From an uncultured virus (IMG/VR IMGVR_UViG_3300048590_001227) (taxonomy: Duplodnaviria; Heunggongvirae; Uroviricota; Caudoviricetes): a stretch of DNA of 64,000 bases. A model generated the notes under the pieces. That model was not told the DNA's origin. It saw only the letters and a list, made by a program, of their open reading frames with translations, and did not search any database. The stretch is from IMG/VR virus record IMGVR_UViG_3300048590_001227, one strand, 5' to 3'. Of this stretch, positions 1 through 64,000 are shown one piece after another. The translations under genes were made by a program, and so were the position numbers. The stretch's first letter is position 1. Each line of letters starts with the position of its first letter.

Positions 1-125
1 TCGTTGCTGGGAAGGAGATTGAAATCAACGTCTATCCTATCATCCGGAAATTCTGATTGAGCCAACAGGATATCGCAGAAAAGCGACACTATGATCGCTA
101 TCATGGGAACAGAAAATCTACTCAT
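1..125 (-). CDS. 5' part of a secreted protein paralogous to the adjacent collagen-like protein (runs off window)
   Basis: Manual translation [49 protein letters not shown] upstream; mature N-terminus nearly identical to [20 protein letters not shown] of 145..1623. Not in ORF track. Confidence 0.85.
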   Translation of the reverse strand, partial: MSRFSVPMIAIIVSLFCDILLAQSEFPDDRIDVDFNLLPSN

Positions 126-144
126 CTATGATCCTTGATTCAAA

Positions 145-1623
145 TTAGTTGTTTACTTTGAGCATCTGGGTTCCGACACTTGTGCAAGTCAACCACACGC
201 GCACAGCAACGTTGAAGCAACCCTGTGCATCCTTGGTTGCCATTTCACACTGCCAGCCGTTTGTTGAAATTGGTTCAGAAGCGATCAGATTTGCGCTTCC
301 CACAGAATCAGTCGTCCAGCGATGTTCGCAACTTCCTGCGATCACATTTGGGTGGGATGCTGGGCATTGACCCCAGTATTTCGTGAGGTAGCTTCCGCCT
401 TGGCTGCGACATTCCCAGTCAGGGCGAATAGTTTCGCTGGTCGTGACGACAAGCAAAGTTTGCGACTTGAGCCCATCGAGGCATCGGGGATAAATCGAAG
501 CACCTGCTACGCAACCTTCTCCGGATGGACCGGTTGCACCCGCATCGCCCTTCAGCCCTTGAATACCTTGGATTCCCTGATCACCTTTATCGCCTTTTCC
601 TCCAGATGAGCCTTGGACGCCCTGGATGCCCTGATCACCTTTTTCGCCCTTTGGTCCCTGTGGACCGGGGACACCGGTATCGCCCTTGTCGCCCTTTGAA
701 CCTTGAATCCCCGGAATCCCTTGGTCGCCCTTCTCGCCCTTGGCCCCTTGGGTACCTTGATCACCCTTGTCACCTTTCGACCCCTGAACGCCCTGAATCC
801 CTTGGATGCCCTGATCGCCTTTGTCTCCTTTAGGGCCTCTAAGAGTTTCCAAAGCGATCTGGTATTCGCCGCACAGAATTTTTCCCCCATCGATTTTGCA
901 GCCCGCACCGGGATCTCCCTTATCGCCTTTGGGACCTTTCGCGCCTGAGAAACCTTGAGGCCCTCTAAGGGACTCAATGGTTATTTGAGTTGCACCGCAG
1001 ACTAAATTTCCGTCAGCGATCCGGCACCCATCACCCGTATCACCCTTGACTCCCTGTGGCCCAGATGGCCCGGTGTTGCCAATATCTCCTTTCGGGCCCT
1101 GGATTCCCTGCGGCCCGCGTGAACCTGCTGGGCCTTGCGCCCCCTGATCTCCCGTGTCACCTTTGGGGCCACGCAGGGATTCCAGGGAAATTTTGTAATC
1201 TCCGCAAACGATATAGTCGTCAGCGACTTTGCAGCCCGTGCCTTGGTCACCCTTCGGGCCCTGAACACCTTGCGGACCCCTTAGATTCTCGTTGCTGCCG
1301 AGCCATATCCCATTGTCACTGATGATCGGTTTTCCGCCGACGTACAAGCTTTGGACGTTTGTCTTGCCCTTGATGCTGGTGTTGCCGGAATCCACGTTCA
1401 GAACAATGGCAGGTGGGCAATCATCGGGTGTATCGCAGCGTCGAACACCTTTCGGTTTGCGGCGGATAACAATCGAACGGCCACCCGTTTCATTCACGAA
1501 TTCGTTTGAAGGGAATAGATTGAAGTCAACATCAATCCTATCGTCTGGGAATTCGGACTGTGCATAAGCAGTTCCGAACCCCGACCCAAACAGCAATGCA
1601 ATCAGCAATAACTTTCTACTCAT
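145..1623 (-). CDS. Secreted collagen-like (Gly-X-Y) fibre protein with Cys-knot spacers and Cys-rich C-terminal head
   Basis: Sec-type signal peptide (…GTAYA|QSEF); long GPQG/GDKG triplet runs; three GC-x8-CG…xLExLRGP spacers; ATG overlaps the end of the gpD-like gene. Confidence 0.85.
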
Positions 1624-2575
1624 CAATTTTCCTTTCGCACGTTACTTTGTCGATAAATCCTGATCCGTTTTGAGCGTATTCGACCTCTGATACGATCCAG
1701 ATTCCATCGACTTCTGCTCGAAATCCTGAGATATCCAGCTCTCGTTCAGCATAGATTTCGAGCGTTCCTGGCACTTCAAAGCTCAGGGTCGATGACCGTC
1801 TTTTGATCTCCCTGAACTTTGCGTTCGCCGCCTCCCTTGCAGTAGATTCATCTTTCAAGCAGTATCGAAGATCATGAAGGCTCCCTTCTTTTCCAATGAC
1901 GATGCTTTTCCGTCGTGTGTGTCTTGAATTCCAATAGTGCGCGCGAACGCCTGTGTATTTGCTCGCGGTGTCCGTTTTGAATGCGATGTTTCTGGCTTCG
2001 GTAATCTTGTAAGGCTCGATTTTCTTTCCGGATGCTGATTCACCCCGCCCACGTCGGAGGAAGCCAAGCTTCTTCATTTGAATCTTAAAGATCGCGTCAT
2101 GTCGTTTGGCGAGACGTGTGAGGAATGCCATATCGCTTTCAGTTTGGTCTTCATGTGAAATCGTGATCGAAGCGAAAGCTTTCGACACGGATGGTTCAAG
2201 CCCGTGTTCCTTTGCGATAGCGTCTACGATGGCCTTGAGACTGCGGGATTTCCAGGACCGCTCACGCTGATTCATGAGCGCACCGTATTGATCAGCTGCG
2301 CTGCCCTCAATTGACAATTCCGCTGGGTCAATCTTCAGCGAGACAGGCTTGATAGCAAAACTGCCGACCTGAACGAGCCGGTCTTCATAGCCAAGGGCAA
2401 CGTGTAGGATTATTCCAGGCTTCGGCAATGCAATGGGTGGCTTGTCCCTCAGCACGATCTGTAGGCTGTCATCGGCAACCCCCGCGCGGTCTTTCACGGT
2501 GATGCCGATGAGTCGCTTGGCGATTTCTGAAGTCAAATCTCGATCGTCCGTCCATACTCGGAATGCTGGCTTCAT
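1616..2575 (-). CDS. Phage late control / baseplate hub protein (P2 gpD-like)
   Basis: Motifs DRAGVADDSLQIVL and DQTESDMAFLTRLAKRHDA; position after gpU/gpX. Confidence 0.9.
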   Translation of the reverse strand: MKPAFRVWTDDRDLTSEIAKRLIGITVKDRAGVADDSLQIVLRDKPPIALPKPGIILHVALGYEDRLVQVGSFAIKPVSLKIDPAELSIEGSAADQYGALMNQRERSWKSRSLKAIVDAIAKEHGLEPSVSKAFASITISHEDQTESDMAFLTRLAKRHDAIFKIQMKKLGFLRRGRGESASGKKIEPYKITEARNIAFKTDTASKYTGVRAHYWNSRHTRRKSIVIGKEGSLHDLRYCLKDESTAREAANAKFREIKRRSSTLSFEVPGTLEIYAERELDISGFRAEVDGIWIVSEVEYAQNGSGFIDKVTCERKIDE

Positions 2576-2805
2576 CAGTCGAAAATCCTATTCACGCGGT
2601 CAATGGAAACAGGTTGTTGGATATCCGGCAACGAAATCGATACACGTTGATCGAGCTGGGACACGCGACCCAGGTTGTCAAACAAGTGCAGAACCGAATG
2701 ATTGGCACGCATAACAAGCTCGACTACGCCTTCCGTGAAGCCGTAGTGATCGAAGCAAATTCGATCGAGTTCATCACCTTCCTGGAGCTCATGTGAGGTT
2801 GCCAT
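2575..2805 (-). CDS. Tail protein X (P2 gpX, LysM-like)
   Basis: EGDELDRICFDHYG…VELVMRAN motif; size and synteny. Confidence 0.85.
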   Translation of the reverse strand: MATSHELQEGDELDRICFDHYGFTEGVVELVMRANHSVLHLFDNLGRVSQLDQRVSISLPDIQQPVSIDRVNRIFD

Positions 2806-3211
2806 ACTGCTCCAAATCGAGAGTGAACTCGATCAACTGAGGGACCCCGTTGTCGAGGAAAAGGGTTCTAGTTTCTTTGATGCTCTTGATAACCCACCAG
2901 CCCATGTTCTGACCGATTTTGCTGTCAGTCATGATCAGAAGATATGGCTTGCCGGCCTTCGCCATCTCTCTAAGCTTTGCTATTTGCCCGAGTCCTCCGC
3001 GATGATGCGGATAGATCTTCCCCGACAGTGTTAACTTTTCGGAATCCGGTCCCAGAAACTGCTTGGCTGGTAGTTGCCCAAAAAGCTCGATCGTGACCCA
3101 TCGGTAGCTGGATTCTCGATCGATTTTTCCGAAAGTCGCGGTATTGGGTTCGAATACAAAGTCATCTAGTTTTGCGAGAAGACTTTTGCGCAATAGGGGA
3201 AGACTGATCAT
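2789..3211 (-). CDS. Tail protein U (P2 gpU-like)
   Basis: QFLGPDSEKLTLSGKIYP and LREMAKAGKPYLL motifs; follows tape measure. Confidence 0.9.
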   Translation of the reverse strand: MISLPLLRKSLLAKLDDFVFEPNTATFGKIDRESSYRWVTIELFGQLPAKQFLGPDSEKLTLSGKIYPHHRGGLGQIAKLREMAKAGKPYLLIMTDSKIGQNMGWWVIKSIKETRTLFLDNGVPQLIEFTLDLEQYGNLT

Positions 3212-6200
3212 GTGCCGACCGGATCGAAAAGGTTGAAATTTGTCGAGTTGAAGCCACTGCGGACCTCTTCTTTCAAGCGCTTGGCGGTTTGCTGTGGCGC
3301 TGATTCACCCCCTTCGATCTTGATTTCTATATTTTGATGAAGCGTATAGTTAGATGCAGGCTTCGATCTTTGATGGTCTGTGGCAGCCTGAGAAGGTGGC
3401 AATGGCGGCGTTGGTATCTTGAACTCCGAGAAGTCGAGTCCCCCCTTGGACTTTGGCTGACCCGCCAGCGATCCACGCCCGAACGTGGCGAATGCTGATT
3501 CCATATCGAGAGTCGATATCGCGCCTAAACTCTGACCCAGCGCATTCTGAGAATTGGCTGCAGATGGAGAAGGCATCTGCTGATCAGCAGGGCTTCGGCT
3601 TATTGGGTGAGCAGCCTTTTCCGGCTGTACCCACGTATCAAGATTCAGACTGGACTCAGGAAACCGGAGGACTTTGCCGTGGTGCTCGCCCTGGGCATTT
3701 GTACGATCAAAATTAAAATCTCCCTTGGCGGATTTTTGTTTGTTCTGGGACGTTTTCTTAGATATGAATTTTCCAAAATCATCCGACTCCCATTCGACCT
3801 TCTGTCCGATAGTTGGTACCTGAAGGACTGGGGTGGTAGCAGCTTCTCCACCAAAAAATTCCACAATTGAATTCACGATTGGTTTGATTGAATCCCAGAG
3901 AGAAATGAAAAAGGCTTCTACCTCTTCCCAATTCTTGATGACGGCATATGCTCCGAGTGCTAAGGCGGCGATACCCATGATGATCAGACCAACGGGATTC
4001 ATTGTTGCAACCGCGTTCCAGGCGGCCTGCGCCTTTGTCACCAGATCAATTGCGCCAGCGCCGAGCCAGAGAGCCGATTTGTAGCCCAGGATTGCCGCTT
4101 TGTTTGCCAGGATCGCGACAGCAGCGAAGCCGACAACTTTCACCAACGTCTCGTGGTTCTGCGAAAATGCCGAGATTTGAAGGAGGACTGGTGATAGTGC
4201 TTCCATCATCGATGCGAGTGCAGGAAGGAATACGGAACCGACTGAAATGGCAACCGCCTCGACACCCGATTCCAAGGTTTTCCATTGCCCGATGGTCGTG
4301 CGATTCAATTTCTCGGATATTTCCGACGCAGAGTTGGTCTTGGCCAAGCCGTCAGCAAGATTGGAGAAACCCGCCTTTCCCTTCGCAGCTTCGAGCGCCA
4401 GATCGTGTATGCCGTATCGGGTTTTCGAGAAAAGTATGTTGATATGGGCAAGTCTCTGGGGTTCTGGCAATGATGCGAGAGCGCTTTCGATTTCCTTGGT
4501 GAGCTCATCGTATGACTTTGATTGCTTGTCGGAGCCCACAGTCGAAATTTTGAGAGCTTTCAGAGACGCTTGTGCTTGCTTCGTCTGAGTCTGAAGCTCG
4601 GTCTTGTCAATTTTTGGGGTGAATTTGAAGATTTCGCCAAATCGCTTTTCAAACTCCGAGCCTTTGAGGCCGTCGAAGACTTTGAAGAGTTCTTTAATCT
4701 GCGCGCCTTTCTCCATTCCTGAGGTGATCGAAACTCCGAATTTGTCGCTCAGGCCCTTTAGGTCATTGGTTGTAAGATCATCTTGAATTTTCTTGACCGC
4801 CGATCGGAAAGCAGGTGCCAGTTCCAGTTTTTGGATCTCGAATTCAAGGGAGCCGGAACCCGCCTTCTTTATCAGTTCAGTAGCACCGGCTGCGGCTTCT
4901 TCACCAAAAATTTTCTTGATGATTTCTGCTTTCTCAGCAGATCCCAAATGGGTCATCGCCTTGTCGATTTCTTTCAAAATCTCAGGCATGGGACGCAAAT
5001 TTTTGTTTGCATCCATGGTCTTTATTTTCAATCGTTCTAACGCGTCTTCCGCACCAGCGGGCGGAGCCGACAAGCGGTTATACATAGCTCTTAGCGCTGT
5101 CCCCGCCATGCTTCCCTGCAAGCCCACGTTGCCGAGTAAGCCAGCTTCTGCGGACACCTCTTCAATCGATGCACCCAGCGCGCTGGCGATGGGAGCGACG
5201 TATTTCATAGTCTCGGCAAGCTGCCGGAGGTCTGTGTTGCTGGAAATGAATGTCGCTGTCATCGTGTCGGCAACACGAATTGTTTCTGTTGCGTCCAAGT
5301 TGAATCCCGCCAGCATATTGCTGGCCATTTCCGCTGTTTCTGCTAGATCGGTTTCGCCGGCAGCTGCGAGGTTCAATACACCTTCGAGTGAATCGAGAAT
5401 TTCCTGAACTTGAAAGCCAGCCTGGGCAAGGTAAGACTCCGCAGACGCAGCCTGTGACGAAGAGAAGATCGTCTTGTCTCCAAGCGCACGGGCCGCCACC
5501 TCAAGTTTTTTCATTTCATCTGCATTGGCCATGGTTTGTGCGCCCACTTTGGCCATGCTGTGCTCGAATTCGGCAGCTATGGTGATGGGCTTGCTAAGCG
5601 CGTAACCGAAGGCAGCAACTTCAAGACCGGTCGCAGCAATCTCGCCGCGTAGCTCTTTCTGCCTCTCCTTCCACTTGTTGGATCGTGATTGAGTCTCAAA
5701 ATTCCGACTGACGTTGCTGAGCTCTTTAGCGAGCTTTTTGTGCTCACCGGTAAGGTCAGCGACGTTCCTCCCGTCCTTCGCCAAAGCTGTTTCATGGGCC
5801 TTGATGGCACTGGTATTGCTGTTGAACGCAGCTTTCGCAACATCGAGGGTGCCTTGCGCTTCTTTGAGCCTCTGCTTATGATGCTCAATCGAATCATCAT
5901 TCTGTCTCAGGGCCTTTTCGTTCGCTTTTGTTTCGCGGGTATGATCCTGGAGCGCTTTGCGAGCATCGTCGTATCCCGACTTCTGTCGCTTGACCTCCTT
6001 CCAAGCTTGTTGGATAGCCCTATTCTGCTCCTTGGTCGCAGAACCAGTGGCTATTACCTGATCTTCCAGCGCTTTGTGAGCATTCTTCGCATCCTGATAC
6101 GCCTTGTTTTGCTTCGCGACTTCTCGGGTAAGCTGGCTACCCTTATCAGCAGCATCCTTCTGTTTGGCCTTTGCGGCGTCCAATGCATCTTGATACTGCT

Positions 6201-6414
6201 TGACTGAGTTTTCGGCAGTTTCCATCGCCTTGGATAGGGTCTGGGTTTCCGAACGCAGATCTTCAAGGCCCTTCATCGATGCTGATTGGCTGTTGAGGCG
6301 CTTCATCCGATCGGCGAGCGCTCCGATCCTTTCATCAGCGGTCGCAAAGGCCGAATCAAACGATTTTTCGAATTGACCGGCGATTGCTATGCTGATGTTT
6401 TTTACGGAACTCAT
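3208..6414 (-). CDS. Tail tape measure protein (TP901-type core)
   Basis: ~1070 aa helical protein; LAETMKYVAPIA…GLQGSMAGTALR motif; ATG at 6414 overlaps the stop of the frameshifted chaperone. Confidence 0.95.
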   Translation of the reverse strand: MSSVKNISIAIAGQFEKSFDSAFATADERIGALADRMKRLNSQSASMKGLEDLRSETQTLSKAMETAENSVKQYQDALDAAKAKQKDAADKGSQLTREVAKQNKAYQDAKNAHKALEDQVIATGSATKEQNRAIQQAWKEVKRQKSGYDDARKALQDHTRETKANEKALRQNDDSIEHHKQRLKEAQGTLDVAKAAFNSNTSAIKAHETALAKDGRNVADLTGEHKKLAKELSNVSRNFETQSRSNKWKERQKELRGEIAATGLEVAAFGYALSKPITIAAEFEHSMAKVGAQTMANADEMKKLEVAARALGDKTIFSSSQAASAESYLAQAGFQVQEILDSLEGVLNLAAAGETDLAETAEMASNMLAGFNLDATETIRVADTMTATFISSNTDLRQLAETMKYVAPIASALGASIEEVSAEAGLLGNVGLQGSMAGTALRAMYNRLSAPPAGAEDALERLKIKTMDANKNLRPMPEILKEIDKAMTHLGSAEKAEIIKKIFGEEAAAGATELIKKAGSGSLEFEIQKLELAPAFRSAVKKIQDDLTTNDLKGLSDKFGVSITSGMEKGAQIKELFKVFDGLKGSEFEKRFGEIFKFTPKIDKTELQTQTKQAQASLKALKISTVGSDKQSKSYDELTKEIESALASLPEPQRLAHINILFSKTRYGIHDLALEAAKGKAGFSNLADGLAKTNSASEISEKLNRTTIGQWKTLESGVEAVAISVGSVFLPALASMMEALSPVLLQISAFSQNHETLVKVVGFAAVAILANKAAILGYKSALWLGAGAIDLVTKAQAAWNAVATMNPVGLIIMGIAALALGAYAVIKNWEEVEAFFISLWDSIKPIVNSIVEFFGGEAATTPVLQVPTIGQKVEWESDDFGKFISKKTSQNKQKSAKGDFNFDRTNAQGEHHGKVLRFPESSLNLDTWVQPEKAAHPISRSPADQQMPSPSAANSQNALGQSLGAISTLDMESAFATFGRGSLAGQPKSKGGLDFSEFKIPTPPLPPSQAATDHQRSKPASNYTLHQNIEIKIEGGESAPQQTAKRLKEEVRSGFNSTNFNLFDPVGT

Positions 6415-6612
6415 TCGATATTCGTCCAAATTTCGCGCGCAGTTGGTTGAATGTCTGAATCACCTGTCTCTTCCGACAGTGATTCCAGCCAGAATCTGTA
6501 TTCTCGGATGGTCATTTTCAGGACTTCTGGAGCACGGAAGCCGTATTCCCGATGCAGAACTCGAATCCCGCGAGCTAGCTTCAGCCTTTCGGCTGACGGG
6601 AGACTTTTTTTT
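6411..6612 (-). CDS. -1 frameshift extension of tail assembly chaperone (gpE+E'/G-T type)
   Basis: A8 run at 6605-6612; the -1 frame reads SLPSAERLKLARGIRVLHREYGFRAPEVLKMTIREYRFWLESL…WTNIE* and ends in ATGA overlapping the tape measure start. Confidence 0.8.
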
Positions 6613-6877
6613 GGCTCTGTTGAGGTTCGTCCGGAAAAAGCTTCGAGATCATCTTCGAGATTTTTGCAAAGTCTGTTTGTTTGACTTTTTTGAATGCCTC
6701 AATCGGCATGTCGCAAATCATTGCGCATAATCGGATGCCCAGTCGCTCTTTGGTGTACTGATCCCGATGTTCAAAATAGAAATCCTGGTGGCCAACCTCC
6801 AACTCGTCAGGAATTTCGACTTTGCTGTACGTCGTGCCATCGAATACAATAGGTTTTGAAAAGGTGAAAGTTGCCAT
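6581..6877 (-). CDS. Tail assembly chaperone (P2 gpE / Mu gp41-like)
   Basis: 98 aa ORF between tube and tape measure genes with a slippery site near its 3' end. Confidence 0.8.
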   Translation of the reverse strand: MATFTFSKPIVFDGTTYSKVEIPDELEVGHQDFYFEHRDQYTKERLGIRLCAMICDMPIEAFKKVKQTDFAKISKMISKLFPDEPQQSQKKVSRQPKG

Positions 6878-6884
6878 TTCTTCC

Positions 6885-7397
6885 TCAAATCATGAGCGTA
6901 TTGCGGTATTCTTCGGCGAAGTCGAATGCACCGAAGATGCAAATGTTATTTTCAATATCAATGTTGAAGATGGGGATCTTGTTCACTGTCAGGCTGTACC
7001 TTTGGAGGGCAAGCTCCAGGGTGAACGAACCGGACTTGTAGTCCGCGTTCTTATAGTTGATACCAGGGCCATTCATGGCGATGCCCTGTAGCACAACAAG
7101 AACTTGCTCCGGAGAACTGCCTTGAGCCTGGATTGCAGCAGTCGCGATCACTGTGGCAACTCTTCCCCGAGTCAGGCCGAACGACAGAAAAATATCGTCC
7201 GGACAATCGTTGATCTTGATCTTTGCTTCCATCTTCTCAAGAGCACACAGAGCAACCGGCAGCGTGCCTATGTATCCAGCGGTCTGACCGCCCTCTATGA
7301 ATTTGGGGTCGGGTATTTCGATTTCTTCTGCCCGGGTTCGATAATCCAGGCCATTGATCTGGGTGGAGAATCCACGAAAAACGCGCGTCTTAGCCAT
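6885..7397 (-). CDS. Contractile tail tube protein (P2 FII-like)
   Basis: 170 aa; LEKMEAKIKI and FNIDIENNICIFG motifs; follows sheath. Confidence 0.85.
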   Translation of the reverse strand: MAKTRVFRGFSTQINGLDYRTRAEEIEIPDPKFIEGGQTAGYIGTLPVALCALEKMEAKIKINDCPDDIFLSFGLTRGRVATVIATAAIQAQGSSPEQVLVVLQGIAMNGPGINYKNADYKSGSFTLELALQRYSLTVNKIPIFNIDIENNICIFGAFDFAEEYRNTLMI

Positions 7398-7405
7398 TGC
7401 ATTCC

Positions 7406-8152
7406 TCAGACAATATTCGACAAGTATTTGTCAGTTACGATTTCTTCAAAGGTCAGTCGCTCAGCGACAGGGGTAGGTGTGAACGCGTAGTAAAAGTGCG
7501 CGCTACCATTGAACAGCTCAGAGGGCGGGTTCTTCTCTTCGAGCGCGTAGCACTCCCCGCCAGCGATTGCACCCTCGCTCTGGAGCAATGCCAAGAAGTT
7601 GTTCACGGATGAGGTGACCGTGACAAAGTATTTCTTGGTGATTCCTTGGGCGACGGCCCATCGATGCGACGAGATCAGCTTTGCTTTGATCGCATTGCGA
7701 ATGCGAAGTTTTTGCAACTGGTTTGTCTTCTGGTCGGTAGGATCACCACTGCCGCGAGCACCCCAAATCCGAAAGCCATCCTGCCTGACGAGCGTTGCCA
7801 CTTGGTATGAGTTGAGGATCTGACCTTCAGATCTTGGATCATCCAAAGCAAATGCGATCGGACGCGAAGGCCCAATGATCCCCCGCACAACTTTGTTACT
7901 TGGGGATTCCCAGAATTTGAGCGTCCCCAGTACGCCGGCAGCGAAGGCACTGAGCGGCACATCGACAATTGCATCACCAACGGTGGCTTTTGCCTTTGGA
8001 TGCAGGATATAGAGATTCGCTGCGCCATTCGCCTTGGCGTAATCCTGCTGCTTGGTTTTGTCTTCGGGCCCGTCCGCCAGAGCAATACCGTTGAGCCTCG
8101 TGGCAACGTCTTTCAGTTTTGTTACGACCGGATCTGCTAATACGTCAGCCAT
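7406..8152 (-). CDS. Tail sheath protein, C-terminal part (P2 FI-like)
   Basis: FWESPSNK, GFRIWGAR and FTPTPVAERLTF sheath motifs; own GAGGA RBS 8 nt upstream. Confidence 0.9.
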   Translation of the reverse strand: MADVLADPVVTKLKDVATRLNGIALADGPEDKTKQQDYAKANGAANLYILHPKAKATVGDAIVDVPLSAFAAGVLGTLKFWESPSNKVVRGIIGPSRPIAFALDDPRSEGQILNSYQVATLVRQDGFRIWGARGSGDPTDQKTNQLQKLRIRNAIKAKLISSHRWAVAQGITKKYFVTVTSSVNNFLALLQSEGAIAGGECYALEEKNPPSELFNGSAHFYYAFTPTPVAERLTFEEIVTDKYLSNIV

Positions 8153-8155
8153 TCT

Positions 8156-8617
8156 TTAAGTCCTCGGAGTTGTGTTAGTTGCGGGTGTGACAGCGGGGGC
8201 CGATGGTGTAGCGGGTACCGTGGGAATCGTCCCTGTATGCCCTGGCGCGCAAATGATTTCCGGCTTGTAACCGGTGGCGGATTCCGCTTCCAGAAACGCG
8301 TCTATCGCGGATTGAATATCGGTCAGAGATTCTGACTTGGATCGCACGATAACGACGATGGGCGAACCCTGGTCAAAGATCGCCTGAGCAGCAGCGAACA
8401 GAGTTCCCCGTTGCCCCGTGCTTCCGGCTGGGAATATTGCCTTGAGGGCTTCTGGACCTTGAAAGAAGACAGTCGGCTTTTCTGCCACCAAGCTAGCGAC
8501 CGCCGATGGAGCCGTACCCGTGAGTCCAATGACCCCTGTCCCCGGAATTCCGATTACCCGCAGCTCTGCGGTATTTTCCACGACCCGTATGCCGTGTATG
8601 TAGTCTGTGTCAGCCAA
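8156..8617 (-). CDS. Tail sheath protein, N-terminal part, ending in a Pro/Ala/Thr-rich tail
   Basis: YIHGIRVVE…VIGLTGTAP…GTLFAAAQAIFDQG…KPEIICAPG, typical of an FI N-terminus; in frame with 7406..8152. Confidence 0.85.
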   Translation of the reverse strand: MADTDYIHGIRVVENTAELRVIGIPGTGVIGLTGTAPSAVASLVAEKPTVFFQGPEALKAIFPAGSTGQRGTLFAAAQAIFDQGSPIVVIVRSKSESLTDIQSAIDAFLEAESATGYKPEIICAPGHTGTIPTVPATPSAPAVTPATNTTPRT

Positions 8618-9038
8618 ATTTCACCTCAAAGTTGGTACCGTTAAATATCCGCTTCAACTGACCGCGACCGGGCGTGGACAGTCTGCTAGCGATCTGAATT
8701 GCTTTGATTTGGATCTGGGTAGGGGTAGTGGTGAGCCCTATTTCGTATTCGGTAGTCGAGAGCCGCACGAAAGTAATCCGATCGAAACCGATCCAGCTCA
8801 GGATGAGTTCAACTGATGCGACTGTTCCGCGATATTTGAGGAAGCGAATGAATTCGCTTTGTTTTGTAGAATCCTCTTTCATGACCTTTTTCAGGTCCAA
8901 TATGTACGGGCCAAGTTCTGTCAGACCCGCTTCAGCCAACAGATGGTCATAGAACTTCGGATTTTCAGCTGTTCTGATCGGCACTACCCTGGAAGGTGTA
9001 TAGGCCGGAAGAAACTTCAGCAGTGAATCGTCAATCAT
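8610..9038 (-). CDS. Baseplate/tail protein I (P2 gpI-like)
   Basis: RGTVASVELILSWIG…LSTPGRGQLKRIFN motif; follows gpJ. Confidence 0.7.
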   Translation of the reverse strand: MIDDSLLKFLPAYTPSRVVPIRTAENPKFYDHLLAEAGLTELGPYILDLKKVMKEDSTKQSEFIRFLKYRGTVASVELILSWIGFDRITFVRLSTTEYEIGLTTTPTQIQIKAIQIASRLSTPGRGQLKRIFNGTNFEVKFG

Positions 9039-9859
9039 GCGACCCCCAGCGTGAATGTGACTCTACCGACAGAGGCATATTCGCTAAGGGCGAGTTTCGC
9101 GTCGTCGAGCGGAGTTTTAAGGGTGAGCGAGACGACACCTTCCTGATCGAGGCGTGCGATGATCCAGGAAGCAGCCGGACCCCAACCAAGCCTTGATTTG
9201 GATCTCCATGCAGCTCGCAGTGCTGTTTCAACTTTGGTGAGGTGATTCTGTCCCAAGCCGGATTCGAGAAAGAACGATGCTGTGATATTGATAGACCGCT
9301 CTACAGCGAGCTGAACATCGAAGTCATCGAGTGCTGGACGAATGTGTTTCTGGGAAAGAAATGTTTTCACCTTCGCGAGTGACGTCGCAGGTGCTACTGC
9401 ACTGCTTGGGTTTGGCTGAAGATAAACAATGACTTTACCGCTTTTTGTCTCGGCATAGACATCGAGGATGGGCCAAACTTCAGGGTCTATAATGCCGTCG
9501 TTTGCCGCGATAAAAGCCAAGCCCTCATACATGGTGAGGGGGCCAGCTGGAGAGATCGCGCTGAGTCTGTTCAGCATCCGTTCTCGGAAGGATAGTAATG
9601 ATTCGCCCTCCAGTCTCTTTCCAGCGAAAAGAAAATCGAGTTCTGCGGAGAGCTTCAAAAGTTGGGCTAGACCTACAGCGTTGATTTTTTCCCTGATGAC
9701 AAGTTCTGTCAGAGATTGCTCTGATAGCACTCGATAAATAGGGTCTGCGGGCCCAGGTCGCTCAAACTCTGGCACAGTTTGCTTGTAGTCAGCGGTGAAA
9801 CGGTCCAGTTTGTCCGAGAGTATTTTCTGGAAATTTAGATCTTCAATTATCTGGGGCAT
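9035..9859 (-). CDS. Baseplate wedge protein J
   Basis: PQIIEDLNFQKIL, SPAGPLTMYE and IRPALD motifs; synteny V-W-J-I. Confidence 0.9.
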   Translation of the reverse strand: MPQIIEDLNFQKILSDKLDRFTADYKQTVPEFERPGPADPIYRVLSEQSLTELVIREKINAVGLAQLLKLSAELDFLFAGKRLEGESLLSFRERMLNRLSAISPAGPLTMYEGLAFIAANDGIIDPEVWPILDVYAETKSGKVIVYLQPNPSSAVAPATSLAKVKTFLSQKHIRPALDDFDVQLAVERSINITASFFLESGLGQNHLTKVETALRAAWRSKSRLGWGPAASWIIARLDQEGVVSLTLKTPLDDAKLALSEYASVGRVTFTLGVA

Positions 9860-9864
9860 TGAGT

Positions 9865-10188
9865 TCACAGATTTACACCAACTTGATAGGGTTTCGATTC
9901 CCAAAGGACATTCACAACCAGCTTTGCGCCATCGCCGTCCTTTTCCACTTGGACGGCATCAACATTCACGCCGGGTATCGCGCTCTGGATGCTTTGAGCC
10001 GTTTCGCTTGTGAGATCCAAAAGCCATTGCTCCGTCATGCCTTTCGCGAGATATGGGCGCAGATTCGTTCCAAACCATCGATGCATTCGCATAGTTCCTT
10101 TGAAGGTTTTGAGTACCCTTCTCAGTGATTGCCGGAGATATGCCTCTCCGGTGATTAGCTTCCCGGTGCGCTCATCGACGCCGATCAT
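9865..10188 (-). CDS. Baseplate protein W / gp25-like
   Basis: GVDERTGKLITGEAYLRQSLRRVLKT…MHRWFGT motif. Confidence 0.9.
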   Translation of the reverse strand: MIGVDERTGKLITGEAYLRQSLRRVLKTFKGTMRMHRWFGTNLRPYLAKGMTEQWLLDLTSETAQSIQSAIPGVNVDAVQVEKDGDGAKLVVNVLWESKPYQVGVNL

Positions 10189-10808
10189 CCGAATGACTCA
10201 AGCTTCTTTTTGAGTGGCGGAAGTTTTGCTGCATTGTCAGTCGATAGCTGAGGTCCGGAACTCGTAGGAGTTTTTGATTCAGCAATGATTCCCATCGCCT
10301 CGGATATCGTTGGAATTAGACTGCACTGCTCGTTCTGGATCGTGACCTTGTCCGAATTGATTTCGAGATCAGTTGAATCCAGGGCAACTTTGAGACCGTC
10401 TTTGCGCGAGATTCTGAGCGTATGGGTCTCCTGGTCATAGGAGAATTGAAGGCCATCTGCGTATATGCGGAGGCTTTCACCGCGCTTTGTTGATGGCGGT
10501 GGCCTGTCATCTGAGTAAAGACCGGGCACGATATGTCCCGCCGAAGTTTCGCCATCCGGTGAAAGCAAAAGACATTTTTCCCCTGGCTCTGGCAGATCCC
10601 GATCAATAGTCCCACCAGCAAGGCCGCGAACGATCGGCAGCCAGCTTGAATCGAGTTCTCCGGATTCAACGCGAGCCAAGCTATTTTCGTAATCGACTTC
10701 CACAATCAAACAAGGCCGAATGAGGTTGGCAACGCGTCGGGCAATTTCTGTCTGGTCACGTTCCAACGCCTCTATTCGCTGCAGTATTTCAGTCAAGTCG
10801 CTCGCCAT
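10185..10808 (-). CDS. Baseplate spike protein V
   Basis: NLIRPCLIVEVDY…SSWLP…PEPGEKCLLLSPDG…YADGLQFSYD OB-fold/spike motifs. Confidence 0.9.
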   Translation of the reverse strand: MASDLTEILQRIEALERDQTEIARRVANLIRPCLIVEVDYENSLARVESGELDSSWLPIVRGLAGGTIDRDLPEPGEKCLLLSPDGETSAGHIVPGLYSDDRPPPSTKRGESLRIYADGLQFSYDQETHTLRISRKDGLKVALDSTDLEINSDKVTIQNEQCSLIPTISEAMGIIAESKTPTSSGPQLSTDNAAKLPPLKKKLESFG

Positions 10809-11247
10809 TGGCCCATAGCTCCCGAGGCATCGTTTCTGGTTTCTCATTGCGTACGGTCTGGTACGCGATTCTGAAAATCTGTCGAGTCGCAGCGAGAGGG
10901 ATGTCGCCCTCGCGCTCGAAGTAGAATTCGGTCACGTCGAGTTCCACGCTCTGAACAAGCTTTTCCAGTTCGGAATCGTCGAGCAAAGCGGCTTCGATCT
11001 GATCAGCTAGATCGAATATTTCGACCTCGGGGTCCTTCTTCGGACGTATTACCGACTCGATATGAAGAGTCATTTCCCTGTCGATGACTTCGACCTTGTC
11101 AGCGAGGACTCGTTCCGTTGGAAAGTGAACGATGCACGCTGGCAAATCGGAAAGTGCGAGGGGTTGATCGCGTGGACCAAACCTATTCAGGTTGGTCGAT
11201 TTCTTTATGATCACGCGCACCTGATCCCGTATGGACTTGCGCAACAT
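10789..11247 (-). CDS. Tail terminator / minor tail protein (lambda gpU-like)
   Basis: RKSIRDQV…DLPACIVH…DLADQIEAAL pattern; position between head and baseplate genes. Confidence 0.65.
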   Translation of the reverse strand: MLRKSIRDQVRVIIKKSTNLNRFGPRDQPLALSDLPACIVHFPTERVLADKVEVIDREMTLHIESVIRPKKDPEVEIFDLADQIEAALLDDSELEKLVQSVELDVTEFYFEREGDIPLAATRQIFRIAYQTVRNEKPETMPRELWANGERLD

Positions 11248-11250
11248 GAG

Positions 11251-11547
11251 TCAAAACCTTCCTAGTGATCCGGACCCGTCTTCGTCCGGCCAGCGCAGCT
11301 CAATCTCATAAAACCCGAGACCTGTATTTCTGCTGGCACTGACTTCGTACACTTCACCGCTTCGGGTTCGAGTTAGGCGATCTCCTTCTTTCAAACCCGA
11401 AACTGTGGGGGACTGCGTGTGCAGGCAGCTTTTTCCCGAAATCACTTCTCTATCCCCCGGAGAGGCGTCGAAGCTCGACTCGTAGAAGAGCCCTGACATC
11501 TTGCCGTCCGAGGTTTCAAAGATTTCTTCATCTTCTGGAATTTCCAT
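11251..11547 (-). CDS. Head-tail joining protein (lambda gpFII-like)
   Basis: 98 aa, beta-rich (LKEGDRL…YEV…G…IEL), directly after the capsid gene. Confidence 0.6.
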   Translation of the reverse strand: MEIPEDEEIFETSDGKMSGLFYESSFDASPGDREVISGKSCLHTQSPTVSGLKEGDRLTRTRSGEVYEVSASRNTGLGFYEIELRWPDEDGSGSLGRF

Positions 11548-11548
11548 T

Positions 11549-12577
11549 TCAGAGAACTGTCAAGAGACAGGCGGCGTTCACGTCATACGGAACGAGGACC
11601 GGAGCCGATTGCAAGAGAACGATGCGAACGCTGGGATCTTCTTCTTCCCAACTCTTTATGAACATTGGTCTTGCTTGCAGGGCCTTGAGATCTTGTATTG
11701 CTCCGAAGTGTCGAACCCCACGGATTCCGGGTGCCATGAAAAGAGCATCTTTTGGACTAATAAAGTCGTACTCGACGCCATTCTCCTGGTATCGGCCTTC
11801 ATGCATCCAGATATTGAGATCCCCGTAACGGCCTTTGAATACGGCCGTGTCATCAGATTGGGTTCCAGGAGTCAGCTGAATTGAAGTGTCCGCACCGCGT
11901 ATAAAATTTGGTGCTGTCTCGCGAACTTCCGCGTTGGCAATAAAAGCGTCGAATGCCTCTGTGCCAAGAATCAGATCCCGTGGTCTGGTTTTTTTGTTGC
12001 TCTTTGAAGCTACACGCCGTTTGATTCCTTCGAGGAAGGCCGTCATCGGCAATTCTTTGTTGGACCAGAGCTGCTTATCCTTCAATTTTTCAGTCAGCGA
12101 GCTGTGACGTTGGAAGTCGAGAACAGTGTCGTATCCCTCCCCACGGATCGTGAGCTTGCCGGTCTTGCAGACTTCTGCAGCCATAACCTCCAACCTATTG
12201 CTGAGACCATCGACCAGGCGCGTGGTTTCCTTCATTAGGTGCATAGCGGCTCGCTGGTCCGGAGATAGTTGACCACCAAAGGGTTCACCTGCCATTCGGG
12301 TGAAGCCTTTGTCAGGAGTCAAAACCGCTTTTGGTTTTACATATGCGGGCTTGAAAGATTTGGTTTTATAGCCCTGGGAAGTGATCAGCTTGCCGCCAAT
12401 AAGGGGATGAACGAAGGGGGCGATATCGTATTGACCCTCTTCGATGTCGAAGTAAACTTCCTCGGACTCCGAAGTTTTTTCCTCGGGAAAGTAGCGATCG
12501 AGAAAGAATTTCGGAGCTGGAACAATTCGCTCCACCAAGCCGTTGAGATACCATGTTGAATAGATGGGAAGTGGCAT
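11549..12577 (-). CDS. Major capsid protein (lambda gpE family)
   Basis: FFLDRYF, IAPFVHP, FKPAYVKPK and KSWEEEDPSVRIVLLQSAP motifs. Confidence 0.95.
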   Translation of the reverse strand: MPLPIYSTWYLNGLVERIVPAPKFFLDRYFPEEKTSESEEVYFDIEEGQYDIAPFVHPLIGGKLITSQGYKTKSFKPAYVKPKAVLTPDKGFTRMAGEPFGGQLSPDQRAAMHLMKETTRLVDGLSNRLEVMAAEVCKTGKLTIRGEGYDTVLDFQRHSSLTEKLKDKQLWSNKELPMTAFLEGIKRRVASKSNKKTRPRDLILGTEAFDAFIANAEVRETAPNFIRGADTSIQLTPGTQSDDTAVFKGRYGDLNIWMHEGRYQENGVEYDFISPKDALFMAPGIRGVRHFGAIQDLKALQARPMFIKSWEEEDPSVRIVLLQSAPVLVPYDVNAACLLTVL

Positions 12578-12961
12578 TCAGTCCTCGAAATAAATGGAGC
12601 GAAGTTCGAGGGCGTCTTTGATCGACTCGAAGGAATGACCCTTTCCGAGCTGTACGCCCCGTTTGTAGAATTTTCCGGTCACGTAAACGGCGGCCTGCTT
12701 GTCGCGTTCGGTGGCGTCAACATCTGCCGCAAGAATACGAAGAGGGTTTTGGCTTCCGTCTTCGATGGCCGCTTCCTGTTCGTCTTTTGCGGCAGAAAGA
12801 ACAAATTTGCTCGATGTCGTTTTCTTCCCGAGTAGCGCGCCGCGAGTCAAAACCTGACCTTTCTCGACGGTCACAGTTTCCCGAACCACCGGGAACTGGC
12901 CGGTTTCGAGGTAATGATGTTCGATGGCTCCGACATCGCGGAACGAGGGCTCGAAGTTCAC
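12578..12961 (-). CDS. Head decoration protein (lambda gpD-like)
   Basis: GQVLTRGALLGK…DGSQNPLRILAADVDAT…YVTGKF motif; precedes capsid gene. Confidence 0.9.
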   Translation of the reverse strand: MNFEPSFRDVGAIEHHYLETGQFPVVRETVTVEKGQVLTRGALLGKKTTSSKFVLSAAKDEQEAAIEDGSQNPLRILAADVDATERDKQAAVYVTGKFYKRGVQLGKGHSFESIKDALELRSIYFED

Positions 12962-13097
12962 TTTTTTCTCCTGCTTGGCCTGAATGTCCCGATTGGGATT
13001 CAGACGATTCGCTCTAGGTTTTCAGAATTTGGACAAATCAATCCCAAGGCTCCGAAGAATTCGGAACGATGCTTAGATTCGGTTTAGGGTTTCGGGT

Positions 13098-14285
13098 TTA
13101 TGCGCGGACGCGAAGACCCATGGTTTTGGCCATTTTCAAGTGCTGTTCCAGGATGTCTGAATCCGCCGATGGTTCGGGCTTGGCGCTTGGCATTTCGATG
13201 GAATCTTCGGACTCTTTAAGGAGCTCAATCCCCGATTTTCTAGTTTGCAGTCCGCGCTTCAGGATTTCGTAGGAGGCTTGCTCCGCCGACAAATCAGAGT
13301 CGATGAGACTCTGGCAGAATTCTGGTGAAGTTCTCCCGTGACAAAGACCACGAATCTCTTCAGCGCGCTTGCGGTCTTCAAGTATCGCTGCTTTTGTCTT
13401 CGACCGCTCTTCTGCTCTACCCAGGGCCATGAAGTGCTCGGCAAGATCCGCTGGAATATCCTTGGTCGCTTCCGGTCGTGATTCAACTGCAGGATCGGTT
13501 TTAGCTACTTTGCTCATCAGGTCCTCGAATGTTGTCAGATTGTCAGCCAATCCTTGTCGCAGAGCGGACGCCCCGACAAACACGGAACCTTGGCCGTAGT
13601 TATTTTGAACAGCTTCAGATGTTATTGAACGATTTCTTGCGACCTGTTCGATGAAGACAGTTGCCAAGTCGTTGATAACGCGCTGAACTTCTGCTGCACC
13701 GCCCTCGGTCGCTGGATCTCGGTTTTTGTTTGGTGACTGTGCGGAGACGAATCGTATCTCGTTTGGATTCTTTCCAGATCGAATTGCCGTTTGCACTCCG
13801 ATGCTTCCAATAATTGCGGACGGAGAAGCATGGATTTCCTGGGCTGCAGATGCGATCCAGAAAGCTGCGGAGGCACCTGTGCCGCCAATATACGCATGAA
13901 CGGGGATTTTTCCGCGAAGCTGATAAATCGATTCGGCCAGCTCGCCGACTCCACTTGCTTCGCCACCAGGGCTGTCGATGTCGAGGACAATGGCTTTGAT
14001 CCCGGGCGTCTTTGCAAGTACGCTGATGTCATGATGGATTTGATCATAGCCACTGGCTCCGAAAAGATCGGTCCAAAAGTTGCTCTTTTTGAAAAGGGGG
14101 CCGTGAACCGGGACAATGCCGATTCCATCCCGGATCACGGATCTATGGGTATCGGCAGGCTTGCGATTGGGAAGACTCGCAAGGGCAGAAAGATCGAGAT
14201 CACAAAGCGTCATGAGCCAGTGCAAACCTTCGTCCGACATGGCCCACGGCGTATCCAAGATTGCTTGCGCGACTGAAGACATCAC
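13098..14285 (-). CDS. Capsid maturation protease, S49 family (lambda gpC-like), with C-terminal scaffold region
   Basis: LDIDSPGGEA, ASAAFWIASAA and GSIGV S49 motifs. Confidence 0.95.
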   Translation of the reverse strand: MMSSVAQAILDTPWAMSDEGLHWLMTLCDLDLSALASLPNRKPADTHRSVIRDGIGIVPVHGPLFKKSNFWTDLFGASGYDQIHHDISVLAKTPGIKAIVLDIDSPGGEASGVGELAESIYQLRGKIPVHAYIGGTGASAAFWIASAAQEIHASPSAIIGSIGVQTAIRSGKNPNEIRFVSAQSPNKNRDPATEGGAAEVQRVINDLATVFIEQVARNRSITSEAVQNNYGQGSVFVGASALRQGLADNLTTFEDLMSKVAKTDPAVESRPEATKDIPADLAEHFMALGRAEERSKTKAAILEDRKRAEEIRGLCHGRTSPEFCQSLIDSDLSAEQASYEILKRGLQTRKSGIELLKESEDSIEMPSAKPEPSADSDILEQHLKMAKTMGLRVRA

Positions 14286-14320
14286 CTTCCCCCTTCATGA
14301 AGGAAGACTATCGAAACAAA

Positions 14321-15820
14321 TTAAGCTTGGGAATTATGCAGAAAATGCCCTGCAGATTTTTTTTCTTGGGGCTGCTCCATATCTGCTTCGGCTTCCCTTT
14401 CGCGCCTCAACTTCTCGAAATCTCTTCCTGAACCCTCTACAATGGCCCGCCTTGAGGTCGTGCCGTTGTTGATACGTTCGCTGTCAGCTTTGGCATCCTT
14501 GAGCTCATCGATCGATTCCATGCTGGAGCCGATCCATTCCGTGCCGAGATAGACGCGCCGTTTGAAGGGATCTTCAAAGCCTGGGGCATGAAGGATTCCC
14601 CTGAGAATTGCTTCGCTCGTGAACCACTCGTAGTTCAATTGACAGAATGCCGGCGCGAGCCATCCCCTTTCTGATCGGTATGTTCGCCAAGCCTTGAGGA
14701 TCGCACCACGCGCGGCTGTATAGGAAGAGGAGAAGTGTGATAGCAAAACTTCAAAGGGAATTCGTATTGCCATTCCGATCAACTTCAGTACAGCTGAGAC
14801 GAATGAATCAAAATTCACATTCGGTCTTCCGGGGGCGACGGATTCCACTTTTTCACCGGGGAACAGATCGACGATGGTCCCGGACCCAAACGGTTGGGTG
14901 CTGCGAGTTTTCTGCTGTTCTTCGCGCTGCGCAAGATGCGCGCTTGCCTTGCTGCCAAAAGGCGATGCCCCTTCGCTGGTTACGAAGATCGAGAAGAAAG
15001 CGGATAGGACTGCTGCGGAGATTTCGGCTTCCGTATATCGTGAAATTTGCTTGATTTTCTCGACGATCGGTGCAAGATAGGGCTCGCCGCGTGTTTGATC
15101 TGGCAATCTGTTTTTATACAAATGAGAGGCAATCACCACGCCTTGCTTGTCAAACCGCGGTACTCTCACTGTCTTTTGCTGCAACCCATCGTAGCCGTCT
15201 GAGTTCGCGATATGATAGGCGATCGGTACACCATCTGCGTCAAGTTCAATGCCTTCGCGAATTTCTCTATCAGCATATCCAAAATCGGGATTTCGGATGC
15301 GAGAGCCTGCCACAATTTGGATTGATGTTCCGAGTATAGCTCCTGGTCGCGGTTTGTACCTGCGGATTACGAGACAGTCGCCATCAAGCAAGACTGCACG
15401 CATCACAAGCGCTTGGTTGATTGCGATCGGACTCTTCATGGCAAAGTCTGAATAAATCGAATCAGCATGCAGGTTGTAGATTTTTTCGGCCATGCGCTCA
15501 AATGCACGGGCTTCTTCATCAGAGATGCCTAAAAGCTCATGATCGACTTTAGCTTGCGGACGCAAACCCGTATGGACGACATTATCGACGAGATTTTCGG
15601 TGGCTCCCCTTGCTATTGCCTCATTGCGGTCAAGATCTCTTGATTGGCGTCTCAAGGTATCAAGTGAGGGGAGTAGAGCGTCATCTGCCGACCCAGCAGC
15701 CGGAAACCAATGCTGCATCGCTCTGTTGAATTTGGATGCGGACCTATACGGTGTATCGGCGGCTATGCTGTCGAGCGCGCTTACCGGCACGATAAGTCCG
15801 GCAGGTGTAGTTGCTTCCAT
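14321..15820 (-). CDS. Portal protein, lambda family
   Basis: LRRQSRDLDRN, QTRGEPYLAP, SSYTAARG and IDELKDAKA motifs. Confidence 0.95.
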   Translation of the reverse strand: MEATTPAGLIVPVSALDSIAADTPYRSASKFNRAMQHWFPAAGSADDALLPSLDTLRRQSRDLDRNEAIARGATENLVDNVVHTGLRPQAKVDHELLGISDEEARAFERMAEKIYNLHADSIYSDFAMKSPIAINQALVMRAVLLDGDCLVIRRYKPRPGAILGTSIQIVAGSRIRNPDFGYADREIREGIELDADGVPIAYHIANSDGYDGLQQKTVRVPRFDKQGVVIASHLYKNRLPDQTRGEPYLAPIVEKIKQISRYTEAEISAAVLSAFFSIFVTSEGASPFGSKASAHLAQREEQQKTRSTQPFGSGTIVDLFPGEKVESVAPGRPNVNFDSFVSAVLKLIGMAIRIPFEVLLSHFSSSYTAARGAILKAWRTYRSERGWLAPAFCQLNYEWFTSEAILRGILHAPGFEDPFKRRVYLGTEWIGSSMESIDELKDAKADSERINNGTTSRRAIVEGSGRDFEKLRREREAEADMEQPQEKKSAGHFLHNSQA

Positions 15821-15828
15821 TGCTATTC

Positions 15829-16047
15829 CTATGTGGGTATGCCCAGGGTCAATCCTCGACCTTCAAGTCGATCGATTTGCCGAATCAGGTGTTTTTCCTC
15901 GGCATATAGGTCCTTAAGTGACCCACGAACAATGTTTCGGCGGTTTGCGCCCACCTGAAGTTCTGTTTCCTGGCCATTGGTTTCTATGAGGTTGATCGCT
16001 TTGCGGACCGACTTCAGTCGATCTTGCAAATCTTCAAGCGTCTGCAT
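15829..16047 (-). CDS. Head completion protein (lambda gpW-like)
   Basis: 72 aa between terminase and portal; GAAGGAG RBS before MQTLEDL. Confidence 0.75.
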   Translation of the reverse strand: MQTLEDLQDRLKSVRKAINLIETNGQETELQVGANRRNIVRGSLKDLYAEEKHLIRQIDRLEGRGLTLGIPT

Positions 16048-17893
16048 TCTTAACTCCTTCCAGTTGATCACAGATTTCGTCTATATTGAGGTCGAGGAAT
16101 TCGCGCGCAGCGTCTGAGTAGCGAACGCAGTCGTGACCGTGATCGGCAACGCCGGCTGTGGTTTCGTATGTGAGAACCCACTGGCCTTCGCGCTTGACCC
16201 AGACCGCTTTCGGCGCTGCCAGCTCCTTACAGAAGCCATCGGATAGACCGGAATGCAGATGAATGATTCCTGGATGGGAATACGGCTGCGATGGTGTACT
16301 CTCCAGGGCCTTGAGCCAGAGCTTGCGCTGCTCAAGAGAAGCGCCGATTGCTGAGAACAAGCGTCCGTGCGTAGTGAGCTTTCCTACGGGCCAAAGGAAG
16401 ACTCTGGCTTCTTTCTTGGTCGTCGGTTTGTCGATGATGGGAGCCGACACCGCGCCAGAGCCCTTGATCGGGAGCACGAAATCAGCCAGCCGATCGCGGC
16501 AGAATTCATAAACAGCACCGGTCGAGTGGCCACCTGTATCCACGCAGGTAGCGGCAATCCGGAGTTTCTGACCCAGGTGATGGGTGTAGAGGGTTCGCAG
16601 CTTCTGATCCACAAGCGCCCAGGTTTCCTCCCTGTTCGCGTCTCCGTAGATGACCCAGTGGTGAAGAATCCATGATTCAGCGCCGCGACCCCAGCCACGC
16701 GTGACGATATCGATATGGGATGGGTGCGTATCCACCCCGGCAGTCACAACTCCAATACCTGCGGGCAGGACAGCGTCTGGGTCGTAGTCTTCACGGAGGT
16801 TCCGAATGTCGTCGGCGTCGAGCGACTTGATAGAGGTATCTGAAAATGTCACCGCCTTGCAGTTGTTGACGAATACTTTCATCTCAACATTGTCAGTTAA
16901 CCCGGCTTGATATTGGGTTCGGCAGCTTTTCCAAGAATACATGCCCGGTGGCGCATACAATGCAGGGAGGTGATAACCACGGACATCATCCGAAGCAGGC
17001 GTCGCGGTCGGCACCCAGAGACCGCCTTTGAGCATGTGAGTCTTGTCCTGCTCGTAGTGCCGATATGAACACTTGATGCAAAGGAAGGTGGGTTCCAGGC
17101 CGGACAGATCAAACTGTTCCCAGATGATCAATTGAAGCTCGCCGCAATTGAGGCAGGGGACGAAGAGTTTCCGCTGATCGGTTGTCTTGTACTCCCTCTC
17201 GATGCGACACCGATCAACCAGTGATGGGGTCGATACGTAGAAAAGCTTTTTGCGGCCCTCGTAGGCGCTAGTCCGGCCAATAGCAAGGCCGCATGGGTCG
17301 CCTTCACCCTGGCAATCTTCGTCATACGCCGAGACTTCATCGAAGACGACGTATTGAATTGAATCCGAACGTAGAGAGACTGCGGCTTTGGACGTGCCCA
17401 GGTTCAGGAATCCGCCGGGAAAAAGCTTCGTCAGAATCGTGTCTTTTTCACGGTTCTTCCCCTGGCGGTAGACTTCGAGTTCCTTGATTTTTCCTTGCAG
17501 GGACCCGCAGTTTGCGACAATGGGTGCGATGCGCTGCTTTGAAAATTTGGTGCGTAGTTCGTCGTTAGGCTGAACGATCAACATCGCCGCTGGCGAAATG
17601 TCCATCACCCAAAGCATCCAGGCAAGGGCTGCGAGAGTCCCGCCTGTCTGCCAGCCTTTCATCAAAACGACTTTTTCGATGCCATTGTCAGGCATCAGGC
17701 TGTCGAGGATTTCGTACAAGTAGGGAGTTCGCGAGAAATCGACCAAGCCCGGGAATGGGTTTTTTCCGCTCACGAGGAAGAGATTTTTCTGAGCATGCTC
17801 GACGATGGAGATATCCGGATCGGGAAGAATACCCTTGGCGGCGTCTTCCTCCACGGAACCAAAGTTCGAATATCTGAGCGCGAGGTTGCTCAC
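16034..17893 (-). CDS. Terminase large subunit (lambda GpA family)
   Basis: RTPYLYEILD, Walker A-like KGWQTGGT, FDEVSAY, STP, CxxC pairs, TAGVD and DC motifs. Confidence 0.95.
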   Translation of the reverse strand: MSNLALRYSNFGSVEEDAAKGILPDPDISIVEHAQKNLFLVSGKNPFPGLVDFSRTPYLYEILDSLMPDNGIEKVVLMKGWQTGGTLAALAWMLWVMDISPAAMLIVQPNDELRTKFSKQRIAPIVANCGSLQGKIKELEVYRQGKNREKDTILTKLFPGGFLNLGTSKAAVSLRSDSIQYVVFDEVSAYDEDCQGEGDPCGLAIGRTSAYEGRKKLFYVSTPSLVDRCRIEREYKTTDQRKLFVPCLNCGELQLIIWEQFDLSGLEPTFLCIKCSYRHYEQDKTHMLKGGLWVPTATPASDDVRGYHLPALYAPPGMYSWKSCRTQYQAGLTDNVEMKVFVNNCKAVTFSDTSIKSLDADDIRNLREDYDPDAVLPAGIGVVTAGVDTHPSHIDIVTRGWGRGAESWILHHWVIYGDANREETWALVDQKLRTLYTHHLGQKLRIAATCVDTGGHSTGAVYEFCRDRLADFVLPIKGSGAVSAPIIDKPTTKKEARVFLWPVGKLTTHGRLFSAIGASLEQRKLWLKALESTPSQPYSHPGIIHLHSGLSDGFCKELAAPKAVWVKREGQWVLTYETTAGVADHGHDCVRYSDAAREFLDLNIDEICDQLEGVKNADA

Positions 17894-18510
17894 TCAGGTC
17901 CACCTATCAGCAGGTCAGGCTGCGCGTCATGGGTGGTGATCTTGGAGGAGATATGGAAGAGGGCCTTTTTCATTTCGCCCTTGATGGACACTTTGAGCTC
18001 GCCGGAAGCAACTTCGATCGCCTTTTGGGTATTGGCGACCGCTTCGTCGCCGAACGCCTGACGAATCAGGTCGATCATTTTGGATTTAATTTCGCCGATC
18101 AGGGCTTGGGGCATGTAGAGGAGTGCATCCCGAGTGGTTCGGAAAGCTTGGAATGTTTCGAGCTTGTACTTGTCGGCGGGCATGAGAGTCTTGGCTCGTT
18201 CGAGGTAGTCGAGCTGCTTCAAGAGGGCGGAATAGTGCCTCTCCATTTCGTTGGACTCATCCAGCGGCATGTGGCCTTGCTGGCCACTCGTGGGCGCATT
18301 GGGGCGAATGTGATCGCCGTTATTGTCCTTCGCGAGGTTGGCGTTGTTGTAGAACTCCATGACTCCGGCAACGACATCGATCAGGATGTCGCCTTGGTCT
18401 GTGCGCGTGACTGATTTTGTGAGCCTGCCGGTCTTGAGCGCCTTGTTGATCAGCGGGCGCGACACTTCCAGCAGGTCGGCGAACTGCGCCTGCGTTATCT
18501 TCTTCGCCAA
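17890..18510 (-). CDS. Terminase small subunit (Nu1-like, N-terminal HTH)
   Basis: ITQAQFADLLEVSRPLINKALKTGRL HTH; TRDALLYMP motif; immediately upstream of TerL; GGAG RBS before TTG at 18510. Confidence 0.75.
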   Translation of the reverse strand: MAKKITQAQFADLLEVSRPLINKALKTGRLTKSVTRTDQGDILIDVVAGVMEFYNNANLAKDNNGDHIRPNAPTSGQQGHMPLDESNEMERHYSALLKQLDYLERAKTLMPADKYKLETFQAFRTTRDALLYMPQALIGEIKSKMIDLIRQAFGDEAVANTQKAIEVASGELKVSIKGEMKKALFHISSKITTHDAQPDLLIGGPE

Positions 18511-18629
18511 GTGGCTGCTCCAGTATTTTTTGAACGCGGTTAATCGGGGCCAGATAAGGATTTGTTCAGTGATTTTGGACAAATGGATTCGCTGTGAATC
18601 GGCTCGCGCGATTCATCGATTAACCCGGC

Positions 18630-18698
18630 AGAATTTCAAAATTGAGTTAGAGACCGGGGTTGATCGTCAACCGCTCCCTTTGCGTTCCAGAAGGACCC
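18630..18698 (-). other. Candidate cos packaging site (cosQ-like heptamer plus symmetric cosN-like element)
   Basis: On the minus strand GGGTCCT (18692-18698, the lambda cosQ sequence) precedes the palindrome GGTTGA-CGA-TCAACC (18658-18672), just upstream of terS. Confidence 0.65.
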
Positions 18699-18863
18699 AG
18701 TTTTTTTGGCACCATCTGGTCGGTGATGATATTTTAATCATGCTACAGAACCCTTGTATATCAATGCTTTCAAGCCTGAACAACACTGTATCTTAGGTGT
18801 GATACCGCTGACAATTACGCGGAAAATGCCCCGCGCGGATTTTTTAGATTGGACCAGAAGATG

Positions 18864-19565
18864 TCAGGATGGATTTTCGGGTGTGTAGATAGCCTGTTCT
18901 TCCAAAATGCGGCTATACACAACGTTGTGGGAAAGTCGGGTTGTGCTGAACAGTCGCAATTTTTCGTAGAACAACAGGCCGAAGAGTTTGGGGTATTTGA
19001 AGAGAAACTCGAAATCGTCCTTGTGAAAGATCAGCAGAACACTATGGTAGTTGTCACTGCCCGCATATGCTGCGACCAATCCATTGGCTGCAGAGAGTTC
19101 GTCGCCATTCATAGCGGTCCAGCTGAAGAAAACTGACAGCTGATGTCCAAGCAATTTCGTTATGCCGACCAACTTGTGAACCTTATCGACATCCAGCTCC
19201 GCTGTTCGATAATTCTTGGATTCGCCAATCAGGTGGGATGTTTTAATTTTGCATAGCCTTTCCATGTGACGTTCGACACGTTCACCGATCATGGCGTGAT
19301 GATCTATCTGGTAGAGGCGATTTTGATCTGTATCCGACGCATCCTCCAGGAATCGGCAGTTCTTTAGAAAATAGTGGGCAACGTTCTGCATGAGTCTGCC
19401 TTGCTCTGTTGGATTCTTCACGGCAATTTTCTTATCGTGAAAATCGAAGAGAGCCTGCAGGTGCTGGCGTGCTTCATCGTCGGTTATTTTTGAATTGATG
19501 AGAAACGCATCTTTCCGCGTTTCCAGGGAAGACGCTGCATCTTGCGTGGTCACTTCGCCTTGCAT
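18864..19565 (-). CDS. PD-(D/E)xK restriction-endonuclease-like protein (third gene of putative defence operon)
   Basis: YQIDH…IGESKNY…VDKVHKL…SVFFS pattern resembling Mrr-type nuclease folds. Confidence 0.6.
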   Translation of the reverse strand: MQGEVTTQDAASSLETRKDAFLINSKITDDEARQHLQALFDFHDKKIAVKNPTEQGRLMQNVAHYFLKNCRFLEDASDTDQNRLYQIDHHAMIGERVERHMERLCKIKTSHLIGESKNYRTAELDVDKVHKLVGITKLLGHQLSVFFSWTAMNGDELSAANGLVAAYAGSDNYHSVLLIFHKDDFEFLFKYPKLFGLLFYEKLRLFSTTRLSHNVVYSRILEEQAIYTPENPS

Positions 19566-19942
19566 TAGGCAAACCTAAACGCGCAAAGAATTTCGATTTC
19601 TTCGGGGTCTATCGGGTCCATGGTTTCCGGATGAAGGTCCAATTTGAATTTTAAGGGGTCTGTGGTCAGATCTGGAAACCCTTTTTTCTCAAATACTCTG
19701 TCGTCAACCTTCGGGAGGCTCCACATAGACAGGTGGCTATTTGCAGCAATTACGAACAGAAAATCCAAGACATCTTTTGAGGTCGATCCAATATCTCTCG
19801 CCATGCTCGCAGGATAAATATAGCCGCCGTCCTCATACTCAGTAAGGTATGAGAAATGCGCTGCGTAATTGACTGCTGGCAAGCCTAAAGCTTCAGGCTT
19901 CTTCGTCAATGTAGCTTCTAATTTTTCCAAGAAGCGGCTCAA
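19565..19942 (-). CDS. Hypothetical small protein, possible winged helix (second gene of operon)
   Basis: YIYPASMARDIGSTSKDVLDFL HTH-like segment; TAATG coupling to the downstream gene. Confidence 0.65.
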   Translation of the reverse strand: MSRFLEKLEATLTKKPEALGLPAVNYAAHFSYLTEYEDGGYIYPASMARDIGSTSKDVLDFLFVIAANSHLSMWSLPKVDDRVFEKKGFPDLTTDPLKFKLDLHPETMDPIDPEEIEILCAFRFA

Positions 19943-20990
19943 TGCTGTCTTTTCCTATCAAAGTCTTGATAATGCCTGTGGTCGATTTGTCGTAGTAAAG
20001 GCTGTACTCGATTGTACGGTCTCTGACTACCATACTTACCTTCCCAAAGCCATGCTTGTGTCTCTCCTGGAAGGCGTCAAAGAGTTCGGCAGTAGATATG
20101 TCCATTTTACCAATGAGCTTATCGGCAAATTCTTCATCGACGCTATTGGTTTCTTTCAAGGACTTGAGCGCACCCCCAACCCACCCGAGAACCACGTCCC
20201 TGGTTATCCCGTCCAGTACGTCACAAAGATCCTGCAAGCTTGCGTCTTCATTGCTTATATGGAACGCCGAAGCTAGGACTGACTTGCCCGTAGACAGACC
20301 TTCTGCCTTGAAATGGCTTTTGAATATACCTTCCGCCTTGTTTGGCAAGAATGAGTAAAAACTCTTTAAATTAAAAGGCTTTACGCTCACTTCCAGGTTA
20401 TCGATGCACCAATTGTGGATATAGTGCAGCTCGCTCTGGTACGGGTACGGTTTGCTGATCTTTTGGACAAAAGTTGGGAAGCTGATGACCAAGAACGGCG
20501 TCCCCTTGGGGGTCACATCAAGCGATAGGACAGCCCGCATTAAAGCGTCGTCCTCGACTATTATGTATTTGGAATCTCCACCGCCGTCAGGTTTGACCCT
20601 ATATTGTCTGCGCTCAACTTTGGAAAAATGAACGGCTGGCCTAGCGCTCCCTCTGCTGAGCACAAAGTGAGACCAATGGTTTCGGCTGGGCTTCTCAAAA
20701 AGGGTTTGGTTATTCACCACAGCATTCAGCTTCGCCGCAAGGGACTCGATGGTCTCGCCTGGGCTTGTAACGAGCGCAACTGCATGCCTAGATAGTTTGT
20801 CCGACTGCGCGAACACAGACATCGTTTCTTCAAAAACAGTCTGGAGCGCGGCAGTGTCGGAGGCAACAACTTCCCATGGGTGTTCTTTCTCGATAGAGCG
20901 CCGGTCAGCTGCGTAGAGGCTTTCCAGGCATATCTCGTAGATGAGTTTTGAGTCGAGAGCATCCATGGTTGTCACACAAACCCTTTCCAT
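19893..20990 (-). CDS. Hypothetical protein (first gene of putative three-gene defence operon)
   Basis: 365 aa ORF overlapping the next gene; no motif recognised. Confidence 0.75.
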   Translation of the reverse strand: MERVCVTTMDALDSKLIYEICLESLYAADRRSIEKEHPWEVVASDTAALQTVFEETMSVFAQSDKLSRHAVALVTSPGETIESLAAKLNAVVNNQTLFEKPSRNHWSHFVLSRGSARPAVHFSKVERRQYRVKPDGGGDSKYIIVEDDALMRAVLSLDVTPKGTPFLVISFPTFVQKISKPYPYQSELHYIHNWCIDNLEVSVKPFNLKSFYSFLPNKAEGIFKSHFKAEGLSTGKSVLASAFHISNEDASLQDLCDVLDGITRDVVLGWVGGALKSLKETNSVDEEFADKLIGKMDISTAELFDAFQERHKHGFGKVSMVVRDRTIEYSLYYDKSTTGIIKTLIGKDSIEPLLGKIRSYIDEEA

Positions 20991-21508
20991 GTCGGGGACT
21001 GCAGTTTGACAGTAAAACGATCCATGCCCCCTAAGTCAAGTTCCTAGTGGCCTGGACGTTGAAAAAAGCAACTGAATATTCACCTACGACCATCTTAACG
21101 CGTCTCCCGCTGGAAGGGGGGCTGCTAAGAATTCTTTACTGAAGATCACGGGCCATTGGACCGCGTGCACCCGAAGAGTTACCGCTATCAGTCAAAGCCG
21201 ATGGAAGCTTTGATCGCCGCGTCTTGTCCAATTTTTCGATTAGGCACACCGCTTTTCGCGGTGAATCTACGACGCCTCGAAAGCCAGCCTACATCGCAAT
21301 GCGGCTCCTTTCATAGGTACTTATGCGATCAGCGTGATCGACTTCCTCACGCCATTCTTCATAGAATAGTTTTGGTATTCGTTTGTGCGACTGGTAAGAA
21401 TCTCGACCAGTTTCAGAGGAGGAGTTGCACTCCATTTCCCTTTAGATAGAGATATTTGGCAATTTTTAGCATTCAAGTTGCTCATTCAATCTGCCGAAGA
21501 TAGACTAA

Positions 21509-21889
21509 GTGCTTAATAGGGGGCTTCACGTTTTGCTTTTCCGTGCAATTACATTTTTGGCAGTAATTATGCTTAGTTGGGGCATCAAGTCCTCGGCCGA
21601 GAGCCCTTTCTGCATGGAAAATGCCAGCCTCATTGACTCGGAGTCCGACGCTTCGACAGCCCGAACAATTCAACTTTCACATGACTCTTCTAATGACTCT
21701 GGTCATCACGATCCCTGCCACCGAGGAATTTGTCATTTCGGGCATTGCGTGCATATTAGGATTGTGCAAGTTGCAGTTTTCCAAGAAAAACCATCGAGTC
21801 GCCCTCAAAGACCGTATACCGCATATACCAGTCATAACTTAAGCGGTACTACTTCTCGCCATGAACGTCCTCCGATCTCAATCTCTTAA
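21509..21889 (+). CDS. Small exported His/Cys-rich metal-binding protein (CzcI-like position)
   Basis: Hydrophobic N-terminus; HHDPCHRGICHFGHCVH; C-terminal RPP; first gene of the metal-efflux cluster. Confidence 0.65.
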   Translation: MLNRGLHVLLFRAITFLAVIMLSWGIKSSAESPFCMENASLIDSESDASTARTIQLSHDSSNDSGHHDPCHRGICHFGHCVHIRIVQVAVFQEKPSSRPQRPYTAYTSHNLSGTTSRHERPPISIS

Positions 21890-21981
21890 TTCATTCAACA
21901 AAATTTGAGTTTTTCTGTGCCGATGCGCGTTGCGTCAACGCGTCTGGCATTGAATTCAAAATTCACTGCAGGGTGATTGCT

Positions 21982-22314
21982 ATGAAGTTGTCGCTATGTA
22001 TCCTTGCGCCCATTTATATGATGTTTTCATGCACCACGAGTGGACAACAGAACTCGATAATTGAATTTACTGGTGTGAACCAAGTTGTTGTGTATTTGGC
22101 AGAGCCTTCGGGTGCTGGGGACAAGATTCATTTTTTGCGCGCCGACTGTAAGAACTACACGGGCAAATCACGGAAATGCGTCGAGGTACCTATTGCTGAC
22201 GGAACCATAACTGAGGCTCTTGGAGCTGGAAAATTCAAAATCCAACTTGAACCGGGAGGCAGAATCGAAGCTTTTGCCACGGTGAGAAAGCATAAAATCG
22301 GGGAGTCCTACTAG
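21982..22314 (+). CDS. Small putative lipoprotein
   Basis: MKLSLCILAPIYMMFSC signal/lipobox-like N-terminus. Confidence 0.6.
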   Translation: MKLSLCILAPIYMMFSCTTSGQQNSIIEFTGVNQVVVYLAEPSGAGDKIHFLRADCKNYTGKSRKCVEVPIADGTITEALGAGKFKIQLEPGGRIEAFATVRKHKIGESY

Positions 22315-22422
22315 GATTTCGACCTGAGAAGTATCGACCATTCATGAAAAATAGAACACAAAGGGACCAAACGTGATTGATATACAAAGCCAAGCCCTGA
22401 AAGCAGCAAGCGTGCTGCGAGG

Positions 22423-23784
22423 ATGTTGGACATAATGGGAAAGCAAAAAAAATATCGTAGTTTTCTGTTCTCTATAGTTTTTGTCAAAATGATCTGCATG
22501 GCCATCTCTTCCCATATCGTCCAAGGTGCGGAAGCACCCAAAGCCGAGATTCTGAATGTAGATCCGTTTTGCACTTATTTAGGTCAAGACAGAAAGATTT
22601 CCGGGAATGAATCTGAAGGCGTCACTCTATGCGAAGCTTTAAAGAAGTCAATTTTTAGCGGTGCCCAAATAAAAGGGCAGGAACAGATCTATGAGGCTAG
22701 CGAAGGGCGTGTTGAACAAGCAGGTCTAATTCCCAACCCGACGCTTCTCGGAGACCTTGATAAATACAATGAAGAAGTGACTGTCCAACTCAGCCAAACG
22801 GTTGAACTAGGTGGAAAAAGGGGCGGCAGGATTGAACTCGCACGACTTGAGCGGCTTAGTGCAAAGGCTGACTTTGAATCAAAGCGTATTGAGGTAATCG
22901 AAAGTGTGAAAAGACGCTTTATTGAAGTGCTCCTTATACAAGAGAAGTTGGTGTTTGCGCAGAAGAGGTACGATCTTGCAAAGGAAATCCAGGCCACAGC
23001 CCAGCGTCGATTGAATGCTGGCCGCGGCATGCCTGTCGAGATGATTAAAGCTGGCCTTGCCGTGACTGCAAGTGAACTGGAAGTATCCAGGCTTAACGCC
23101 CAGCTCGCGAACGCAAGACGGCAGCTTGCGGCCATGATCGGAGTTGCAAATGCTGAGCCAGTCCTGGCAGTTGGTAACCTTGCCAACATGCCTGTTGATC
23201 CTGCCCGCTTTGCGACGTTTCCGTTGGACAAAAGTCCTGCTGTCCAAAGAACCGTACTTGATCTTGAACTACGAAAAGCAGAGCTTGATCTCGCTAAAAG
23301 CAATGCCGTACCTGACGTTACCCTGAGCGCTGGTGTGCGCCGTTTCAAGGAAGAGGCAACAACGGGTTTGATTGTGGGCATAGCCATACCATTACCGGTC
23401 TTGAATCGCAATCAAGGGGCCATTCGCGAGGCGAAGGGGGGCCTGTCTGCCTCTGAATTCAATCGAGATGCTGAAAGGCTCAGGATCAACGCTGAATTGC
23501 TGGGTACGATTCAGGAAATCCAAACGGCCTATGCTGAATCCATGGCTTTTAAAAATCAAATTCTCCCAGCTGCTGAAAAAGCCTTTGCTTCGGCAAACGA
23601 ATTTTTTCAAAGGGGGAAGCTGGACTACTTGAACGTCCTCGATGCCCAGCGTGATCTCTTTAACTCACGGGAACAATATCTTCAATCGCTCGTTGCCTAC
23701 CATGAAGCGCTTGCTGAAATCGAGCGACTTACAGGCAAGGGCGTGTCTGAATTGCTAAATAACAACGGCAGTGGCGAGAAATAG
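22423..23784 (+). CDS. czcC: Heavy-metal RND efflux outer membrane factor (TolC family)
   Basis: QAGLIPNP, LSQTVELGGKRGGR, PLPVLNRNQG and YLNVLDAQR motifs; start codon uncertain. Confidence 0.9.
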   Translation: MLDIMGKQKKYRSFLFSIVFVKMICMAISSHIVQGAEAPKAEILNVDPFCTYLGQDRKISGNESEGVTLCEALKKSIFSGAQIKGQEQIYEASEGRVEQAGLIPNPTLLGDLDKYNEEVTVQLSQTVELGGKRGGRIELARLERLSAKADFESKRIEVIESVKRRFIEVLLIQEKLVFAQKRYDLAKEIQATAQRRLNAGRGMPVEMIKAGLAVTASELEVSRLNAQLANARRQLAAMIGVANAEPVLAVGNLANMPVDPARFATFPLDKSPAVQRTVLDLELRKAELDLAKSNAVPDVTLSAGVRRFKEEATTGLIVGIAIPLPVLNRNQGAIREAKGGLSASEFNRDAERLRINAELLGTIQEIQTAYAESMAFKNQILPAAEKAFASANEFFQRGKLDYLNVLDAQRDLFNSREQYLQSLVAYHEALAEIERLTGKGVSELLNNNGSGEK

Positions 23785-23792
23785 GAGCTTCC

Positions 23793-24788
23793 ATGAAATT
23801 CAATAAAAATATCGGACTGGTTTTGGGACTTGTCGTTGCCGTTGTCCTCGTTCTTTGGCTAACTTTGGGACGTTCAAAAAAGGACTCTGCTGTCGCTGAT
23901 GCAAGCAAAAGTGAAGAGCACGGTCACGGCTCTGAAGAAGAGGGCCATGAGCATGAAGAGGGAGGGCACGATGAAACCCTCGTGCTCACCGATGAGCAGG
24001 TCAAGGCTGCGGGAATTGAACTCGTTGCCGCTGGACCGGGAGAACTTGATATCGAAGTTTCTCTCCCCGGAGAAGTGAAACTAAATGCTGACAATTTGTC
24101 TCACATAGTCCCTCGTTTTGGTGGCGCAATTACGCAAATTCATAAAAACCTGGGAGACAAGGTTGGCAAGGGTGAAACCCTGGCTGTGATTGAAAGCAAT
24201 GAAAGCCTTGCCAGCTATCAGATTAAGGCCCTCACTGCGGGCACAATTATTCAGAAGCATGCAACCATCGGCGAAGTCGTGCCAGAAAACACCGAGGTTT
24301 TTGTCGTCGCAAACCTGGAAACCGTCTGGATCGACATGAATGTATACCCGAAGGATTTGCCTTACGTACAAGAGGGGCAAACTGTCCATGTATCCGGACC
24401 AGCCAAGGGTTTGGTGGCTGAAGGGAAGATCAGCTACGTCGGACCTTTGGTCAGCGAACATACAAGAACCGCCATGGCCCGCGCTATTATTTCGAATAAG
24501 GGCGGAAAATGGCGTCCGGGGATGTTTGTGACTGCAAAAGTCGCTGTGGAAAAAGTACCAGTTGCAATAAAAGTTCCCAAAGAATCCGTTCAGAATGTCG
24601 AAGGAAAGCAGTCCGTATTCGTCAAAACAGAAAAAGGCTACTTGCCGAAACCCGTGACCCTGGGACGAGCGGACGACAAATACTTCGAGATATCAGAAGG
24701 GCTTCAAGCTGGAGATCAGTTTGTTACAGAAGGCGCTTTTATGCTCAAAGCTGAAAAAGGTAAATCAGAAGCCGAGCATGAGCACTAA
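23793..24788 (+). CDS. czcB: Heavy-metal RND efflux membrane fusion protein
   Basis: N-terminal TM, His-rich linker, WRPGMFV motif, C-terminal EHEH. Confidence 0.9.
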   Translation: MKFNKNIGLVLGLVVAVVLVLWLTLGRSKKDSAVADASKSEEHGHGSEEEGHEHEEGGHDETLVLTDEQVKAAGIELVAAGPGELDIEVSLPGEVKLNADNLSHIVPRFGGAITQIHKNLGDKVGKGETLAVIESNESLASYQIKALTAGTIIQKHATIGEVVPENTEVFVVANLETVWIDMNVYPKDLPYVQEGQTVHVSGPAKGLVAEGKISYVGPLVSEHTRTAMARAIISNKGGKWRPGMFVTAKVAVEKVPVAIKVPKESVQNVEGKQSVFVKTEKGYLPKPVTLGRADDKYFEISEGLQAGDQFVTEGAFMLKAEKGKSEAEHEH

Positions 24789-24830
24789 ACAGTAAAATCG
24801 ATCCTTCAGATATCAAAGGATATTTAATTC

Positions 24831-27800
24831 ATGCTAGACAAAATATTAAAATTTTCAATTCAACATCGCATTCTTATTTTGTTGATGTCGTTGATTGTCG
24901 GAATTGCCGGCCTGTTCTCTCTAACAAAGCTTCCCATTGATGCTGTTCCCGACATTACCAACGTCCAGGTTCAGATAAACACGGTATCTTCGGCCCTTTC
25001 CCCTCTTGAAATCGAAAAGCAGGTCACCTTCCCCATTGAGACTACTCTTGCCGGCATTTCCGGCCTGACATACACCAGGTCCTTATCCCGGAATGGATTT
25101 TCCCAGGTGACGGCCGTTTTCAAAGACGATGTCGATATCTATTTTGCACGCCAACAGGTTGCTGAGCGCCTCCTGGAGGCGCGCGAATCTCTCCCACCAG
25201 GTACCGAGCCGAAAATGGGCCCAATCTCCACGGGTCTCGGGGAGGTCTTCATGTGGACTCTGGAATATGCCCATCCCGCTGGAACAGGGGCGAATCTTGC
25301 TGCAGGGGACCAACCCGGGTGGAAGGAAGGTGGCATTTATCTGACTCCTGAAGGTCAGCCCCTCTCTGACAAGTTCGAGCAGGCCGCCTATCTGCGGACA
25401 ATCCAGGATTGGGTTATCAGGCCCCAATTAAAAAGCCTTGAAGGAGTTGCAGGTGTCGATACCATTGGGGGATTCGTCAAGCAATATCATGTGCATCCAA
25501 GCCCAGCAAAGTTGGTAGCCTTCGGACTCAGCTTCACTCAAATTATCGAGGCGTTGGAAAATAACAACGTCAGCACGGGTGCTGGATATATAGAACGCAA
25601 TGGTGAATCTTATTTGGTTCGCGCAGATGGACGGATTGCATCTCTTGATCAGATCGCAAATATAGTCGTCGGCAGTCAAAAAGGTGTTCCTATCCATATT
25701 CGGGATATTGCTGACGTTCGGCTGGGTCAGGAACTCCGGACAGGTAGTGCGAGCAAAAGCGGCCAGGAAGCTGTCGTGGGAACAGCCCTTATGCTCATAG
25801 GAGAGAACAGCCGTTCGGTAGCCCAGGCCGTTGAAGAAAAAATCAAGACGATCAGCAAAAGTCTACCACCAGATGTTGTCGTAACCCCTGTTTTAAACCG
25901 AACCAAGCTCGTTGATGCGACCATCAAGACGGTGGAAAAGAATCTTGCAGAAGGCGCGGTCCTGGTTATCGTTATCCTGTTCCTGTTGCTTGGAAATATC
26001 AAAGCTGCTTTGATTACTGCTTCTGTAATTCCTCTCTCTATGCTCATGACATCGATGGGCATGGTAAAAGGAAAAATCAGCGGCAACCTCATGAGTCTAG
26101 GGGCGATAGACTTTGGTCTTATCGTTGACGGAGCTGTTATCATCGTTGAAAACTGTTTGCGGCATCTTGCAGAGAAACAGCATCAAATAAAGAGGGAATT
26201 GACTCTTACTGAAAGACTACATGAAGTCTTCGTCGCCAGCAAGGAGGTCATAAAACCTTCCGTCTTCGGTCAGGCCATCATTATCATCGTCTATCTTCCC
26301 ATTATCAGTCTGACTGGTATTGAAGGTAAGATGTTTCATCCCATGGCGATGACGGTTATCATTGCGCTCGTGTCAGCGTTTATCCTATCCATTACCCTTG
26401 TCCCGGCTCTTGTAGCTATGTTCATCAAGGGCAAAATCAGCGAAAAAGAAAATCGTCTCTTCGCATGGGCTAAACGTAAGTACGAACCAGCTCTTCACTT
26501 CGCCATTGATCGCAGCGGTCCGGTGGTTGGAGTGGCAGTAGGGCTTTTTTTGCTTTCGATTCTGTTGTTTGGACGGCTGGGTCAAGAGTTTATTCCAACA
26601 CTTGACGAGAAAGATCTGGCAGTTCAGGCCATGCGGATTCCCAGTACGGGCATTACGCAATCAACGAAGATGCAGGCGCTGGTTGAAAAAACACTCGCCT
26701 CTTTTCCGGAAGTTGCCTTTGTCTTTTCCAAGACCGGTACGGCGGAAATGGCCTCAGATCCAATGCCGCCCAATATCTCGGATACATTCATTGTTCTCAA
26801 ATCACATGACCAATGGCCGGACAAAAATGAAACCAAGGCCGAACTTCGGGGGAGAATTGAAAAAGCTCTGCTTAAACTTCCTGGAAATAATTACGAGTTC
26901 ACTCAACCTATTCAGATGCGCTTCAATGAACTCATTGCCGGAGTTCGTGGCGACGTAGCAGTTAAAGTCTACGGGGAGGAATTTCAAGACATCGAAGCAA
27001 CCGCTGCCGCGATTGGCAGGATTATAAAGTCAATACCTGGTGCGGCGGATGTAAAAGTGGAACAAACGAAGGGTCTTCCAGTCATGAACGTCGAAATCGA
27101 CCGCAATGTCATCGCACGGCACGGTCTTTCCATGAAGGAAGTCCAGGATGTGGTCAATATTGCGATAGGCGGTCGGGAAGCCGGAATGGTCTTCGAGGGG
27201 GATCGCCGCTTTGATCTAATGGTTCGATTGCCCGAAAACATTCGGGACAATATCGAGGATCTGAAATCGATTCCCGTGCCTTTGCCAAAAATGGACGGCT
27301 CCGATTCCACCCAAACGGGCAATCCGGGGGCCGGTCACAGACATGAAACTGGCGATGACGATCGTCCTTCCTTTATTCCGCTTGGGGAGCTTGCTACCTT
27401 GGACGTAACGGAGGGGCCAAATCAGATCAGCCGCGAGAATGGCAAGCGCCGAATCGTAGTACAGGCAAACGTTCGCGATCGGGATATCGGTTCGTTTGTG
27501 GCTGAAGCGCAAGAAAGAATTGATAAGGAAGTGAAGCTGCGTTCAGGGCAGTGGCTGGAATGGGGCGGGCAATTTGAAAATCTTGTGGCCGCCCGTCAAA
27601 GACTTGCAATAGTAGTTCCAGCTTGTTTTCTGTTGATATTCATTATCCTGTTCACTGCCTATGGTTCAGCGAAATATGCTTTCATCATTTTCTCTGGTGT
27701 TCCGCTCGCGCTTTCAGGGGGTGTAATCGCACTTTGGTTGCGTGGAATGCCTTTTTCGATTACGGCTGCCGTCGGTTTCATTGCGCTTTCCGGGGTCGCA

Positions 27801-28109
27801 GTTCTAAACGGCTTGGTCATGGTGAGTTTCATCAATCAACTACGTGGTGAGGGCCTGTCACTTGATGATGCAATTTTGCAAGGATCGTTGACGCGACTTC
27901 GACCCGTATTGATGACTGCATTGGTGGCTTCGCTCGGTTTCTTACCTATGGCACTGGCAACCGGAACCGGAGCCGAAGTGCAGAAACCACTTGCCACCGT
28001 TGTGGTGGGAGGTCTTTTCACTAGCACGCTTCTCACCTTATTGGTTCTGCCAGCGCTTTATCGGTTGTTTGAAAGACGAAACTCCAGAGCTGTCGATATT
28101 GAAACTTGA
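24831..28109 (+). CDS. czcA: Heavy-metal RND transporter, CzcA/CusA family (CnrA/NccA-like insertion)
   Basis: LPIDAVPDITNVQVQINT, GAIDFGLIVDGAVIIVEN and RLRPVLMTALVASLGF motifs; PGW…YLTPEG insertion. Confidence 0.95.
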   Translation: MLDKILKFSIQHRILILLMSLIVGIAGLFSLTKLPIDAVPDITNVQVQINTVSSALSPLEIEKQVTFPIETTLAGISGLTYTRSLSRNGFSQVTAVFKDDVDIYFARQQVAERLLEARESLPPGTEPKMGPISTGLGEVFMWTLEYAHPAGTGANLAAGDQPGWKEGGIYLTPEGQPLSDKFEQAAYLRTIQDWVIRPQLKSLEGVAGVDTIGGFVKQYHVHPSPAKLVAFGLSFTQIIEALENNNVSTGAGYIERNGESYLVRADGRIASLDQIANIVVGSQKGVPIHIRDIADVRLGQELRTGSASKSGQEAVVGTALMLIGENSRSVAQAVEEKIKTISKSLPPDVVVTPVLNRTKLVDATIKTVEKNLAEGAVLVIVILFLLLGNIKAALITASVIPLSMLMTSMGMVKGKISGNLMSLGAIDFGLIVDGAVIIVENCLRHLAEKQHQIKRELTLTERLHEVFVASKEVIKPSVFGQAIIIIVYLPIISLTGIEGKMFHPMAMTVIIALVSAFILSITLVPALVAMFIKGKISEKENRLFAWAKRKYEPALHFAIDRSGPVVGVAVGLFLLSILLFGRLGQEFIPTLDEKDLAVQAMRIPSTGITQSTKMQALVEKTLASFPEVAFVFSKTGTAEMASDPMPPNISDTFIVLKSHDQWPDKNETKAELRGRIEKALLKLPGNNYEFTQPIQMRFNELIAGVRGDVAVKVYGEEFQDIEATAAAIGRIIKSIPGAADVKVEQTKGLPVMNVEIDRNVIARHGLSMKEVQDVVNIAIGGREAGMVFEGDRRFDLMVRLPENIRDNIEDLKSIPVPLPKMDGSDSTQTGNPGAGHRHETGDDDRPSFIPLGELATLDVTEGPNQISRENGKRRIVVQANVRDRDIGSFVAEAQERIDKEVKLRSGQWLEWGGQFENLVAARQRLAIVVPACFLLIFIILFTAYGSAKYAFIIFSGVPLALSGGVIALWLRGMPFSITAAVGFIALSGVAVLNGLVMVSFINQLRGEGLSLDDAILQGSLTRLRPVLMTALVASLGFLPMALATGTGAEVQKPLATVVVGGLFTSTLLTLLVLPALYRLFERRNSRAVDIET

Positions 28110-28169
28110 AGTATTTGTGGGAGTAAAAAAGAAAACCCCATAGCCGGGTTAGTCTTTGCAAATATTCAG

Positions 28170-28208
28170 GGCCTTCAAGGTTACACAAGCAACCTTGAGG
28201 GCCGTTTT
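28170..28208 (+). terminator. Stem-loop / probable intrinsic terminator after czcA
   Basis: GGCCTTCAAGGTT-8 nt-AACCTTGAGGGCC followed by GTTTT. Confidence 0.6.
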
Positions 28209-28277
28209 ATGATCTTAGGATCATTCTTTGCATTCTAAATTTGTGGAAAACAAGCTCATTGTGTGAAGGAAGATATC

Positions 28278-30467
28278 ATGGATTCTTGTTGCGATCCTAC
28301 CCAGGACAAAAATTTGAAACCCTCGCAGGCCACGATCGACGAAAATAAGGCCTATCAGGAGGCAACTTCTTTCCGTGTCCCCCAAATGGATTGCCCGACT
28401 GAAATATCAGCAATCCAAGGTAAATTAGAAAGTGTCCGAGGTGTCGGCGGAATGAAATTCGATCTTGAGAAAAGAATTTTGGTTGTCAAACACGATGGCG
28501 AAGAAATTTCATCCAATAAGATCGTAGAGCTGCTGGATGCAATCGGTCTCAAAGCTTCCGTTCTTGGGAAGGAAGAAACGAACGATGGCCAGCATAGTCA
28601 CAGTAGTCAGTCGGTAAATTATGTGCGGCTCGGACTTGCTGGTCTTTTTGCTATAGCAGCCGAAACGTATGAACTGGGCTTTAAAGGAGGCATGGATTGG
28701 ATCGTTCCGGTACTGGCCTTCTCGTCGATATTACTGTCCGGTTTGGATGTTTACAAGAAAGGTTTTGCGTCCCTATTGAAGGGTCAGTTAAATATCAATG
28801 CTTTAATGTCTTTTGCAGTGACAGGTGCCCTTGTAATCCGGCAATGGCCGGAAGCCGCCATGGTCATGTTTCTTTTTGCAGTTGCTGAAATGATTGAAGC
28901 CAAGGCGTTTGATCGTGCGAGAAATGCTTTCAAAAAACTTCTCGAACTTGCTCCAGACGTTACCACGGTAAAAAATTCCGCAGGTGTGTGGGAGGAGCGT
29001 TCGACCAAAGATGTCGCCATTGACTCCATCGTTCGAGTTCGGCCCGGAGAAAGGATAAGTCTGGATGGACAGATCGTAAAAGGGTCATCTTCTATCAATC
29101 AGGCTCCTATTACCGGGGAAAGTGTTCCTGTTGAAAAAACAGTGGGAGACAAAGTATTTGCAGGAACCATCAATGAAGCGGCTGAAATAGAATTCAAGAC
29201 CACCTCAGAGGCAACACACTCAACTTTAGCGAAAATAGTGGAAACTGTTGACTCAGCTCAAAACGCCAGAGCCCCTACCCAAAGATTTATTGATCAATTC
29301 TCCAAATATTACACCCCTGCTGTGTTTCTAATGGCTGTTGCGGTTGCAGTTCTTCCGCCACTATTTTGGGGTGGCCTATGGTTCGATTGGTTTTATAAAG
29401 CGCTGGTGCTCCTGGTAATCGCATGCCCTTGTGCTCTGGTGATTTCAACGCCTGTAACAATTGTAAGTGGACTCAGTGGAGCTGCCAAACACGGGATATT
29501 GATAAAGGGGGGAGCCTATATTGAAAAGGGCGCAAAACTGAAGGTCATTGCTCTGGACAAGACAGGAACCATCACTTTCGGCAAGCCTCGACAAACCGAT
29601 TTTGAAATTTTGGACGGCGGAGAACAAAAGACCGTGCATTCGCTCGCTGCAAGTCTTGCTTCCCGCTCGGATCACCCGGTGTCTCAGGCACTTGCCTTGA
29701 ATGCGAAGGAAGTTGATATCCCTCTGTACGAGGTTTCAGACTTTGCGGCTATGGGTGGACGGGGTACGAAAGGCATCATCAATGGTGAGCAGTATTATCT
29801 CGCCAATCATAGATTTATTGAAGAGCTGAAAATTTGTTCTGAGGCTGTAGAGCAATTGCTTGAAAAATATGAGCGGGAGGGTAAAACGGTCGCCATTCTT
29901 GCGACAGATTCACGTGTTATCGCTCTGTTTAGTGTGATTGATACGGTAAGACCTTCGAGCAAGGAAGCGGTGGAGCAACTGCATAATCTTGGCATCAAGA
30001 CGGTCATGTTGTCTGGTGATAACCAGTTGACAGCTGAGAAGATTGCCCGAGAGGTTGGAATTGACGAAGCGAAAGGACATTTGCTTCCTGACGATAAGAT
30101 GGAAGCAATCAAAAACTACAATGCCGCGAATCAACCAATAGGAATGGTTGGTGATGGTATAAATGATGCCCCTGCGCTTGCCATAGCCGACATTGGATTC
30201 TCGATGGGTGTTGCAGGAACTGACGTGGCAATTGAGACTTCTGATGTTGCTATCATGGATGACGACCTGCGAAAAGTTCCCCGCTTTATTGAAATGTCCA
30301 GGAGAACGAATAGGCTGCTCAAACAGAATATAGCTCTCGCCATCGGAATCAAAGCTGTTTTCTTCGTATTGACACTTATGGGTTTGAGCACGATGTGGAT
30401 GGCGGTCTTTGCTGATACAGGAGCAAGTCTATTAGTTGTGATAAATGGACTTCGACTGAATAAGTAG
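28278..30467 (+). CDS. cadA: Heavy-metal P1B-type ATPase (Zn/Cd/Pb, CadA/ZntA-like)
   Basis: MDCPTE N-terminal metal site; TGES, CPC, DKTGT, HP and GDGINDAP motifs. Confidence 0.93.
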   Translation: MDSCCDPTQDKNLKPSQATIDENKAYQEATSFRVPQMDCPTEISAIQGKLESVRGVGGMKFDLEKRILVVKHDGEEISSNKIVELLDAIGLKASVLGKEETNDGQHSHSSQSVNYVRLGLAGLFAIAAETYELGFKGGMDWIVPVLAFSSILLSGLDVYKKGFASLLKGQLNINALMSFAVTGALVIRQWPEAAMVMFLFAVAEMIEAKAFDRARNAFKKLLELAPDVTTVKNSAGVWEERSTKDVAIDSIVRVRPGERISLDGQIVKGSSSINQAPITGESVPVEKTVGDKVFAGTINEAAEIEFKTTSEATHSTLAKIVETVDSAQNARAPTQRFIDQFSKYYTPAVFLMAVAVAVLPPLFWGGLWFDWFYKALVLLVIACPCALVISTPVTIVSGLSGAAKHGILIKGGAYIEKGAKLKVIALDKTGTITFGKPRQTDFEILDGGEQKTVHSLAASLASRSDHPVSQALALNAKEVDIPLYEVSDFAAMGGRGTKGIINGEQYYLANHRFIEELKICSEAVEQLLEKYEREGKTVAILATDSRVIALFSVIDTVRPSSKEAVEQLHNLGIKTVMLSGDNQLTAEKIAREVGIDEAKGHLLPDDKMEAIKNYNAANQPIGMVGDGINDAPALAIADIGFSMGVAGTDVAIETSDVAIMDDDLRKVPRFIEMSRRTNRLLKQNIALAIGIKAVFFVLTLMGLSTMWMAVFADTGASLLVVINGLRLNK

Positions 30468-30510
30468 AGTTGGAAAGATTCCAGAGAAATCAGAAGAATA
30501 GGGTGCGCTC

Positions 30511-31068
30511 ATGGCCAAATCTAATTTCGACTCCCGTAAGTTGAAAAATAGAGAAGATCATATTGAATTTGTAAAGGGCATTTCTACTAAGGACAATCAA
30601 TTTAAGGTTGATTTGGACTGGTTGAATAGGCAGGAAGTTCATGGTGTCTATATCGACAATAAGCTGCGAGCGGGATTTGTTTACGAAAGTTTGCCGTTGT
30701 CTAATACTCTTCAAGATATGGATGAAGAAGGTCGATCATTGTTTTTAGCGAAGCATAGCGCAAAACCCAATAAAATTTTGGGAGTGACTTGTTTCTGGAT
30801 ATCAAATTCTGGCAGAACGCGCTTTCTGATAAATTACACGTGGGCTATCTTTCTAGCCTCGCTTATTCTGAAAATAGCCAGGTTGAGATACATTGTTTTT
30901 ACATCTAAGAATGATAGGATGACTGCAATTTTCGAAAATCAGAGTGCCAATAAGATTTTTCAAAAAAAAATGAAAAAAAGTGTCAGCTCTACTTTCTTGA
31001 TCGAGATGTCTTGGTTAAATCTTTTTAAATTCGTACGACTGATTTTTACAAGGCCAAAAAAAATTTGA
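30511..31068 (+). CDS. Hypothetical protein, possible GNAT-like fold
   Basis: 185 aa AT-rich ORF co-oriented with cadA; fold guess is weak. Confidence 0.6.
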   Translation: MAKSNFDSRKLKNREDHIEFVKGISTKDNQFKVDLDWLNRQEVHGVYIDNKLRAGFVYESLPLSNTLQDMDEEGRSLFLAKHSAKPNKILGVTCFWISNSGRTRFLINYTWAIFLASLILKIARLRYIVFTSKNDRMTAIFENQSANKIFQKKMKKSVSSTFLIEMSWLNLFKFVRLIFTRPKKI

Positions 31069-31143
31069 TTAATAGGTTGTTTTTTGAAAGCTGGTCGTAA
31101 AAGTAAGCGACAGCTGGTTTATTTCTAACGTATGGAGTTTTCT

Positions 31144-31383
31144 ATGAAAAAGTCTGGTTTTTTTAGTCTGGTTTGTTCACTTTTTATTTCTAGCGCATCA
31201 TTTGGTCACGAAAAAAGCGCCCCCCACTGTGAAAAAAAAGGCGCTGATGGAAAGGTTACAGATGTGGAGGCCAAAAATCAGAGTGAGTGTGAAGGAAAAG
31301 GTGGGAAATGGGCTGAAAAAGGAAAGGACAAACATGATCACAAAGGGACGGATAGTCACGAAGGGCAAGAGCATAAACATTAA
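31144..31383 (+). CDS. Small secreted His-rich protein
   Basis: Signal peptide (…SSASFG), two mature-region Cys, C-terminal HDHKGTDSHEGQEHKH; GGAG RBS. Confidence 0.7.
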   Translation: MKKSGFFSLVCSLFISSASFGHEKSAPHCEKKGADGKVTDVEAKNQSECEGKGGKWAEKGKDKHDHKGTDSHEGQEHKH

Positions 31384-31482
31384 AGACAACTGATATAAAA
31401 AGCTGGGGCACTCCAATATTTTTTAAAATTGGTGTCCCGGTGTGATTGACGTCGATAATTCTTTGTGACCTTTCATCAGATC

Positions 31483-31815
31483 CTAATAGATTTCAATAAA
31501 ACGGTTCAGAGGTACCACTCGACCACGACGTTCACCATTGAACCGCGCCCATCCTTTACCATTCCCACCGTGAAAGAAACGTCCTTCTTTTACCCCATCA
31601 TCCAGTAAAGCTTTGCATTTCATCCCTACACCTTCATACAATCGTTCACGGAGATTTCGATCTGCCTCCAATTTTTCGGCGATCTCGATGCAATCCCTGA
31701 TATCGAACCGCTTAGTCCAGAGATTATCGCCGATTTTTACTTCAGCAGTGCCCATGTAAGCCGAAACGAAAGTTCCTGTGTGTGATTTTTTACCGTCAAA
31801 GACTTTGCATTTCAT
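31483..31815 (-). CDS. Hypothetical phage protein
   Basis: 110 aa ORF preceded by an AT-rich promoter-like region. Confidence 0.6.
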   Translation of the reverse strand: MKCKVFDGKKSHTGTFVSAYMGTAEVKIGDNLWTKRFDIRDCIEIAEKLEADRNLRERLYEGVGMKCKALLDDGVKEGRFFHGGNGKGWARFNGERRGRVVPLNRFIEIY

Positions 31816-31970
31816 CTTGAATTCGCTTCCAATCTAAGTTATTTGATGCAGCGATATCTGGTTTTTATCCTATAATTTGCGACAAAACAAGAATGTTTTG
31901 TGAAATTTTTCAGGAAAAAAAATTCTGATGCTGTTCCTCTACTCGATCGAGATTATTAGATATCTGTCAA

Positions 31971-32255
31971 ATGACTTTTCAAAGAGCTCGATGTCCTTGG
32001 AAACAATTGCCTCAATCGGATAGCCTTCTGAGATCAAAGGAGGTCGAAGTGCATTACGATACTGAACCACTTGTTCACGCGATTCTTGAAGCCATTGAGC
32101 TTGCCAGTGCATGCCCGGAATGTGGCAGGCTTTCGCTACAAATCCTTCTCACAGCTGATGGCTGCCCATACTGCGGAAAGAACGAAGCACAGCATCATAA
32201 TTCCCGCCGCCATTCCCTCATGCTCAATCCAGGCTCTTCAAAAAAGCTTCTATGA
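31971..32255 (+). CDS. Possible small Zn-ribbon protein
   Basis: CPECG…CPYCG; start uncertain; 3' end overlaps the convergent antirepressor gene. Confidence 0.35.
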   Translation: MTFQRARCPWKQLPQSDSLLRSKEVEVHYDTEPLVHAILEAIELASACPECGRLSLQILLTADGCPYCGKNEAQHHNSRRHSLMLNPGSSKKLL

Positions 32256-33012
32256 CTGTCGCATGATAGATGCCGATGCCAGCTGGATACCGATCGGAAG
32301 TCAGTTTCTTGACCTCAATTCCCAGTTCCCGGCTCCTCTTCGCCAGCTTCCGCCCAAGCATATTCTCGCCGATTTTCGCAAGCTCCGGATGCCGAACAAT
32401 AGCAACCGCTGCGGTCGCCCATTCCTCGGATTCGCCAAGGCGTTGGGCGAGGTTCTCAATCGTGCCGTCCCGCTCAGTTACGAGCCGAAGCGCATGGTTC
32501 CTGGCCTTTACCGCATGAGAGGCCGTATTCATGGCCGTAGCGGTCTTTCGGTCGGAAATCTGCGCTTTGGTCCGAATGGCTTCATCGCGCTCCTGTTCGA
32601 TTACCCGAACGCGATCGGCAAGGGCTTGGAGGAAGTCCGAATCCAGGACATCCGGGATGGCGGTGAGCTTGTGATTCAGGCCGTGCTCGTAGACGAGCCG
32701 CTCACATTCGATGAAATACTGTCGGACCTTCTTGCCCTCTTCAGTCCGCGAGAGCATGCAAAGCTCTTTCGCAGTGTTGATCGTGACCCAGTATTCTTTC
32801 AGCGTTGTCCCACCGGTTTCTCGTTTCACTTTTAGGTGAAACGAGCCAAAGTCTTCATTTTCATTGAAAATAGCGAGGTTCTGGTTCGCCCAATCCGCGA
32901 AGTGCTTTTGCACTCTCAGCTGCTTCCAGATATCCCGCAGGAGCACCTTTTGATCGCCGGTCAAGCGGGTTGGTTTAATGAAATCAACGTATATGATGTT
33001 TGCCGTATCCAT
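32224..33012 (-). CDS. Phage antirepressor (AntA/AntB-type N-terminus)
   Basis: EYWVTINTAKELCMLSRTEEGKKVRQYFIECE; AIRTKAQISDRKTATAM. Confidence 0.85.
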   Translation of the reverse strand: MDTANIIYVDFIKPTRLTGDQKVLLRDIWKQLRVQKHFADWANQNLAIFNENEDFGSFHLKVKRETGGTTLKEYWVTINTAKELCMLSRTEEGKKVRQYFIECERLVYEHGLNHKLTAIPDVLDSDFLQALADRVRVIEQERDEAIRTKAQISDRKTATAMNTASHAVKARNHALRLVTERDGTIENLAQRLGESEEWATAAVAIVRHPELAKIGENMLGRKLAKRSRELGIEVKKLTSDRYPAGIGIYHATVIEAFLKSLD

Positions 33013-33072
33013 AATTGTCCTTTCAGAATCAGTTCAGATGTTGTCAATAGGAGCGGGGAGCAATATGCGCGA

Positions 33073-33261
33073 TCAGGTTCCGGAGTGTTGCCCCATCGCA
33101 GCGCGGTCAGCACAGTTGGGGCAGTCCTTTAGATCGATTCGACTGCAAAGCAGGCAGATTACCTGGCCGTATGGCTCTTTCGTTTCAGTAGGAAAAGGTC
33201 GGATCTTATCCAACCAGGTCACAACTTCAAAAATCTTCTTGGCTTTAATCACCGTACCCAT
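33073..33261 (-). CDS. Small Cys4 (Zn-finger-like) protein
   Basis: GAGGTG RBS; CLLC…CPNC. Confidence 0.5.
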   Translation of the reverse strand: MGTVIKAKKIFEVVTWLDKIRPFPTETKEPYGQVICLLCSRIDLKDCPNCADRAAMGQHSGT

Positions 33262-33281
33262 GCACGCACCTCGCTGTTTGA

Positions 33282-33312
33282 GAAAGGGCCCGGGCAAAAA
33301 CTGCCCGAGCCT
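33282..33312 (-). terminator. Intrinsic terminator after the outer-membrane protein gene
   Basis: Minus strand AGGCTCGGGCA-GTTTT-TGCCCGGGCCC then TTTC. Confidence 0.6.
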
Positions 33313-33343
33313 ATAAGGAGAGGTAGATATGAGAAGCTGGTTA

Positions 33344-33961
33344 TCAGAAAGCGTATGAAACAGTCATCGCCACCTGATCGCTCTGCAGAGAAACATCTTT
33401 CAGCTGGTAGCCAGCGGAGCCTTTGCTGTTGGATGCTTTGCCGTTGACATCGTCCTTGCGGAAAGTATCCGAGTAGCGATACTCGACGCCCAAACTCACA
33501 TTCTGTGCCACGGCATAAGACGCGGCGAGGCCAGCATCGTAGTTCCAAAGGTTCGCATCATTGGAACTGACCTTGATCCCATTCGCCGCCTCGTCCTTGA
33601 AATCGAGGACGTGATACGATACCCCGCCCAGCGTCTCCAAGGCGAAACTTTCACTCTTAACGAGGGCATATCGTGCCTCAAGGCCCGCATTCCAGTCCTT
33701 GAACTCTGGACGTCCAGCCCCTCGATCCTTGCCGTATTCTAGGTAGCCGAGTGTGCCGCCGACCTTAAATCGGTCACCGAGCTCTGTCGCGATCCCGAGA
33801 CCAGCGCCATAGCCTCGAACCGGACTCGAAGCATGCTTGTCGATCGAGACCTGCGACTCAGCACCGAGCAGGCGCAGAGAAGTCTCGGCAGCTACGACGG
33901 GCATGGCTGCGATTGCGATGAGAGCGATTGCGATTGCGTTCGTTTGTTTTGCGAAAGACAT
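33344..33961 (-). CDS. Outer-membrane beta-barrel protein (8-strand OmpA/Lom/Ail-like), prophage moron
   Basis: Signal peptide, alternating amphipathic strands, C-terminal VSYAF; own terminator. Confidence 0.85.
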   Translation of the reverse strand: MSFAKQTNAIAIALIAIAAMPVVAAETSLRLLGAESQVSIDKHASSPVRGYGAGLGIATELGDRFKVGGTLGYLEYGKDRGAGRPEFKDWNAGLEARYALVKSESFALETLGGVSYHVLDFKDEAANGIKVSSNDANLWNYDAGLAASYAVAQNVSLGVEYRYSDTFRKDDVNGKASNSKGSAGYQLKDVSLQSDQVAMTVSYAF

Positions 33962-34249
33962 GAAAACTCCATAATTTGACAAAAAGGTTCCATTTGGCTG
34001 ACAATCAGCCAACAGTCGATTAAAAAGTTCATCTTTTTTTGGTTGTGCGCGAGTCAGGTGACCCTGCTAAATAACCGAGTGCGTTCGTTCATAGGTGACG
34101 ACGAAAACCTTCCGACAATCTTTGCATGAGTGGCTTCCGGATACCGCGCATGGACCTTCCACTTCATGATAAAGAGAACAGAAGGGGCAGAAATATCCCC
34201 AGAGATTTTCCATATCGTCGTCAAGTTCTGCAAAAACTCTTTTCATCAG

Positions 34250-34783
34250 TCAGACCTCAAAATTCCTGTCGAAGCTGTTCTTCACGGTCTGGGATACCTG
34301 ATCACCGAAACCCCACCGCGGCTTTGTCGTTTTGGAAGATTTCAAGAGATAGAGGATCTTTATGTGACCACCTTTCATGCGCTGATAAATGCCTTCCAGC
34401 CCGTGAATTTCGCCCTTGAAAATATCCTTCCGACCAATCGTTGCCCGTGGCAGCATCCCTCGTGGAATGTTGTCGCGGGGACTGCGCCGGACATCTAACG
34501 GTATCGCCACATGGCCAGACGCCTGGTACTTCTCACCGTCCTCCTGCTTGCCCATATAAGGATCGATTGAGTAAACCCGAGACTCCAGCGAATCGGGTGT
34601 TGCCCTATCGAACCTGATGCCCTTCATGACCCATGATCGGCGTAACGTAAAGGTGCGGGGCATCGCCTCCTTGATCGCCGCAGAGGCGTCGCGAGCAGTA
34701 AGCGTGAGGGCCTTAGCCACCGCGAAGCGCACTGATTTCTTCACGCCGTCGAGATCAGGGATGTCGATTCGCACACTAAGCAT
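34250..34783 (-). CDS. Phage protein, tail completion (lambda gpZ-like) candidate
   Basis: Basic protein with VRFAVAKALTLTARDA pattern; family call from memory of similar phage proteins. Confidence 0.5.
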   Translation of the reverse strand: MLSVRIDIPDLDGVKKSVRFAVAKALTLTARDASAAIKEAMPRTFTLRRSWVMKGIRFDRATPDSLESRVYSIDPYMGKQEDGEKYQASGHVAIPLDVRRSPRDNIPRGMLPRATIGRKDIFKGEIHGLEGIYQRMKGGHIKILYLLKSSKTTKPRWGFGDQVSQTVKNSFDRNFEV

Positions 34784-35051
34784 AGGCTTTGGTTTCTTCC
34801 TGCTGAAGAGGGTTGAAAAGGTGCTGCGATCTGCTCTGATTGGCCAAATCGTGCAATATTTTCAGTTCCTCTTGCGTCAGCTGCAACCCAATCTTCAGCT
34901 TGTTGAGCGATTTGATCGTAGGTTGCTGCTCACCATGTTCCATACGCTTGATCTGCCTCCGGGACAACTTGCTGCGCTTATGCAGATCTGTGTAAGTGAC
35001 ACCCTTACGCTCGATCAAGTTTCTGAGGTAGCTGCCAAAGCTTATTTCCAT
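34776..35051 (-). CDS. XRE-family HTH protein
   Basis: FGSYLRNL…LSRRQIKRMEHGEQQPTIKSLNKL. Confidence 0.85.
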   Translation of the reverse strand: MEISFGSYLRNLIERKGVTYTDLHKRSKLSRRQIKRMEHGEQQPTIKSLNKLKIGLQLTQEELKILHDLANQSRSQHLFNPLQQEETKAYA

Positions 35052-35106
35052 GTGTGCTCCCAATATTTCCCGACAGGAGGAGATTGCTATTCGATGACCG
35101 ATTGAT

Positions 35107-35385
35107 TTACGCGGTTTTGAGGTCTGTCACCACTTGTTTCAAGGTAGAAATTCCAACGTCAAGGAGAGCGAAGAAATCGTCCAGTTGGATATCGCGAATT
35201 TCTTTAGGGACCTCTGTGATATCCGAAAAGGCTTCCTTCCCCTTTTGCCGGAATTCGTCCGACATCAGAAATTCGAGAAGATTGCCAGCGAATCCCGCTT
35301 TCTGCGCCCGTAGATACATTGATGTTACGGCCCCCAAGAAAACGATGACTTCAGCCGTGTTTTTAATTCCAAATTGTCCAGACAT
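35107..35385 (-). CDS. Hypothetical protein in lysis region
   Basis: AGGAG RBS; 92 aa; directly after endolysin. Confidence 0.7.
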   Translation of the reverse strand: MSGQFGIKNTAEVIVFLGAVTSMYLRAQKAGFAGNLLEFLMSDEFRQKGKEAFSDITEVPKEIRDIQLDDFFALLDVGISTLKQVVTDLKTA

Positions 35386-35432
35386 ACATTCAACTCCTAG
35401 TGTGTTCGCGGGTCGCATAATCGCGCCCGATT

Positions 35433-35930
35433 TTATGATTGCAATGCTACCCTCAGTACCCGTCGATCCCAGCCTCTCCCGAATTCATCGTAGGTCGAGA
35501 GGGATCGATAGAAGTTTAACCGACGCCACAGCACCAGCGCAGCGGTATCGATGGGGTCTGACCTGCTCAGAGCGTGCAGCGTCTGAGGTCCGATCTTGCC
35601 GTCAGTGGCCACTGGGTATCCTGCTTCGCAAAGCGAGCGCTGAAGATGCAAAGCGAACTGATTGGTCCCAAGATTTACGCCGGAATCGAACGCCGGCAAT
35701 CTCAAGAGTTCTGGCATGTCCTCGGCCCTGATTCGATCCCAGTAGTCGGCTCGGTAAATTGCTCGGGCCTTTTCCTCGGTGAGCGCAAGGACGCCCGCGC
35801 GGCCGAGCTCCGGGTGCGACCGGAGGCTGATACCCCATTTAGTCAACCCACCGGGATCTTTGCTGTTTTCTGTCACCTTGTCGCGGCCTTCGTTGGTTGC
35901 CACGATCTGGAAAGCCTCTTCAAATTCCAT
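35433..35930 (-). CDS. Endolysin, glycoside hydrolase family 108 with peptidoglycan-binding C-terminus
   Basis: EG…DPGGLTKWGIS, FDSGVNLG, DGKIGPQT and FGRGWDRR motifs. Confidence 0.92.
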   Translation of the reverse strand: MEFEEAFQIVATNEGRDKVTENSKDPGGLTKWGISLRSHPELGRAGVLALTEEKARAIYRADYWDRIRAEDMPELLRLPAFDSGVNLGTNQFALHLQRSLCEAGYPVATDGKIGPQTLHALSRSDPIDTAALVLWRRLNFYRSLSTYDEFGRGWDRRVLRVALQS

Positions 35931-36211
35931 CAAGTGCCCCCTTTGCTCGTGATCTTCTCCAGGTCACGCTCAAGCTTGTCCTGCCGACCGATCAGTCGAT
36001 CGAGGGAATCTGCGAGGGACTTCAACCGATCCTGTCCCTGAATGTCGAAGGCCAGCTCCAGGCGTTGGAGCCTGGTCGAAAATCCATCCAGCTTCTCATT
36101 CAGGCTCCTGAATCCCCAAAGCAGGAAAACGCCCATAGGGATTCCACCCGTTGCACCCATTGCTACTGAATCCCAGTTCAAATCCAAAGAAAACTCCTGC
36201 GTTCTATCCAC
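35930..36211 (-). CDS. Small single-TM coiled-coil protein, holin candidate
   Basis: One hydrophobic segment followed by a coiled coil; translationally coupled to the endolysin. Confidence 0.55.
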   Translation of the reverse strand: MDRTQEFSLDLNWDSVAMGATGGIPMGVFLLWGFRSLNEKLDGFSTRLQRLELAFDIQGQDRLKSLADSLDRLIGRQDKLERDLEKITSKGGT

Positions 36212-36677
36212 ATTTCAGGCTGCTTTCGCCCGCCATATACCCCATGTAGTCAACGACATCCGTTGGCGGTCGGCATGCTTTTTCGTCGATTCCGGTCACG
36301 AGCAGATCAATCCATGGTTCCGAGCCAGCCGGTGCAAAGAACTTCAGCACTCGGGCATCCACGATGCGCGAGTCGTTCGACCAAAGAATGCCCTCAAGAG
36401 CATCATCGAGAAGCTTGGAGACATTGTCATGGTCAGGCTTAACGGGAGCAAACATGGTGTGCTTGCTCACCGACTTCGGCCTGTGTTTGAACGTCAGTAC
36501 CAGGACCCGGATCGGTCCATCCAGTAAAGGTCCTGCATAGGCCGAGCGAACATAGCTGGCGACCATCTTCATCAGGTCGCGAGTCTTGCGGGGTGTGTAA
36601 ACTATTCCCCCGCGAGCGGTTCTCGCCGCTTCCTTGCCTGCTGGTGCTATTGGTATCCGGAAACTCAGAATCTTCAT
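36204..36677 (-). CDS. rusA: Holliday junction resolvase RusA
   Basis: KPDHDNVSKLLDDALEGILWSNDSRIV catalytic motif. Confidence 0.9.
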   Translation of the reverse strand: MKILSFRIPIAPAGKEAARTARGGIVYTPRKTRDLMKMVASYVRSAYAGPLLDGPIRVLVLTFKHRPKSVSKHTMFAPVKPDHDNVSKLLDDALEGILWSNDSRIVDARVLKFFAPAGSEPWIDLLVTGIDEKACRPPTDVVDYMGYMAGESSLKCG

Positions 36678-36771
36678 TCCATCCTCGGAAACGTCCCGGC
36701 CCGAAGGCCGGGATTCAACACATGAAAAAACATCTCGCTCTATCGTCAACGCATTTGCGTGGTGACCTAAC

Positions 36772-37185
36772 CTAAAACGGCACGTCGTCCAGTGATCCTG
36801 TTGCACCAAAAGGTGAATCGAAACCTTGGTTCGGCGGAATCTGCGATTTCTCTGTGGGCTTACTCTGACCGCCAACACTTGAGAGAAATTGAACATCGAA
36901 AGTCTTGACTTCTGATCCTCGCTGCGTAACTCCGTCCTTTACCCACTTCTTGGATTTTCCCCGGCCAAGGACAGCCACCAGCGATCCCTTCCTGAGATAT
37001 TGCGCGCAGTGTTCAGCGCGTGGGCCGAAGACCGTTACATAGTGCCACTCGGTTTCCTCACCTTGACCTCTGACGTATTCCGTCGTGGCGATCGAGAATT
37101 TGCAAATCTTGGAGTTCTGCGCCTGCCTCAGTTCGGGATCACTTCCAAGCCTACCGACCAGGATATGCAGATTCACGGAACCCAT
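36772..37185 (-). CDS. ssb: Single-stranded DNA-binding protein
   Basis: VNLHILVGRLGSDPELR, TEWH and C-terminal DDVPF. Confidence 0.95.
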   Translation of the reverse strand: MGSVNLHILVGRLGSDPELRQAQNSKICKFSIATTEYVRGQGEETEWHYVTVFGPRAEHCAQYLRKGSLVAVLGRGKSKKWVKDGVTQRGSEVKTFDVQFLSSVGGQSKPTEKSQIPPNQGFDSPFGATGSLDDVPF

Positions 37186-37907
37186 CAGGTAGACTCCTTC
37201 GCTCTTTGCACTGCGGTTTGGAATCTTTCGCGAAAATCGGCCTCAGTTGCGCCATCCAATTCCCTGGCGATCGCTCCCCACTGGGTGCTTGGGATTCCCT
37301 GGCTCTGTAGGGTCTTGTGCAGCCATGCAACGCTTTTTCCGTTGGCAACACTGAATGCGGTCGCAGTCCTTTTGGTTTCCGATTCCAGGTCAGTGGTCGG
37401 AATTCCCCGCACTTCGTCGTCCGTGTAGGTCCCGCCAAGTTCCTCGGGAAAAGCTTTGCGCAGGGCTTTGGCCTCCGCGCATTTCTCCAGCATCGTGCAG
37501 GGCATATCGCGCCAATTCTTGACGTCCCGGTACTGCTCTGACATCCGCGCGACTGCAGTGAACTCACGAGGCAAATCCTGGACAATCTTCATCACCGTGA
37601 CGCTGCAGCTCAGAGGCTTTCCTGCGTCGTCGTATGTGAAGGCCCCTGCCTGCGATCCAGCATATAGACCCGTTCGATCCGCGATGAGGCGATAGCCCTC
37701 GATGGAAACGATGATAGTCGGGCGGTCCCGAACTTTCGTCCAGTAGATCTGGTTCAATTCTGGACTCAATCGTCGTGCCCGGCACACGGATACGAAATGC
37801 TCGAACTCGATATCATTCGCGTCTTTTGCATAATGTCTCCGGAGAAAGGCAAGTTTCTCCCCGGAGAAGTCCAACTGATTGGCTTCCCTGCGTTCAATAG
37901 CTGTCAT
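37185..37907 (-). CDS. bet: Single-strand annealing recombinase (Bet/RecT family)
   Basis: IVSIEGYRLIADRTGLYAG; WRDMPCTMLEKCAEAKALRKAFP. Confidence 0.92.
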   Translation of the reverse strand: MTAIERREANQLDFSGEKLAFLRRHYAKDANDIEFEHFVSVCRARRLSPELNQIYWTKVRDRPTIIVSIEGYRLIADRTGLYAGSQAGAFTYDDAGKPLSCSVTVMKIVQDLPREFTAVARMSEQYRDVKNWRDMPCTMLEKCAEAKALRKAFPEELGGTYTDDEVRGIPTTDLESETKRTATAFSVANGKSVAWLHKTLQSQGIPSTQWGAIARELDGATEADFRERFQTAVQRAKEST

Positions 37908-37914
37908 GTGATCC

Positions 37915-38769
37915 TCAGCTGATCAATTCATCAAGTGCTGCATGCTCTTTAACGATGGATGCGACATCGAACTTGGCTTTTCTTGGTAAACCCAGCGGCA
38001 GAATCTTCTTCGAGAGTCCAGGCCAGGTGTTTGTGCTCAGGCACTGCCTAAACTTCGCAAGATTCTTCCTGATGAATTCCTGGCCAAGGAGTATTTCCTC
38101 CTCGGTCGCTTCGTATGCTCCTACCAGGAATGGCCTTGAGGGGCTCACGGCCAGATATATATATTTTCTCGGCCTAATTCCGGTCACCGCCTCAATGCCT
38201 TCCAGGGTCATCGCTGCGGAAACATGATAATTGTGATTGAAAGCCGTCCACTGAAAACCTTCGGGTGATGGGTCATCAGTCGTCTTGTCATCAACAACAA
38301 CATCAAAGTCGGACGTAATAAAATCGGGTCGGCATTTGCAAAGGACGCCGGTTAGGTAATCCAACCAGTAGAAAGACACCTCGCGTTCGCCTGGCCTGCC
38401 CATGATCTCCGAGATTTCGTCGTGCTCTCCGATCGCTGCCGACATCCCTGTAAGAGTATCGGCTTCGCTTGGCTTGAGGCAAATCTTGTCGGGATTCGCA
38501 GCAACGAATTCCTTCCAAGGTTTTTCCGAGCGCGATTTGACCTCGGGGCCGATCGCATAGATAAGTGGAAAGGTTCCGTCCCTGAGTGCATGGAACGCCT
38601 TGCCTCGGCGCATCGCGGGTGTCTCTTTTTTCACTAGACCGAGGTGATAGCGCTCGTGATAAATAATGGGCGCTTCATCGAGAGCATCCAGTCCTGATTT
38701 TGATATGCCGAAACCGTTGTGATAATCCGCCATATCCAGGTTGCGATAAATTCCTGGTTCGATCCTCAT
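37915..38769 (-). CDS. RecE/exonuclease VIII-like PD-(D/E)xK nuclease
   Basis: YH…ISKSGL, GKAFH, CKCRPD and DDKTT motifs; adjacent to bet. Confidence 0.88.
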   Translation of the reverse strand: MRIEPGIYRNLDMADYHNGFGISKSGLDALDEAPIIYHERYHLGLVKKETPAMRRGKAFHALRDGTFPLIYAIGPEVKSRSEKPWKEFVAANPDKICLKPSEADTLTGMSAAIGEHDEISEIMGRPGEREVSFYWLDYLTGVLCKCRPDFITSDFDVVVDDKTTDDPSPEGFQWTAFNHNYHVSAAMTLEGIEAVTGIRPRKYIYLAVSPSRPFLVGAYEATEEEILLGQEFIRKNLAKFRQCLSTNTWPGLSKKILPLGLPRKAKFDVASIVKEHAALDELIS

Positions 38770-39110
38770 GGATTCCCCCAGAGCGAAATGCACGAAGCAA
38801 TCGCACGCTCAGAACCGATCGATGATGCGACTGATCGCATGCTCTTGGCATCCAAGATCCTGAGAGTCGATGTTTGTTTGTGGATCAACCCCAACTTTTT
38901 CATTTCCTGCACCTGCTTCCTGCTGGGTCTGAAAGAAGGAATGAAGTTGCGTGCGAGGTAGTGCCAGACAGTTGATTCCCTGACGCCAAAAATTTTCGCC
39001 GCTTCTCCAACGGTACAGCCTTCATAGTTATCGAACTTGAAAGAAGTGACCGTTTCCTGGGAGCCGTCGATCTCAATCTCTTTGCGAAGCGGCATGAACG
39101 TCTGATCCAT
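38766..39110 (-). CDS. Small DNA-binding protein (antirepressor N-terminal-domain-like)
   Basis: EAAKIFGVRESTV HTH; KKLGLIH segment shared with 63063..63392. Confidence 0.6.
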   Translation of the reverse strand: MDQTFMPLRKEIEIDGSQETVTSFKFDNYEGCTVGEAAKIFGVRESTVWHYLARNFIPSFRPSRKQVQEMKKLGLIHKQTSTLRILDAKSMRSVASSIGSERAIASCISLWGNP

Positions 39111-39261
39111 AAAGATGCTTCCCTTTGCAGTTGTACCCCATGACCAGCCTGTGTTTTCAGCTTAGATTTTGGATCAGATCAGACTCGCATCGCTGATCAC
39201 GGGGCCTGAATCAGTGATAATCTTTTTCGATATCTCTGCACAACTTGGCATTTTTTGCCCT

Positions 39262-40581
39262 TCACTTTTTTTCTGCAGTGTTGTGATTTTCGCGAGATAG
39301 ATTTTCATCCAGTTTGCTTCCGGCATCTTTGTGCGCTTCTTCAAACATCTGCGCCAGGGTCTTCAGTGACGCGTATGACAAGCGAATCGGTCTTCGTTCG
39401 CGCGATTGCCAAAGCTGATCGGTCCAAGCGGCAAGCTGCAGCGTATAGTCCAAGCCTCTTTTGGAGAGCATGTCGGCTACCCAGTGATTGAGCAAACTCC
39501 AGTCGATGAATTCGTATCTGGAAGCGAAGCACTGTTGAAAATCTTTTGCGATGCTTACGACTTGCGGAGTTATTTTTGGATGATCGTCACTTTCTGAGTT
39601 GACAGTATCCTTTGCCTGACCTATCACGCGGGCGCGCGCGGATTTACTTTCCATCCATCCATTAGTAAGTATTTTCTTGTTGTCTATGAAGAATCTCAAA
39701 GTTAAAATAGATCTTGAGATCTTTAAATCCGGATCTAAACCCTCAATACCTGAAATCCTTAAATCCGGATCTCTGAGTATTCTCTTAACGCGACTCTGCG
39801 CCACCCCCCCTCCTGGCCCAGAGTCATGGTCCAGATCTGCAGCCTCATGAGTTCCGCCATTCTCCCCGAACCGATCTTGAAATTCGACAATGCGACGCTT
39901 CAGTCGCGCGAAGATGTTTTGGTAGCGTTCGAGCTCATCCCAGGTTGTTCGCCCGGGCAGTCGGCTTAGCTTTGCAAGATCTCGTTGAACCTGTCTGGAA
40001 ACCTTTCCAATGCGCTTAAACTCGACCGGGCGATCCTCAGTCCTCAATTCATCGATCGCGGCAGCAGCGATCTTTTCCGCGTGGAGAACGAAAGCTGTGG
40101 GCGCAATGAAGTACGTATTATTTTGTGACCCGGATGCGTGCGACTGGCCTTCGACTATTAGGATCAATCGACGATCGGCCAAGCGATTCAGGGCGCGCTG
40201 CACGGTCCTGCCATCCAGGCTCGAACGTGACGCAAGAAGTTTCAGACCAGGGCAAATTGCCACCCCATCGATCCTATACTGCTTGACCCACCCCCTATCC
40301 GCGCAAGACACGAGCACATGCAGCAGATACCGATCGAGGGCCTGCAAATCTTCAGGAAGTGCATCAAAAGCAAGGTAGTACGGCGTCGCGCAAAATGGAT
40401 CAAATCGAGAATTCTCAAGGTAGTTCTGCAAAAGTATGGACTCCCATAAAATTAATTCAAACGCGTGAGAGAACTGCAATATCGCCGAGAACGAAGAATC
40501 TTCATTGCTGCAAGGGCAGAGTGAACGTTTTTTAGAGTCTCTCTTACAAGCGTCGAAAGGGTTGGTACTCATGTGTTTCAT
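39262..40581 (-). CDS. Phage replication initiator-like protein (winged HTH)
   Basis: CPGLKLLASRSSLDGRTVQRALNRL…NTY pattern; internal direct repeats; heads the early operon. Confidence 0.7.
   Translation of the reverse strand: MKHMSTNPFDACKRDSKKRSLCPCSNEDSSFSAILQFSHAFELILWESILLQNYLENSRFDPFCATPYYLAFDALPEDLQALDRYLLHVLVSCADRGWVKQYRIDGVAICPGLKLLASRSSLDGRTVQRALNRLADRRLILIVEGQSHASGSQNNTYFIAPTAFVLHAEKIAAAAIDELRTEDRPVEFKRIGKVSRQVQRDLAKLSRLPGRTTWDELERYQNIFARLKRRIVEFQDRFGENGGTHEAADLDHDSGPGGGVAQSRVKRILRDPDLRISGIEGLDPDLKISRSILTLRFFIDNKKILTNGWMESKSARARVIGQAKDTVNSESDDHPKITPQVVSIAKDFQQCFASRYEFIDWSLLNHWVADMLSKRGLDYTLQLAAWTDQLWQSRERRPIRLSYASLKTLAQMFEEAHKDAGSKLDENLSRENHNTAEKK
39723..39772. repeat. Direct repeats inside the replication gene (candidate iterons/ori)
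   Basis: TTAAATCCGGATCT at 39723-39736 and 39759-39772, next to an AT-rich stretch. Confidence 0.55.
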
Positions 40582-40990
40582 ATGTCGTCACCGGGCTACA
40601 CATTTCTGCAAGACATCGTTGAAGTCGAGTAAGTTTTGGATGGGATTGGTAAATTCATCGTCATGATTTGAAAACGTTCCGCGGTTTGACTAAAGAGCCA
40701 ATTGGTTTGCGACAAACGACGCAAGTGCCGATGGAAAAGTGAAACCGCGATGGATCAAATCTTCGCTTTTTGTATTCCGAGATGAATAAGCGTCATCAGA
40801 TCGTCACCGCGTCCGTGCTTCCGCATGAATTTGGATTCCATGACGGATAAGACGAGAGTTGTTGGACTCCGTGACGAATAAAAAAGACGGTTGTCGTCAC
40901 CAGTCTGGTTAAACTCAAACCATGGCGAAGAATAATAAAGCGAGTCGTTTTCAAACCATTCCGATATTGAAACCGGAGCAGATGTAAACT
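40582..40990. promoter_or_regulatory. Divergent early control region with repeated CGTCA(C/T) boxes (candidate operators)
   Basis: TCGTCACC at 40585, 40801 and 40894; TCGTCAT at 40658; GCGTCAT at 40790; inverted ATGACGG at 40840 and GTGACGA at 40871. Confidence 0.5.
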
Positions 40991-41758
40991 ATGGAATCAT
41001 TCTTAGAGCATGTATCCGAAGCCATCATGAATTGGACTTCGGAACGCTCGGGCCGAACACTGAGGGGGTTGGCGATGACGCTGGGCGTTAATGAAACGAC
41101 TCTTCGTCGATTGCGTGACAAAAGTAACGAGCCAAGTTTTGAAGCGTTTGAGGCTCTTCTGCCGATCGTTGATCAGGAAATGGCACTGCAGTATGGCGAA
41201 AAGAAATGGCCAGGGAAGGTGCAACGTATAAGGCACACCTTGAAGCAGAACATGATCGCCTGCGTTCGGCTGCAGGAAATGATGATCAAAGACCAAGCCC
41301 ATTTTGTTGTGATCAATCTCTGCGCGATGCCGAAGGGTGTGAGTTTGTGCCATGTGGAAGATATCACTGGCGCGGCAGGCGTAAGGATACTCGACGAGTT
41401 GGTAGATAAACTTTTGGCGCATCGTGACATGGAGGGTCAGTTTCATCTTTTTCAAAAATTCTTTCAGATCACGGGCTTTGAGTCCTTGCTGAAACAGATT
41501 GATGCAATCCAAAAAACGGCTCCATACTTTGAAGCCAAATGGCGAGCAGCGCATGTCGTGACGAAATCATTTTCGCCTGCCGGCTATGTGAAGGCTCGGG
41601 AAGCAGAGCAGAAATTGCTAGAAGAGCTTGAGAGAATTGAGCGTATTGAAAAATATCAGGGCGATCAAATGTTTGTCCTTGGAATGATGTCGGGACTACT
41701 TAAAGGAGAACCAAGTGAGAAGGAAGATGTTTCTGTTATTGGGGATGGTGTCCAGTAG
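40991..41758 (+). CDS. HTH regulator (TIGR02147/DUF4423-like), in the repressor position
   Basis: TLRGLAMTLGVNETTLRRL HTH, central wHTH-like segment, C-terminal helix/strand; paralog at 49844..50599. Confidence 0.65.
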   Translation: MESFLEHVSEAIMNWTSERSGRTLRGLAMTLGVNETTLRRLRDKSNEPSFEAFEALLPIVDQEMALQYGEKKWPGKVQRIRHTLKQNMIACVRLQEMMIKDQAHFVVINLCAMPKGVSLCHVEDITGAAGVRILDELVDKLLAHRDMEGQFHLFQKFFQITGFESLLKQIDAIQKTAPYFEAKWRAAHVVTKSFSPAGYVKAREAEQKLLEELERIERIEKYQGDQMFVLGMMSGLLKGEPSEKEDVSVIGDGVQ

Positions 41759-42014
41759 CGCTTTCGCTGGCCAGACCAGTAGTGGTGGAGGAATTGCAGT
41801 GCGGCAGATTGCTGAAAATCTGTTTAGGTTTCCGGAAGGGCATGACTTGGGCGGGTTGAACTTGGACGACGAAATCGAAATCGAAGGTGGTGTATTTCGC
41901 GTTGTCGGCGTGAGCGCTTTGACAGGTAATATCATAATGCAGTCGGCAAGTGGCGCTAGGATCGAAATCCAGGCTGGCTCTGATTTTCCAATAGATTCGA
42001 TGCCTCAGCAATAA
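41715..42014 (+). CDS. Small secreted protein with Gly-rich motif after the signal peptide
   Basis: …SSSAFA|GQTSSGGG; overlaps the 3' end of the HTH gene. Confidence 0.75.
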   Translation: MRRKMFLLLGMVSSSAFAGQTSSGGGIAVRQIAENLFRFPEGHDLGGLNLDDEIEIEGGVFRVVGVSALTGNIIMQSASGARIEIQAGSDFPIDSMPQQ

Positions 42015-42057
42015 GGATCGTTTTTTCATTCAATATGAAGAGACAGACACTAAAATC

Positions 42058-42411
42058 ATGAGCAAAAGAATACTCTTTGTAGAAGACAATGATTCGTATC
42101 GGCAAATGATGGTCGAAATTCTGGAAGCATACGGCCATAGGGTGACACAAGCCGAGAGCGGTAGTCAGGCTTTGCAACTGATGTCCTCCGGATATACCCC
42201 TGACGTGGCAATAATTGACCTGCACATGCCGAAGATGGATGGTATTGAGCTGACCCGCGAGATTCGGAAACGTTACCTGACTCCCGTCTATCTCTGTACT
42301 GCGGACGAGAAAGCTGAGTCCCTTATTGAGGGGATCGAGTTGATTTGGGTCGTTGACAAATCTCTCGAAGGAATCCGATCGATGATTGAAGGTGTTGAGA
42401 AAGTTGTATGA
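42058..42411 (+). CDS. Stand-alone response regulator receiver (CheY-like)
   Basis: ILFVEDN, IIDLHMPKMDG, conserved T and K. Confidence 0.93.
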   Translation: MSKRILFVEDNDSYRQMMVEILEAYGHRVTQAESGSQALQLMSSGYTPDVAIIDLHMPKMDGIELTREIRKRYLTPVYLCTADEKAESLIEGIELIWVVDKSLEGIRSMIEGVEKVV

Positions 42412-42414
42412 GAA

Positions 42415-42489
42415 AAGGGCGACCAGTGGTCGCCCTTCAGTTCTACTTTCAAATGGCCCAACTGGAGAAATCTAGTTGGGTCATTTTTT
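42415..42489 (+). terminator. Tandem hairpins / intrinsic terminator
   Basis: AAGGGCGACC-AGT-GGTCGCCCTT, then AAATGGCCCAACTGGA-GAAA-TCTAGTTGGGTCATTT followed by a T run. Confidence 0.8.
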
Positions 42490-42754
42490 CTTCGGTTTTC
42501 CCTTCACCCCACGATCATGATTCAGATTGGTCAATTTCTACTGAAATTTTTTCTTACGCTGTCCTATTAAATTAAAATTTACCTTATTTATTATAGTGAC
42601 TTATGTCTATGATCACGCCGAAAGGACCTCCGAGACACTCTCGAAGCAATTTCAGCGGTTATTTGTTTTATGCCAATCCGAAAAAATTGGCTTTCGATGA
42701 TCCGCTGTGGTTAAAAGCTCAAAATGTAAAACGTTGTGTGAAAGAGAGAGCCCT

Positions 42755-44434
42755 ATGAAAGCAAGCCGACTGTTATCTCTTTTAATGTTTTTGTTTTTAT
42801 ATGCATGCTCCGACAGCCAGAGTTCGACCCTTTCGGGTGAAGGTGTTGAGCTTGAGACTGCGAGAGAATTGTTTATGAGACGCGGTGATAATCATGAAGC
42901 TTTGCTCGTGGCTAAAAACTTCATTCAAAACAAATTAGACACCGTGCCCGATGTTTATCCCAACTATATCGATCGTATGGAAGCCAGTATTCTCCTTTTT
43001 CGTCTTACCTACTATGAGGCTAAGCACTACTACGCAACCGATAAATCGACCAGGAAAAAGCTGCTTCTGGAGAACGCCGCGAACGTGGACAAGTATCTTA
43101 GTCCAGCGACGCTAGGCTGGGAACACCCAGGCTATTACTATTACAAAATGCAGTCACTTCTTGCCTACGCTGACGACGGCATCTATCTAGAGCAGCTGAG
43201 CGTTTTCTCGAAGATACTCGGGCTTATCTACGACAGCGATAAAGCGGCCGGTAGTGATATCTACGAAGGTGGTGGCATGTATCGCCTTGAAGCTGAATTT
43301 TGGTCGCGCGAATATATCCGAGGCACGCCTGGACTTGCCTATAATCCTGAGTTGTCGCTGAAACTCATAGACTACGCTATCAAAGCAGACCCCTATCCTG
43401 GTCAATATTCTGGCGACCTTTACTGTGAGAATTTTCTTCTCCGCGCGGAATACGAATACCGGGTCAGCAAAGCCGCTGCTAAGCCTTCAGTTTATGCTGC
43501 TCAGCTAGCTGAGATATTCGAACTTTATGTCGCTGATGAATTGATCCCACCTATGGATAAGATCGAAGCCGTCGAATGTATAGCGAAAGCAAAAAACTTT
43601 GCTGCGAGCAAAGGCGTAGTCATTCGTCAAATGAATGGTGACACCGAAGGACATAGTTTTGAGTTTAACGCCACCGCTTATTTCAGTTCCACCGCCTCAT
43701 ACTCAGGCAAAGTCGCACTGGAAGCCTACTGTGGAGCTTGGGACCTCATGACTCCTCCACTTCCTTTGGCTGGCAGCGCGTATTTTGACTATGATCCTTC
43801 CAAGTCTGGAAAGTCTTATGCACTTAGTCTTACGCTTTCCGGCGATAGCGTCCCTTGTGTTCCAAGGTGGCTCGCTTTCAACTCAGACAGAATTAGCGTC
43901 AGCACTTCCAACGTTGACGTGAGGTTTGTGGATTATGGTCTGACCGACGAAAAATACGCGGCAGATACCAAAAATCAGCTCGACGACACTTATTCTCAGC
44001 AGATGGCAAACTACAGTATATCCATGGCCCAGCAGGCTCTGGCGCAACCTAACATGTTCTGTAACATTCAGCAGGCCACGAAGAATCCAAGAATCGACGC
44101 TGGTTTTATTCAGAAAGTGAAATCAGACTACTACGGTGTCTTTGGCGTTCTCTTCGACGACCCTGATCATCAGTTCGCCTGTCCTCCCACGGAAACTTTG
44201 AAAGGTCAAATCAACATTTGCGTGGTGAGTCCGTCCAAGTCTACCCCTTTCTGCAACTCTTACCGCCTCTATATGCAGTCGCTTGGCTGGATTAATTCGC
44301 AGTTGGTTGAGACCAACCGACGATTGGAAAAAATTTCAAACAAGGAGTCCCAGATTTACAAGAACCTCCAAACCCTCAGTGAAAGACTGCAGGAGGAGAG
44401 CGATAACTCTGACGAAGTTCTGGGCGAAGACTGA
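42755..44434 (+). CDS. Lipoprotein with TPR-like N-terminal half and Cys-containing C-terminal half (toxin operon gene 1)
   Basis: LYAC lipobox; YEGGGMYRL…LSLKLIDYAIKADP…ENFLLRAEY TPR-like helices; C-terminal coiled coil. Confidence 0.75.
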   Translation: MKASRLLSLLMFLFLYACSDSQSSTLSGEGVELETARELFMRRGDNHEALLVAKNFIQNKLDTVPDVYPNYIDRMEASILLFRLTYYEAKHYYATDKSTRKKLLLENAANVDKYLSPATLGWEHPGYYYYKMQSLLAYADDGIYLEQLSVFSKILGLIYDSDKAAGSDIYEGGGMYRLEAEFWSREYIRGTPGLAYNPELSLKLIDYAIKADPYPGQYSGDLYCENFLLRAEYEYRVSKAAAKPSVYAAQLAEIFELYVADELIPPMDKIEAVECIAKAKNFAASKGVVIRQMNGDTEGHSFEFNATAYFSSTASYSGKVALEAYCGAWDLMTPPLPLAGSAYFDYDPSKSGKSYALSLTLSGDSVPCVPRWLAFNSDRISVSTSNVDVRFVDYGLTDEKYAADTKNQLDDTYSQQMANYSISMAQQALAQPNMFCNIQQATKNPRIDAGFIQKVKSDYYGVFGVLFDDPDHQFACPPTETLKGQINICVVSPSKSTPFCNSYRLYMQSLGWINSQLVETNRRLEKISNKESQIYKNLQTLSERLQEESDNSDEVLGED

Positions 44435-44477
44435 GGCGGTTGACGGTTGATTTAACTAAGGAGAGAGGGAAAATCAC

Positions 44478-45857
44478 ATGAAAATCAGACCAGCAGTTTT
44501 TCTTTTATTGTTTTCCACAGGGCAGTTGCTTGCGGACGCGAGCAATCAATGCCTTGTTGATCAGAGAGCAGCGAAAAATCCGTCCGAGGAAATTCTTGAT
44601 AGACTTGACGAATGTATGAAGGATAAGTCTTGCGCCCAGGAAGATAGGCAATATGTTTGTCCGTGGGCGGAAAGCAGAAGCGAGCTGCCAAGTCTTTCAG
44701 ATGACGAAAAGAAAAAAGTTGACGAGCTGTGCGAGCAATGTGAGCAAATGGAAGTCATTGCCTGCAGCTATTCACTTAATTCTGCCAATGAGAGTTTTAA
44801 CAAAGCGATAAAGGTTTTTGTTGACGACAACGACGCAGCCAAGCCTTTGATTTTTGGCTACGCTAAACCGAATCCAGTAGCCAATAATCTAAACCTCGCC
44901 GCCAACCTTAGAAAACTCATGGACGACAATGAAGTTTTCAAAACTGAACTGAAGACTCTGACAGACAAGTTGACCGCTCTTACCCAAAATATCACCAGCG
45001 AAACTATTCTGCGTGCAAACCTCAAAAAATCTCAACAGGCAACGCAGGACTTTGCTCAGAAATGGGCCGGTCTTTACAAAGACAGCGCCCAGCTCTACTA
45101 CCTTACTTCTGAGTTGCTTGATTTCATGGCAGAGTGGCAGGATCGTATGCTTGCCACGCAACATGATTCTGGCTGCTCGGCTATTAGCGGGGAAGTTGAT
45201 AAGGCTTCGGCTGCTGGCGAAGCGTTTGTCTCCCAGCTGGAATCAATCACCACAGCGCTTGAAAACCTCAGCTTTTCAAAACGTCTGGAGCTGGCAGGAA
45301 ATTTTTCTGAAAATGCAATTAAGCTCAGCTACCTGGCTGCCAGCAGAAAAACGGTTGAAGAACTCCATGCTTCGATTGGTGCAGTGCTTGACCTTGATAG
45401 AAAGGTTATGGAGTCAAACCTCTGGTGGATTGAGGTCAGTCGCGGTGGCCTCGCGAGCGGTCTTCACACAAGCTATTACCAATATAGAAAGCCTCTTGAA
45501 ATTCTCGTAACCGCTGTTGGCGAAGGTCAGAAGTTTATCGACCAGGTCAGAGCCATTAAAGGCCTGTCTGCTTCCGCTATGACGGCTGCAGTCAATGGAC
45601 TTCAGGGCCGCCAGAACCTTTTGCAAAGTGACATTACTTGGCTCAAAACACGCGGCTGGAAAGGCCAGTATAAATCTCAGGTGGAAACCGTTGACTCCTG
45701 GCTGAAATCTCTGCCCCGCAAAGATTCGACCTGCGGAAAGCTTCTCGCAGCCTACCAAAATCAGACGAAAAGCTTTCTGGGTGAGGACTTTGAAGTCTTT
45801 GAAGCTGAGATCGAGCCAAAATTCATTCAGGCTATTCAAGCCTGCGAAGCGGAGTAA
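44478..45857 (+). CDS. Secreted helical/coiled-coil protein with Cys-rich N-terminus (toxin operon gene 2)
   Basis: Signal peptide (…QLLA|D), Cys cluster, long amphipathic helices; ends 3 nt before the toxin start. Confidence 0.8.
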   Translation: MKIRPAVFLLLFSTGQLLADASNQCLVDQRAAKNPSEEILDRLDECMKDKSCAQEDRQYVCPWAESRSELPSLSDDEKKKVDELCEQCEQMEVIACSYSLNSANESFNKAIKVFVDDNDAAKPLIFGYAKPNPVANNLNLAANLRKLMDDNEVFKTELKTLTDKLTALTQNITSETILRANLKKSQQATQDFAQKWAGLYKDSAQLYYLTSELLDFMAEWQDRMLATQHDSGCSAISGEVDKASAAGEAFVSQLESITTALENLSFSKRLELAGNFSENAIKLSYLAASRKTVEELHASIGAVLDLDRKVMESNLWWIEVSRGGLASGLHTSYYQYRKPLEILVTAVGEGQKFIDQVRAIKGLSASAMTAAVNGLQGRQNLLQSDITWLKTRGWKGQYKSQVETVDSWLKSLPRKDSTCGKLLAAYQNQTKSFLGEDFEVFEAEIEPKFIQAIQACEAE

Positions 45858-45860
45858 GAC

Positions 45861-48353
45861 ATGAAGAACCTGATATCAACGCTTCTTACACTTTCCGTCT
45901 TTACATCCTGCCATAAAGTAGATGAAAGCGCGGCCACACTGAAAGGCATTGTTGGCGAGGACAATTCAGCCAAAGCTAAAGACAAAGCGGAATTCGCCGA
46001 CCTTCTTACTAGACAGACTGATATAGGTCTTGTTCTTAATTGCAACGGGGTGAAGCTCTCGGATGGTCGGTTTCTGACCGCGGCACATTGCCTGAAGCCA
46101 CATGCTGGTAAAGACGTTCAGCTACTCGGCAGAAAGATAGTCACAAACCTTCATCAGGTTGGCAGTTTCGATTTGGTTGTAGGCCAGTTGATAGGCGGAG
46201 CTGCGCCGTCGGAGAGTATAAGACTCTTTTCTGGGACGATTTCTTCAACCGTTCAGCTCGAAGCCAACTGGTTTGACTATAAAACCGGTGAATGGCGTGT
46301 CAGCCGGGGTGAAGGCACTGTTGAAGGTGCTTTCATTAAGCACAATCTTGATACCAATCCAGGCTCTTCGGGCTCGGCCCTCTACACAGTGGACAGCTCG
46401 GGGCAAAAGCTGCTCGTTGGCGTTCATATTGGGTTTGCTAAGGAAGCTAATACCAACGTCGGTGTTCTGCTGTCAAAGGCCTTGGACGCAAATTTCAGCC
46501 CCTCCTCGGCTGAGCTCGTGAAATACGAGGCGGAAGATACTCACGTTACCTACGTCTGTAGCCGAGCCACAGGTGAATGCTACCGGGTGCAGGAGTCCGA
46601 TAACGGAAGTGATGAAGGCGGTAACGGGGGAAGCAGCGGTGGGGACGGTGGCAATCCGTCCGGCCCAAGTGACGGCGCTCCAGGTGGTGGAGGCGACGGT
46701 GGAAGCGTTGGCGGCGGTGGTGATTCAGGAGGAGGAGATAGCGGTGGTATCGGTGACGGTGGAGACAGCGGTGGCGACGGTGATTACGGCGAAGGCGGCG
46801 ACGGCAACGACGGTGGTGACTACGGCGGCGGCGAAGGTGGGGTCGATGGCGGCTCTGACGGCGGAAGCAGTGGAGGCATTCCTGGAGTTGTCATAATTCC
46901 CGAAGTGGTTCCAGGCGGAAGTGCAGGTCATGGCGGCAGCAGTAAGGGTGGTGCAGCAGCCAAGGATTGCTTCAACTGCGACCGGCTCAGCTGGGAGCTG
47001 AAAAATAACGACCTCTTTAAACCCGAATGTGAGACGCCAGGCGTCGCGCCCAACCTCAAGCCCATGCTCAAAGGGACCAAGATTGAGTTGGTGGACGGAG
47101 CGCCACTTCCAGAATTTCGTTTTAACCCTAGTGACGACAAATTCACGCAGTCTCTCAAGGATTTTGCGGAAAAGTTGAAGGAAGCGACCAAGTGGAAAAC
47201 TACGCCTGAGCTGGCTGATAAAATGGCCAAGCTCTCTAAAGAAGAGCTGGAGCGCCTGCAGAAGTGGATGGAGAGCGTCGTCAAGAACCTCGACGATTAC
47301 TACGCCCTTCTAGTCGCCTCCATGAAGTCCGACCAGCTGACAGCGCCTGACGAAATTCCCGAGGTGGATGTCTCAAAAGAGGGTATTGATGCCGCTAAGC
47401 GCTATCTTGATGCAGTTAAAAAACAGATAGCCCAGAATCCAGACCAGTATCTGGAAGCGCGCCTGTCGCTGGCAGATTCGAGCGCCAGGGCTCTTGATAT
47501 TGCCACCGAGGCCCTGGAGAGCGGGGATAAGGAAACAGCCGAGGCGGCCATTTCGATGGGGCGTGCACTTGCTGACGCTTCGCTCGGGTGGGTTCCAGGA
47601 GTCGGTTTTGCCAAAGATTTGGTCGAGGCGACCACCGGCTACAACTACATTACAAAGCAGGAACTCACCCGTTTCGAGGTGGTTTCAGCCTGGGTAGGTG
47701 TATTCAGCGCCGGGTATGGCAGTAAAATACTCGCCACTGGAAAAGCCATTAAGCTCGTGGCCGTGGCTGGGCGCATTGCCAAGACCAGTAAACTCGGCGC
47801 TAAGCTTGAGCAATACGGGGTTCGCGCCAAGGAAATCTATGACGTTGCGTCGAAGGCCGGGATAAAGGACAGAAAGAGGATCGGCGAAGTTTTTGACGCA
47901 GTTAAACGCCGTCTGCCAAGCGCCAAGTTCGAGGAGCTGGAAGAGGAAGTCGCAAATGCGTTCAAACGCTACGAAGGTCTTCCTCTTATAAATGGCAAAA
48001 AGCCCAGGAATGGTCACTATGCAGGCAACACTTACTATGAAGGCCTTAGTGACAAGCTTAAGGGGAAATATCCAGACGGCGTCAAATTCAACGAAAAGGG
48101 TTTCCCCGACTTCTCGCCTTACGCTATGAAGTTTGAGAACGGCAACTCGTCGGTAGTGATTCAGGCCGGTCTTTCGCCAAAGGCTGATTTTGCGGCAGCG
48201 AACAAAGCGGCAGGACTCGCGAAAAAGCCAAAAGGATTTACTTGGCATCACCACGAGGACACTGGTGTTATGCAGCTCATTCCAACCGACCTGCATAAAG
48301 CTGTTGGACACACAGGCGGTTGGGTAATCTGGTCAGGAGGTTTGAAGCTATGA
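45861..48353 (+). CDS. Polymorphic toxin: lipoprotein signal + trypsin-like serine protease + Gly/Asp linker + PT-TG pre-toxin domain + WHH/HNH nuclease
   Basis: FTSC lipobox; TAAHC / FDLV / DTNPGSSGS triad; LGWVPGVGFAKDLVEATTGYNYIT; GFPDF…WHHHED…MQLIP…H…HTGG. Confidence 0.9.
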   Translation: MKNLISTLLTLSVFTSCHKVDESAATLKGIVGEDNSAKAKDKAEFADLLTRQTDIGLVLNCNGVKLSDGRFLTAAHCLKPHAGKDVQLLGRKIVTNLHQVGSFDLVVGQLIGGAAPSESIRLFSGTISSTVQLEANWFDYKTGEWRVSRGEGTVEGAFIKHNLDTNPGSSGSALYTVDSSGQKLLVGVHIGFAKEANTNVGVLLSKALDANFSPSSAELVKYEAEDTHVTYVCSRATGECYRVQESDNGSDEGGNGGSSGGDGGNPSGPSDGAPGGGGDGGSVGGGGDSGGGDSGGIGDGGDSGGDGDYGEGGDGNDGGDYGGGEGGVDGGSDGGSSGGIPGVVIIPEVVPGGSAGHGGSSKGGAAAKDCFNCDRLSWELKNNDLFKPECETPGVAPNLKPMLKGTKIELVDGAPLPEFRFNPSDDKFTQSLKDFAEKLKEATKWKTTPELADKMAKLSKEELERLQKWMESVVKNLDDYYALLVASMKSDQLTAPDEIPEVDVSKEGIDAAKRYLDAVKKQIAQNPDQYLEARLSLADSSARALDIATEALESGDKETAEAAISMGRALADASLGWVPGVGFAKDLVEATTGYNYITKQELTRFEVVSAWVGVFSAGYGSKILATGKAIKLVAVAGRIAKTSKLGAKLEQYGVRAKEIYDVASKAGIKDRKRIGEVFDAVKRRLPSAKFEELEEEVANAFKRYEGLPLINGKKPRNGHYAGNTYYEGLSDKLKGKYPDGVKFNEKGFPDFSPYAMKFENGNSSVVIQAGLSPKADFAAANKAAGLAKKPKGFTWHHHEDTGVMQLIPTDLHKAVGHTGGWVIWSGGLKL
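46603..46960 (+). repeat. Low-complexity Gly/Asp/Ser-rich linker within the toxin gene
   Basis: Runs of GGN codons encoding GGDGG/GGDSGG units. Confidence 0.85.
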
Positions 48354-48859
48354 TAAATCCGGTAGTTCTGGAAAATCTTGAAAAGAGCGAAGACAAGGCG
48401 ACGGAAAAAGCGCTGAAGAGGTTTGAGAAAAAAATCAAGGCGCAGCTGCCAAAGGACTACCGTGAGTTTCTGCTTCAGACCAATGGCGGCTATACGGAAA
48501 AGGTTTTATCGTACCCATTCACCCTGAATGGAAAACCAAGCGCCAGCAATATCGACTCTTTTTACGGTCTGTCTGAAGAAGAAGGCGAAGGTTCACTGAT
48601 TGAAAACTTTGATACCTTCCGCGACAAGGACGAGCCGAGAATGCTCGATTACATGATCCCAATTGGCGAGGACGAGGGCGGCAATCAAATCGTTCTTCTT
48701 CTCAATAAGAAGGAATATGGACATGTCTACTTCTGGGACCATGAGAGCGAAATTGATTTTGAAAACATGGAAGAAGGCGAGAGCGATAGAGACAACTGTC
48801 ATCCGATAGCCAAATCGTTCACGGAGTTTTTAAACCTTCTGAAAGTAGACGACGAATAA
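48350..48859 (+). CDS. SMI1/KNR4 (SUKH) immunity protein
   Basis: LPKDYREFLLQTNGG, IPIGEDEGGN, VYFWDHE and IAKSFTEFL motifs; ATGA overlap with the toxin stop. Confidence 0.93.
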   Translation: MINPVVLENLEKSEDKATEKALKRFEKKIKAQLPKDYREFLLQTNGGYTEKVLSYPFTLNGKPSASNIDSFYGLSEEEGEGSLIENFDTFRDKDEPRMLDYMIPIGEDEGGNQIVLLLNKKEYGHVYFWDHESEIDFENMEEGESDRDNCHPIAKSFTEFLNLLKVDDE

Positions 48860-49049
48860 TCAAATGTAAAAGTCGGGAGTAGGTTCTCTCGACTGTCTTC
48901 GTGCTTCGATAACAAAAAGAAAGAATGAAAAGATTGCTGGCTGGGAAATCAGTCCTGGTTCGTCTTTTTCCTTGATTTTGAGATTGGGCCTGGACTGAAG
49001 TATAACCACTTCTCGGGGAGAGGTCAGAATGTTGACCTCTTCTTCTTTT

Positions 49050-49361
49050 TTAGTCCACTTCCTTATAACCAACGGTTTCGTTATGGTCTTTCACTGGTGG
49101 GACAGTGCCGTCACTCAGTTTTGTGACTTTTCTTTTTTTCAGATCGGCCACCACTTTCTCAATGAACCAATCGCTCTTTACTTCGTCCCGGTTCAGAACG
49201 CGAATGTTTTCAACATTGCCATTCTTGTCAAGATCGTAGCGAAGTTTCAGTTCGGCGGCAGGCTTTGGAAGATTGGCCAGCTTGTTTTCGCTCACGGGCT
49301 TTTCAGTAGTAGCGCAGGAAAAGGCAGTCATGGACAAAGCAAGTAAGAGGTAAAGTTTCAT
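49050..49361 (-). CDS. Small lipoprotein with TonB C-terminal-like segment
   Basis: AFSC lipobox; LRYDLDKNGNVENIRVL. Confidence 0.65.
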   Translation of the reverse strand: MKLYLLLALSMTAFSCATTEKPVSENKLANLPKPAAELKLRYDLDKNGNVENIRVLNRDEVKSDWFIEKVVADLKKRKVTKLSDGTVPPVKDHNETVGYKEVD

Positions 49362-49442
49362 TTGGTCTCCGGCTGCTAAAAACCCGCGCCGGAAGTTGGT
49401 CCTGCACGGGCTCAGTTTTTAAGACAAATCAAGCGGTCTTGT

Positions 49443-49838
49443 TTATTGTGCGAAATTCGTTAGTCTTCCGGCGCGGATAGTGGAAAGACGGTCAATCAGT
49501 TCAAACGACCCGAGGCTGTCGCCGTCCTTGACTTTATAGCTTTTCCGGATCAGATTTTGTCCTTCAACCGAATCGACGTTCTGACCAGCTTTCAACTCAA
49601 TCTCCGCATTATTTAAAAGTGGAGTATCAGAGGTGAGCGTGAAATTTACAGGGAGTTCAGTTTTGCTAAGCAACATGGAGTTATCATTTTCGCCTCTGAT
49701 CAATGCTAGGCTTTGACCAGAGCTCATGAGCATCGACATCTCGTCCTGGAGTGCTGGAGGCACACCGCCGCTGCCGCCGCTACCAGCGTAGAGAACTACT
49801 GAAGTCAGGGTTGTCGCCAGCAGGATAAGTTTTTTCAT
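49443..49838 (-). CDS. Small secreted protein with Gly-rich motif after the signal peptide
   Basis: …VVLYA|GSGGSGGVPPA; starts 5 nt after the HTH gene stop. Confidence 0.8.
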   Translation of the reverse strand: MKKLILLATTLTSVVLYAGSGGSGGVPPALQDEMSMLMSSGQSLALIRGENDNSMLLSKTELPVNFTLTSDTPLLNNAEIELKAGQNVDSVEGQNLIRKSYKVKDGDSLGSFELIDRLSTIRAGRLTNFAQ

Positions 49839-49843
49839 TATGT

Positions 49844-50599
49844 TTACCCCTCGATTTCGTCTTGCTTAAAATTTATTGGGCTGACCACAATAGTGGAACA
49901 CATTACCTGCCGACCTTTCAAAGACTCGTTTTTCTCAATCTCTTGAAGAGTATCGGCTAACTTAGCATGAGCTTCATAGTATTTTTTCATGCCTTCATCG
50001 TTCAGACCTGCCACCCAGTTTCTCATATAGCTGCCCGGGTTGGCTTTGGCATAAAACTGAATGTTGTGTTCCCCAACCTTTGCCAAAAGGTCCGTGTCCC
50101 AAAAATTTGCCTCAGCAATATTCGATTTAAAGGTCCCGTCGTCCTTTTGTTCGATTATCTTGCGCTGAAGTAGTTCGTCAAGTTCTCTCAGTCCTGGTTG
50201 TCCAGCTTCATTCAGAACGTCTTTTCTCTCAGCTCCCAGAACTTCGGTTGCAACACTATAGACTCGATAGCGGTCAAAATCCGAGAACGCGAAGTCTGCC
50301 AATTCATAAAGTTCATCGCTGGAATCTTCCGCTTCAGGGCCTTTTTCCAGCAGGTCTTTGGTTTCTGCAGGGTAGTGTTGCCCCAGCGTTGCTAAATAAG
50401 TCTGAGGTTCTATATGTTTCAGAAGTTTTTTCGCGTGAAAAAAACTGACGTTCTTCAGCTTATGTTTCGCGCTTGTCAGGCGATACACTACCATGTAAGG
50501 AACACCAATATCTTTCGCAAACCTCTTCGTAACAAGTTTTTCGCTCATGATATGTCGTTTGACAAGTTCACCGAGATAAGGAATTATTGGGTGTGCCAT
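49844..50599 (-). CDS. HTH regulator (TIGR02147/DUF4423-like), paralog of 40991..41758
   Basis: KRFAKDIGVPYMVVYRL HTH; AGQPGLRELDELL versus TGAAGVRILDELV; similar C-terminus. Confidence 0.65.
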   Translation of the reverse strand: MAHPIIPYLGELVKRHIMSEKLVTKRFAKDIGVPYMVVYRLTSAKHKLKNVSFFHAKKLLKHIEPQTYLATLGQHYPAETKDLLEKGPEAEDSSDELYELADFAFSDFDRYRVYSVATEVLGAERKDVLNEAGQPGLRELDELLQRKIIEQKDDGTFKSNIAEANFWDTDLLAKVGEHNIQFYAKANPGSYMRNWVAGLNDEGMKKYYEAHAKLADTLQEIEKNESLKGRQVMCSTIVVSPINFKQDEIEG

Positions 50600-50982
50600 C
50601 TTGGCCGCTCCAACACGAAATGATTGCTCTGAGTGACTCCAACTGTTGAGGTCGATAAGCGATGCTTGTTGAAAATGCAAAAGAAAAAAACAGCTGCGAG
50701 AAAAATTAAACGATTGTCCGGACATCGTGATTCAGTCTGGTTAATCATACCAGAGGCAAAAGAAAGAGAAGGCAAGGCGTTGGAGGCGGTATAAGTCTTC
50801 AGTAAAATTGAAGATTATCGAAAACGGGGGGAGGTTTCTAAGCGGCAATTAGAGTTATAGAGACCATGCAATCCGCCAGCTCCAAAGACTCTGCTTCCAG
50901 TCCCCAGGTTGGGGAAATCTTCGGCAGATGGAGCCAGAATTCCTATCGAAGCTGGAATGTCGTTGATCTCACCGAGCGGTCT

Positions 50983-51795
50983 TCATCGGGCCGTTTTTTG
51001 TGATTTCAGCATGCCTTCGCGATAGTCTCCGGCGTACATTCGCACAAGTGGATCTTCGCTGCTTACCATTTCAAATTCAGGTAACTGAATCACGAGTTTT
51101 TTCGCCGCTTCGCGATCAACTGCAATTTTGTGACACTGGACTGAGCTGAACCATTTTTCTCGGCAATAGGAGTCGCCGACAGCGACAACAGCGTGTTCAA
51201 ACGCGGAACCCATTACTGTTCCTCGATCTGGCTGGTATATGACTTTGGGCTTAGAGAAGATTATCTGTCCGTAGGAAATGGAAGCCAGACCCTTGCGGAG
51301 TCCACCGGATAAATCGTCCACACATGAATACCACGACGCCACCAGTTCTTTGATCGTTTGTCTTTGATTTTCAAAGTCCATACGAATCGGATGCCCAATG
51401 AGAATCACGGCAGCCGGAATCGATCCCCATAGCCCCATATCGTAAGCCTTGGAATCCTGAAATTGACCGGTCTTGATATTGTTTCGCAGCTTGAATAGGG
51501 CAAAAGTCTCCTCCAAAGGCCCGGGATATGGTTGGGTTGAACCATCCTCTCTGTTCATTGTTACGAGAGCGAGCATAAATCCATTCGCTGTTCCTTCTCC
51601 GATTCCGCGGTTGAAGTTTGTGAAGGCTTCATACAGCGAATGCACCTCCTCTCGACCAGATCGATATTCTGGAAGTCGCCATATTCTCGCAAAGATTTTA
51701 GTAATCAATACCAGTACGAGCGCGCCCATGGCGATCATAGCGATCCATTGAATCCATTCCATCGGCAAAATTAGCTCCGGGATGAGAGTTGCCAA
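50983..51795 (-). CDS. Membrane-anchored protein, possible degenerate class III cyclase-like domain
   Basis: N-terminal TM; SISYGQII…TVMGSAFEHA…IAVDREA pattern; overlaps the receiver gene. Confidence 0.55.
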   Translation of the reverse strand: MATLIPELILPMEWIQWIAMIAMGALVLVLITKIFARIWRLPEYRSGREEVHSLYEAFTNFNRGIGEGTANGFMLALVTMNREDGSTQPYPGPLEETFALFKLRNNIKTGQFQDSKAYDMGLWGSIPAAVILIGHPIRMDFENQRQTIKELVASWYSCVDDLSGGLRKGLASISYGQIIFSKPKVIYQPDRGTVMGSAFEHAVVAVGDSYCREKWFSSVQCHKIAVDREAAKKLVIQLPEFEMVSSEDPLVRMYAGDYREGMLKSQKTAR

Positions 51796-52124
51796 AGCAT
51801 GGCCTGGATTCCTTCGGTCGTTTTATCCACAAGCACGGCGTTGGAAATGTTCTTCAATAGCGCATGTGCTTTTTCGTCTGAGGTGCATAAGATTATCGGT
51901 ACAGACAGCTTCTTACGAATGACCGTGGCGAGTTCGATTCCGTTCATAGTAGGCATGTTGAAATCAGTCACAACATAATCCGGGGGGAATCCGGCTGATA
52001 GGATATCCAAAGCTATTTTACCATTTTCCGCTTGGCTAACAGTATGGCCGAGCTCTTCAAAAACTTCGGCAAGGATTTCACGGAAAGGCTGATTGTCATC
52101 TACCAGCAAGATATTTTGAGGCAT
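51771..52124 (-). CDS. Stand-alone response regulator receiver, paralog of 42058..42411
   Basis: ILLVDDN, VTDFNMPTMNG; shared LCTxDEKA and VDKxxEGI. Confidence 0.92.
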   Translation of the reverse strand: MPQNILLVDDNQPFREILAEVFEELGHTVSQAENGKIALDILSAGFPPDYVVTDFNMPTMNGIELATVIRKKLSVPIILCTSDEKAHALLKNISNAVLVDKTTEGIQAMLWQLSSRS

Positions 52125-52332
52125 TTCGTACTCCAGATTTGGCAATGCATTTATAATCTCACATAGCCTCATATATCCTAATGATAGCTCAAATAGCCAA
52201 ATTATTGCGCCCCCCCTGAGAAAAAGCCCCGGACGTCGTTTTTAGCATAAGTGTTTATATTGATTGACTTATGTGGTATAGTATCGGCAAGTGACCAAAA
52301 ATCTGGATTGATTTTGATAGGTTAGGGGAAGC

Positions 52333-52839
52333 ATGGGAAGAACCAAGAACAACACCGCGCCGTTGGCAAACGCTACCGAGGAAAGACTCCGAGCAACCCC
52401 GTTTACGAACGTGGGCGAGCTGGATGCTGAAACCAAGGCTATTCGCTTGGCTGTCTGGCGTCGGTTCGCCGAAGCTAAGATAATAAATGAATTGATGACC
52501 AAGCCCGAGCTGCGTTTCGTTGTCGAGGAATGGCGAGAGGGCCTGATTGCGTCCTTTGGAATCAACAGCAAGGATCGAATCTTCAAAGTTTATAGCGAGG
52601 GGAAAGGGCTGCGTTTGGAAGTCAACAAGGCCCTAACGGAAAAACTTGAAGCCCATGAAGCGAAATTGATTGAAAGCATAGTTAGAGCAGGGATAGAAGG
52701 ATTCGGGCTCTTATATCTCAAGGGCAAGAGTATTGTTGGCGACGTGATAATCAGCCCAGAAAAGGCGAGCCCTTCTGGAAAAATCGATCAAAAGCCTGCG
52801 AAGCGCCCAAAGAGCCGAGCGAAGAAAAATTCGAGATGA
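52333..52839 (+). CDS. Hypothetical protein
   Basis: 168 aa ORF with AGGGG RBS and a basic C-terminus. Confidence 0.65.
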   Translation: MGRTKNNTAPLANATEERLRATPFTNVGELDAETKAIRLAVWRRFAEAKIINELMTKPELRFVVEEWREGLIASFGINSKDRIFKVYSEGKGLRLEVNKALTEKLEAHEAKLIESIVRAGIEGFGLLYLKGKSIVGDVIISPEKASPSGKIDQKPAKRPKSRAKKNSR

Positions 52840-52856
52840 ATGAGCAAATGGTATCG

Positions 52857-53786
52857 TCAACACAGCCGGGCAGTTGATGCCTCCAGAAAGTGCCGCTGGT
52901 ATAGCTTTAGGCTGATCGCGAAATTGCAGCGCGATACCGTCTCACGGAGAATTTCGAGCCTCTGTCGGCTGACTTCGGATATCTCAGTCGCCAGCCGGGT
53001 GTTTATCGCGAACAGTAGGTCCCTGTCGTCTTTCGGCAGTTCTCGTCCTGAGGCTTTTTGGTGCAGGTGCTGTGCGATATCAGGTTGTAAAATATTTCCC
53101 AATCCTCTATCGCCTGTGACTTCGCGAGGTAGGCAGAGGACGTTGATGTTCCTGGCGATACGGAGCGCCTGGGGATCGTCAGAAATTCGATCTATTTTGT
53201 CCAGAAAGTGCGAAGCGGGTTGGGCGAGGGTCATGAATTTCCCTGCGAATTCCTCGCGCTCGCTGGGACTGACGGCGAGTCCAGTGACATTTTCCCAGTG
53301 CGAAACGACGATTGCAACCTCTTGCTCACATGTCCGATTTCCCTCTTGCAGCAACTCAATAGGCGAATCACTGGATCGACCGCCCGCAGGTTTCTCTGCG
53401 GAACTACCGACCACCGGGAACATTCCGAAATAGGCATCGAACGCCTTTGTCGTGAGCAGGTATTCGTTGGCTCCCTGCTGGACTTTGCCGCTCGCGTTTG
53501 TGAAGAACACAGGTCTGACAATCAAATATCCCTTGCCTTCAAGAGCCTTCAGTTTACGTCGTACTGTCGAGACGCTCATCTTTGTTGCGCGGAAGATCTC
53601 GGGAATGGAGGTCGAAACAGGGACGTTGATAACCCCTTTACCAAGCGGCAAAAGCGACCCGATATGCGTCAATATGCTGTGTTCATGGGTGTCTATATCT
53701 GTGAGTGCATCGAAAGCTCGAAGGTAGGGTCCAGACTCGAATATGTGCTGATCGAAGAGTTGAAAAGCATGCTGAAGTGACATCAT
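52857..53786 (-). CDS. Second winged-HTH replication-initiator-like protein
   Basis: SIPEIFRATKMSVSTVRRKLKALEGKGYL…NEY pattern. Confidence 0.7.
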   Translation of the reverse strand: MMSLQHAFQLFDQHIFESGPYLRAFDALTDIDTHEHSILTHIGSLLPLGKGVINVPVSTSIPEIFRATKMSVSTVRRKLKALEGKGYLIVRPVFFTNASGKVQQGANEYLLTTKAFDAYFGMFPVVGSSAEKPAGGRSSDSPIELLQEGNRTCEQEVAIVVSHWENVTGLAVSPSEREEFAGKFMTLAQPASHFLDKIDRISDDPQALRIARNINVLCLPREVTGDRGLGNILQPDIAQHLHQKASGRELPKDDRDLLFAINTRLATEISEVSRQRLEILRETVSRCNFAISLKLYQRHFLEASTARLC

Positions 53787-54197
53787 ATCCCTCGTTAAGA
53801 GGGAGCAGGCAGTTGAAAAGCGGGCGCGAGTGACCTATGATCCGTTCCCAACGGAACAGGGGGTCCGCTTTTGTAGCAAATTGCCAGGCTCCTTGTTTCG
53901 GGAAGCTGGAGCCGCAAACTCCAGCTTCCACATAGCCAACTGCCGCCTACCTTAAACAGACACCGTTCACTTTTCAAAGCGAAATATTCTGCAGTTCCGG
54001 TCGAATCCCGGCAACCCCACGCACCTTGCGGGATTGCTGTTCCAGTTCGAGTGAACAAGAACCTGCGACCATTGAGGATTTGCTCACCTTTGAAGCAATT
54101 TGGCGGAAAGAGTGCGTCATTTTGTTGGAATTCTTGCTCGATGCTGGGCTGTGATAACTTGGAGCAAATAGCTTTGCATCTCTACGTGGAGAACGAA

Positions 54198-54785
54198 ATG
54201 AACGATGACGAGATGTCCAAGTTTCTTTGCCAAGCGGAATTGGAGAGCTCTAAGCAATTCGACCAACTCGTAGTTGCGCTGGCTGGTGGGGCTATTGGAT
54301 TATCGATGACTTTTGCAAAGGACTTAAAGGCACCAGTTGCAAAATGGGTGCTTGGACTATCGTGGGTTGTCCTCGCTGTATCAATTCTCTCAGTATTGAT
54401 GTCGCACTCTTTTAGTCAAATGAGTCTTCGGAAGCAAAGAGAAATCAATAGCTCTGAAAATAAAGCGAAAATTAACCGTTATTCGGACCTGACTAATTTG
54501 TTGAACTGGATTTCGCTAGTAGCAGTTGTTTCGGGCATACTTGTTATGAGTTGGTTCGTCGTATCAAACATAAAAGATCAGGAGGCCGACGTGAATGTTT
54601 CGAAATCTTCGCTGTCCAAGATTCGCAATGATGGCTTTGTAGCCCCAATGAATAACGCCCAAATTGAAGCAGCGACTTCGAGCGACGATCCTCTTAGAAA
54701 AGGATTTGTAGCACCGAAGCCTCCACCAGCACAGCCAGCTCCGACTCCTGCGCCCGTGTCACAGCCTGACAAGAAGAAAGAGTAA
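54198..54785 (+). CDS. Membrane protein (3 TM) with Pro-rich C-terminal tail carrying two GFVAP motifs
   Basis: GGAG RBS; FDQLVVALAGGAIGLS; in-frame internal GGAGG-GTG at 54581-54593. Confidence 0.75.
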   Translation: MNDDEMSKFLCQAELESSKQFDQLVVALAGGAIGLSMTFAKDLKAPVAKWVLGLSWVVLAVSILSVLMSHSFSQMSLRKQREINSSENKAKINRYSDLTNLLNWISLVAVVSGILVMSWFVVSNIKDQEADVNVSKSSLSKIRNDGFVAPMNNAQIEAATSSDDPLRKGFVAPKPPPAQPAPTPAPVSQPDKKKE

Positions 54786-54838
54786 CTGACTGAAGCAGAT
54801 GGTCTCGGCTGATTCTTCATCAGCCGAGATTATAGTGC

Positions 54839-55540
54839 TTAAATTCGCAAGCGATTTATTCCCATAATTCTTAGAACCAGCTCCTCGGAACCTACGATTC
54901 TCGCTGTATCGCGCCGATAAAATGGTCGGCAGGAATGCCAAGAGACGCCATTTAATCCCAGTTCCTCGGAAACCTTCTGAAGAAGTATCTTCGACTCTTT
55001 AAGGTCTACGTCCGCAAACAGTCGGTACTGGGCAATCTGCTTTCCAGAGCTTTGCCGCATATATTGTTTCACCTGCTTGGCTCTCCTGGTCGAGAGGAAT
55101 TTCCAGGTATGATCATCAAAGATCGGAATGGTTCGGGTGTTTTGGAATCCGATCCCTCCCTTGCTTTTGAAAGATAGTGGGACGAACAGCCCTCGCGCCA
55201 GATCATGGATTCGGGCCTGGTGTCGGACGACAAGGTATCCAAGGTACGGGATCGATTCAGAGCGCAGCTCGGGGTGTACGATTTGGCGGGTTTGACCTTC
55301 GTGTAGACCCTCGAAAGAGACTGCGATGAGCTCAAGAGCACGTAGCCCAGTTTTGGACATGCACCAGAAGAATTCGGCGGTCGGGCGATTCAGCACAACA
55401 AGAGAGTCATAGATACTTATAACTTCAGACTCATTGAGCACGCGGCCTTTCATGTCAAACTCCAAAATGACTTGTTTAGGAAATTTGAATCTTGATGGTT
55501 TTGTGCCCTTGTTCGGAGCTCTTCGATCGCGAGTGAACAT
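54839..55540 (-). pseudogene. Truncated/degenerate tyrosine recombinase catalytic domain
   Basis: TGLRALE and WHSCR present; LGH replaced by MGI; ORF stops before the catalytic Tyr; no N-terminal domains. Confidence 0.7.
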
Positions 55541-55666
55541 GAGTGAACATCATGCAGATAAAGGACGGAAAATAGAGATGCAAGAATACAAAGTCACTTT
55601 GCCGCCAACTCTTCGGTTTTATTGAATAAGTTGTGAATTGAGCTACCTTTTCTCGAAATCATCAAT

Positions 55667-55693
55667 CAGGTTCAAATCCTGCCCCCGCTACCA
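55667..55693 (+). other. att core: 3' fragment of initiator tRNA-Met (T arm + acceptor strand + CCA)
   Basis: CAGGTTCAAATCCTGCCCCCGCTACCA; the sequence upstream is not tRNA-like; lies between two integrase genes. Confidence 0.85.
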
Positions 55694-55743
55694 ACTCATC
55701 TTTCTGATTTCCCTCAGATAATTATAGTTTGTAGCTTTTAGAC

Positions 55744-55792
55744 CTTTGGTACTAAAACCGTTGTTCTTTGGTACTGAGGTACCAATGGTACT
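55744..55792 (+). repeat. Direct repeats next to att (candidate integrase arm-type sites)
   Basis: CTTTGGTACT at 55744 and 55766 (22-bp period); GGTACC at 55778; TGGTACT at 55786. Confidence 0.6.
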
Positions 55793-55804
55793 CAACGCCG
55801 GGCT

Positions 55805-57157
55805 ATGAGCAGCCGAAGTATCGCTTATACAAACGATTTAAGCGAGCGCAGAGCTGTGACTACCCTGAAAATCGACCCGCCCGAAAATGCGACGGACATC
55901 CGACCGTGGTACGTGCACGAGGACAAGACCATCAAGCCTCTTGGCATCGGCATCTCACGCTGGTATCGCGACGCAACCACCGGCAAGCAAAAGAGACAGC
56001 GCTTACCAACCAAGTATATCCGCGAGTTGGTGAAAGGGGACGAGGACGCCAGAAACCTTGTCCTTCGCCTGAATGGTAAAGACCCCAAAGAAGAGGCTGC
56101 GCGCCTCCGATATCAAGAACGCGTAGCGTGGATCTCTCCTGAACTTCTGCGTGCATACGAAAGCAAGGTCCGCAACAACTACACATCGGAAAAAGATTTC
56201 TCCACAGTCATGAACTACCTGCATCGGTACGTCCTGGACTTTTTTGTTAATCGCTTGAACGAGCCAGACGTCAGGATGTGGAAAGCTCGCCAAGACCTTT
56301 GGGGTACATACCTCCTTAACAAGGACGTGGCCGAAGACGATCCGCATAGAATCTTGGAGCCTGGGAAACTCTTTTCTAAGAAGGTCCTCAAGTACATTAT
56401 CAATGAAGCAAATCGCTTTCTGCGTTTCGTGCATAACCAAATGCCGTTGGAAGTTCCATATATCAAGTTAGAGCCTCTCGATAAAATGGCGCTTGTTAAC
56501 GCAGACGCTAAACGCATCCAGGTCAATGGTCGTAAACATCCCGGCGTCTACATCCCCCCAGCAAAGTTAACCAAGATTATGAAGCATCTTAAAGAAATCG
56601 CCGAGGCTCAGCCTTGGGCGAAGGCGGCATTGATTGCTTATTACTACGGGCTTCGAACCGCTGAGACTGTGGCTCTTGAGACCCAAAACATTAAGTCAGG
56701 CTATCTCTTGGTAGAGTCACAGTTCGTGTCCTGGGAGTTTGATGAGGAAGGCGAAGAGGACATGCAGGCTGTAAAGCATACTAGGTCGGTTAAGGACCGC
56801 GAGCAGCGAAAGGTACCTCACTGGATAAGCAAACCTAAAGAAACCTATGAACTCGTGACGTCAATCAACAAAGCCCGATTTACAGCCGAGTGGGCGTCAG
56901 ACCAGTTTACCGAGTTAACCCGAGAATTGTTCAAAGACGAGGGTATTATTTACCACCTTAAGGACCTACGCAAGACCTGGGTAACCAACATGCTCAAGAA
57001 GCAGAACCATGAGCAGGTTCGTCTGGCTGCGGGTCACTCGGATATTAAAACGACTTTAGGGCATTATGTCGAGGACGGGCGCGAAATGGATGACGAGATT
57101 TACTTGCCTGGGCAAGATGACGACGACGGCGGCCCCGACGTTGATCAGGTCGGCTGA
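55805..57157 (+). CDS. Tyrosine recombinase / integrase
   Basis: YGLRTAE, KDLRKT and AGHSDIKTTLGHY catalytic motifs; adjacent to att. Confidence 0.92.
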   Translation: MSSRSIAYTNDLSERRAVTTLKIDPPENATDIRPWYVHEDKTIKPLGIGISRWYRDATTGKQKRQRLPTKYIRELVKGDEDARNLVLRLNGKDPKEEAARLRYQERVAWISPELLRAYESKVRNNYTSEKDFSTVMNYLHRYVLDFFVNRLNEPDVRMWKARQDLWGTYLLNKDVAEDDPHRILEPGKLFSKKVLKYIINEANRFLRFVHNQMPLEVPYIKLEPLDKMALVNADAKRIQVNGRKHPGVYIPPAKLTKIMKHLKEIAEAQPWAKAALIAYYYGLRTAETVALETQNIKSGYLLVESQFVSWEFDEEGEEDMQAVKHTRSVKDREQRKVPHWISKPKETYELVTSINKARFTAEWASDQFTELTRELFKDEGIIYHLKDLRKTWVTNMLKKQNHEQVRLAAGHSDIKTTLGHYVEDGREMDDEIYLPGQDDDDGGPDVDQVG

Positions 57158-57219
57158 CCTTCATTCGTGATTCATCCCAGGACAGCATTCTGGGTATCAT
57201 AAACATAGGAGACCAAAGC

Positions 57220-57450
57220 ATGTCGAAGTTAACAGAAGAACAGAGGCAGCAGATTAAAGCTGCGGAGAAGCCGCAGGCGCAGTTGGCTAAAGAGTTTGGG
57301 GTGAGCGCGGTCACGATCGCCAAGATCAAGAGTAGCGGCCAACCTAAACCGACGCCCAGCAGTATAGAGCTTACGGTGGATGGAGACTGGGTGACCGTAA
57401 GGCTGCCCAAGAAGGCCCTGACCAAGAAACTGCTTGCTGACCTCCTTTAA
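57220..57450 (+). CDS. Small HTH DNA-binding protein
   Basis: QAQLAKEFGVSAVTIAKIK; AGGAG RBS. Confidence 0.8.
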   Translation: MSKLTEEQRQQIKAAEKPQAQLAKEFGVSAVTIAKIKSSGQPKPTPSSIELTVDGDWVTVRLPKKALTKKLLADLL

Positions 57451-57636
57451 TCTGCTCGACTGCCTCAAGGATGAGGCGTCCAATCGAAACATTTCCCCAC
57501 GGTTCTATATTCAGCACATACGTACAACTCGTATGTATAGGTCGTATGTACGTTCAGTGCGCCTTGTTGTGCGCATGAAGTTCGTTTTGCTTTTGGCCGA
57601 CAAGAAGGAGGCGTAACAGGTCTTAGGGGGAGTGGC

Positions 57637-58089
57637 GTGAGCGAGATAAAGAAAATCATTGCCGATTGTTGGTCCGAGCTGCGCCCAGTTCAGAGTCGCA
57701 TGACTGAGGAAGAGGCCGAATGGTTTCGTAACTTTCTCCGCGCATATTATTTCGAAAGTCGTACAGCTGCAGCTGTTATTGCGCCGACAGACAAGGCTTA
57801 TCTTGCTGTGCTGGCAACCTCGTCCACCCAGAGAAGGCTGATAAAGTGGTTGTTGAAAGGTGGCAAGAATGACCTTCAGGTTCCCGATGGTGTGACTATC
57901 AAAGTAAAATCTAGGAGGCGAGGAAGCGAATGCCACCTGGAAGACATTTTGATTGAAGTATTGGATGATATCAGACCCAAGAGCCCAGAGAAGAGGGCCG
58001 AAACACCCCGAAGGGTATTCACCTCGGCTCGGTTTAGCGCCCTGGACCTGCGGCTGATTGAGGTTCATTACAGGCTGACGCCGTGGTAA
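57637..58089 (+). CDS. Hypothetical protein
   Basis: GGGGAG RBS before GTG; 150 aa. Confidence 0.55.
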   Translation: MSEIKKIIADCWSELRPVQSRMTEEEAEWFRNFLRAYYFESRTAAAVIAPTDKAYLAVLATSSTQRRLIKWLLKGGKNDLQVPDGVTIKVKSRRRGSECHLEDILIEVLDDIRPKSPEKRAETPRRVFTSARFSALDLRLIEVHYRLTPW

Positions 58090-58099
58090 AGTCTGCCGC

Positions 58100-58486
58100 C
58101 TACGGGTGAATGTTGACGTCCATATCCCAATTGCTGAGCGTGCCGCTTTCGTTTGGGTGTAGCCGGGAGAACTGAAGAGTCACCGTATGCTTCGCTGCTG
58201 AAAGGTCGGTTACTTCTCCGATAATTTCGCCGAGGGCCTTGTAGTTGGCTTGGACCTCGGTGGCTGCTTCTTTTTGCCGGTCTTTGGACCAAACACGTTT
58301 CCCGAGCTGTGCCTTTACCATATACCCTGCAAGGGCCGGGTCATTACCCAGGGTCTTGGTTACATGCTCAAACACTTCAGCCTCAGACATGGCAGGCTTT
58401 TCCTCGGAGGCAGAGGTTACCGCTGGCTTTTCGACCCCGGCGCACGCGGTTGCTGTGAGTGCTATCAGAGCAGGCAAGAACTTCAT
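58100..58486 (-). CDS. Lipoprotein
   Basis: MKFLPALIALTATAC lipobox; AAGGA RBS. Confidence 0.8.
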   Translation of the reverse strand: MKFLPALIALTATACAGVEKPAVTSASEEKPAMSEAEVFEHVTKTLGNDPALAGYMVKAQLGKRVWSKDRQKEAATEVQANYKALGEIIGEVTDLSAAKHTVTLQFSRLHPNESGTLSNWDMDVNIHP

Positions 58487-58611
58487 TCCTTATCTCCCTC
58501 ATTGCGAATGAATCAACTCGGGGAGACTATAACCGCGCCGCCGCGAAGGCAACGGAGGTAAACCGCTCACGTCAGGGCGTCGGGTCTGCTTCGACCCGCC
58601 ACGACGCAAAC

Positions 58612-58818
58612 CTATCCTGCTTTACCAGTCTTGATACGCTCCAGAGCTTCACGTATAGCCCCTTCCATCAGAGCCGCAAACTTGCCCTCAAGGTAAGGGG
58701 ACGCTTCGTCATATAGGTCTTGGTCGATCTTGACTGTTAGCCTGTACAGCTGCTTTTTCGGGCGAGGTGCGAGCGCGGCGTCAATGTAGTCGCGGCCCTT
58801 CTCTGCTTTTTTACGCAC
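58612..58818 (-). CDS. Small ribbon-helix-helix-like protein
   Basis: RLTVKIDQDLYDEA…LMEGAIREAL strand-helix-helix pattern. Confidence 0.65.
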   Translation of the reverse strand: MRKKAEKGRDYIDAALAPRPKKQLYRLTVKIDQDLYDEASPYLEGKFAALMEGAIREALERIKTGKAG

Positions 58819-58999
58819 AGTAATGTTTCCCTTTTGGCTGCTAATCCATTCAAACTTTAATCACGTTCCAGCTATCGGCAGTTTCAGCTGCACTATTAAG
58901 GTTGTACCGGTTGGTTGTACCAATTGGTTTAACTTCGGGGGCTTCGATTTCGATAAGTCTCATGTAAGCAGCGGCGGTGCTGCCACAAGGAGCGCAAAC

Positions 59000-59167
59000 A
59001 TGAAACCACTCATCATTGAAGTCAGAACCTCACGCTCTCACGGTCTGGAAGTTTACCGCGTGCTCGTTAACGGCACCATAATGAACGAATACCTTTCGCG
59101 CGAAATGGCCAATGCCAAAGCTCGGAAGTACGTGCAGGCATGGAACCATGAGACCTTGGTGCGCTAA
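59000..59167 (+). CDS. Small hypothetical protein
   Basis: AAGGAG RBS before MKPLIIEVR; 55 aa. Confidence 0.6.
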   Translation: MKPLIIEVRTSRSHGLEVYRVLVNGTIMNEYLSREMANAKARKYVQAWNHETLVR

Positions 59168-59188
59168 CCTTTCGTCGGAGGCGATGCT

Positions 59189-59668
59189 ATGGACAAGATG
59201 CGAAAACACAAACTCAGCTTGGTCAAATGCGAACCGTCGGCATCCGTTTTGGACGTTAATCCTACAAACTCCGTCTCCACAGACAAGTTTACTGTTACCA
59301 AACAGGAATTCGAACTCGCCGGCCACGTACAGGTTTGGCTCTTGTTCCTCGGCGGTGGGATGAGGCTTGAAGGTCTTTCAGATTTAACCAAGGTCGATAT
59401 ATCTGAACTGAAAACTTGGGCGCTGCGCGAGCGCCTGCTGTGGGTGGATGACGAGGGTTACTATTTTCTATACCTCTCTGCTCTGCCTCTTGTCTGGGCT
59501 GCATTCGCAGATAAATCTCGCGCTTGCCGAGTCCACCATGAAGTTTACTCTCATTACGAGAAGAGGGCAGAGGACGGTAGCCGAGTTCGAGAGTGGGTGA
59601 AAGAGTGCGCATCAACTCCGCGGTGGACGACTAAGAATAGACTCGCGCCTCGGCTTCGTTCCGTATGA
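59189..59668 (+). CDS. Hypothetical protein
   Basis: GGAGG RBS; 159 aa. Confidence 0.6.
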   Translation: MDKMRKHKLSLVKCEPSASVLDVNPTNSVSTDKFTVTKQEFELAGHVQVWLLFLGGGMRLEGLSDLTKVDISELKTWALRERLLWVDDEGYYFLYLSALPLVWAAFADKSRACRVHHEVYSHYEKRAEDGSRVREWVKECASTPRWTTKNRLAPRLRSV

Positions 59669-59891
59669 AGAGACACAGCCGACCCCTCTGAGTTAATGAG
59701 GTGTCGTGCTGCTGGCAATAGCCGTACAAACCATAAACGGCCAATAGTATAAGGATTTGTTTCTACAAGGCACGCCGGACGGCCTTATTGTTGCAAATGT
59801 AATCATCTGGTATACTTTGCAGTTCAACTTTAGGCGCAACCTCGGTCACTTCTCGACCGCGAATACGCGCCCCGTACGTAGGGGATTGAGC

Positions 59892-60137
59892 ATGCTGTAC
59901 CCTGATACGACAGCAGAAGAATGGTCACGAAAATACAGTCTCAAGACTTACCACGTAAATTGCAAGAACTGCGGAACAAGCAACACTCCTACTCGTCCGT
60001 TTGTTACCAAAGACTCAGCAGGGCTGTGTATTGAAAACTGTATTCAGTGTGGTGCCACGCTACGCCTTTACTCATCCGTTCCTAGAAGCCCTGAAGCGGA
60101 AAAAGAATGGAAAAATATTTTGTCAGGGCTAGAGTAA
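59892..60137 (+). CDS. Small Zn-ribbon protein
   Basis: CKNC…CIQC; AGGGG RBS. Confidence 0.65.
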   Translation: MLYPDTTAEEWSRKYSLKTYHVNCKNCGTSNTPTRPFVTKDSAGLCIENCIQCGATLRLYSSVPRSPEAEKEWKNILSGLE

Positions 60138-60141
60138 GCGT

Positions 60142-60687
60142 TTACCTCACATACGTAATTCTGAGACGCACCGCCTGATCAATGAATTCTTGGGTAAACA
60201 GTACCCGTAAATCCAAATGATAATTTGCAAGCCCTGTGGCAGCTACATGACTCCCGGCTGACAGAGCTTTCAAGTATGGCGGCTGTGGGTGCCCTGGCTT
60301 TTGAATAACATGGTTGACCATTCTATCGTGCGCTGTTTTGGTCATGGCTTTGATAAAGGCTTTTGTCATTCGTTCCGCTTTCGGTTGAGAAAATGTTGTT
60401 CCTGTTAAATCGAGATTTAATTGATACACCGTTTTAGTTCGACCTCCTGGAACTAAAGGCGGCATAACCGTAAAAACTACCTCAAACAAGATAGTGTGAA
60501 GGGTCTGACCAACTGTGAAGCACATTGCGCCAACTAAGTCGTTTCCAATTTTTCCTTGCACGCCGCGAACAGAATAGCTGTGTTGGCCGACTTTGAATTT
60601 TGCGTTGAGCGATCCCGTGTTCTTGTATCCGTTTGTAATGGTGTAGGCCGTGTTTCTTTCAATTATAGCTTTGGCAATATTAGCCAT
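60142..60687 (-). CDS. Hypothetical protein
   Basis: Strong AAGGAGG RBS; 181 aa. Confidence 0.7.
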   Translation of the reverse strand: MANIAKAIIERNTAYTITNGYKNTGSLNAKFKVGQHSYSVRGVQGKIGNDLVGAMCFTVGQTLHTILFEVVFTVMPPLVPGGRTKTVYQLNLDLTGTTFSQPKAERMTKAFIKAMTKTAHDRMVNHVIQKPGHPQPPYLKALSAGSHVAATGLANYHLDLRVLFTQEFIDQAVRLRITYVR

Positions 60688-61025
60688 GTGACACCCTCCT
60701 TTCCGTCCCCCTTCGCCAAACGACGTCAACCCCTTTAACAGCGGTATCCACGGTCGCGGTTAAGAAATGTTTCCCAGCAATGTAAGCCCCTTCCCTGGCT
60801 TAGGGTGTACCTTCATAAGCGTTCGATTGCCTGCAATTCGCTTCGGGCTTTAATGCCAGACAAGCCTTTAAAAACCAATATTTCAGAGCTTAGATTGGTG
60901 GCGGCAGAGAGCTTCGACCAGAATTCCTGCCGAATAACCTGGTCGGCCTGGTCACTTGCCTGGCTCGCTGAATTTCAGGACCTTAAACTCCGATGAGTTC
61001 TGCAGATTCAGGAGGGTGAGAGTTT

Positions 61026-61565
61026 ATGAAAGGTCTATTCTTGGTGCTTCTTTTGGTGGGTTGTGGATCCGATCAAACGGATGACAGCACAGTGTCGCCT
61101 TCTCAAGAAACTGCAGCCTCTCAAACAACTCAGAAGACGACGGACGCCGCTGAAGCCTCCGAGCCCGAGAGCGACGTGACTGAGACTGTCACCACGCCAG
61201 CGCTCAAAGAGAAGTATTACGTGCGCTTCTATTATGTCGCCGAAGACGAGCAGGTCAACGCTACGACGTGCGCGATCAAGACCGTTGGCCTTGCGATGGA
61301 ATACCAAATCAAGAACCTGACAAAGGTGAAATTCGACCTCTTGAAGGAACGCAGCGACTGCAAGATCGATAGTGTCCATGAGTATGAGACGGGAAACAAT
61401 TACGAGCTGCGTTGTGACCTGACTGACAATTACATGTACTTCGACGCGACTTGTGGCGCGAGTCAGACGGTCCAGTTCAAACACTACTACCGACCAAATC
61501 TTGAGAGTTGGGGTACAAGCGCGATGCCGGAACCGGGATATGCCAGCGGCGGTACCAGTAAATGA
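61026..61565 (+). CDS. Lipoprotein with Ser/Thr-rich linker and four-Cys domain
   Basis: LVGC lipobox; low-complexity spacer. Confidence 0.8.
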   Translation: MKGLFLVLLLVGCGSDQTDDSTVSPSQETAASQTTQKTTDAAEASEPESDVTETVTTPALKEKYYVRFYYVAEDEQVNATTCAIKTVGLAMEYQIKNLTKVKFDLLKERSDCKIDSVHEYETGNNYELRCDLTDNYMYFDATCGASQTVQFKHYYRPNLESWGTSAMPEPGYASGGTSK

Positions 61566-61640
61566 ACGTGGTGGAAACAACTCAAATCACTAAAGTTTTC
61601 ACCGAAATTTCCGATAGTAGTCAAGTCAGGAGAGGCCATT

Positions 61641-61820
61641 ATGGACGACAAAAAGCAAATCAAGATTCGCTTCACCGTTGAAGAGGCTGAAGCAATCGCT
61701 AGCGCGGTGAACCAGCAGCCAGGCGAGTCATTGACCGCAGCGTTGAAGAAATTTTTCGATAACAGAGGTCGCAAAGAGGCCCAAGCAAATGACAAAGATA
61801 AGCACCCTACTCGAATTTGA
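61641..61820 (+). CDS. Small ribbon-helix-helix-like protein (below ORF-track cutoff)
   Basis: AGGAGAGG RBS; MDDKKQIKIRFTVEEAEAIASAVNQQPGESLTAALKKFF…; overlaps the start of the next gene. Confidence 0.65.
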   Translation: MDDKKQIKIRFTVEEAEAIASAVNQQPGESLTAALKKFFDNRGRKEAQANDKDKHPTRI

Positions 61821-62601
61821 TTCAGACACTGAGGAATTATCAGATGACGAGCTTGCAGAGCTTGATCGTTTATATGGTCACGACCTCCGTATTCCAGAGC
61901 CCCCTTGGAGAAATCCGCTAGCAAAGAAAGAGTCTGAACTTGTCTTAAAGTCTTTCACGGACCAGAACCCAGGTGACACAAGAAAAGCAGATTTCTATAT
62001 CTCATGGTTGGCCAAAAGATATGAGTGTGCTCCTGAGAAAGTCCATAGCGCCATTGTCTATGACTTTAATCGAGGTTCAACAGCATGGGCCGCATTCAAC
62101 TTTAGATTCGACGATAGCTACCAGTTTGCTCATAAGAGGCTCTTCCCGCAGACTGGCAAGGTCCGAAAGTACCAAGTTTATTTGTGGGAAGGTCGAGCTA
62201 TCTCAGAGGATGATGCTAAGAAGTTAGGTGTGAAAGCTGTCGAGCGCGAAAAGAAGTTGCGTGCCATAGGGCAGCTATTCGTGCTGGTTCTCATAGAACC
62301 GCCTCGCCCGTTCCTCAAAGAAGCAACCAAGAAACTTCATAACTTGACACACTCGCAAATTGAGGTGGTTGGTGCAGAGGCAAAAGCGTGGCTGCTCGAC
62401 TGGCGAAGCAATGGCAAGAGGCCAAGTCTGGACACCCTGCGGCTGAGGTTCTGGGACTTGATGCTGCAAGAGGTTTACGGTGAGGGCGCGTACGCGGGGC
62501 AACGCCTCGTGCCGCCGTCCAAGAAGCTCGAAAATTTTGAAAATTTATGTTTGAATAACAAGGACATAGTCTTGTCGGTGGCCAGTATATATAAGAGATA
62601 A
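61789..62601 (+). CDS. Hypothetical protein (possible replication protein of the island)
   Basis: 270 aa; preceded by an RHH-like gene and followed by an AT-rich tract at 62585-62640. Confidence 0.6.
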   Translation: MTKISTLLEFDSDTEELSDDELAELDRLYGHDLRIPEPPWRNPLAKKESELVLKSFTDQNPGDTRKADFYISWLAKRYECAPEKVHSAIVYDFNRGSTAWAAFNFRFDDSYQFAHKRLFPQTGKVRKYQVYLWEGRAISEDDAKKLGVKAVEREKKLRAIGQLFVLVLIEPPRPFLKEATKKLHNLTHSQIEVVGAEAKAWLLDWRSNGKRPSLDTLRLRFWDLMLQEVYGEGAYAGQRLVPPSKKLENFENLCLNNKDIVLSVASIYKR

Positions 62602-63062
62602 GGAAATCTTAATATTATTAGTAGTATAGTAGAATATAAGACTCTGCGTCGCGCCGACGAAAGTGACTATGGGAGAGTGTTTGGGAGCTACGAGTCATCT
62701 TGGTGCTGACAATGGCTTTGCGAGGCTTGGCGGGCCATTTCCGCCACTCTGAGCGGCATGCGAGGTCCAGGACGCCGGGCGCGTTTCCGCCTCTACCTTC
62801 CACAGCACCACTGTTAAACCCTGACTCCCCATCGCGCGAGCCACGATATCATTAACTATTTCGCTGTCTGATACGGCGTCTTGTGTCTCTGCGATATTGG
62901 GAGCTTACGGACACATACCTTTGCTGATTCTCGCCGAATAATGCGATTGCGCATCCTAAAACCCCGCCACATCAAGAGAATCCACACACAAGACATAGCG
63001 GAAAGCCTCGTCCGACGTCTTGCAAGATATTATAATTATTAGAAGCGATTGAGCGGAGAACG

Positions 63063-63392
63063 TTAGAAATAGCACAAAGATACTGCAATTGAAGGCGGGC
63101 CCGTTTTCACTGCCTCAGCAACGTCCCACAGCTGGCTGTAGATTGCTCGGGCTTCGGGAGTACCGACGAGGCGCACGAGTTCGCGAATGGTTTCTTTTGG
63201 CAAGAAGTTCACGCGAGCGGAGTTGAGGTGTATGAGGCCTTCTTTCTTTAGGGTTCTGCGGGCATCGACACTCACAGTGACGATGTTAAGACTGTGCCGC
63301 GCGGTATGCATGCGTAGTGTCTGTCCCTCAACACCCAATACCTTCGCCAGCTCCGGCAACAACATCCCCTCTTGCCCACCAATCGTCAACAA
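63063..63392 (-). pseudogene. Antirepressor-N-terminal-domain-like fragment, paralogous to 38766..39110
   Basis: ELAKVLGVEGQTLR…LKKEGLIH…LVGTPEA; no good RBS or ATG start. Confidence 0.5.
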
Positions 63393-63431
63393 GACAGCAC
63401 TCAGGCCGTTTGCCGGCGGGGAGCAAGATCG

Positions 63432-63705
63432 TCACGGGGCCGCGCGCTTCATTTGCTCGTATCGAATGCGGGAGTGGCTGATGCCTGACGCCTTCGCTGC
63501 CTGCCGCACGCTCTCGCCACCGGCAACCATCGCAAGGGCTGCGTCCAGGTCCCTGGTCGGTATTCGCTGTGGACGGCCCCCAACGCGTCCCTGGGCCTTC
63601 GCAGAGGCGAGCCCGGCCTTGGTCCTTTCCCGGGAGCATCTCGCGCTCCATGGTCGCTACAGCAGCCAGAATCGAGAGTACGAGCGCTCGAGCGTCGCCT
63701 ATAAT
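63432..63705 (-). pseudogene. Serine resolvase/invertase remnant with a frameshift
   Basis: ALVLSILAAVATMEREML, then an extra base at 63632-63634, then RERTKAGLASAKAQGRVGGRP…HTH; N-terminal catalytic part not recognisable. Confidence 0.8.
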
Positions 63706-63749
63706 TGAGAGAAGTCAAATCAGCAAGAACTGTAGCGAGGTGATTCCAA

Positions 63750-64000
63750 GTGAGTGAGCGTAAAGATCCAACAAGCTGGCCGTGGTGGGGATACGGGCTC
63801 CTAATCTTGGCTTTAGGGTTGTGGCTTGTGTACAAGAACAACATCAGCTGGATTTCAGGCCAAGCTGGAGTAGACAGGCAGGGTCAGTTTGGAGATATGT
63901 TCGGAGCACTCAACACTCTGATAACGACGTTCGGTTTCGTCGGTCTGCTCATTTCGCTCCACCTCCAACGTAAACAGTTTCAAGCCTCCCTGTCTGATAT
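63750..64000 (+). CDS. Membrane protein with GQFGDMFGALN motif (putative abortive-infection-type N-terminus), runs off window
   Basis: GAGGTG RBS; MSERKDPTSWPWWGYGLLILALGLWLVY…GQFGDMFGALNTLITTFGFVGLLISLHLQRKQ; not in ORF track. Confidence 0.7.
   Translation, partial: MSERKDPTSWPWWGYGLLILALGLWLVYKNNISWISGQAGVDRQGQFGDMFGALNTLITTFGFVGLLISLHLQRKQFQASLSD

Follow-up and report, generated by a model that had tools for sequence, protein, structure and literature searches.

Most studied prophage switches are thrown by RecA-driven repressor cleavage, and uncleavable repressors that respond to other inputs form a growing exception. The locus described here raises the question of what sets lysis or lysogeny in a prophage whose switch position is occupied by a regulator with no cleavage domain. 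The initial annotation of the 64,000-nt stretch of DNA that we analysed (hereafter the window) had placed an HTH regulator at this position, divergent from the replication and recombination operon, and had suggested that the decision may be governed by export of a signal or by a phosphorelay of the host rather than by RecA cleavage. We tentatively read this regulator (HTH1) as the uncleavable immunity repressor of the phage, with the exported protein (SP1) and the receiver (REC1) encoded behind it as co-transcribed passengers, a reading to which we give slightly less than an even chance.

The operon at the switch position and its prophage

The switch position and its two flanking operons comprise the following features:

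39262-40581, minus strand: gene for an O-like replication initiator, heading the early operon (weak phrog_678 and HTH_36 matches)
40582-40990, no strand: divergent control region of 409 nt that separates the leftward early operon from the HTH1 operon and contains no convincing ORF
40770-40881, plus strand: three 20-nt direct repeats TTGGAYTCCRTGACGRATAA, candidate operators or iterons, with copies at 40770, 40831 and 40862
40991-41758, plus strand: HTH1, a 255-aa Xre-HTH and winged-helix regulator of an unnamed family (AlphaFold model, fold matches), candidate uncleavable immunity repressor
41715-42014, plus strand: SP1, an orphan of 99 aa bearing a Sec-type signal peptide, with GQTSSGGG predicted to start the mature protein
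42058-42411, plus strand: REC1, a 117-aa stand-alone response-regulator receiver (PF00072, E 4e-20)
42415-42437 and 42451-42486, plus strand: two tandem hairpins closing the HTH1 operon, with a T run after the second

The plus-strand genes at 40991-42411 form a three-gene operon, HTH1-SP1-REC1, divergent from the phage replication, recombination and lysis operon, which runs on the minus strand in the order O-like gene, xis-like HTH gene, exonuclease, RecT, SSB, RusA and endolysin. HTH1 starts 409 nt from the O-like gene, confirming the proposed switch position. SP1 overlaps HTH1 by 44 nt, a gap of 43 nt separates SP1 from REC1, and a double terminator ends the operon, folding at 42415-42486 with an MFE of -44.4 kcal/mol (z -6.5; 0 of 200 shuffles fold equally well). 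Within the divergent region, the repeats are spaced by 61 and 31 nt, and all three matches to TTGGAYTCCRTGACGRATAA in the whole window fall here, a number that none of 100 shuffles reached. TCGTCAC half-sites are also present in 40582-40990, where we found no match to the sigma-70 consensus and no clear palindromic operator.

SP1 starts with GTG, with AAGGAG 6 nt upstream, and its N-terminus runs from MRRK through a hydrophobic stretch to SAFA and then GQTSSGGG, the predicted cleavage site having been assigned by eye using the AXA rule. The codon score of the SP1 frame (0.23) is near that of HTH1 (0.25), and antisense ORFs score 0.06 and -0.08. No homologue other than SP1 itself was found among 5.8 billion clusters; its Atlas model is of low confidence, with unusable neighbours, and neither a peptide permease nor a processing protease is associated with it. 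The description of a secreted 99-aa protein overlapping the regulator and followed by a stand-alone receiver and terminators thus held up. REC1, like a paralogue (REC2) encoded elsewhere in the prophage, keeps the acidic pair, D54, T81 and K101; between the two receivers, D10, D54, T81 and K101 are invariant.

Neither a histidine kinase (HisKA, HATPase_c) nor an S24 peptidase (PF00717) was detected in 66 distinct window ORFs, a set that includes the plausible ORFs of at least 170 aa and leaves out two longer ORFs overlapping scanned genes; PF00717 was likewise not found in HTH1. The earlier statement that the window holds no histidine kinase is therefore borne out, and the partner kinase of REC1 must be encoded elsewhere. 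The accompanying claim that there is no CI repressor is sustained for as much of the prophage as the window covers and does not extend further, as the left end of the prophage runs past the window start.

The prophage that houses the locus is tRNA-integrated and myovirus-like and measures at least 55.7 kb; its TerL shares no more than 32% identity with known phages. The host lineage is probably Bdellovibrionota, a group whose temperate phages are, to our knowledge, hardly known. Further prophage features that bear on the switch are:

22423-30467: Cus efflux cargo
32224-33012, minus strand: AntA/AntB-family antirepressor (PF08346, E 3e-15; phrog_5817 'anti-repressor Ant', E 2e-23)
34776-35063, minus strand: 95-aa Xre-type HTH protein, an alternative phage regulator (HTH_31, E 2e-6; phrog_3 'transcriptional repressor', E 2e-8)
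42707-48859, plus strand: cargo operon between two cassettes, encoding exported proteins of 575 and 459 aa, an 830-aa polymorphic toxin and a SUKH immunity protein
55668-55693, plus strand: attachment core with a tRNA 3' end (T-arm, acceptor strand, CCA), read directly from the sequence, marking the right end of the prophage

The attachment core is the sole copy in the window with up to 3 mismatches allowed. ARAGORN and Rfam made no tRNA call at the core, the tRNA nature of which rests on the visible T-arm and CCA and on an apparent likeness of the loose-end letters before 55667 to a tRNA-Met anticodon arm. Contigs matching the window up to 55695-55697 continue into unlike sequence in all four runs, and a contig entering the window at 55667 comes from other sequence in three of the four (X2, X3 and X4); two loose-end flank sequences are absent from the window. 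Read depth over three bins of 56010-58000 was nil in X2, X3 and X4 and 0.11 in one bin in X7, values that do not show a second element to be absent. At the switch itself, contigs bridge 40503-41258 and 39801-41075.

We make no claim that the 233-aa ORF at 54839-55540 is an integrase: it has no Pfam, PHROG or PDB match, and its single-sequence model has a pLDDT of 32, although it contains TGLRALEL and WHSCR, which, judged by eye, we take to be recombinase-like motifs. The polymorphic toxin combines PT-TG with a WHH/colicin-DNase end. The best loci for CusA are 51-68% identical, spread over many phyla and uninformative as to the host. PADLOC recognised no defence system; its matches, to receiver domains for REC1 and one for the SUKH immunity protein, are all weak.

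Fold, family and linkage of HTH1

The AlphaFold model of HTH1 (pLDDT 89.6) consists of an Xre HTH, then a winged helix and a helical tail. Residues 1-75 resemble phage and cellular Xre repressors (P22 c2, ImmR, DdrO, HipB and a lambda-186 hybrid repressor; Z 6.4-7.0), the N-terminal HTH aligning with the first four over 61-64 residues at an rmsd of 2.0-3.3 Å (Z 6.7-7.0), and residues 80-170 resemble winged helices of the ArsR/SmtB/TubR type (Z 6-7.3). There is no peptidase domain in the model, the C-terminal part being the winged helix and helices, which, together with the PF00717 search, confirms a regulator with an N-terminal HTH and no S24 domain.

HTH1 itself matches nothing in Pfam, PHROG or NCBIfam. 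The initial annotation had guessed at DUF4423/TIGR02147, and of this guess a structural lead survives: in an ESM Atlas structure search, run on the Atlas's own low-confidence model, HTH1 matched three DUF4423 clusters at TM 0.50-0.63, and the DUF4423 (PF14394)/TIGR02147 'Fsuc_second' proteins share with it a similar length and an N-terminal HTH followed by a domain of about 170 residues. The sequence models, however, do not follow, as neither HMM recognises HTH1 or its paralogue HTH2; PF14394 matches 0 of 36 HTH1-family relatives at E<=0.01, and TIGR02147 matches one of 35, in its N-terminal part, with 12 bits against a cut-off of 50. The literature search on DUF4423/TIGR02147 found the family term just once, in a protein table.

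An exhaustive search returned 38 matches to the HTH1 family, and a profile built from 35 distant members, 18 of which are matched by HTH_3-type Pfam models, recovers HTH1 at E 1e-50. The closest ESM Atlas clusters are cellular 'hypothetical proteins', most frequent in Bdellovibrionota, and clusters of the HTH1-like family reach 926 members; by these counts the family appears widespread. Its presence in phages is another matter: HTH1 has no tblastn match in 50,697 phage records, two pattern sets found no family member in IMG/VR, and viral structures match HTH1 in the N-terminal HTH only. An alignment of close relatives found no loci in genome, viral or metagenome collections, and a single family member (P0006) used as query found nothing in metagenomes. 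A wide-family screen of 301 genomes from the phylum of a Pseudobdellovibrionaceae MAG gave four matches, all in the HTH part, and the HTH-only match that we examined (L082) is a HipB/HipA pair; a family subgroup gave none in 401 genomes of the same phylum. Both screens probably miss divergent families. PF14394 was not found in 121 genomes of that phylum, but control genomes also gave none, so that absence is not implied.

Linkage to the replication gene provides the connection to the phage. HTH1 has only two close relatives, P0002 (87% identity) and P0003 (60%), and the O-like protein likewise has only two, P0046 (79%) and P0047 (58%), each of them encoded on one Logan contig of 5758 or 20755 bases. 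Judging from the equal contig sizes and the source, the two pairs apparently share the same two contigs, and the linkage between the HTH1 and O-like genes therefore appears conserved, in three of three known instances with the window included (co-location being taken from contig size and source). We conclude that HTH1 is very probably tied to the phage. The homologues of the O-like protein are without its first ~55 residues, a 309-aa winged-helix protein is not clearly related to it (E 0.064), and neither the O-like protein nor the exonuclease has relatives in IMG/VR.

A second cassette and the readings of the locus

A diverged second trio, HTH2/SP2/REC2, lies 8 kb away at 49443-52172 in the same prophage; this paralogous cassette had been missed in the initial annotation. 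Its features are:

49443-49838, minus strand: SP2, 131 aa, beginning 5 nt past HTH2 and bearing a signal peptide, with GSGGSGG predicted to start the mature protein
49844-50725, minus strand: HTH2, second HTH1-family member, with the true start probably at an internal MAHPIIPYLG
50983-51795: 270-aa single-pass membrane protein without a family match, overlapped by REC2
51771-52172, minus strand: REC2, stand-alone receiver paralogue (PF00072, E 9e-19), 45% identical to REC1

HTH2 scores at E 5e-31 against an independent family profile to which none other of 394 window ORFs responds, and is 24% identical to HTH1 across 139 aa. SP2 has a coding-like codon score and no significant similarity to SP1. 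This recurrence of all three parts suggests that HTH, exported protein and receiver form a reusable regulatory module of the host lineage and not a dedicated phage communication device.

Under our preferred reading, HTH1 would silence the early operon from the 409-nt divergent region, where the three 20-nt direct repeats lie. As HTH1 has no means of self-cleavage, induction would have to come from a protein antagonist or from a signal acting on its non-HTH domains, and the AntA-family antirepressor of the same prophage, which represents a known route for uncleavable repressors, would be the obvious candidate for the antagonist. We infer that HTH1 binds and represses the divergent region, that Ant triggers induction, and that SP1 and REC1 travel as passengers which, being co-transcribed with the repressor, would be made in the lysogen, as rexAB are with lambda cI; REC1 would then be a phosphorylatable single-domain receiver served by a kinase from elsewhere. 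AntA-family proteins are not always antirepressors, and the one encoded here is a putative inducer that would act against an uncleavable repressor. We found no sign that the ant gene is under LexA-type control: TTACNNNGTAA, taken as the Bdellovibrio LexA box, matches the window only at 59948, not near phage genes.

Several observations count against the repressor reading. The HTH1 family is not phage-typical, as the PHROG, tblastn, IMG/VR and structure searches agree, and HTH2, of the same family and in the same prophage, cannot hold that role as well. Repeats in direct orientation are more readily explained as iterons of a replication initiator, or as sites for a winged helix, than as sites for a dimeric Xre HTH, and the divergent region showed neither a promoter consensus nor a clear palindromic operator. 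The true repressor could be the 95-aa Xre protein or lie in the left part of the prophage outside the window. Some of these observations feed a rather doubtful, though possible, account in which HTH1-SP1-REC1 is a host-type moron cassette, HTH1 regulates its own genes and perhaps the neighbouring exported-protein and toxin operon, and the real repressor is the 95-aa Xre protein or is encoded in the unseen left part. Such cargo would accord with a family that is cellular, most frequent in Bdellovibrionota and unmatched in the phage searches, with the two paralogous cassettes flanking the polymorphic toxin operon, and with the other cargo of the prophage, the Cus efflux genes. The phrog_3 match of the 95-aa protein also fits. 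Against the cargo account, the gene for the 95-aa protein stands among late and lysis genes, a double terminator lies between the HTH1 and toxin operons, and the repeat array occurs in the divergent region only, with none before the toxin genes. Furthermore, the two relatives of HTH1 accompany those of the O-like protein down to 58-60% identity, which would be unexpected for loose cargo.

The proposals that make SP1 or REC1 part of the switch fare less well. REC1, phosphorylated by a host histidine kinase, might bind or modulate HTH1, so that host signalling sets lysogeny or induction; its complete set of phosphorylation residues, its co-transcription with HTH1 and a window without a kinase, which places the partner elsewhere, would agree with this, as would the retention of a receiver in both module copies at 45% identity versus 24% for the HTH pair. 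Receiver-only proteins are common, however, and the receiver of the second cassette is coupled to the 270-aa membrane protein and not to HTH2, and we regard this phosphorelay as decidedly improbable. Highly improbable is an arrangement in which SP1 is exported and processed and its Gly-rich fragment re-imported and sensed by HTH1, biasing lysis against lysogeny. The order of regulator and overlapping signal-peptide gene suggests it, and the layout of HTH2 and SP2 is alike, both predicted mature N-termini being Gly/Ser-rich, but Gly/Ser runs behind signal peptides are ordinary flexible linkers. In addition, SP1 is a 99-aa protein with a coding-like body and is unlike a short propeptide, it has no homologue and is not significantly similar to SP2, no permease or protease accompanies it, and HTH1 contains no TPR or other known peptide-binding domain. 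A broader version, in which the phage has swapped an SOS-cleavable repressor for a modular sensory switch, seems improbable to us; there, in an uncultured, probably predatory Bdellovibrionota host, a DUF4423-like double DNA-binding regulator would be tuned by REC1 tapping a host kinase, by whether the translationally coupled SP1 has been exported, or by both. With an orphan SP1 of 99 aa, no TPR-like domain in HTH1, an AntA protein available and a second trio in the same prophage, the earlier proposal, in which lysis or lysogeny would be set by a signal that is exported or by a phosphorelay of the host, is not supported, and nothing supports exported SP1 as a signal.

The immunity-repressor reading lends itself to experiment, since the divergent promoter at HTH1 is clean and carries a repeat array, which makes the function of HTH1 readily testable. 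The candidate repressor belongs to an uncharacterised family; its confirmation would provide the first function for DUF4423-like regulators and would describe how immunity is organised in a phage lineage of which three members are known. A sensory switch, if true, would give these regulators a first role together with a phosphorelay-driven lysis-lysogeny decision in a phage, and a cargo cassette would be an ordinary moron next to a polymorphic toxin locus.

Comparison with known systems

Repressors of the lambda CI/LexA type share an N-terminal HTH domain with HTH1, which is missing their S24 domain with its Ser-Lys dyad. In lambda cI-rexA-rexB, the gene at the repressor position is co-transcribed with accessory genes, and HTH1 is likewise co-transcribed with genes expected to be expressed in the lysogen; the accompanying genes here, however, encode an exported orphan and a receiver, neither of which is known to act in exclusion. 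Compared with two-component systems, REC1 has the receiver fold, but no histidine kinase is encoded nearby in the 66 window ORFs.

The arbitrium system AimR-AimP-AimX, to which the initial annotation had drawn a loose analogy, also encodes an exported product just behind its regulator, close to the lysis-lysogeny region. The analogy does not carry over to the proteins: the HTH1 model has no TPR repeats, the AimR model (NF038310) misses both HTH1 and HTH2 and matches two distant HTH1 relatives weakly, in the N-terminal HTH only, SP1, an orphan of 99 aa, is unlike a propeptide with a C-terminal hexapeptide, and the host is of diderm type. The TF-smORF modules of linear plasmid-like phages also pair a phage transcription factor with a small gene and are reported to offer SOS-independent control of lysis, a small cytoplasmic protein inactivating a separate cI (Silpe et al. 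2023, PMC10432266). At our locus, SP1 has a Sec signal peptide, no separate cI-type repressor is seen in the window, and the regulator itself occupies the repressor position.

Relative to the uncleavable repressors of the antirepressor-controlled switches of Gifsy prophages and P22 Ant, HTH1 has an extra winged helix and tail, a DUF4423-like architecture and no phage homologues. Our locus resembles these switches (PMC3121763) in placing an Xre-type candidate without an autocleavage domain at the divergent switch, with an Ant-family gene elsewhere in the same prophage.

The operon and the architecture of HTH1

The initial annotation had placed an HTH regulator, a secreted protein and a receiver at the switch position, with neither an S24 repressor nor a kinase. 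This was confirmed by the ORF listing and family scans, which found no S24 peptidase, HisKA or HATPase_c domain in the 66 distinct window ORFs scanned. The operon comprises:

40991–41758, plus: HTH1, DNA-binding regulator
41715–42014, plus: SP1, signal-peptide protein, overlapping HTH1 by 44 nt
42058–42411, plus: REC1, stand-alone canonical receiver (E 4e-20)
42415–42437 and 42451–42486: two hairpins 3′ of REC1

SP1 starts at a GTG codon 6 nt downstream of AAGGAG, and codon usage in its frame (0.23) is near that of HTH1 (0.25), compared with 0.06 and -0.08 for antisense ORFs; a search of 5.8 billion clusters found no SP1 homologue. The phosphorylation residues of REC1 are intact, and the hairpins have a folding z-score of -6.5, with equally good folds in 0 of 200 shuffles.

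HTH1 showed no match in Pfam, PHROG or NCBIfam, and only two close relatives were found among the 5.8 billion clusters. An exhaustive profile search retrieved 38 proteins at E<=0.001, mostly of 236–261 aa and matched across almost their whole length, and an HTH_3-type N-terminus is recognisable in 18 of 35 family members. The AlphaFold model built on the family alignment (pLDDT 89.6, pTM 0.69) has an Xre HTH at residues 1–75 (P22 c2, ImmR, DdrO and HipB at Z 6.7–7.0), a winged helix at residues 80–170 (TubR, SmtB and ArsR at Z 6.5–7.3) and a helical tail C-terminal to it; the longest structural match, spanning 140 residues at Z 7.4, is to 4g6q, a functionally uncharacterised protein. Because these Z values lie in a commonly seen range, we claim only domain types for HTH1.

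In the ESM Atlas, the clusters closest to HTH1 are 'hypothetical' ones found most often in Bdellovibrionota (926 members). The suggestion that HTH1 belongs to DUF4423/TIGR02147 proved a reasonable structural lead, with Fibrobacterota and Myxococcota clusters of DUF4423 matching by structure at TM 0.50–0.63, but failed as an HMM assignment: DUF4423 matched 0 of 36 family proteins scanned, and TIGR02147 a single member at 12 bits (cut-off 50). Our literature search for DUF4423 found a single paper, with one mention of the domain in a proteomics table.

Early region and divergent repeats

In the ORF listing and family scans, the minus strand carries a tailed-phage genome from the beginning of the window as far as 40581, laid out as follows:

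Minus, structure and packaging: collagen-like fibre, gpD, gpU, tape measure, tube, sheath, baseplate J and V, capsid E, S49 protease, lambda-type portal, gpA terminase, small terminase
145–1626: collagen-repeat tail fibre (E 8e-29)
22423–30467, plus: metal-efflux cargo block (CusCBA-type efflux and heavy-metal P-type ATPase)
32224–33012, minus: AntA antirepressor (E 3e-15 and 2e-23)
33344–34012: outer-membrane beta-barrel protein (OMP_b-brl, E 3e-11)
34776–35063: 95-aa Xre protein (phrog_3, E 2e-8)
Minus, after the beta-barrel gene: tail protein, endolysin, RusA, SSB, RecT, DUF3799 exonuclease, HTH_17/excisionase-like protein
39262–40581, minus: O-like protein, 439 aa, ORF start at 40581

The cargo block, which sits between the late genes and the packaging/structural genes, encodes an outer-membrane factor, an HlyD-type adaptor, an AcrB/CusA-type pump and a heavy-metal P-type ATPase.

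For the O-like protein the search gave just two relatives, P0046 (79% identity) and P0047 (58%), each on one contig, of 5758 and 20755 bases, respectively. The HTH1 relatives P0002 (87%) and P0003 (60%) likewise lie on one contig each, of 5758 and 20755 bases, and all four proteins come from one common source. We infer a common contig for HTH1 and the O-like gene in each of the three known instances; this linkage, held to about 60% identity, argues that HTH1 is part of the replication/immunity region and not loose cargo.

The O-like ORF start and HTH1, the first plus-strand gene, are separated by 409 nt. Both homologues lack the initial ~55 residues of the O-like ORF (40420–40581), and translation may really begin at an internal codon, which would extend the divergent control region to about 570 nt. 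Within this region, three direct 20-nt repeats (40770, 40831 and 40862; spacing 61 and 31 nt) are absent elsewhere in the window, and three matches were reached in 0 of 100 shuffles; TCGTCAC half-sites also occur in both orientations. They may serve as operators or, alternatively, as iterons bound by the O-like protein.

Second cassette and extent of the prophage

A second, diverged module (49050–52172, minus strand) converges on a toxin operon from the opposite side:

42707–48859: exported-protein operon, flanked by both cassettes; exported proteins of 575 and 459 aa (unknown) and, at its end, an 830-aa lipoprotein-type polymorphic toxin (PT-TG and WHH/colicin-DNase end) and a SUKH immunity protein
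51771–52172, minus: REC2, 45% identical to REC1
Minus, overlapping REC2: 270-aa single-pass membrane protein
49844–50725, minus: HTH2
49443–49838, minus: SP2, beginning 5 nt past HTH2; signal peptide, then GSGGSGG
Minus, after SP2: small lipoprotein

The toxin has a long Gly/Asp/Ser linker; visual inspection also shows a trypsin-like TAAHC motif close to its N-terminus, without a Pfam call. An independent family profile (35 distant members, window sequences excluded) recovered HTH1 (E 1e-50) and HTH2 (E 5e-31) and no other member among 394 window ORFs, while SP1 and SP2 share a layout without significant similarity (E 0.11–0.42).

Contigs from four public runs (3 studies; four of the 24 runs listed), aligned to 38001–58000, showed zero differences from the window in the listed pieces and bridged the divergent region (40503–41258 and 39801–41075). 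In all four runs, contigs match to 55695–55697 and then diverge from the window, continuing in several different versions; in three of the runs (X2, X3 and X4), a contig joining at 55667 arrives from other sequence. Positions 55668–55693 read AGGTTCAAATCCTGCCCCCGCTACCA, corresponding to a T-arm, acceptor strand and CCA; the other contigs' letters before 55667 resemble a tRNA-Met anticodon arm. We read 55668–55693 as the attachment core and right end of the HTH1-bearing element. This core is single-copy in the window, up to three mismatches allowed, so a single integrated unit of at least 55.7 kb takes in everything from the window start up to 55693. Of this, the public provirus record in IMG/VR covers just 3–19565 (19.6 kb), the structural half, at a CheckV completeness of 41%.

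Beyond the tRNA-3′-end-like core, 55805–57450 holds an integrase and a small HTH gene; the 450-aa tyrosine integrase (55805–57157) looks like part of a second element, tandem-integrated behind the prophage. Adjoining the core, a 233-aa minus-strand ORF (54839–55540) with no family match shows recombinase-like motifs by eye and ends short of the expected catalytic tyrosine position; judged by sequence, it is possibly a decayed integrase. The stretch 38500–46500 occurs wholly or partly in 20 of the 24 listed runs (11 studies), with at least half of the sampled words in five. Among the run labels are metagenomes from sediment, soil, lake water and sludge, a habitat range we treat as a lead only, four runs having been aligned.

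Candidate control of the switch

We tentatively favour HTH1 as an uncleavable immunity repressor that would act on the divergent region to silence the leftward early operon. Its release would come from a protein antagonist, for which the AntA-family protein (32224–33012) is the obvious candidate, or from a signal acting on domains other than the HTH; SP1 and REC1 would be passengers, co-transcribed and therefore lysogen-expressed. Counting against a repressor are the lack of phage homologues of the family (none found in PHROG, phage records or IMG/VR, and viral structures matched by the N-terminal HTH only), its two copies within one prophage, and repeats that are direct, not inverted. The repressor might instead be the 95-aa Xre protein, or lie in the prophage part left of the window.

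That HTH1 is a cargo regulator of exported-protein operons, perhaps including the one between the cassettes, is a reading we consider somewhat less likely, and the conserved linkage with the O-like gene argues against it. A receiver-coupled switch appears improbable; in its favour, REC1 keeps its phosphorylation residues. A literature search on prophage/lysogeny response regulators showed no receiver-controlled phage switch among the 10 titles listed. Least probable is an arbitrium-like peptide system, which the regulator-plus-secreted-protein layout recalls, but which lacks a peptide-receptor domain; SP1, at 99 aa, looks unlike a propeptide and is without any conservation.

The HTH1 unit belongs neither to the S24 repressors nor to arbitrium, nor, by HMM, to DUF4423/TIGR02147. 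With phage TF-smORF modules it shares the logic of a regulator and adjoining small gene, whereas in those modules (PMC10432266) the small protein is cytoplasmic and the cI is separate. Its operon is similar in layout to cI-rexAB operons, and in proposed working it comes closest to the uncleavable, antirepressor-controlled repressors of the Gifsy/P22 type.

Follow-up and report, generated by a model that had tools for sequence, protein, structure and literature searches.

Polymorphic toxins exported by the Sec pathway were described in 2012; their features include N-termini specific to a lineage, lipoboxes, peptidases built into the toxin and a lipoprotein (MafA) encoded upstream (PMC3482391). 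Among lipoprotein toxins, the SitBAI systems have an accessory gene upstream (PMC8546572). Precedents for proteolytic processing are the in-built releasing peptidases of the Sec-dependent polymorphic toxins (PMC3482391) and the secreted S8-Ntox35 toxin, which is activated by a protease (PMC13556192). In addition, a survey published in 2026 reported PT-TG toxins of diderms that lack trafficking domains and whose route of delivery is unknown (PMC13483458).

Here we analyse a toxin locus within a stretch of viral DNA of 64,000 nt (IMG/VR record IMGVR_UViG_3300048590_001227), referred to as the window. We read this locus as an unusual variant of the Sec-dependent polymorphic toxins. Our literature search found no paper that speaks of polymorphic toxins, a lipobox and a trypsin-like domain together, nor any mention of polymorphic toxins in the papers listed on Oligoflexia/Bdellovibrionota. 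The original prediction, made from the sequence of the window, had proposed an unrecognised delivery route; this is too strong, since precedents exist for Sec-exported toxins and for lipoprotein toxins with upstream accessory genes.

Organisation of the locus

Four genes, g1 to g4, span positions 42755-48859, all on the + strand and adjoining prophage genes. The features of the operon and its flanks are as follows.

42413..42486, + strand: two hairpins after the response-regulator gene, 5' of the operon (scan and by eye)
42755..44434, + strand: g1, predicted lipoprotein of 559 aa, no known family (open reading frame, start, ribosome-binding site)
Upstream of g2, + strand: ribosome-binding site, AAGGAGAGAGGG
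44478..45857, + strand: g2, protein of 459 aa with a signal-peptide-like N-terminal leader, no known family (open reading frame, ribosome-binding site)
45861..48353, + strand: g3, lipoprotein polymorphic toxin of 830 aa, whole gene (open reading frame, Pfam, relatives)
48350..48859, + strand: g4, SUKH-1 (SMI1_KNR4) immunity protein (Pfam, E 2e-25; ATGA overlap with g3)
48939..49044, + strand: terminator-like hairpins 3' of g4, at 48939-48960 and 49015-49044, facing a convergent gene

The tight spacing originally predicted is borne out: g1 and g2 are separated by 43 nt, with AAGGAGAGAGGG standing upstream of g2, g2 and g3 by 3 nt, with GGAG lying within the 3' end of g2, and g3 and g4 share a 4-nt ATGA overlap. 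GGAGG stands upstream of this overlap. The overlap itself speaks for the proposed translational coupling of g4 to the toxin. The terminator scan detected no terminator between the operon genes. The 3-nt spacing, the ribosome-binding site inside g2 and the lack of an intervening terminator together suggest co-expression of g2 and g3, which are probably also translationally coupled.

Of the double terminator claimed upstream of the operon, one half was called by the scan. Specifically, the hairpin and T-run at 42451-42486 were called terminator-like by the scan, which over the window gave a total not above chance (13 found, compared with 10.6 +/- 3.4 in shuffled sequences); the second, GC hairpin at ~42413-42437 was seen by eye only.

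Genes for tail, capsid, portal, terminase, lysis and RecT functions are located at 145-38793, and the operon lies beside the prophage genes. An IMG/VR provirus record is identical to window positions 3-19565, and only this portion is called provirus. On the other side of the operon one further feature deserves mention.

55669..55693, + strand: fragment resembling a tRNA 3' end (T-arm, acceptor, CCA), seen by eye

This fragment occurs as a single copy in the window; neither ARAGORN nor Rfam called a tRNA there, and no att repeats were found in the window. At 55667-55697, the contigs assembled from public runs either stop or diverge from the window. Over the region that carries the operon, four public runs, each from a different study, have contigs that match without differences, and the same four runs gave no contig cover of 56118-58000. 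The fragment may be what is left of an att site and mark the right end of the element carrying the operon. The stretch from the operon to this att-like site holds a second regulatory module. We propose that the operon was taken along as cargo by a tRNA-associated prophage, in its accessory region and with putative borders as above, and that the host bacterium probably belongs to the Oligoflexia/Bdellovibrionota. As a side observation, the region is rich in unannotated small exported proteins, such as those encoded at 49050-49361 and 49443-49838.

Domain architecture of the toxin and its immunity protein

The g3 product can be divided into the following portions.

45861..45911, + strand: signal peptide and lipobox, residues 1-17 (...VFTSC), by eye
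45993..46505, + strand: chymotrypsin-fold serine protease domain, residues ~45-215 (AF2, Foldseek, Trypsin_2)
46596..46955, + strand: Gly/Asp/Ser-rich low-complexity linker, residues ~246-365 (composition)
46956..47375, + strand: family-specific region, residues 366-505 (CxxC, ...NLDDYYA...; conservation in the close family)
47376..47975, + strand: extended PT-TG helical module, residues 506-705 (Pfam, HMMER, AF2)
47979..48353, + strand: toxin tip, HNH nuclease of the WHH/Colicin-DNase type, residues ~707-830 and stop (Pfam)

The lipobox cysteine, Cys17, is invariant in 9/9 aligned relatives. Behind it lies a trypsin-like protease domain that had been missed, so that the earlier description of g3 was incomplete. 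With its AF2 model (pLDDT 79), Foldseek matched at least 500 PDB entries at E<=0.001, the top ones being SplB, SplA, V8 and Esp (E ~1e-9; TM by target 0.62-0.65). In Pfam searches with the isolated domain, Trypsin_2 was matched with E 5.9e-6 and 27.5 bits against a cut-off of 27.6, and Trypsin with 20.6 bits against a cut-off of 20.6. At the sequence level, a phmmer search of the PDB with the N-terminal 245 residues returned no match, and the protease matches obtained there with the g3 family profile were all sub-significant. The triad, composed of His76 (TAAHC), Asp104 and Ser170 (GSSGS), is conserved throughout the aligned relatives, P0013 excepted. In short, g3 carries an S1B-like fold with an intact triad, a putative serine protease.

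The linker that follows is ~120 residues long, with composition windows exceeding 70% G/S/D/P/N/E, and in relatives this region differs in length and shows little conservation. Residues 366-505 are conserved only in the close family, and AF2 confidence there is low. The PT-TG module, instead, is modelled with pLDDT ~85-97, and contains the PT-TG domain proper (PF14449) at residues 570-635 (E 6e-9, 36.2 bits against a cut-off of 23.5); the model of the module has no PDB fold match at E<=0.001.

The tip was recognised both as Colicin-DNase (E 2.4e-14) and as WHH (E 2e-14, residues 788-824), the scores for PF14414 and PF12639 being 53.5 and 54.4 bits against cut-offs of 25.1 and 25, respectively. 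W795-H796-H797-H798 is conserved in the WHH-tipped relatives, and the g3 family profile matches Rhs C-terminal toxins in the PDB (8bd1, E 9e-8). Pfam thus found all three parts originally predicted, namely PT-TG and a WHH tip in g3 and SUKH in g4. Moreover, as had been stated, no recognised trafficking domain was detected: a Pfam scan of g1-g4 at E<=0.1 showed no RHS, VgrG, PAAR, LXG, WXG, TPS/FHA, MuF or MafB-N (DUF1020).

Outside this locus, the same type of tip is found on RHS (L083), DUF4157-like and LXG proteins, the last in 5/7 of the IMG/VR ORFs scanned, and a g4-like SUKH protein is also encoded in 65/103 tip-bearing loci from other sources. The tip and SUKH together form a widespread cassette.

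Relatives and polymorphism of the toxin

The original prediction had suggested that homologues be sought for g1, g2 and the N-terminal half of the toxin. For the toxin, an exhaustive HMMER search retrieved eight protein clusters sharing the full N-terminal architecture of g3, five of which are labelled (three Pseudobdellovibrionaceae, one Oligoflexus and one Pseudobacteriovorax). The NCBI family Pseudobdellovibrionaceae includes Micavibrio. Accessions of toxin relatives are MDQ3230461.1, MDQ3230456.1, MDQ3234788.1, HYX39693.1/WP_324964503.1, NRA69033.1 and RYZ85553.1, and the P0005 cluster is encoded on JGI contigs as long as 483 kb. A WHH tip is present in g3 of the window, P0004, P0005 and P0007, and an LHH tip in P0008 and P0041/P0161. 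Since tips switch between WHH and LHH on one shared N-terminal architecture, the family is polymorphic, and the idea of a distinct lipoprotein toxin family with variable tips is upheld. By its predicted variable tip and downstream immunity gene, the locus is a polymorphic toxin/immunity system in the Zhang/Aravind sense.

Overall, HMMER with g3 gave 240 matches, most of which share the PT-TG helical module, present in more than 200 other proteins. According to a home-made rule, at least 46 of 141 relatives of this module have a lipobox, which suggests that lipid anchoring may be a common entry into the delivery route of PT-TG toxins.

Searches at the DNA level yielded tips rather than N-termini. 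The metagenome scan gave 80 loci, all matching the tip alone (residues ~657-829), the IMG/VR scan gave 15 loci with tips alone, and the scan of genome contigs found no N-terminal relative. Because no N-terminal relative was found in IMG/VR, the view that the toxin family is generally phage-borne is not supported. The N-terminal part also had no match in a 237-genome family sample or a 401-genome phylum sample, both of which are poor tests, as they were chosen via an efflux-pump match in a Pseudobdellovibrionaceae-labelled record and are probably Pseudomonadota. In 401 genomes of the phylum with a Polyangiaceae-labelled record, the g3 query met only a generic S1 protease (L184).

Proposed mode of action

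The interpretation that we favour, with a confidence slightly above even, is that the operon is a Sec-dependent polymorphic toxin/immunity cargo of a prophage in an Oligoflexia/Bdellovibrionota host, in which a lipid-anchored and self-released DNase pro-toxin would be paired with SUKH immunity. The g3 product would be a lipoprotein pro-toxin of five parts (anchor, S1B-like protease, ~120-residue linker, helical pre-toxin and DNase tip), the pre-toxin part comprising the family-specific region and the extended PT-TG module. From its leader and lipobox we infer that it would be exported by Sec, lipidated and kept at the outer membrane. The protease may cut the toxin in cis or between neighbouring molecules, freeing the PT-TG and DNase part, which would then enter related cells that do not carry g4 and degrade their DNA; carriers of the element would outcompete non-carriers. 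In the producer, g4 would act as a cytoplasmic SUKH immunity protein blocking the DNase.

Self-cleavage of g3 is put forward by analogy with the processed toxins mentioned above, no cleavage site having been identified. The umbrella toxins, in which the trypsin-like domain is a docking module and not an enzyme (PMC11062931), count against it. A further point against the scheme is that the DNase would have to cross a diderm envelope.

A different target is conceivable, although quite improbable in our judgement: instead of kin without the prophage, the toxin could target prey or other species, with immunity serving only to protect the producer. The labels of the toxin relatives (Pseudobdellovibrionaceae, Oligoflexus and Pseudobacteriovorax, which are Bdellovibrionota/Oligoflexia groups) would fit this idea, as would the action of S8-Ntox35 between genera (PMC13556192), whereas the switching of tips with cognate immunity is a signature of competition among relatives (PMC3482391).

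The two upstream genes

Both upstream products look exported. The lipobox of g1 is LYAC (...FLYAC, with Cys18), and the leader of g2 ends ...LLA-DA, both judged by eye; leaders or lipoboxes are visible by eye in all of g1-g3, and Sec export of the three products is predicted. The description of g1 as a lipoprotein with TPR-like and Cys domains held in part: the lipobox and 8 Cys beyond the lipobox Cys are there, and the TPR-like fold is limited to below-threshold ESM Atlas neighbours (TatT/RMD1-3, residues 22-290, score 0.78), to be taken as a lead only. For g2, the ESM Atlas offered no usable match.

The homologue search proposed for these two genes returned no relative of either. Neither had a family match in Pfam (E<=10), PHROGs or NCBIfam, nor a match among PDB sequences; tblastn found nothing in 50,697 phage records or in 182 retrieved loci, and the IMG/VR scans were equally blank. 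Among 5.8 billion protein clusters each matched itself only. These negative results are weak as a whole: the word-based search of the clusters recovered only 1 of the g3 relatives later found by HMMER. When g1 and g2 were aligned by hhalign to the toxin family and to each other, the signal peptide alone aligned. In 401 genomes of the phylum holding the Polyangiaceae-labelled record, g1 had a spurious CheW-receiver match only.

This lack of relatives in every search, together with a surrounding region full of small exported unannotated proteins and the many PT-TG lipoprotein toxins that show no hint of g1/g2 partners, would agree with g1 and g2 being unrelated prophage cargo, for example for surface modification or exclusion, placed beside a self-sufficient toxin/immunity pair. 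We regard this as possible but doubtful. The g2-g3 spacing of 3 nt, the ribosome-binding site inside g2 and the missing intergenic terminator suggest co-expression, and word searches that missed most g3 relatives could have missed those of g1 and g2 too.

Somewhat less probable, and in our opinion unlikely, is the central idea of the original prediction, a dedicated display or translocation apparatus formed by g1, as an outer-membrane TPR-like lipoprotein, and g2, with the toxin staying anchored and being delivered by contact. Variants of such an arrangement would be SitB/TraC-assisted outer-membrane exchange, a MafA-anchored MafB, or an umbrella-like particle docked on the trypsin-like domain. 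The four tightly spaced genes, down to the 3-nt g2-g3 gap, are compatible with it, and as a rule SitBAI (PMC8546572) and MafAB (PMC3482391) loci carry accessory genes upstream. In Myxococcus, TraC is described as a 604-aa outer-membrane lipoprotein that has TPRs and, at its C-terminus, an uncharacterised domain (PMC8546572); g1 resembles it in description. Moreover, the trypsin-like domain of UmbA binds UmbB in its cleft (PMC11062931), and UmbA chain 8w20_G is among the fold matches of the g3 protease (E 2.2e-8). However, the searches found eight related clusters for g3 but no relative of g1 or g2; g1 has no real match in the 401 genomes of the phylum of the Polyangiaceae-labelled record; and the triad of g3 is intact, unlike that of a pure docking module.

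Within the self-released pro-toxin scheme that we prefer, g1 and g2 are most likely exported proteins, co-expressed with the toxin, that would assist its display, stabilisation or uptake. What ties them to the toxin is gene order and operon structure alone. We give little credence to a bolder proposal, namely that g1 and g2, together with g3 in its N-terminal half, could constitute a phage-transmitted, Sec-exported, outer-membrane-anchored delivery device, with the trypsin-like domain either as docking hub for the two partners or as a switch that frees the PT-TG and DNase part upon contact. Were it true, the device would be the missing route for many diderm PT-TG toxins without trafficking domain, a large share of which appear to be lipoproteins.

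Discussion

The locus offers a concrete, testable case of a PT-TG toxin without trafficking domain in a presumed diderm. Four features characterise it: the predicted lipid anchor, the S1 protease built into the toxin, the long flexible linker and the two co-expressed exported orphans. It also shows a toxin/immunity cassette riding in a prophage accessory region. In Table 1 of Zhang et al. 2012 (PMC3482391), as far as accessible, the row of Sec-dependent systems does not include S1 (trypsin) among the processing proteases.

With regard to known systems, none of the delivery signatures of T6SS, T7SS, CDI, Rhs or MuF was found in the toxin locus (Pfam, E<=0.1). Like the DNases of colicins and S-pyocins, g3 has an HNH DNase tip preceded by a disordered, Gly-rich segment, and its immunity gene is closely linked. 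Unlike colicins, it is paired with SUKH immunity instead of the colicin Im type, relies on predicted Sec export and a lipid anchor instead of a lysis protein, and has no receptor or translocation domains in Pfam.

The umbrella particles of Streptomyces (UmbA/B/C) are secreted products of a multi-gene polymorphic toxin locus with a trypsin-like domain, as is predicted here. Of the umbrella domains, this fold is the only one in common: g1-g3 lack ALF repeats and lectin domains (Pfam), the trypsin-like domain of g3 is on the toxin itself with its triad kept, and no relatives of UmbA or UmbB were found. S8-Ntox35 of S. aureus is a Sec-exported polymorphic toxin activated by a dedicated serine peptidase of its locus (PMC13556192), and for g3 too Sec export and processing by a serine peptidase are predicted. 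The peptidase is there a separate S8 subtilisin in a monoderm, whereas in g3, from a presumed diderm, the toxin itself includes the peptidase as an S1 domain; in addition, g3 has no BetaH domain.

The MafA/MafB/MafI systems of Neisseria have a signal peptide only, a conserved lineage-restricted N-terminus with a polymorphic tip, and a lipoprotein encoded upstream (PMC3482391); our locus has the same plan, with signal peptide and lipobox predicted by eye. Other Sec-dependent toxins (MicroscillaN, APD1/APD2) also have lineage-specific N-termini, and APD1/2 follow a lipobox (PMC3482391). In contrast to MafB, g3 has no MafB-N (DUF1020) in Pfam, appears to be itself the lipoprotein and carries a protease.

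The SitBAI systems of Myxococcus, which use outer-membrane exchange, likewise combine a lipobox, a family-specific N-terminus and a C-terminal nuclease with an immunity gene downstream and accessory gene(s) directly upstream (PMC8546572). The SitA-type layout is recognisable in g3 and g4, where a lipoprotein (lipobox by eye) ends in a nuclease and is followed by its immunity gene. The protease domain and PT-TG module set g3 apart, and the accessible text of PMC8546572 makes no mention of a pre-toxin.

Finally, the locus agrees with the 'PT-TG toxin' group of the Pandoomain survey (2026) in combining PT-TG with a toxin domain, without a trafficking domain and in diderms (PMC13483458). The main text of that survey does not mention lipoprotein, trypsin or protease; to this group g3 adds a lipobox and an S1 protease.

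Organization of the operon and its flanking signals

The predicted four-ORF layout was recovered, with all genes on the + strand:

42451–42486, candidate terminator 5' of the operon, after a response-regulator gene
42755–44434, + strand, gene 1 ORF
44478–45857, + strand, gene 2 ORF
45861–48353, + strand, gene 3 ORF (830-aa toxin)
48350–48859, + strand, gene 4 ORF (immunity gene)

Genes 1 and 2 are separated by 43 nt, with a strong Shine-Dalgarno sequence ahead of gene 2, while the gap between genes 2 and 3 is only 3 nt, with a GGAG lying within the end of gene 2. Genes 3 and 4 overlap through an ATGA preceded by GGAGG, and this toxin/immunity pair is translationally coupled. Concerning the double terminator proposed upstream, one element (42451–42486) was called in a terminator scan of the window whose total was not above chance; the other is a GC hairpin, also located after the response-regulator gene, recognized by eye. 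The interval 42487–42754 yielded no call for a sigma-70-like promoter. Two small exported proteins encoded on the - strand converge on the operon's end, one of 103 aa with a lipobox-like AFSC (49050–49361) and one of 131 aa with a signal-peptide-like leader (49443–49838), neither with a family match.

Domain architecture of the toxin

Pfam assigned PT-TG, Colicin-DNase and WHH to gene 3 and SMI1_KNR4 (SUKH-1) to gene 4, and yielded none of the usual trafficking domains, in agreement with the original prediction of a PT-TG/WHH toxin that lacks them and is paired with a SUKH immunity gene. In addition, a serine protease domain, overlooked in that prediction, occupies toxin residues ~45–215. Its TAAHC, DL and PGSSGS motifs line up with the His, Asp and Ser of relatives, and the isolated N-terminus scores right at the Pfam thresholds for Trypsin_2 and Trypsin. 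The AlphaFold2 model of the protease (pLDDT 79, 10-sequence alignment) gave at least 500 Foldseek matches at E<=0.001 and grouped with the S1B enzymes SplB, SplA, V8, Esp and exfoliative toxin (E ~1e-9). The protease is followed by a Gly/Asp/Ser-rich low-complexity linker of ~120 residues. Behind the linker come a CxxC-containing region specific to the family, then the extended helical PT-TG module and, last, the DNase tip. The PT-TG module (residues 506–705) was modelled with high confidence, and no fold match to this model was found in the PDB. Signal peptides and lipoboxes of the operon were read by eye. The protease, conserved and with its triad intact, shares one polypeptide with the predicted lipobox.

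The toxin family and its polymorphic tips

A word-based search retrieved a single full-length relative of the toxin (protein cluster P0004, 38% identity), and an exhaustive HMMER search with residues 1–700 as query returned 240 proteins at E<=0.001. The entire N-terminal architecture is common to eight clusters (P0004, P0005, P0006, P0007, P0008, P0009, P0013 and P0041/P0161), P0005 having six members; five of the eight are labelled, three as Pseudobdellovibrionaceae, one as Oligoflexus and one as Pseudobacteriovorax. All nine aligned proteins have the lipobox Cys without exception, and the protease triad is conserved across the alignment except in the partial P0013. A WHH tip is found in the window's toxin, P0004, P0005 and P0007, and an LHH tip in P0008 and P0041, the sequences of P0006, P0009 and P0013 being cut short. 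Such variation of the tip over a shared N-terminal architecture is what defines a family of polymorphic toxins.

The other HMMER matches have only residues ~490–690 of the toxin in common, and their tips are highly diverse, with ParB-like, Col/Pyo DNase, ribonuclease, Ntox35, Cytotoxic and EndoU types. By a home-made rule, a lipobox is present in at least 46 of the 141 HMMER matches starting with Met, and many of the remainder have ordinary signal peptides. The extended PT-TG module (~200 residues) is found again among proteins P0014–P0154, in polypeptides of ~500–600 aa, with a lipobox or signal peptide at the N-terminus and tips of many different kinds. No relatives of the toxin N-terminus were returned by genome, metagenome and viral contig scans, nor by searches of bacterial genome groups that probably belong to other lineages than the host.

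A gene 4-like SUKH protein is also encoded at 65 of the 103 loci fetched through the toxin tip, and in the rows inspected its gene starts right after the tip. Elsewhere the same tip ends an RHS protein (locus L083), a DUF4157-like protein (locus L097) and, in 5 of 7 IMG/VR ORFs scanned, LXG proteins. Tip and immunity gene move as one cassette.

Genes 1 and 2

Genes 1 and 2 gave zero matches in Pfam, PHROGs and NCBIfam, and no relatives were detectable among protein clusters, PDB sequences, phage records, IMG/VR and fetched loci; these blanks are weak, because the word search missed most relatives of the toxin. The two products are unrelated to each other and to the toxin. The N-terminal 290 residues of gene 1 have TatT/RMD1-3 TPR-like neighbours in the ESM Atlas, under the tool's bar.

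Prophage context and element borders

Tailed-phage structural, lysis and recombination genes occupy 145–38793, and an IMG/VR provirus record is identical to positions 3–19565. The product of the leftmost phage gene (145–1626), probably a tail fibre, is 493 aa long and contains collagen triple-helix repeats (Pfam E 8e-29); the DNA of this gene contains a 54-nt repeat family. The late/lysis genes have among them one for an outer-membrane beta-barrel protein (33344–34012, - strand; OMP_b-brl E 2.7e-11). Inside the phage gene set, between the terminase-side and the lysis/recombination genes, lie genes for an RND efflux system resembling CusC/CusB/CusA (OEP, HlyD, ACR_tran) and for a P-type ATPase of the heavy-metal type (22423–30467, + strand), apparently metal-resistance cargo within, or splitting, the prophage. 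The pump's best relatives (60–68% identity) are scattered across many phyla.

The operon comes after a putative early region (39262–42411) and is followed by a second, diverged regulatory module in inverted orientation (49844–53786); the receiver proteins of the two modules are 45% identical (E 6e-40), and their 255/293-aa and 439/309-aa proteins are weakly alike. Further downstream, a single-copy 25-nt stretch (55669–55693) reads like the T-arm, acceptor and CCA of a tRNA 3' end, where neither ARAGORN nor Rfam called a tRNA, and an integrase gene (55805–57157) lies 110 nt beyond it. Contigs from four public runs of four studies match 39.0–55.7 kb, including the operon, at low depth and with zero differences in the listed pieces; those of runs X6, X7 and X9 stop or diverge at 55667–55697. 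We take the operon and the phage genes to lie inside one tRNA-associated mobile element with putative borders, and 55669–55693 is possibly what remains of an att site between two tandem elements. One of the four runs is labelled as a sediment metagenome and the others as coded organisms, and part of the operon's words occurs in twenty runs of 12 studies. The carrier seems to occur widely, or else to turn up often as a passenger in data from other organisms.

Proposed mechanism and comparison with known systems

The toxin would be exported by Sec, lipidated and anchored at the outer membrane. It may then be cleaved by its own protease, by analogy with the in-built "releasing peptidases" described for Sec-dependent polymorphic toxins in 2012 (PMC3482391) and with S8-Ntox35, which is activated by an S8 peptidase (PMC13556192). 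Alternatively, the trypsin-like domain could act as a docking site rather than as a self-cleaving protease, a role with a precedent in UmbA (PMC11062931). Following self-cleavage, the PT-TG and DNase part would be taken up by cells lacking gene 4.

All together, the original observation was confirmed and its interpretation supported in part. The delivery class, proposed as unrecognised, was already laid out in 2012: Sec-dependent polymorphic toxins have N-termini peculiar to particular lineages, together with lipoboxes, peptidases and a lipoprotein gene lying upstream (PMC3482391), and the present locus falls in the same class. SitBAI is comparable, with lipoprotein nuclease toxins and upstream accessory genes (PMC8546572). 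A 2026 survey leaves the delivery of PT-TG proteins in diderms open, and its main text mentions neither lipoproteins nor proteases (PMC13483458). We found no literature combining polymorphic toxin, lipobox and trypsin-like; supplements of these papers may list such architectures. Three features are new with respect to these systems: a single protein that joins a lipobox, an S1 protease, a long linker and PT-TG; the small family of this toxin, whose named members are labelled Oligoflexia or Pseudobdellovibrionaceae; and the two orphan, predicted exported partners encoded by genes 1 and 2.
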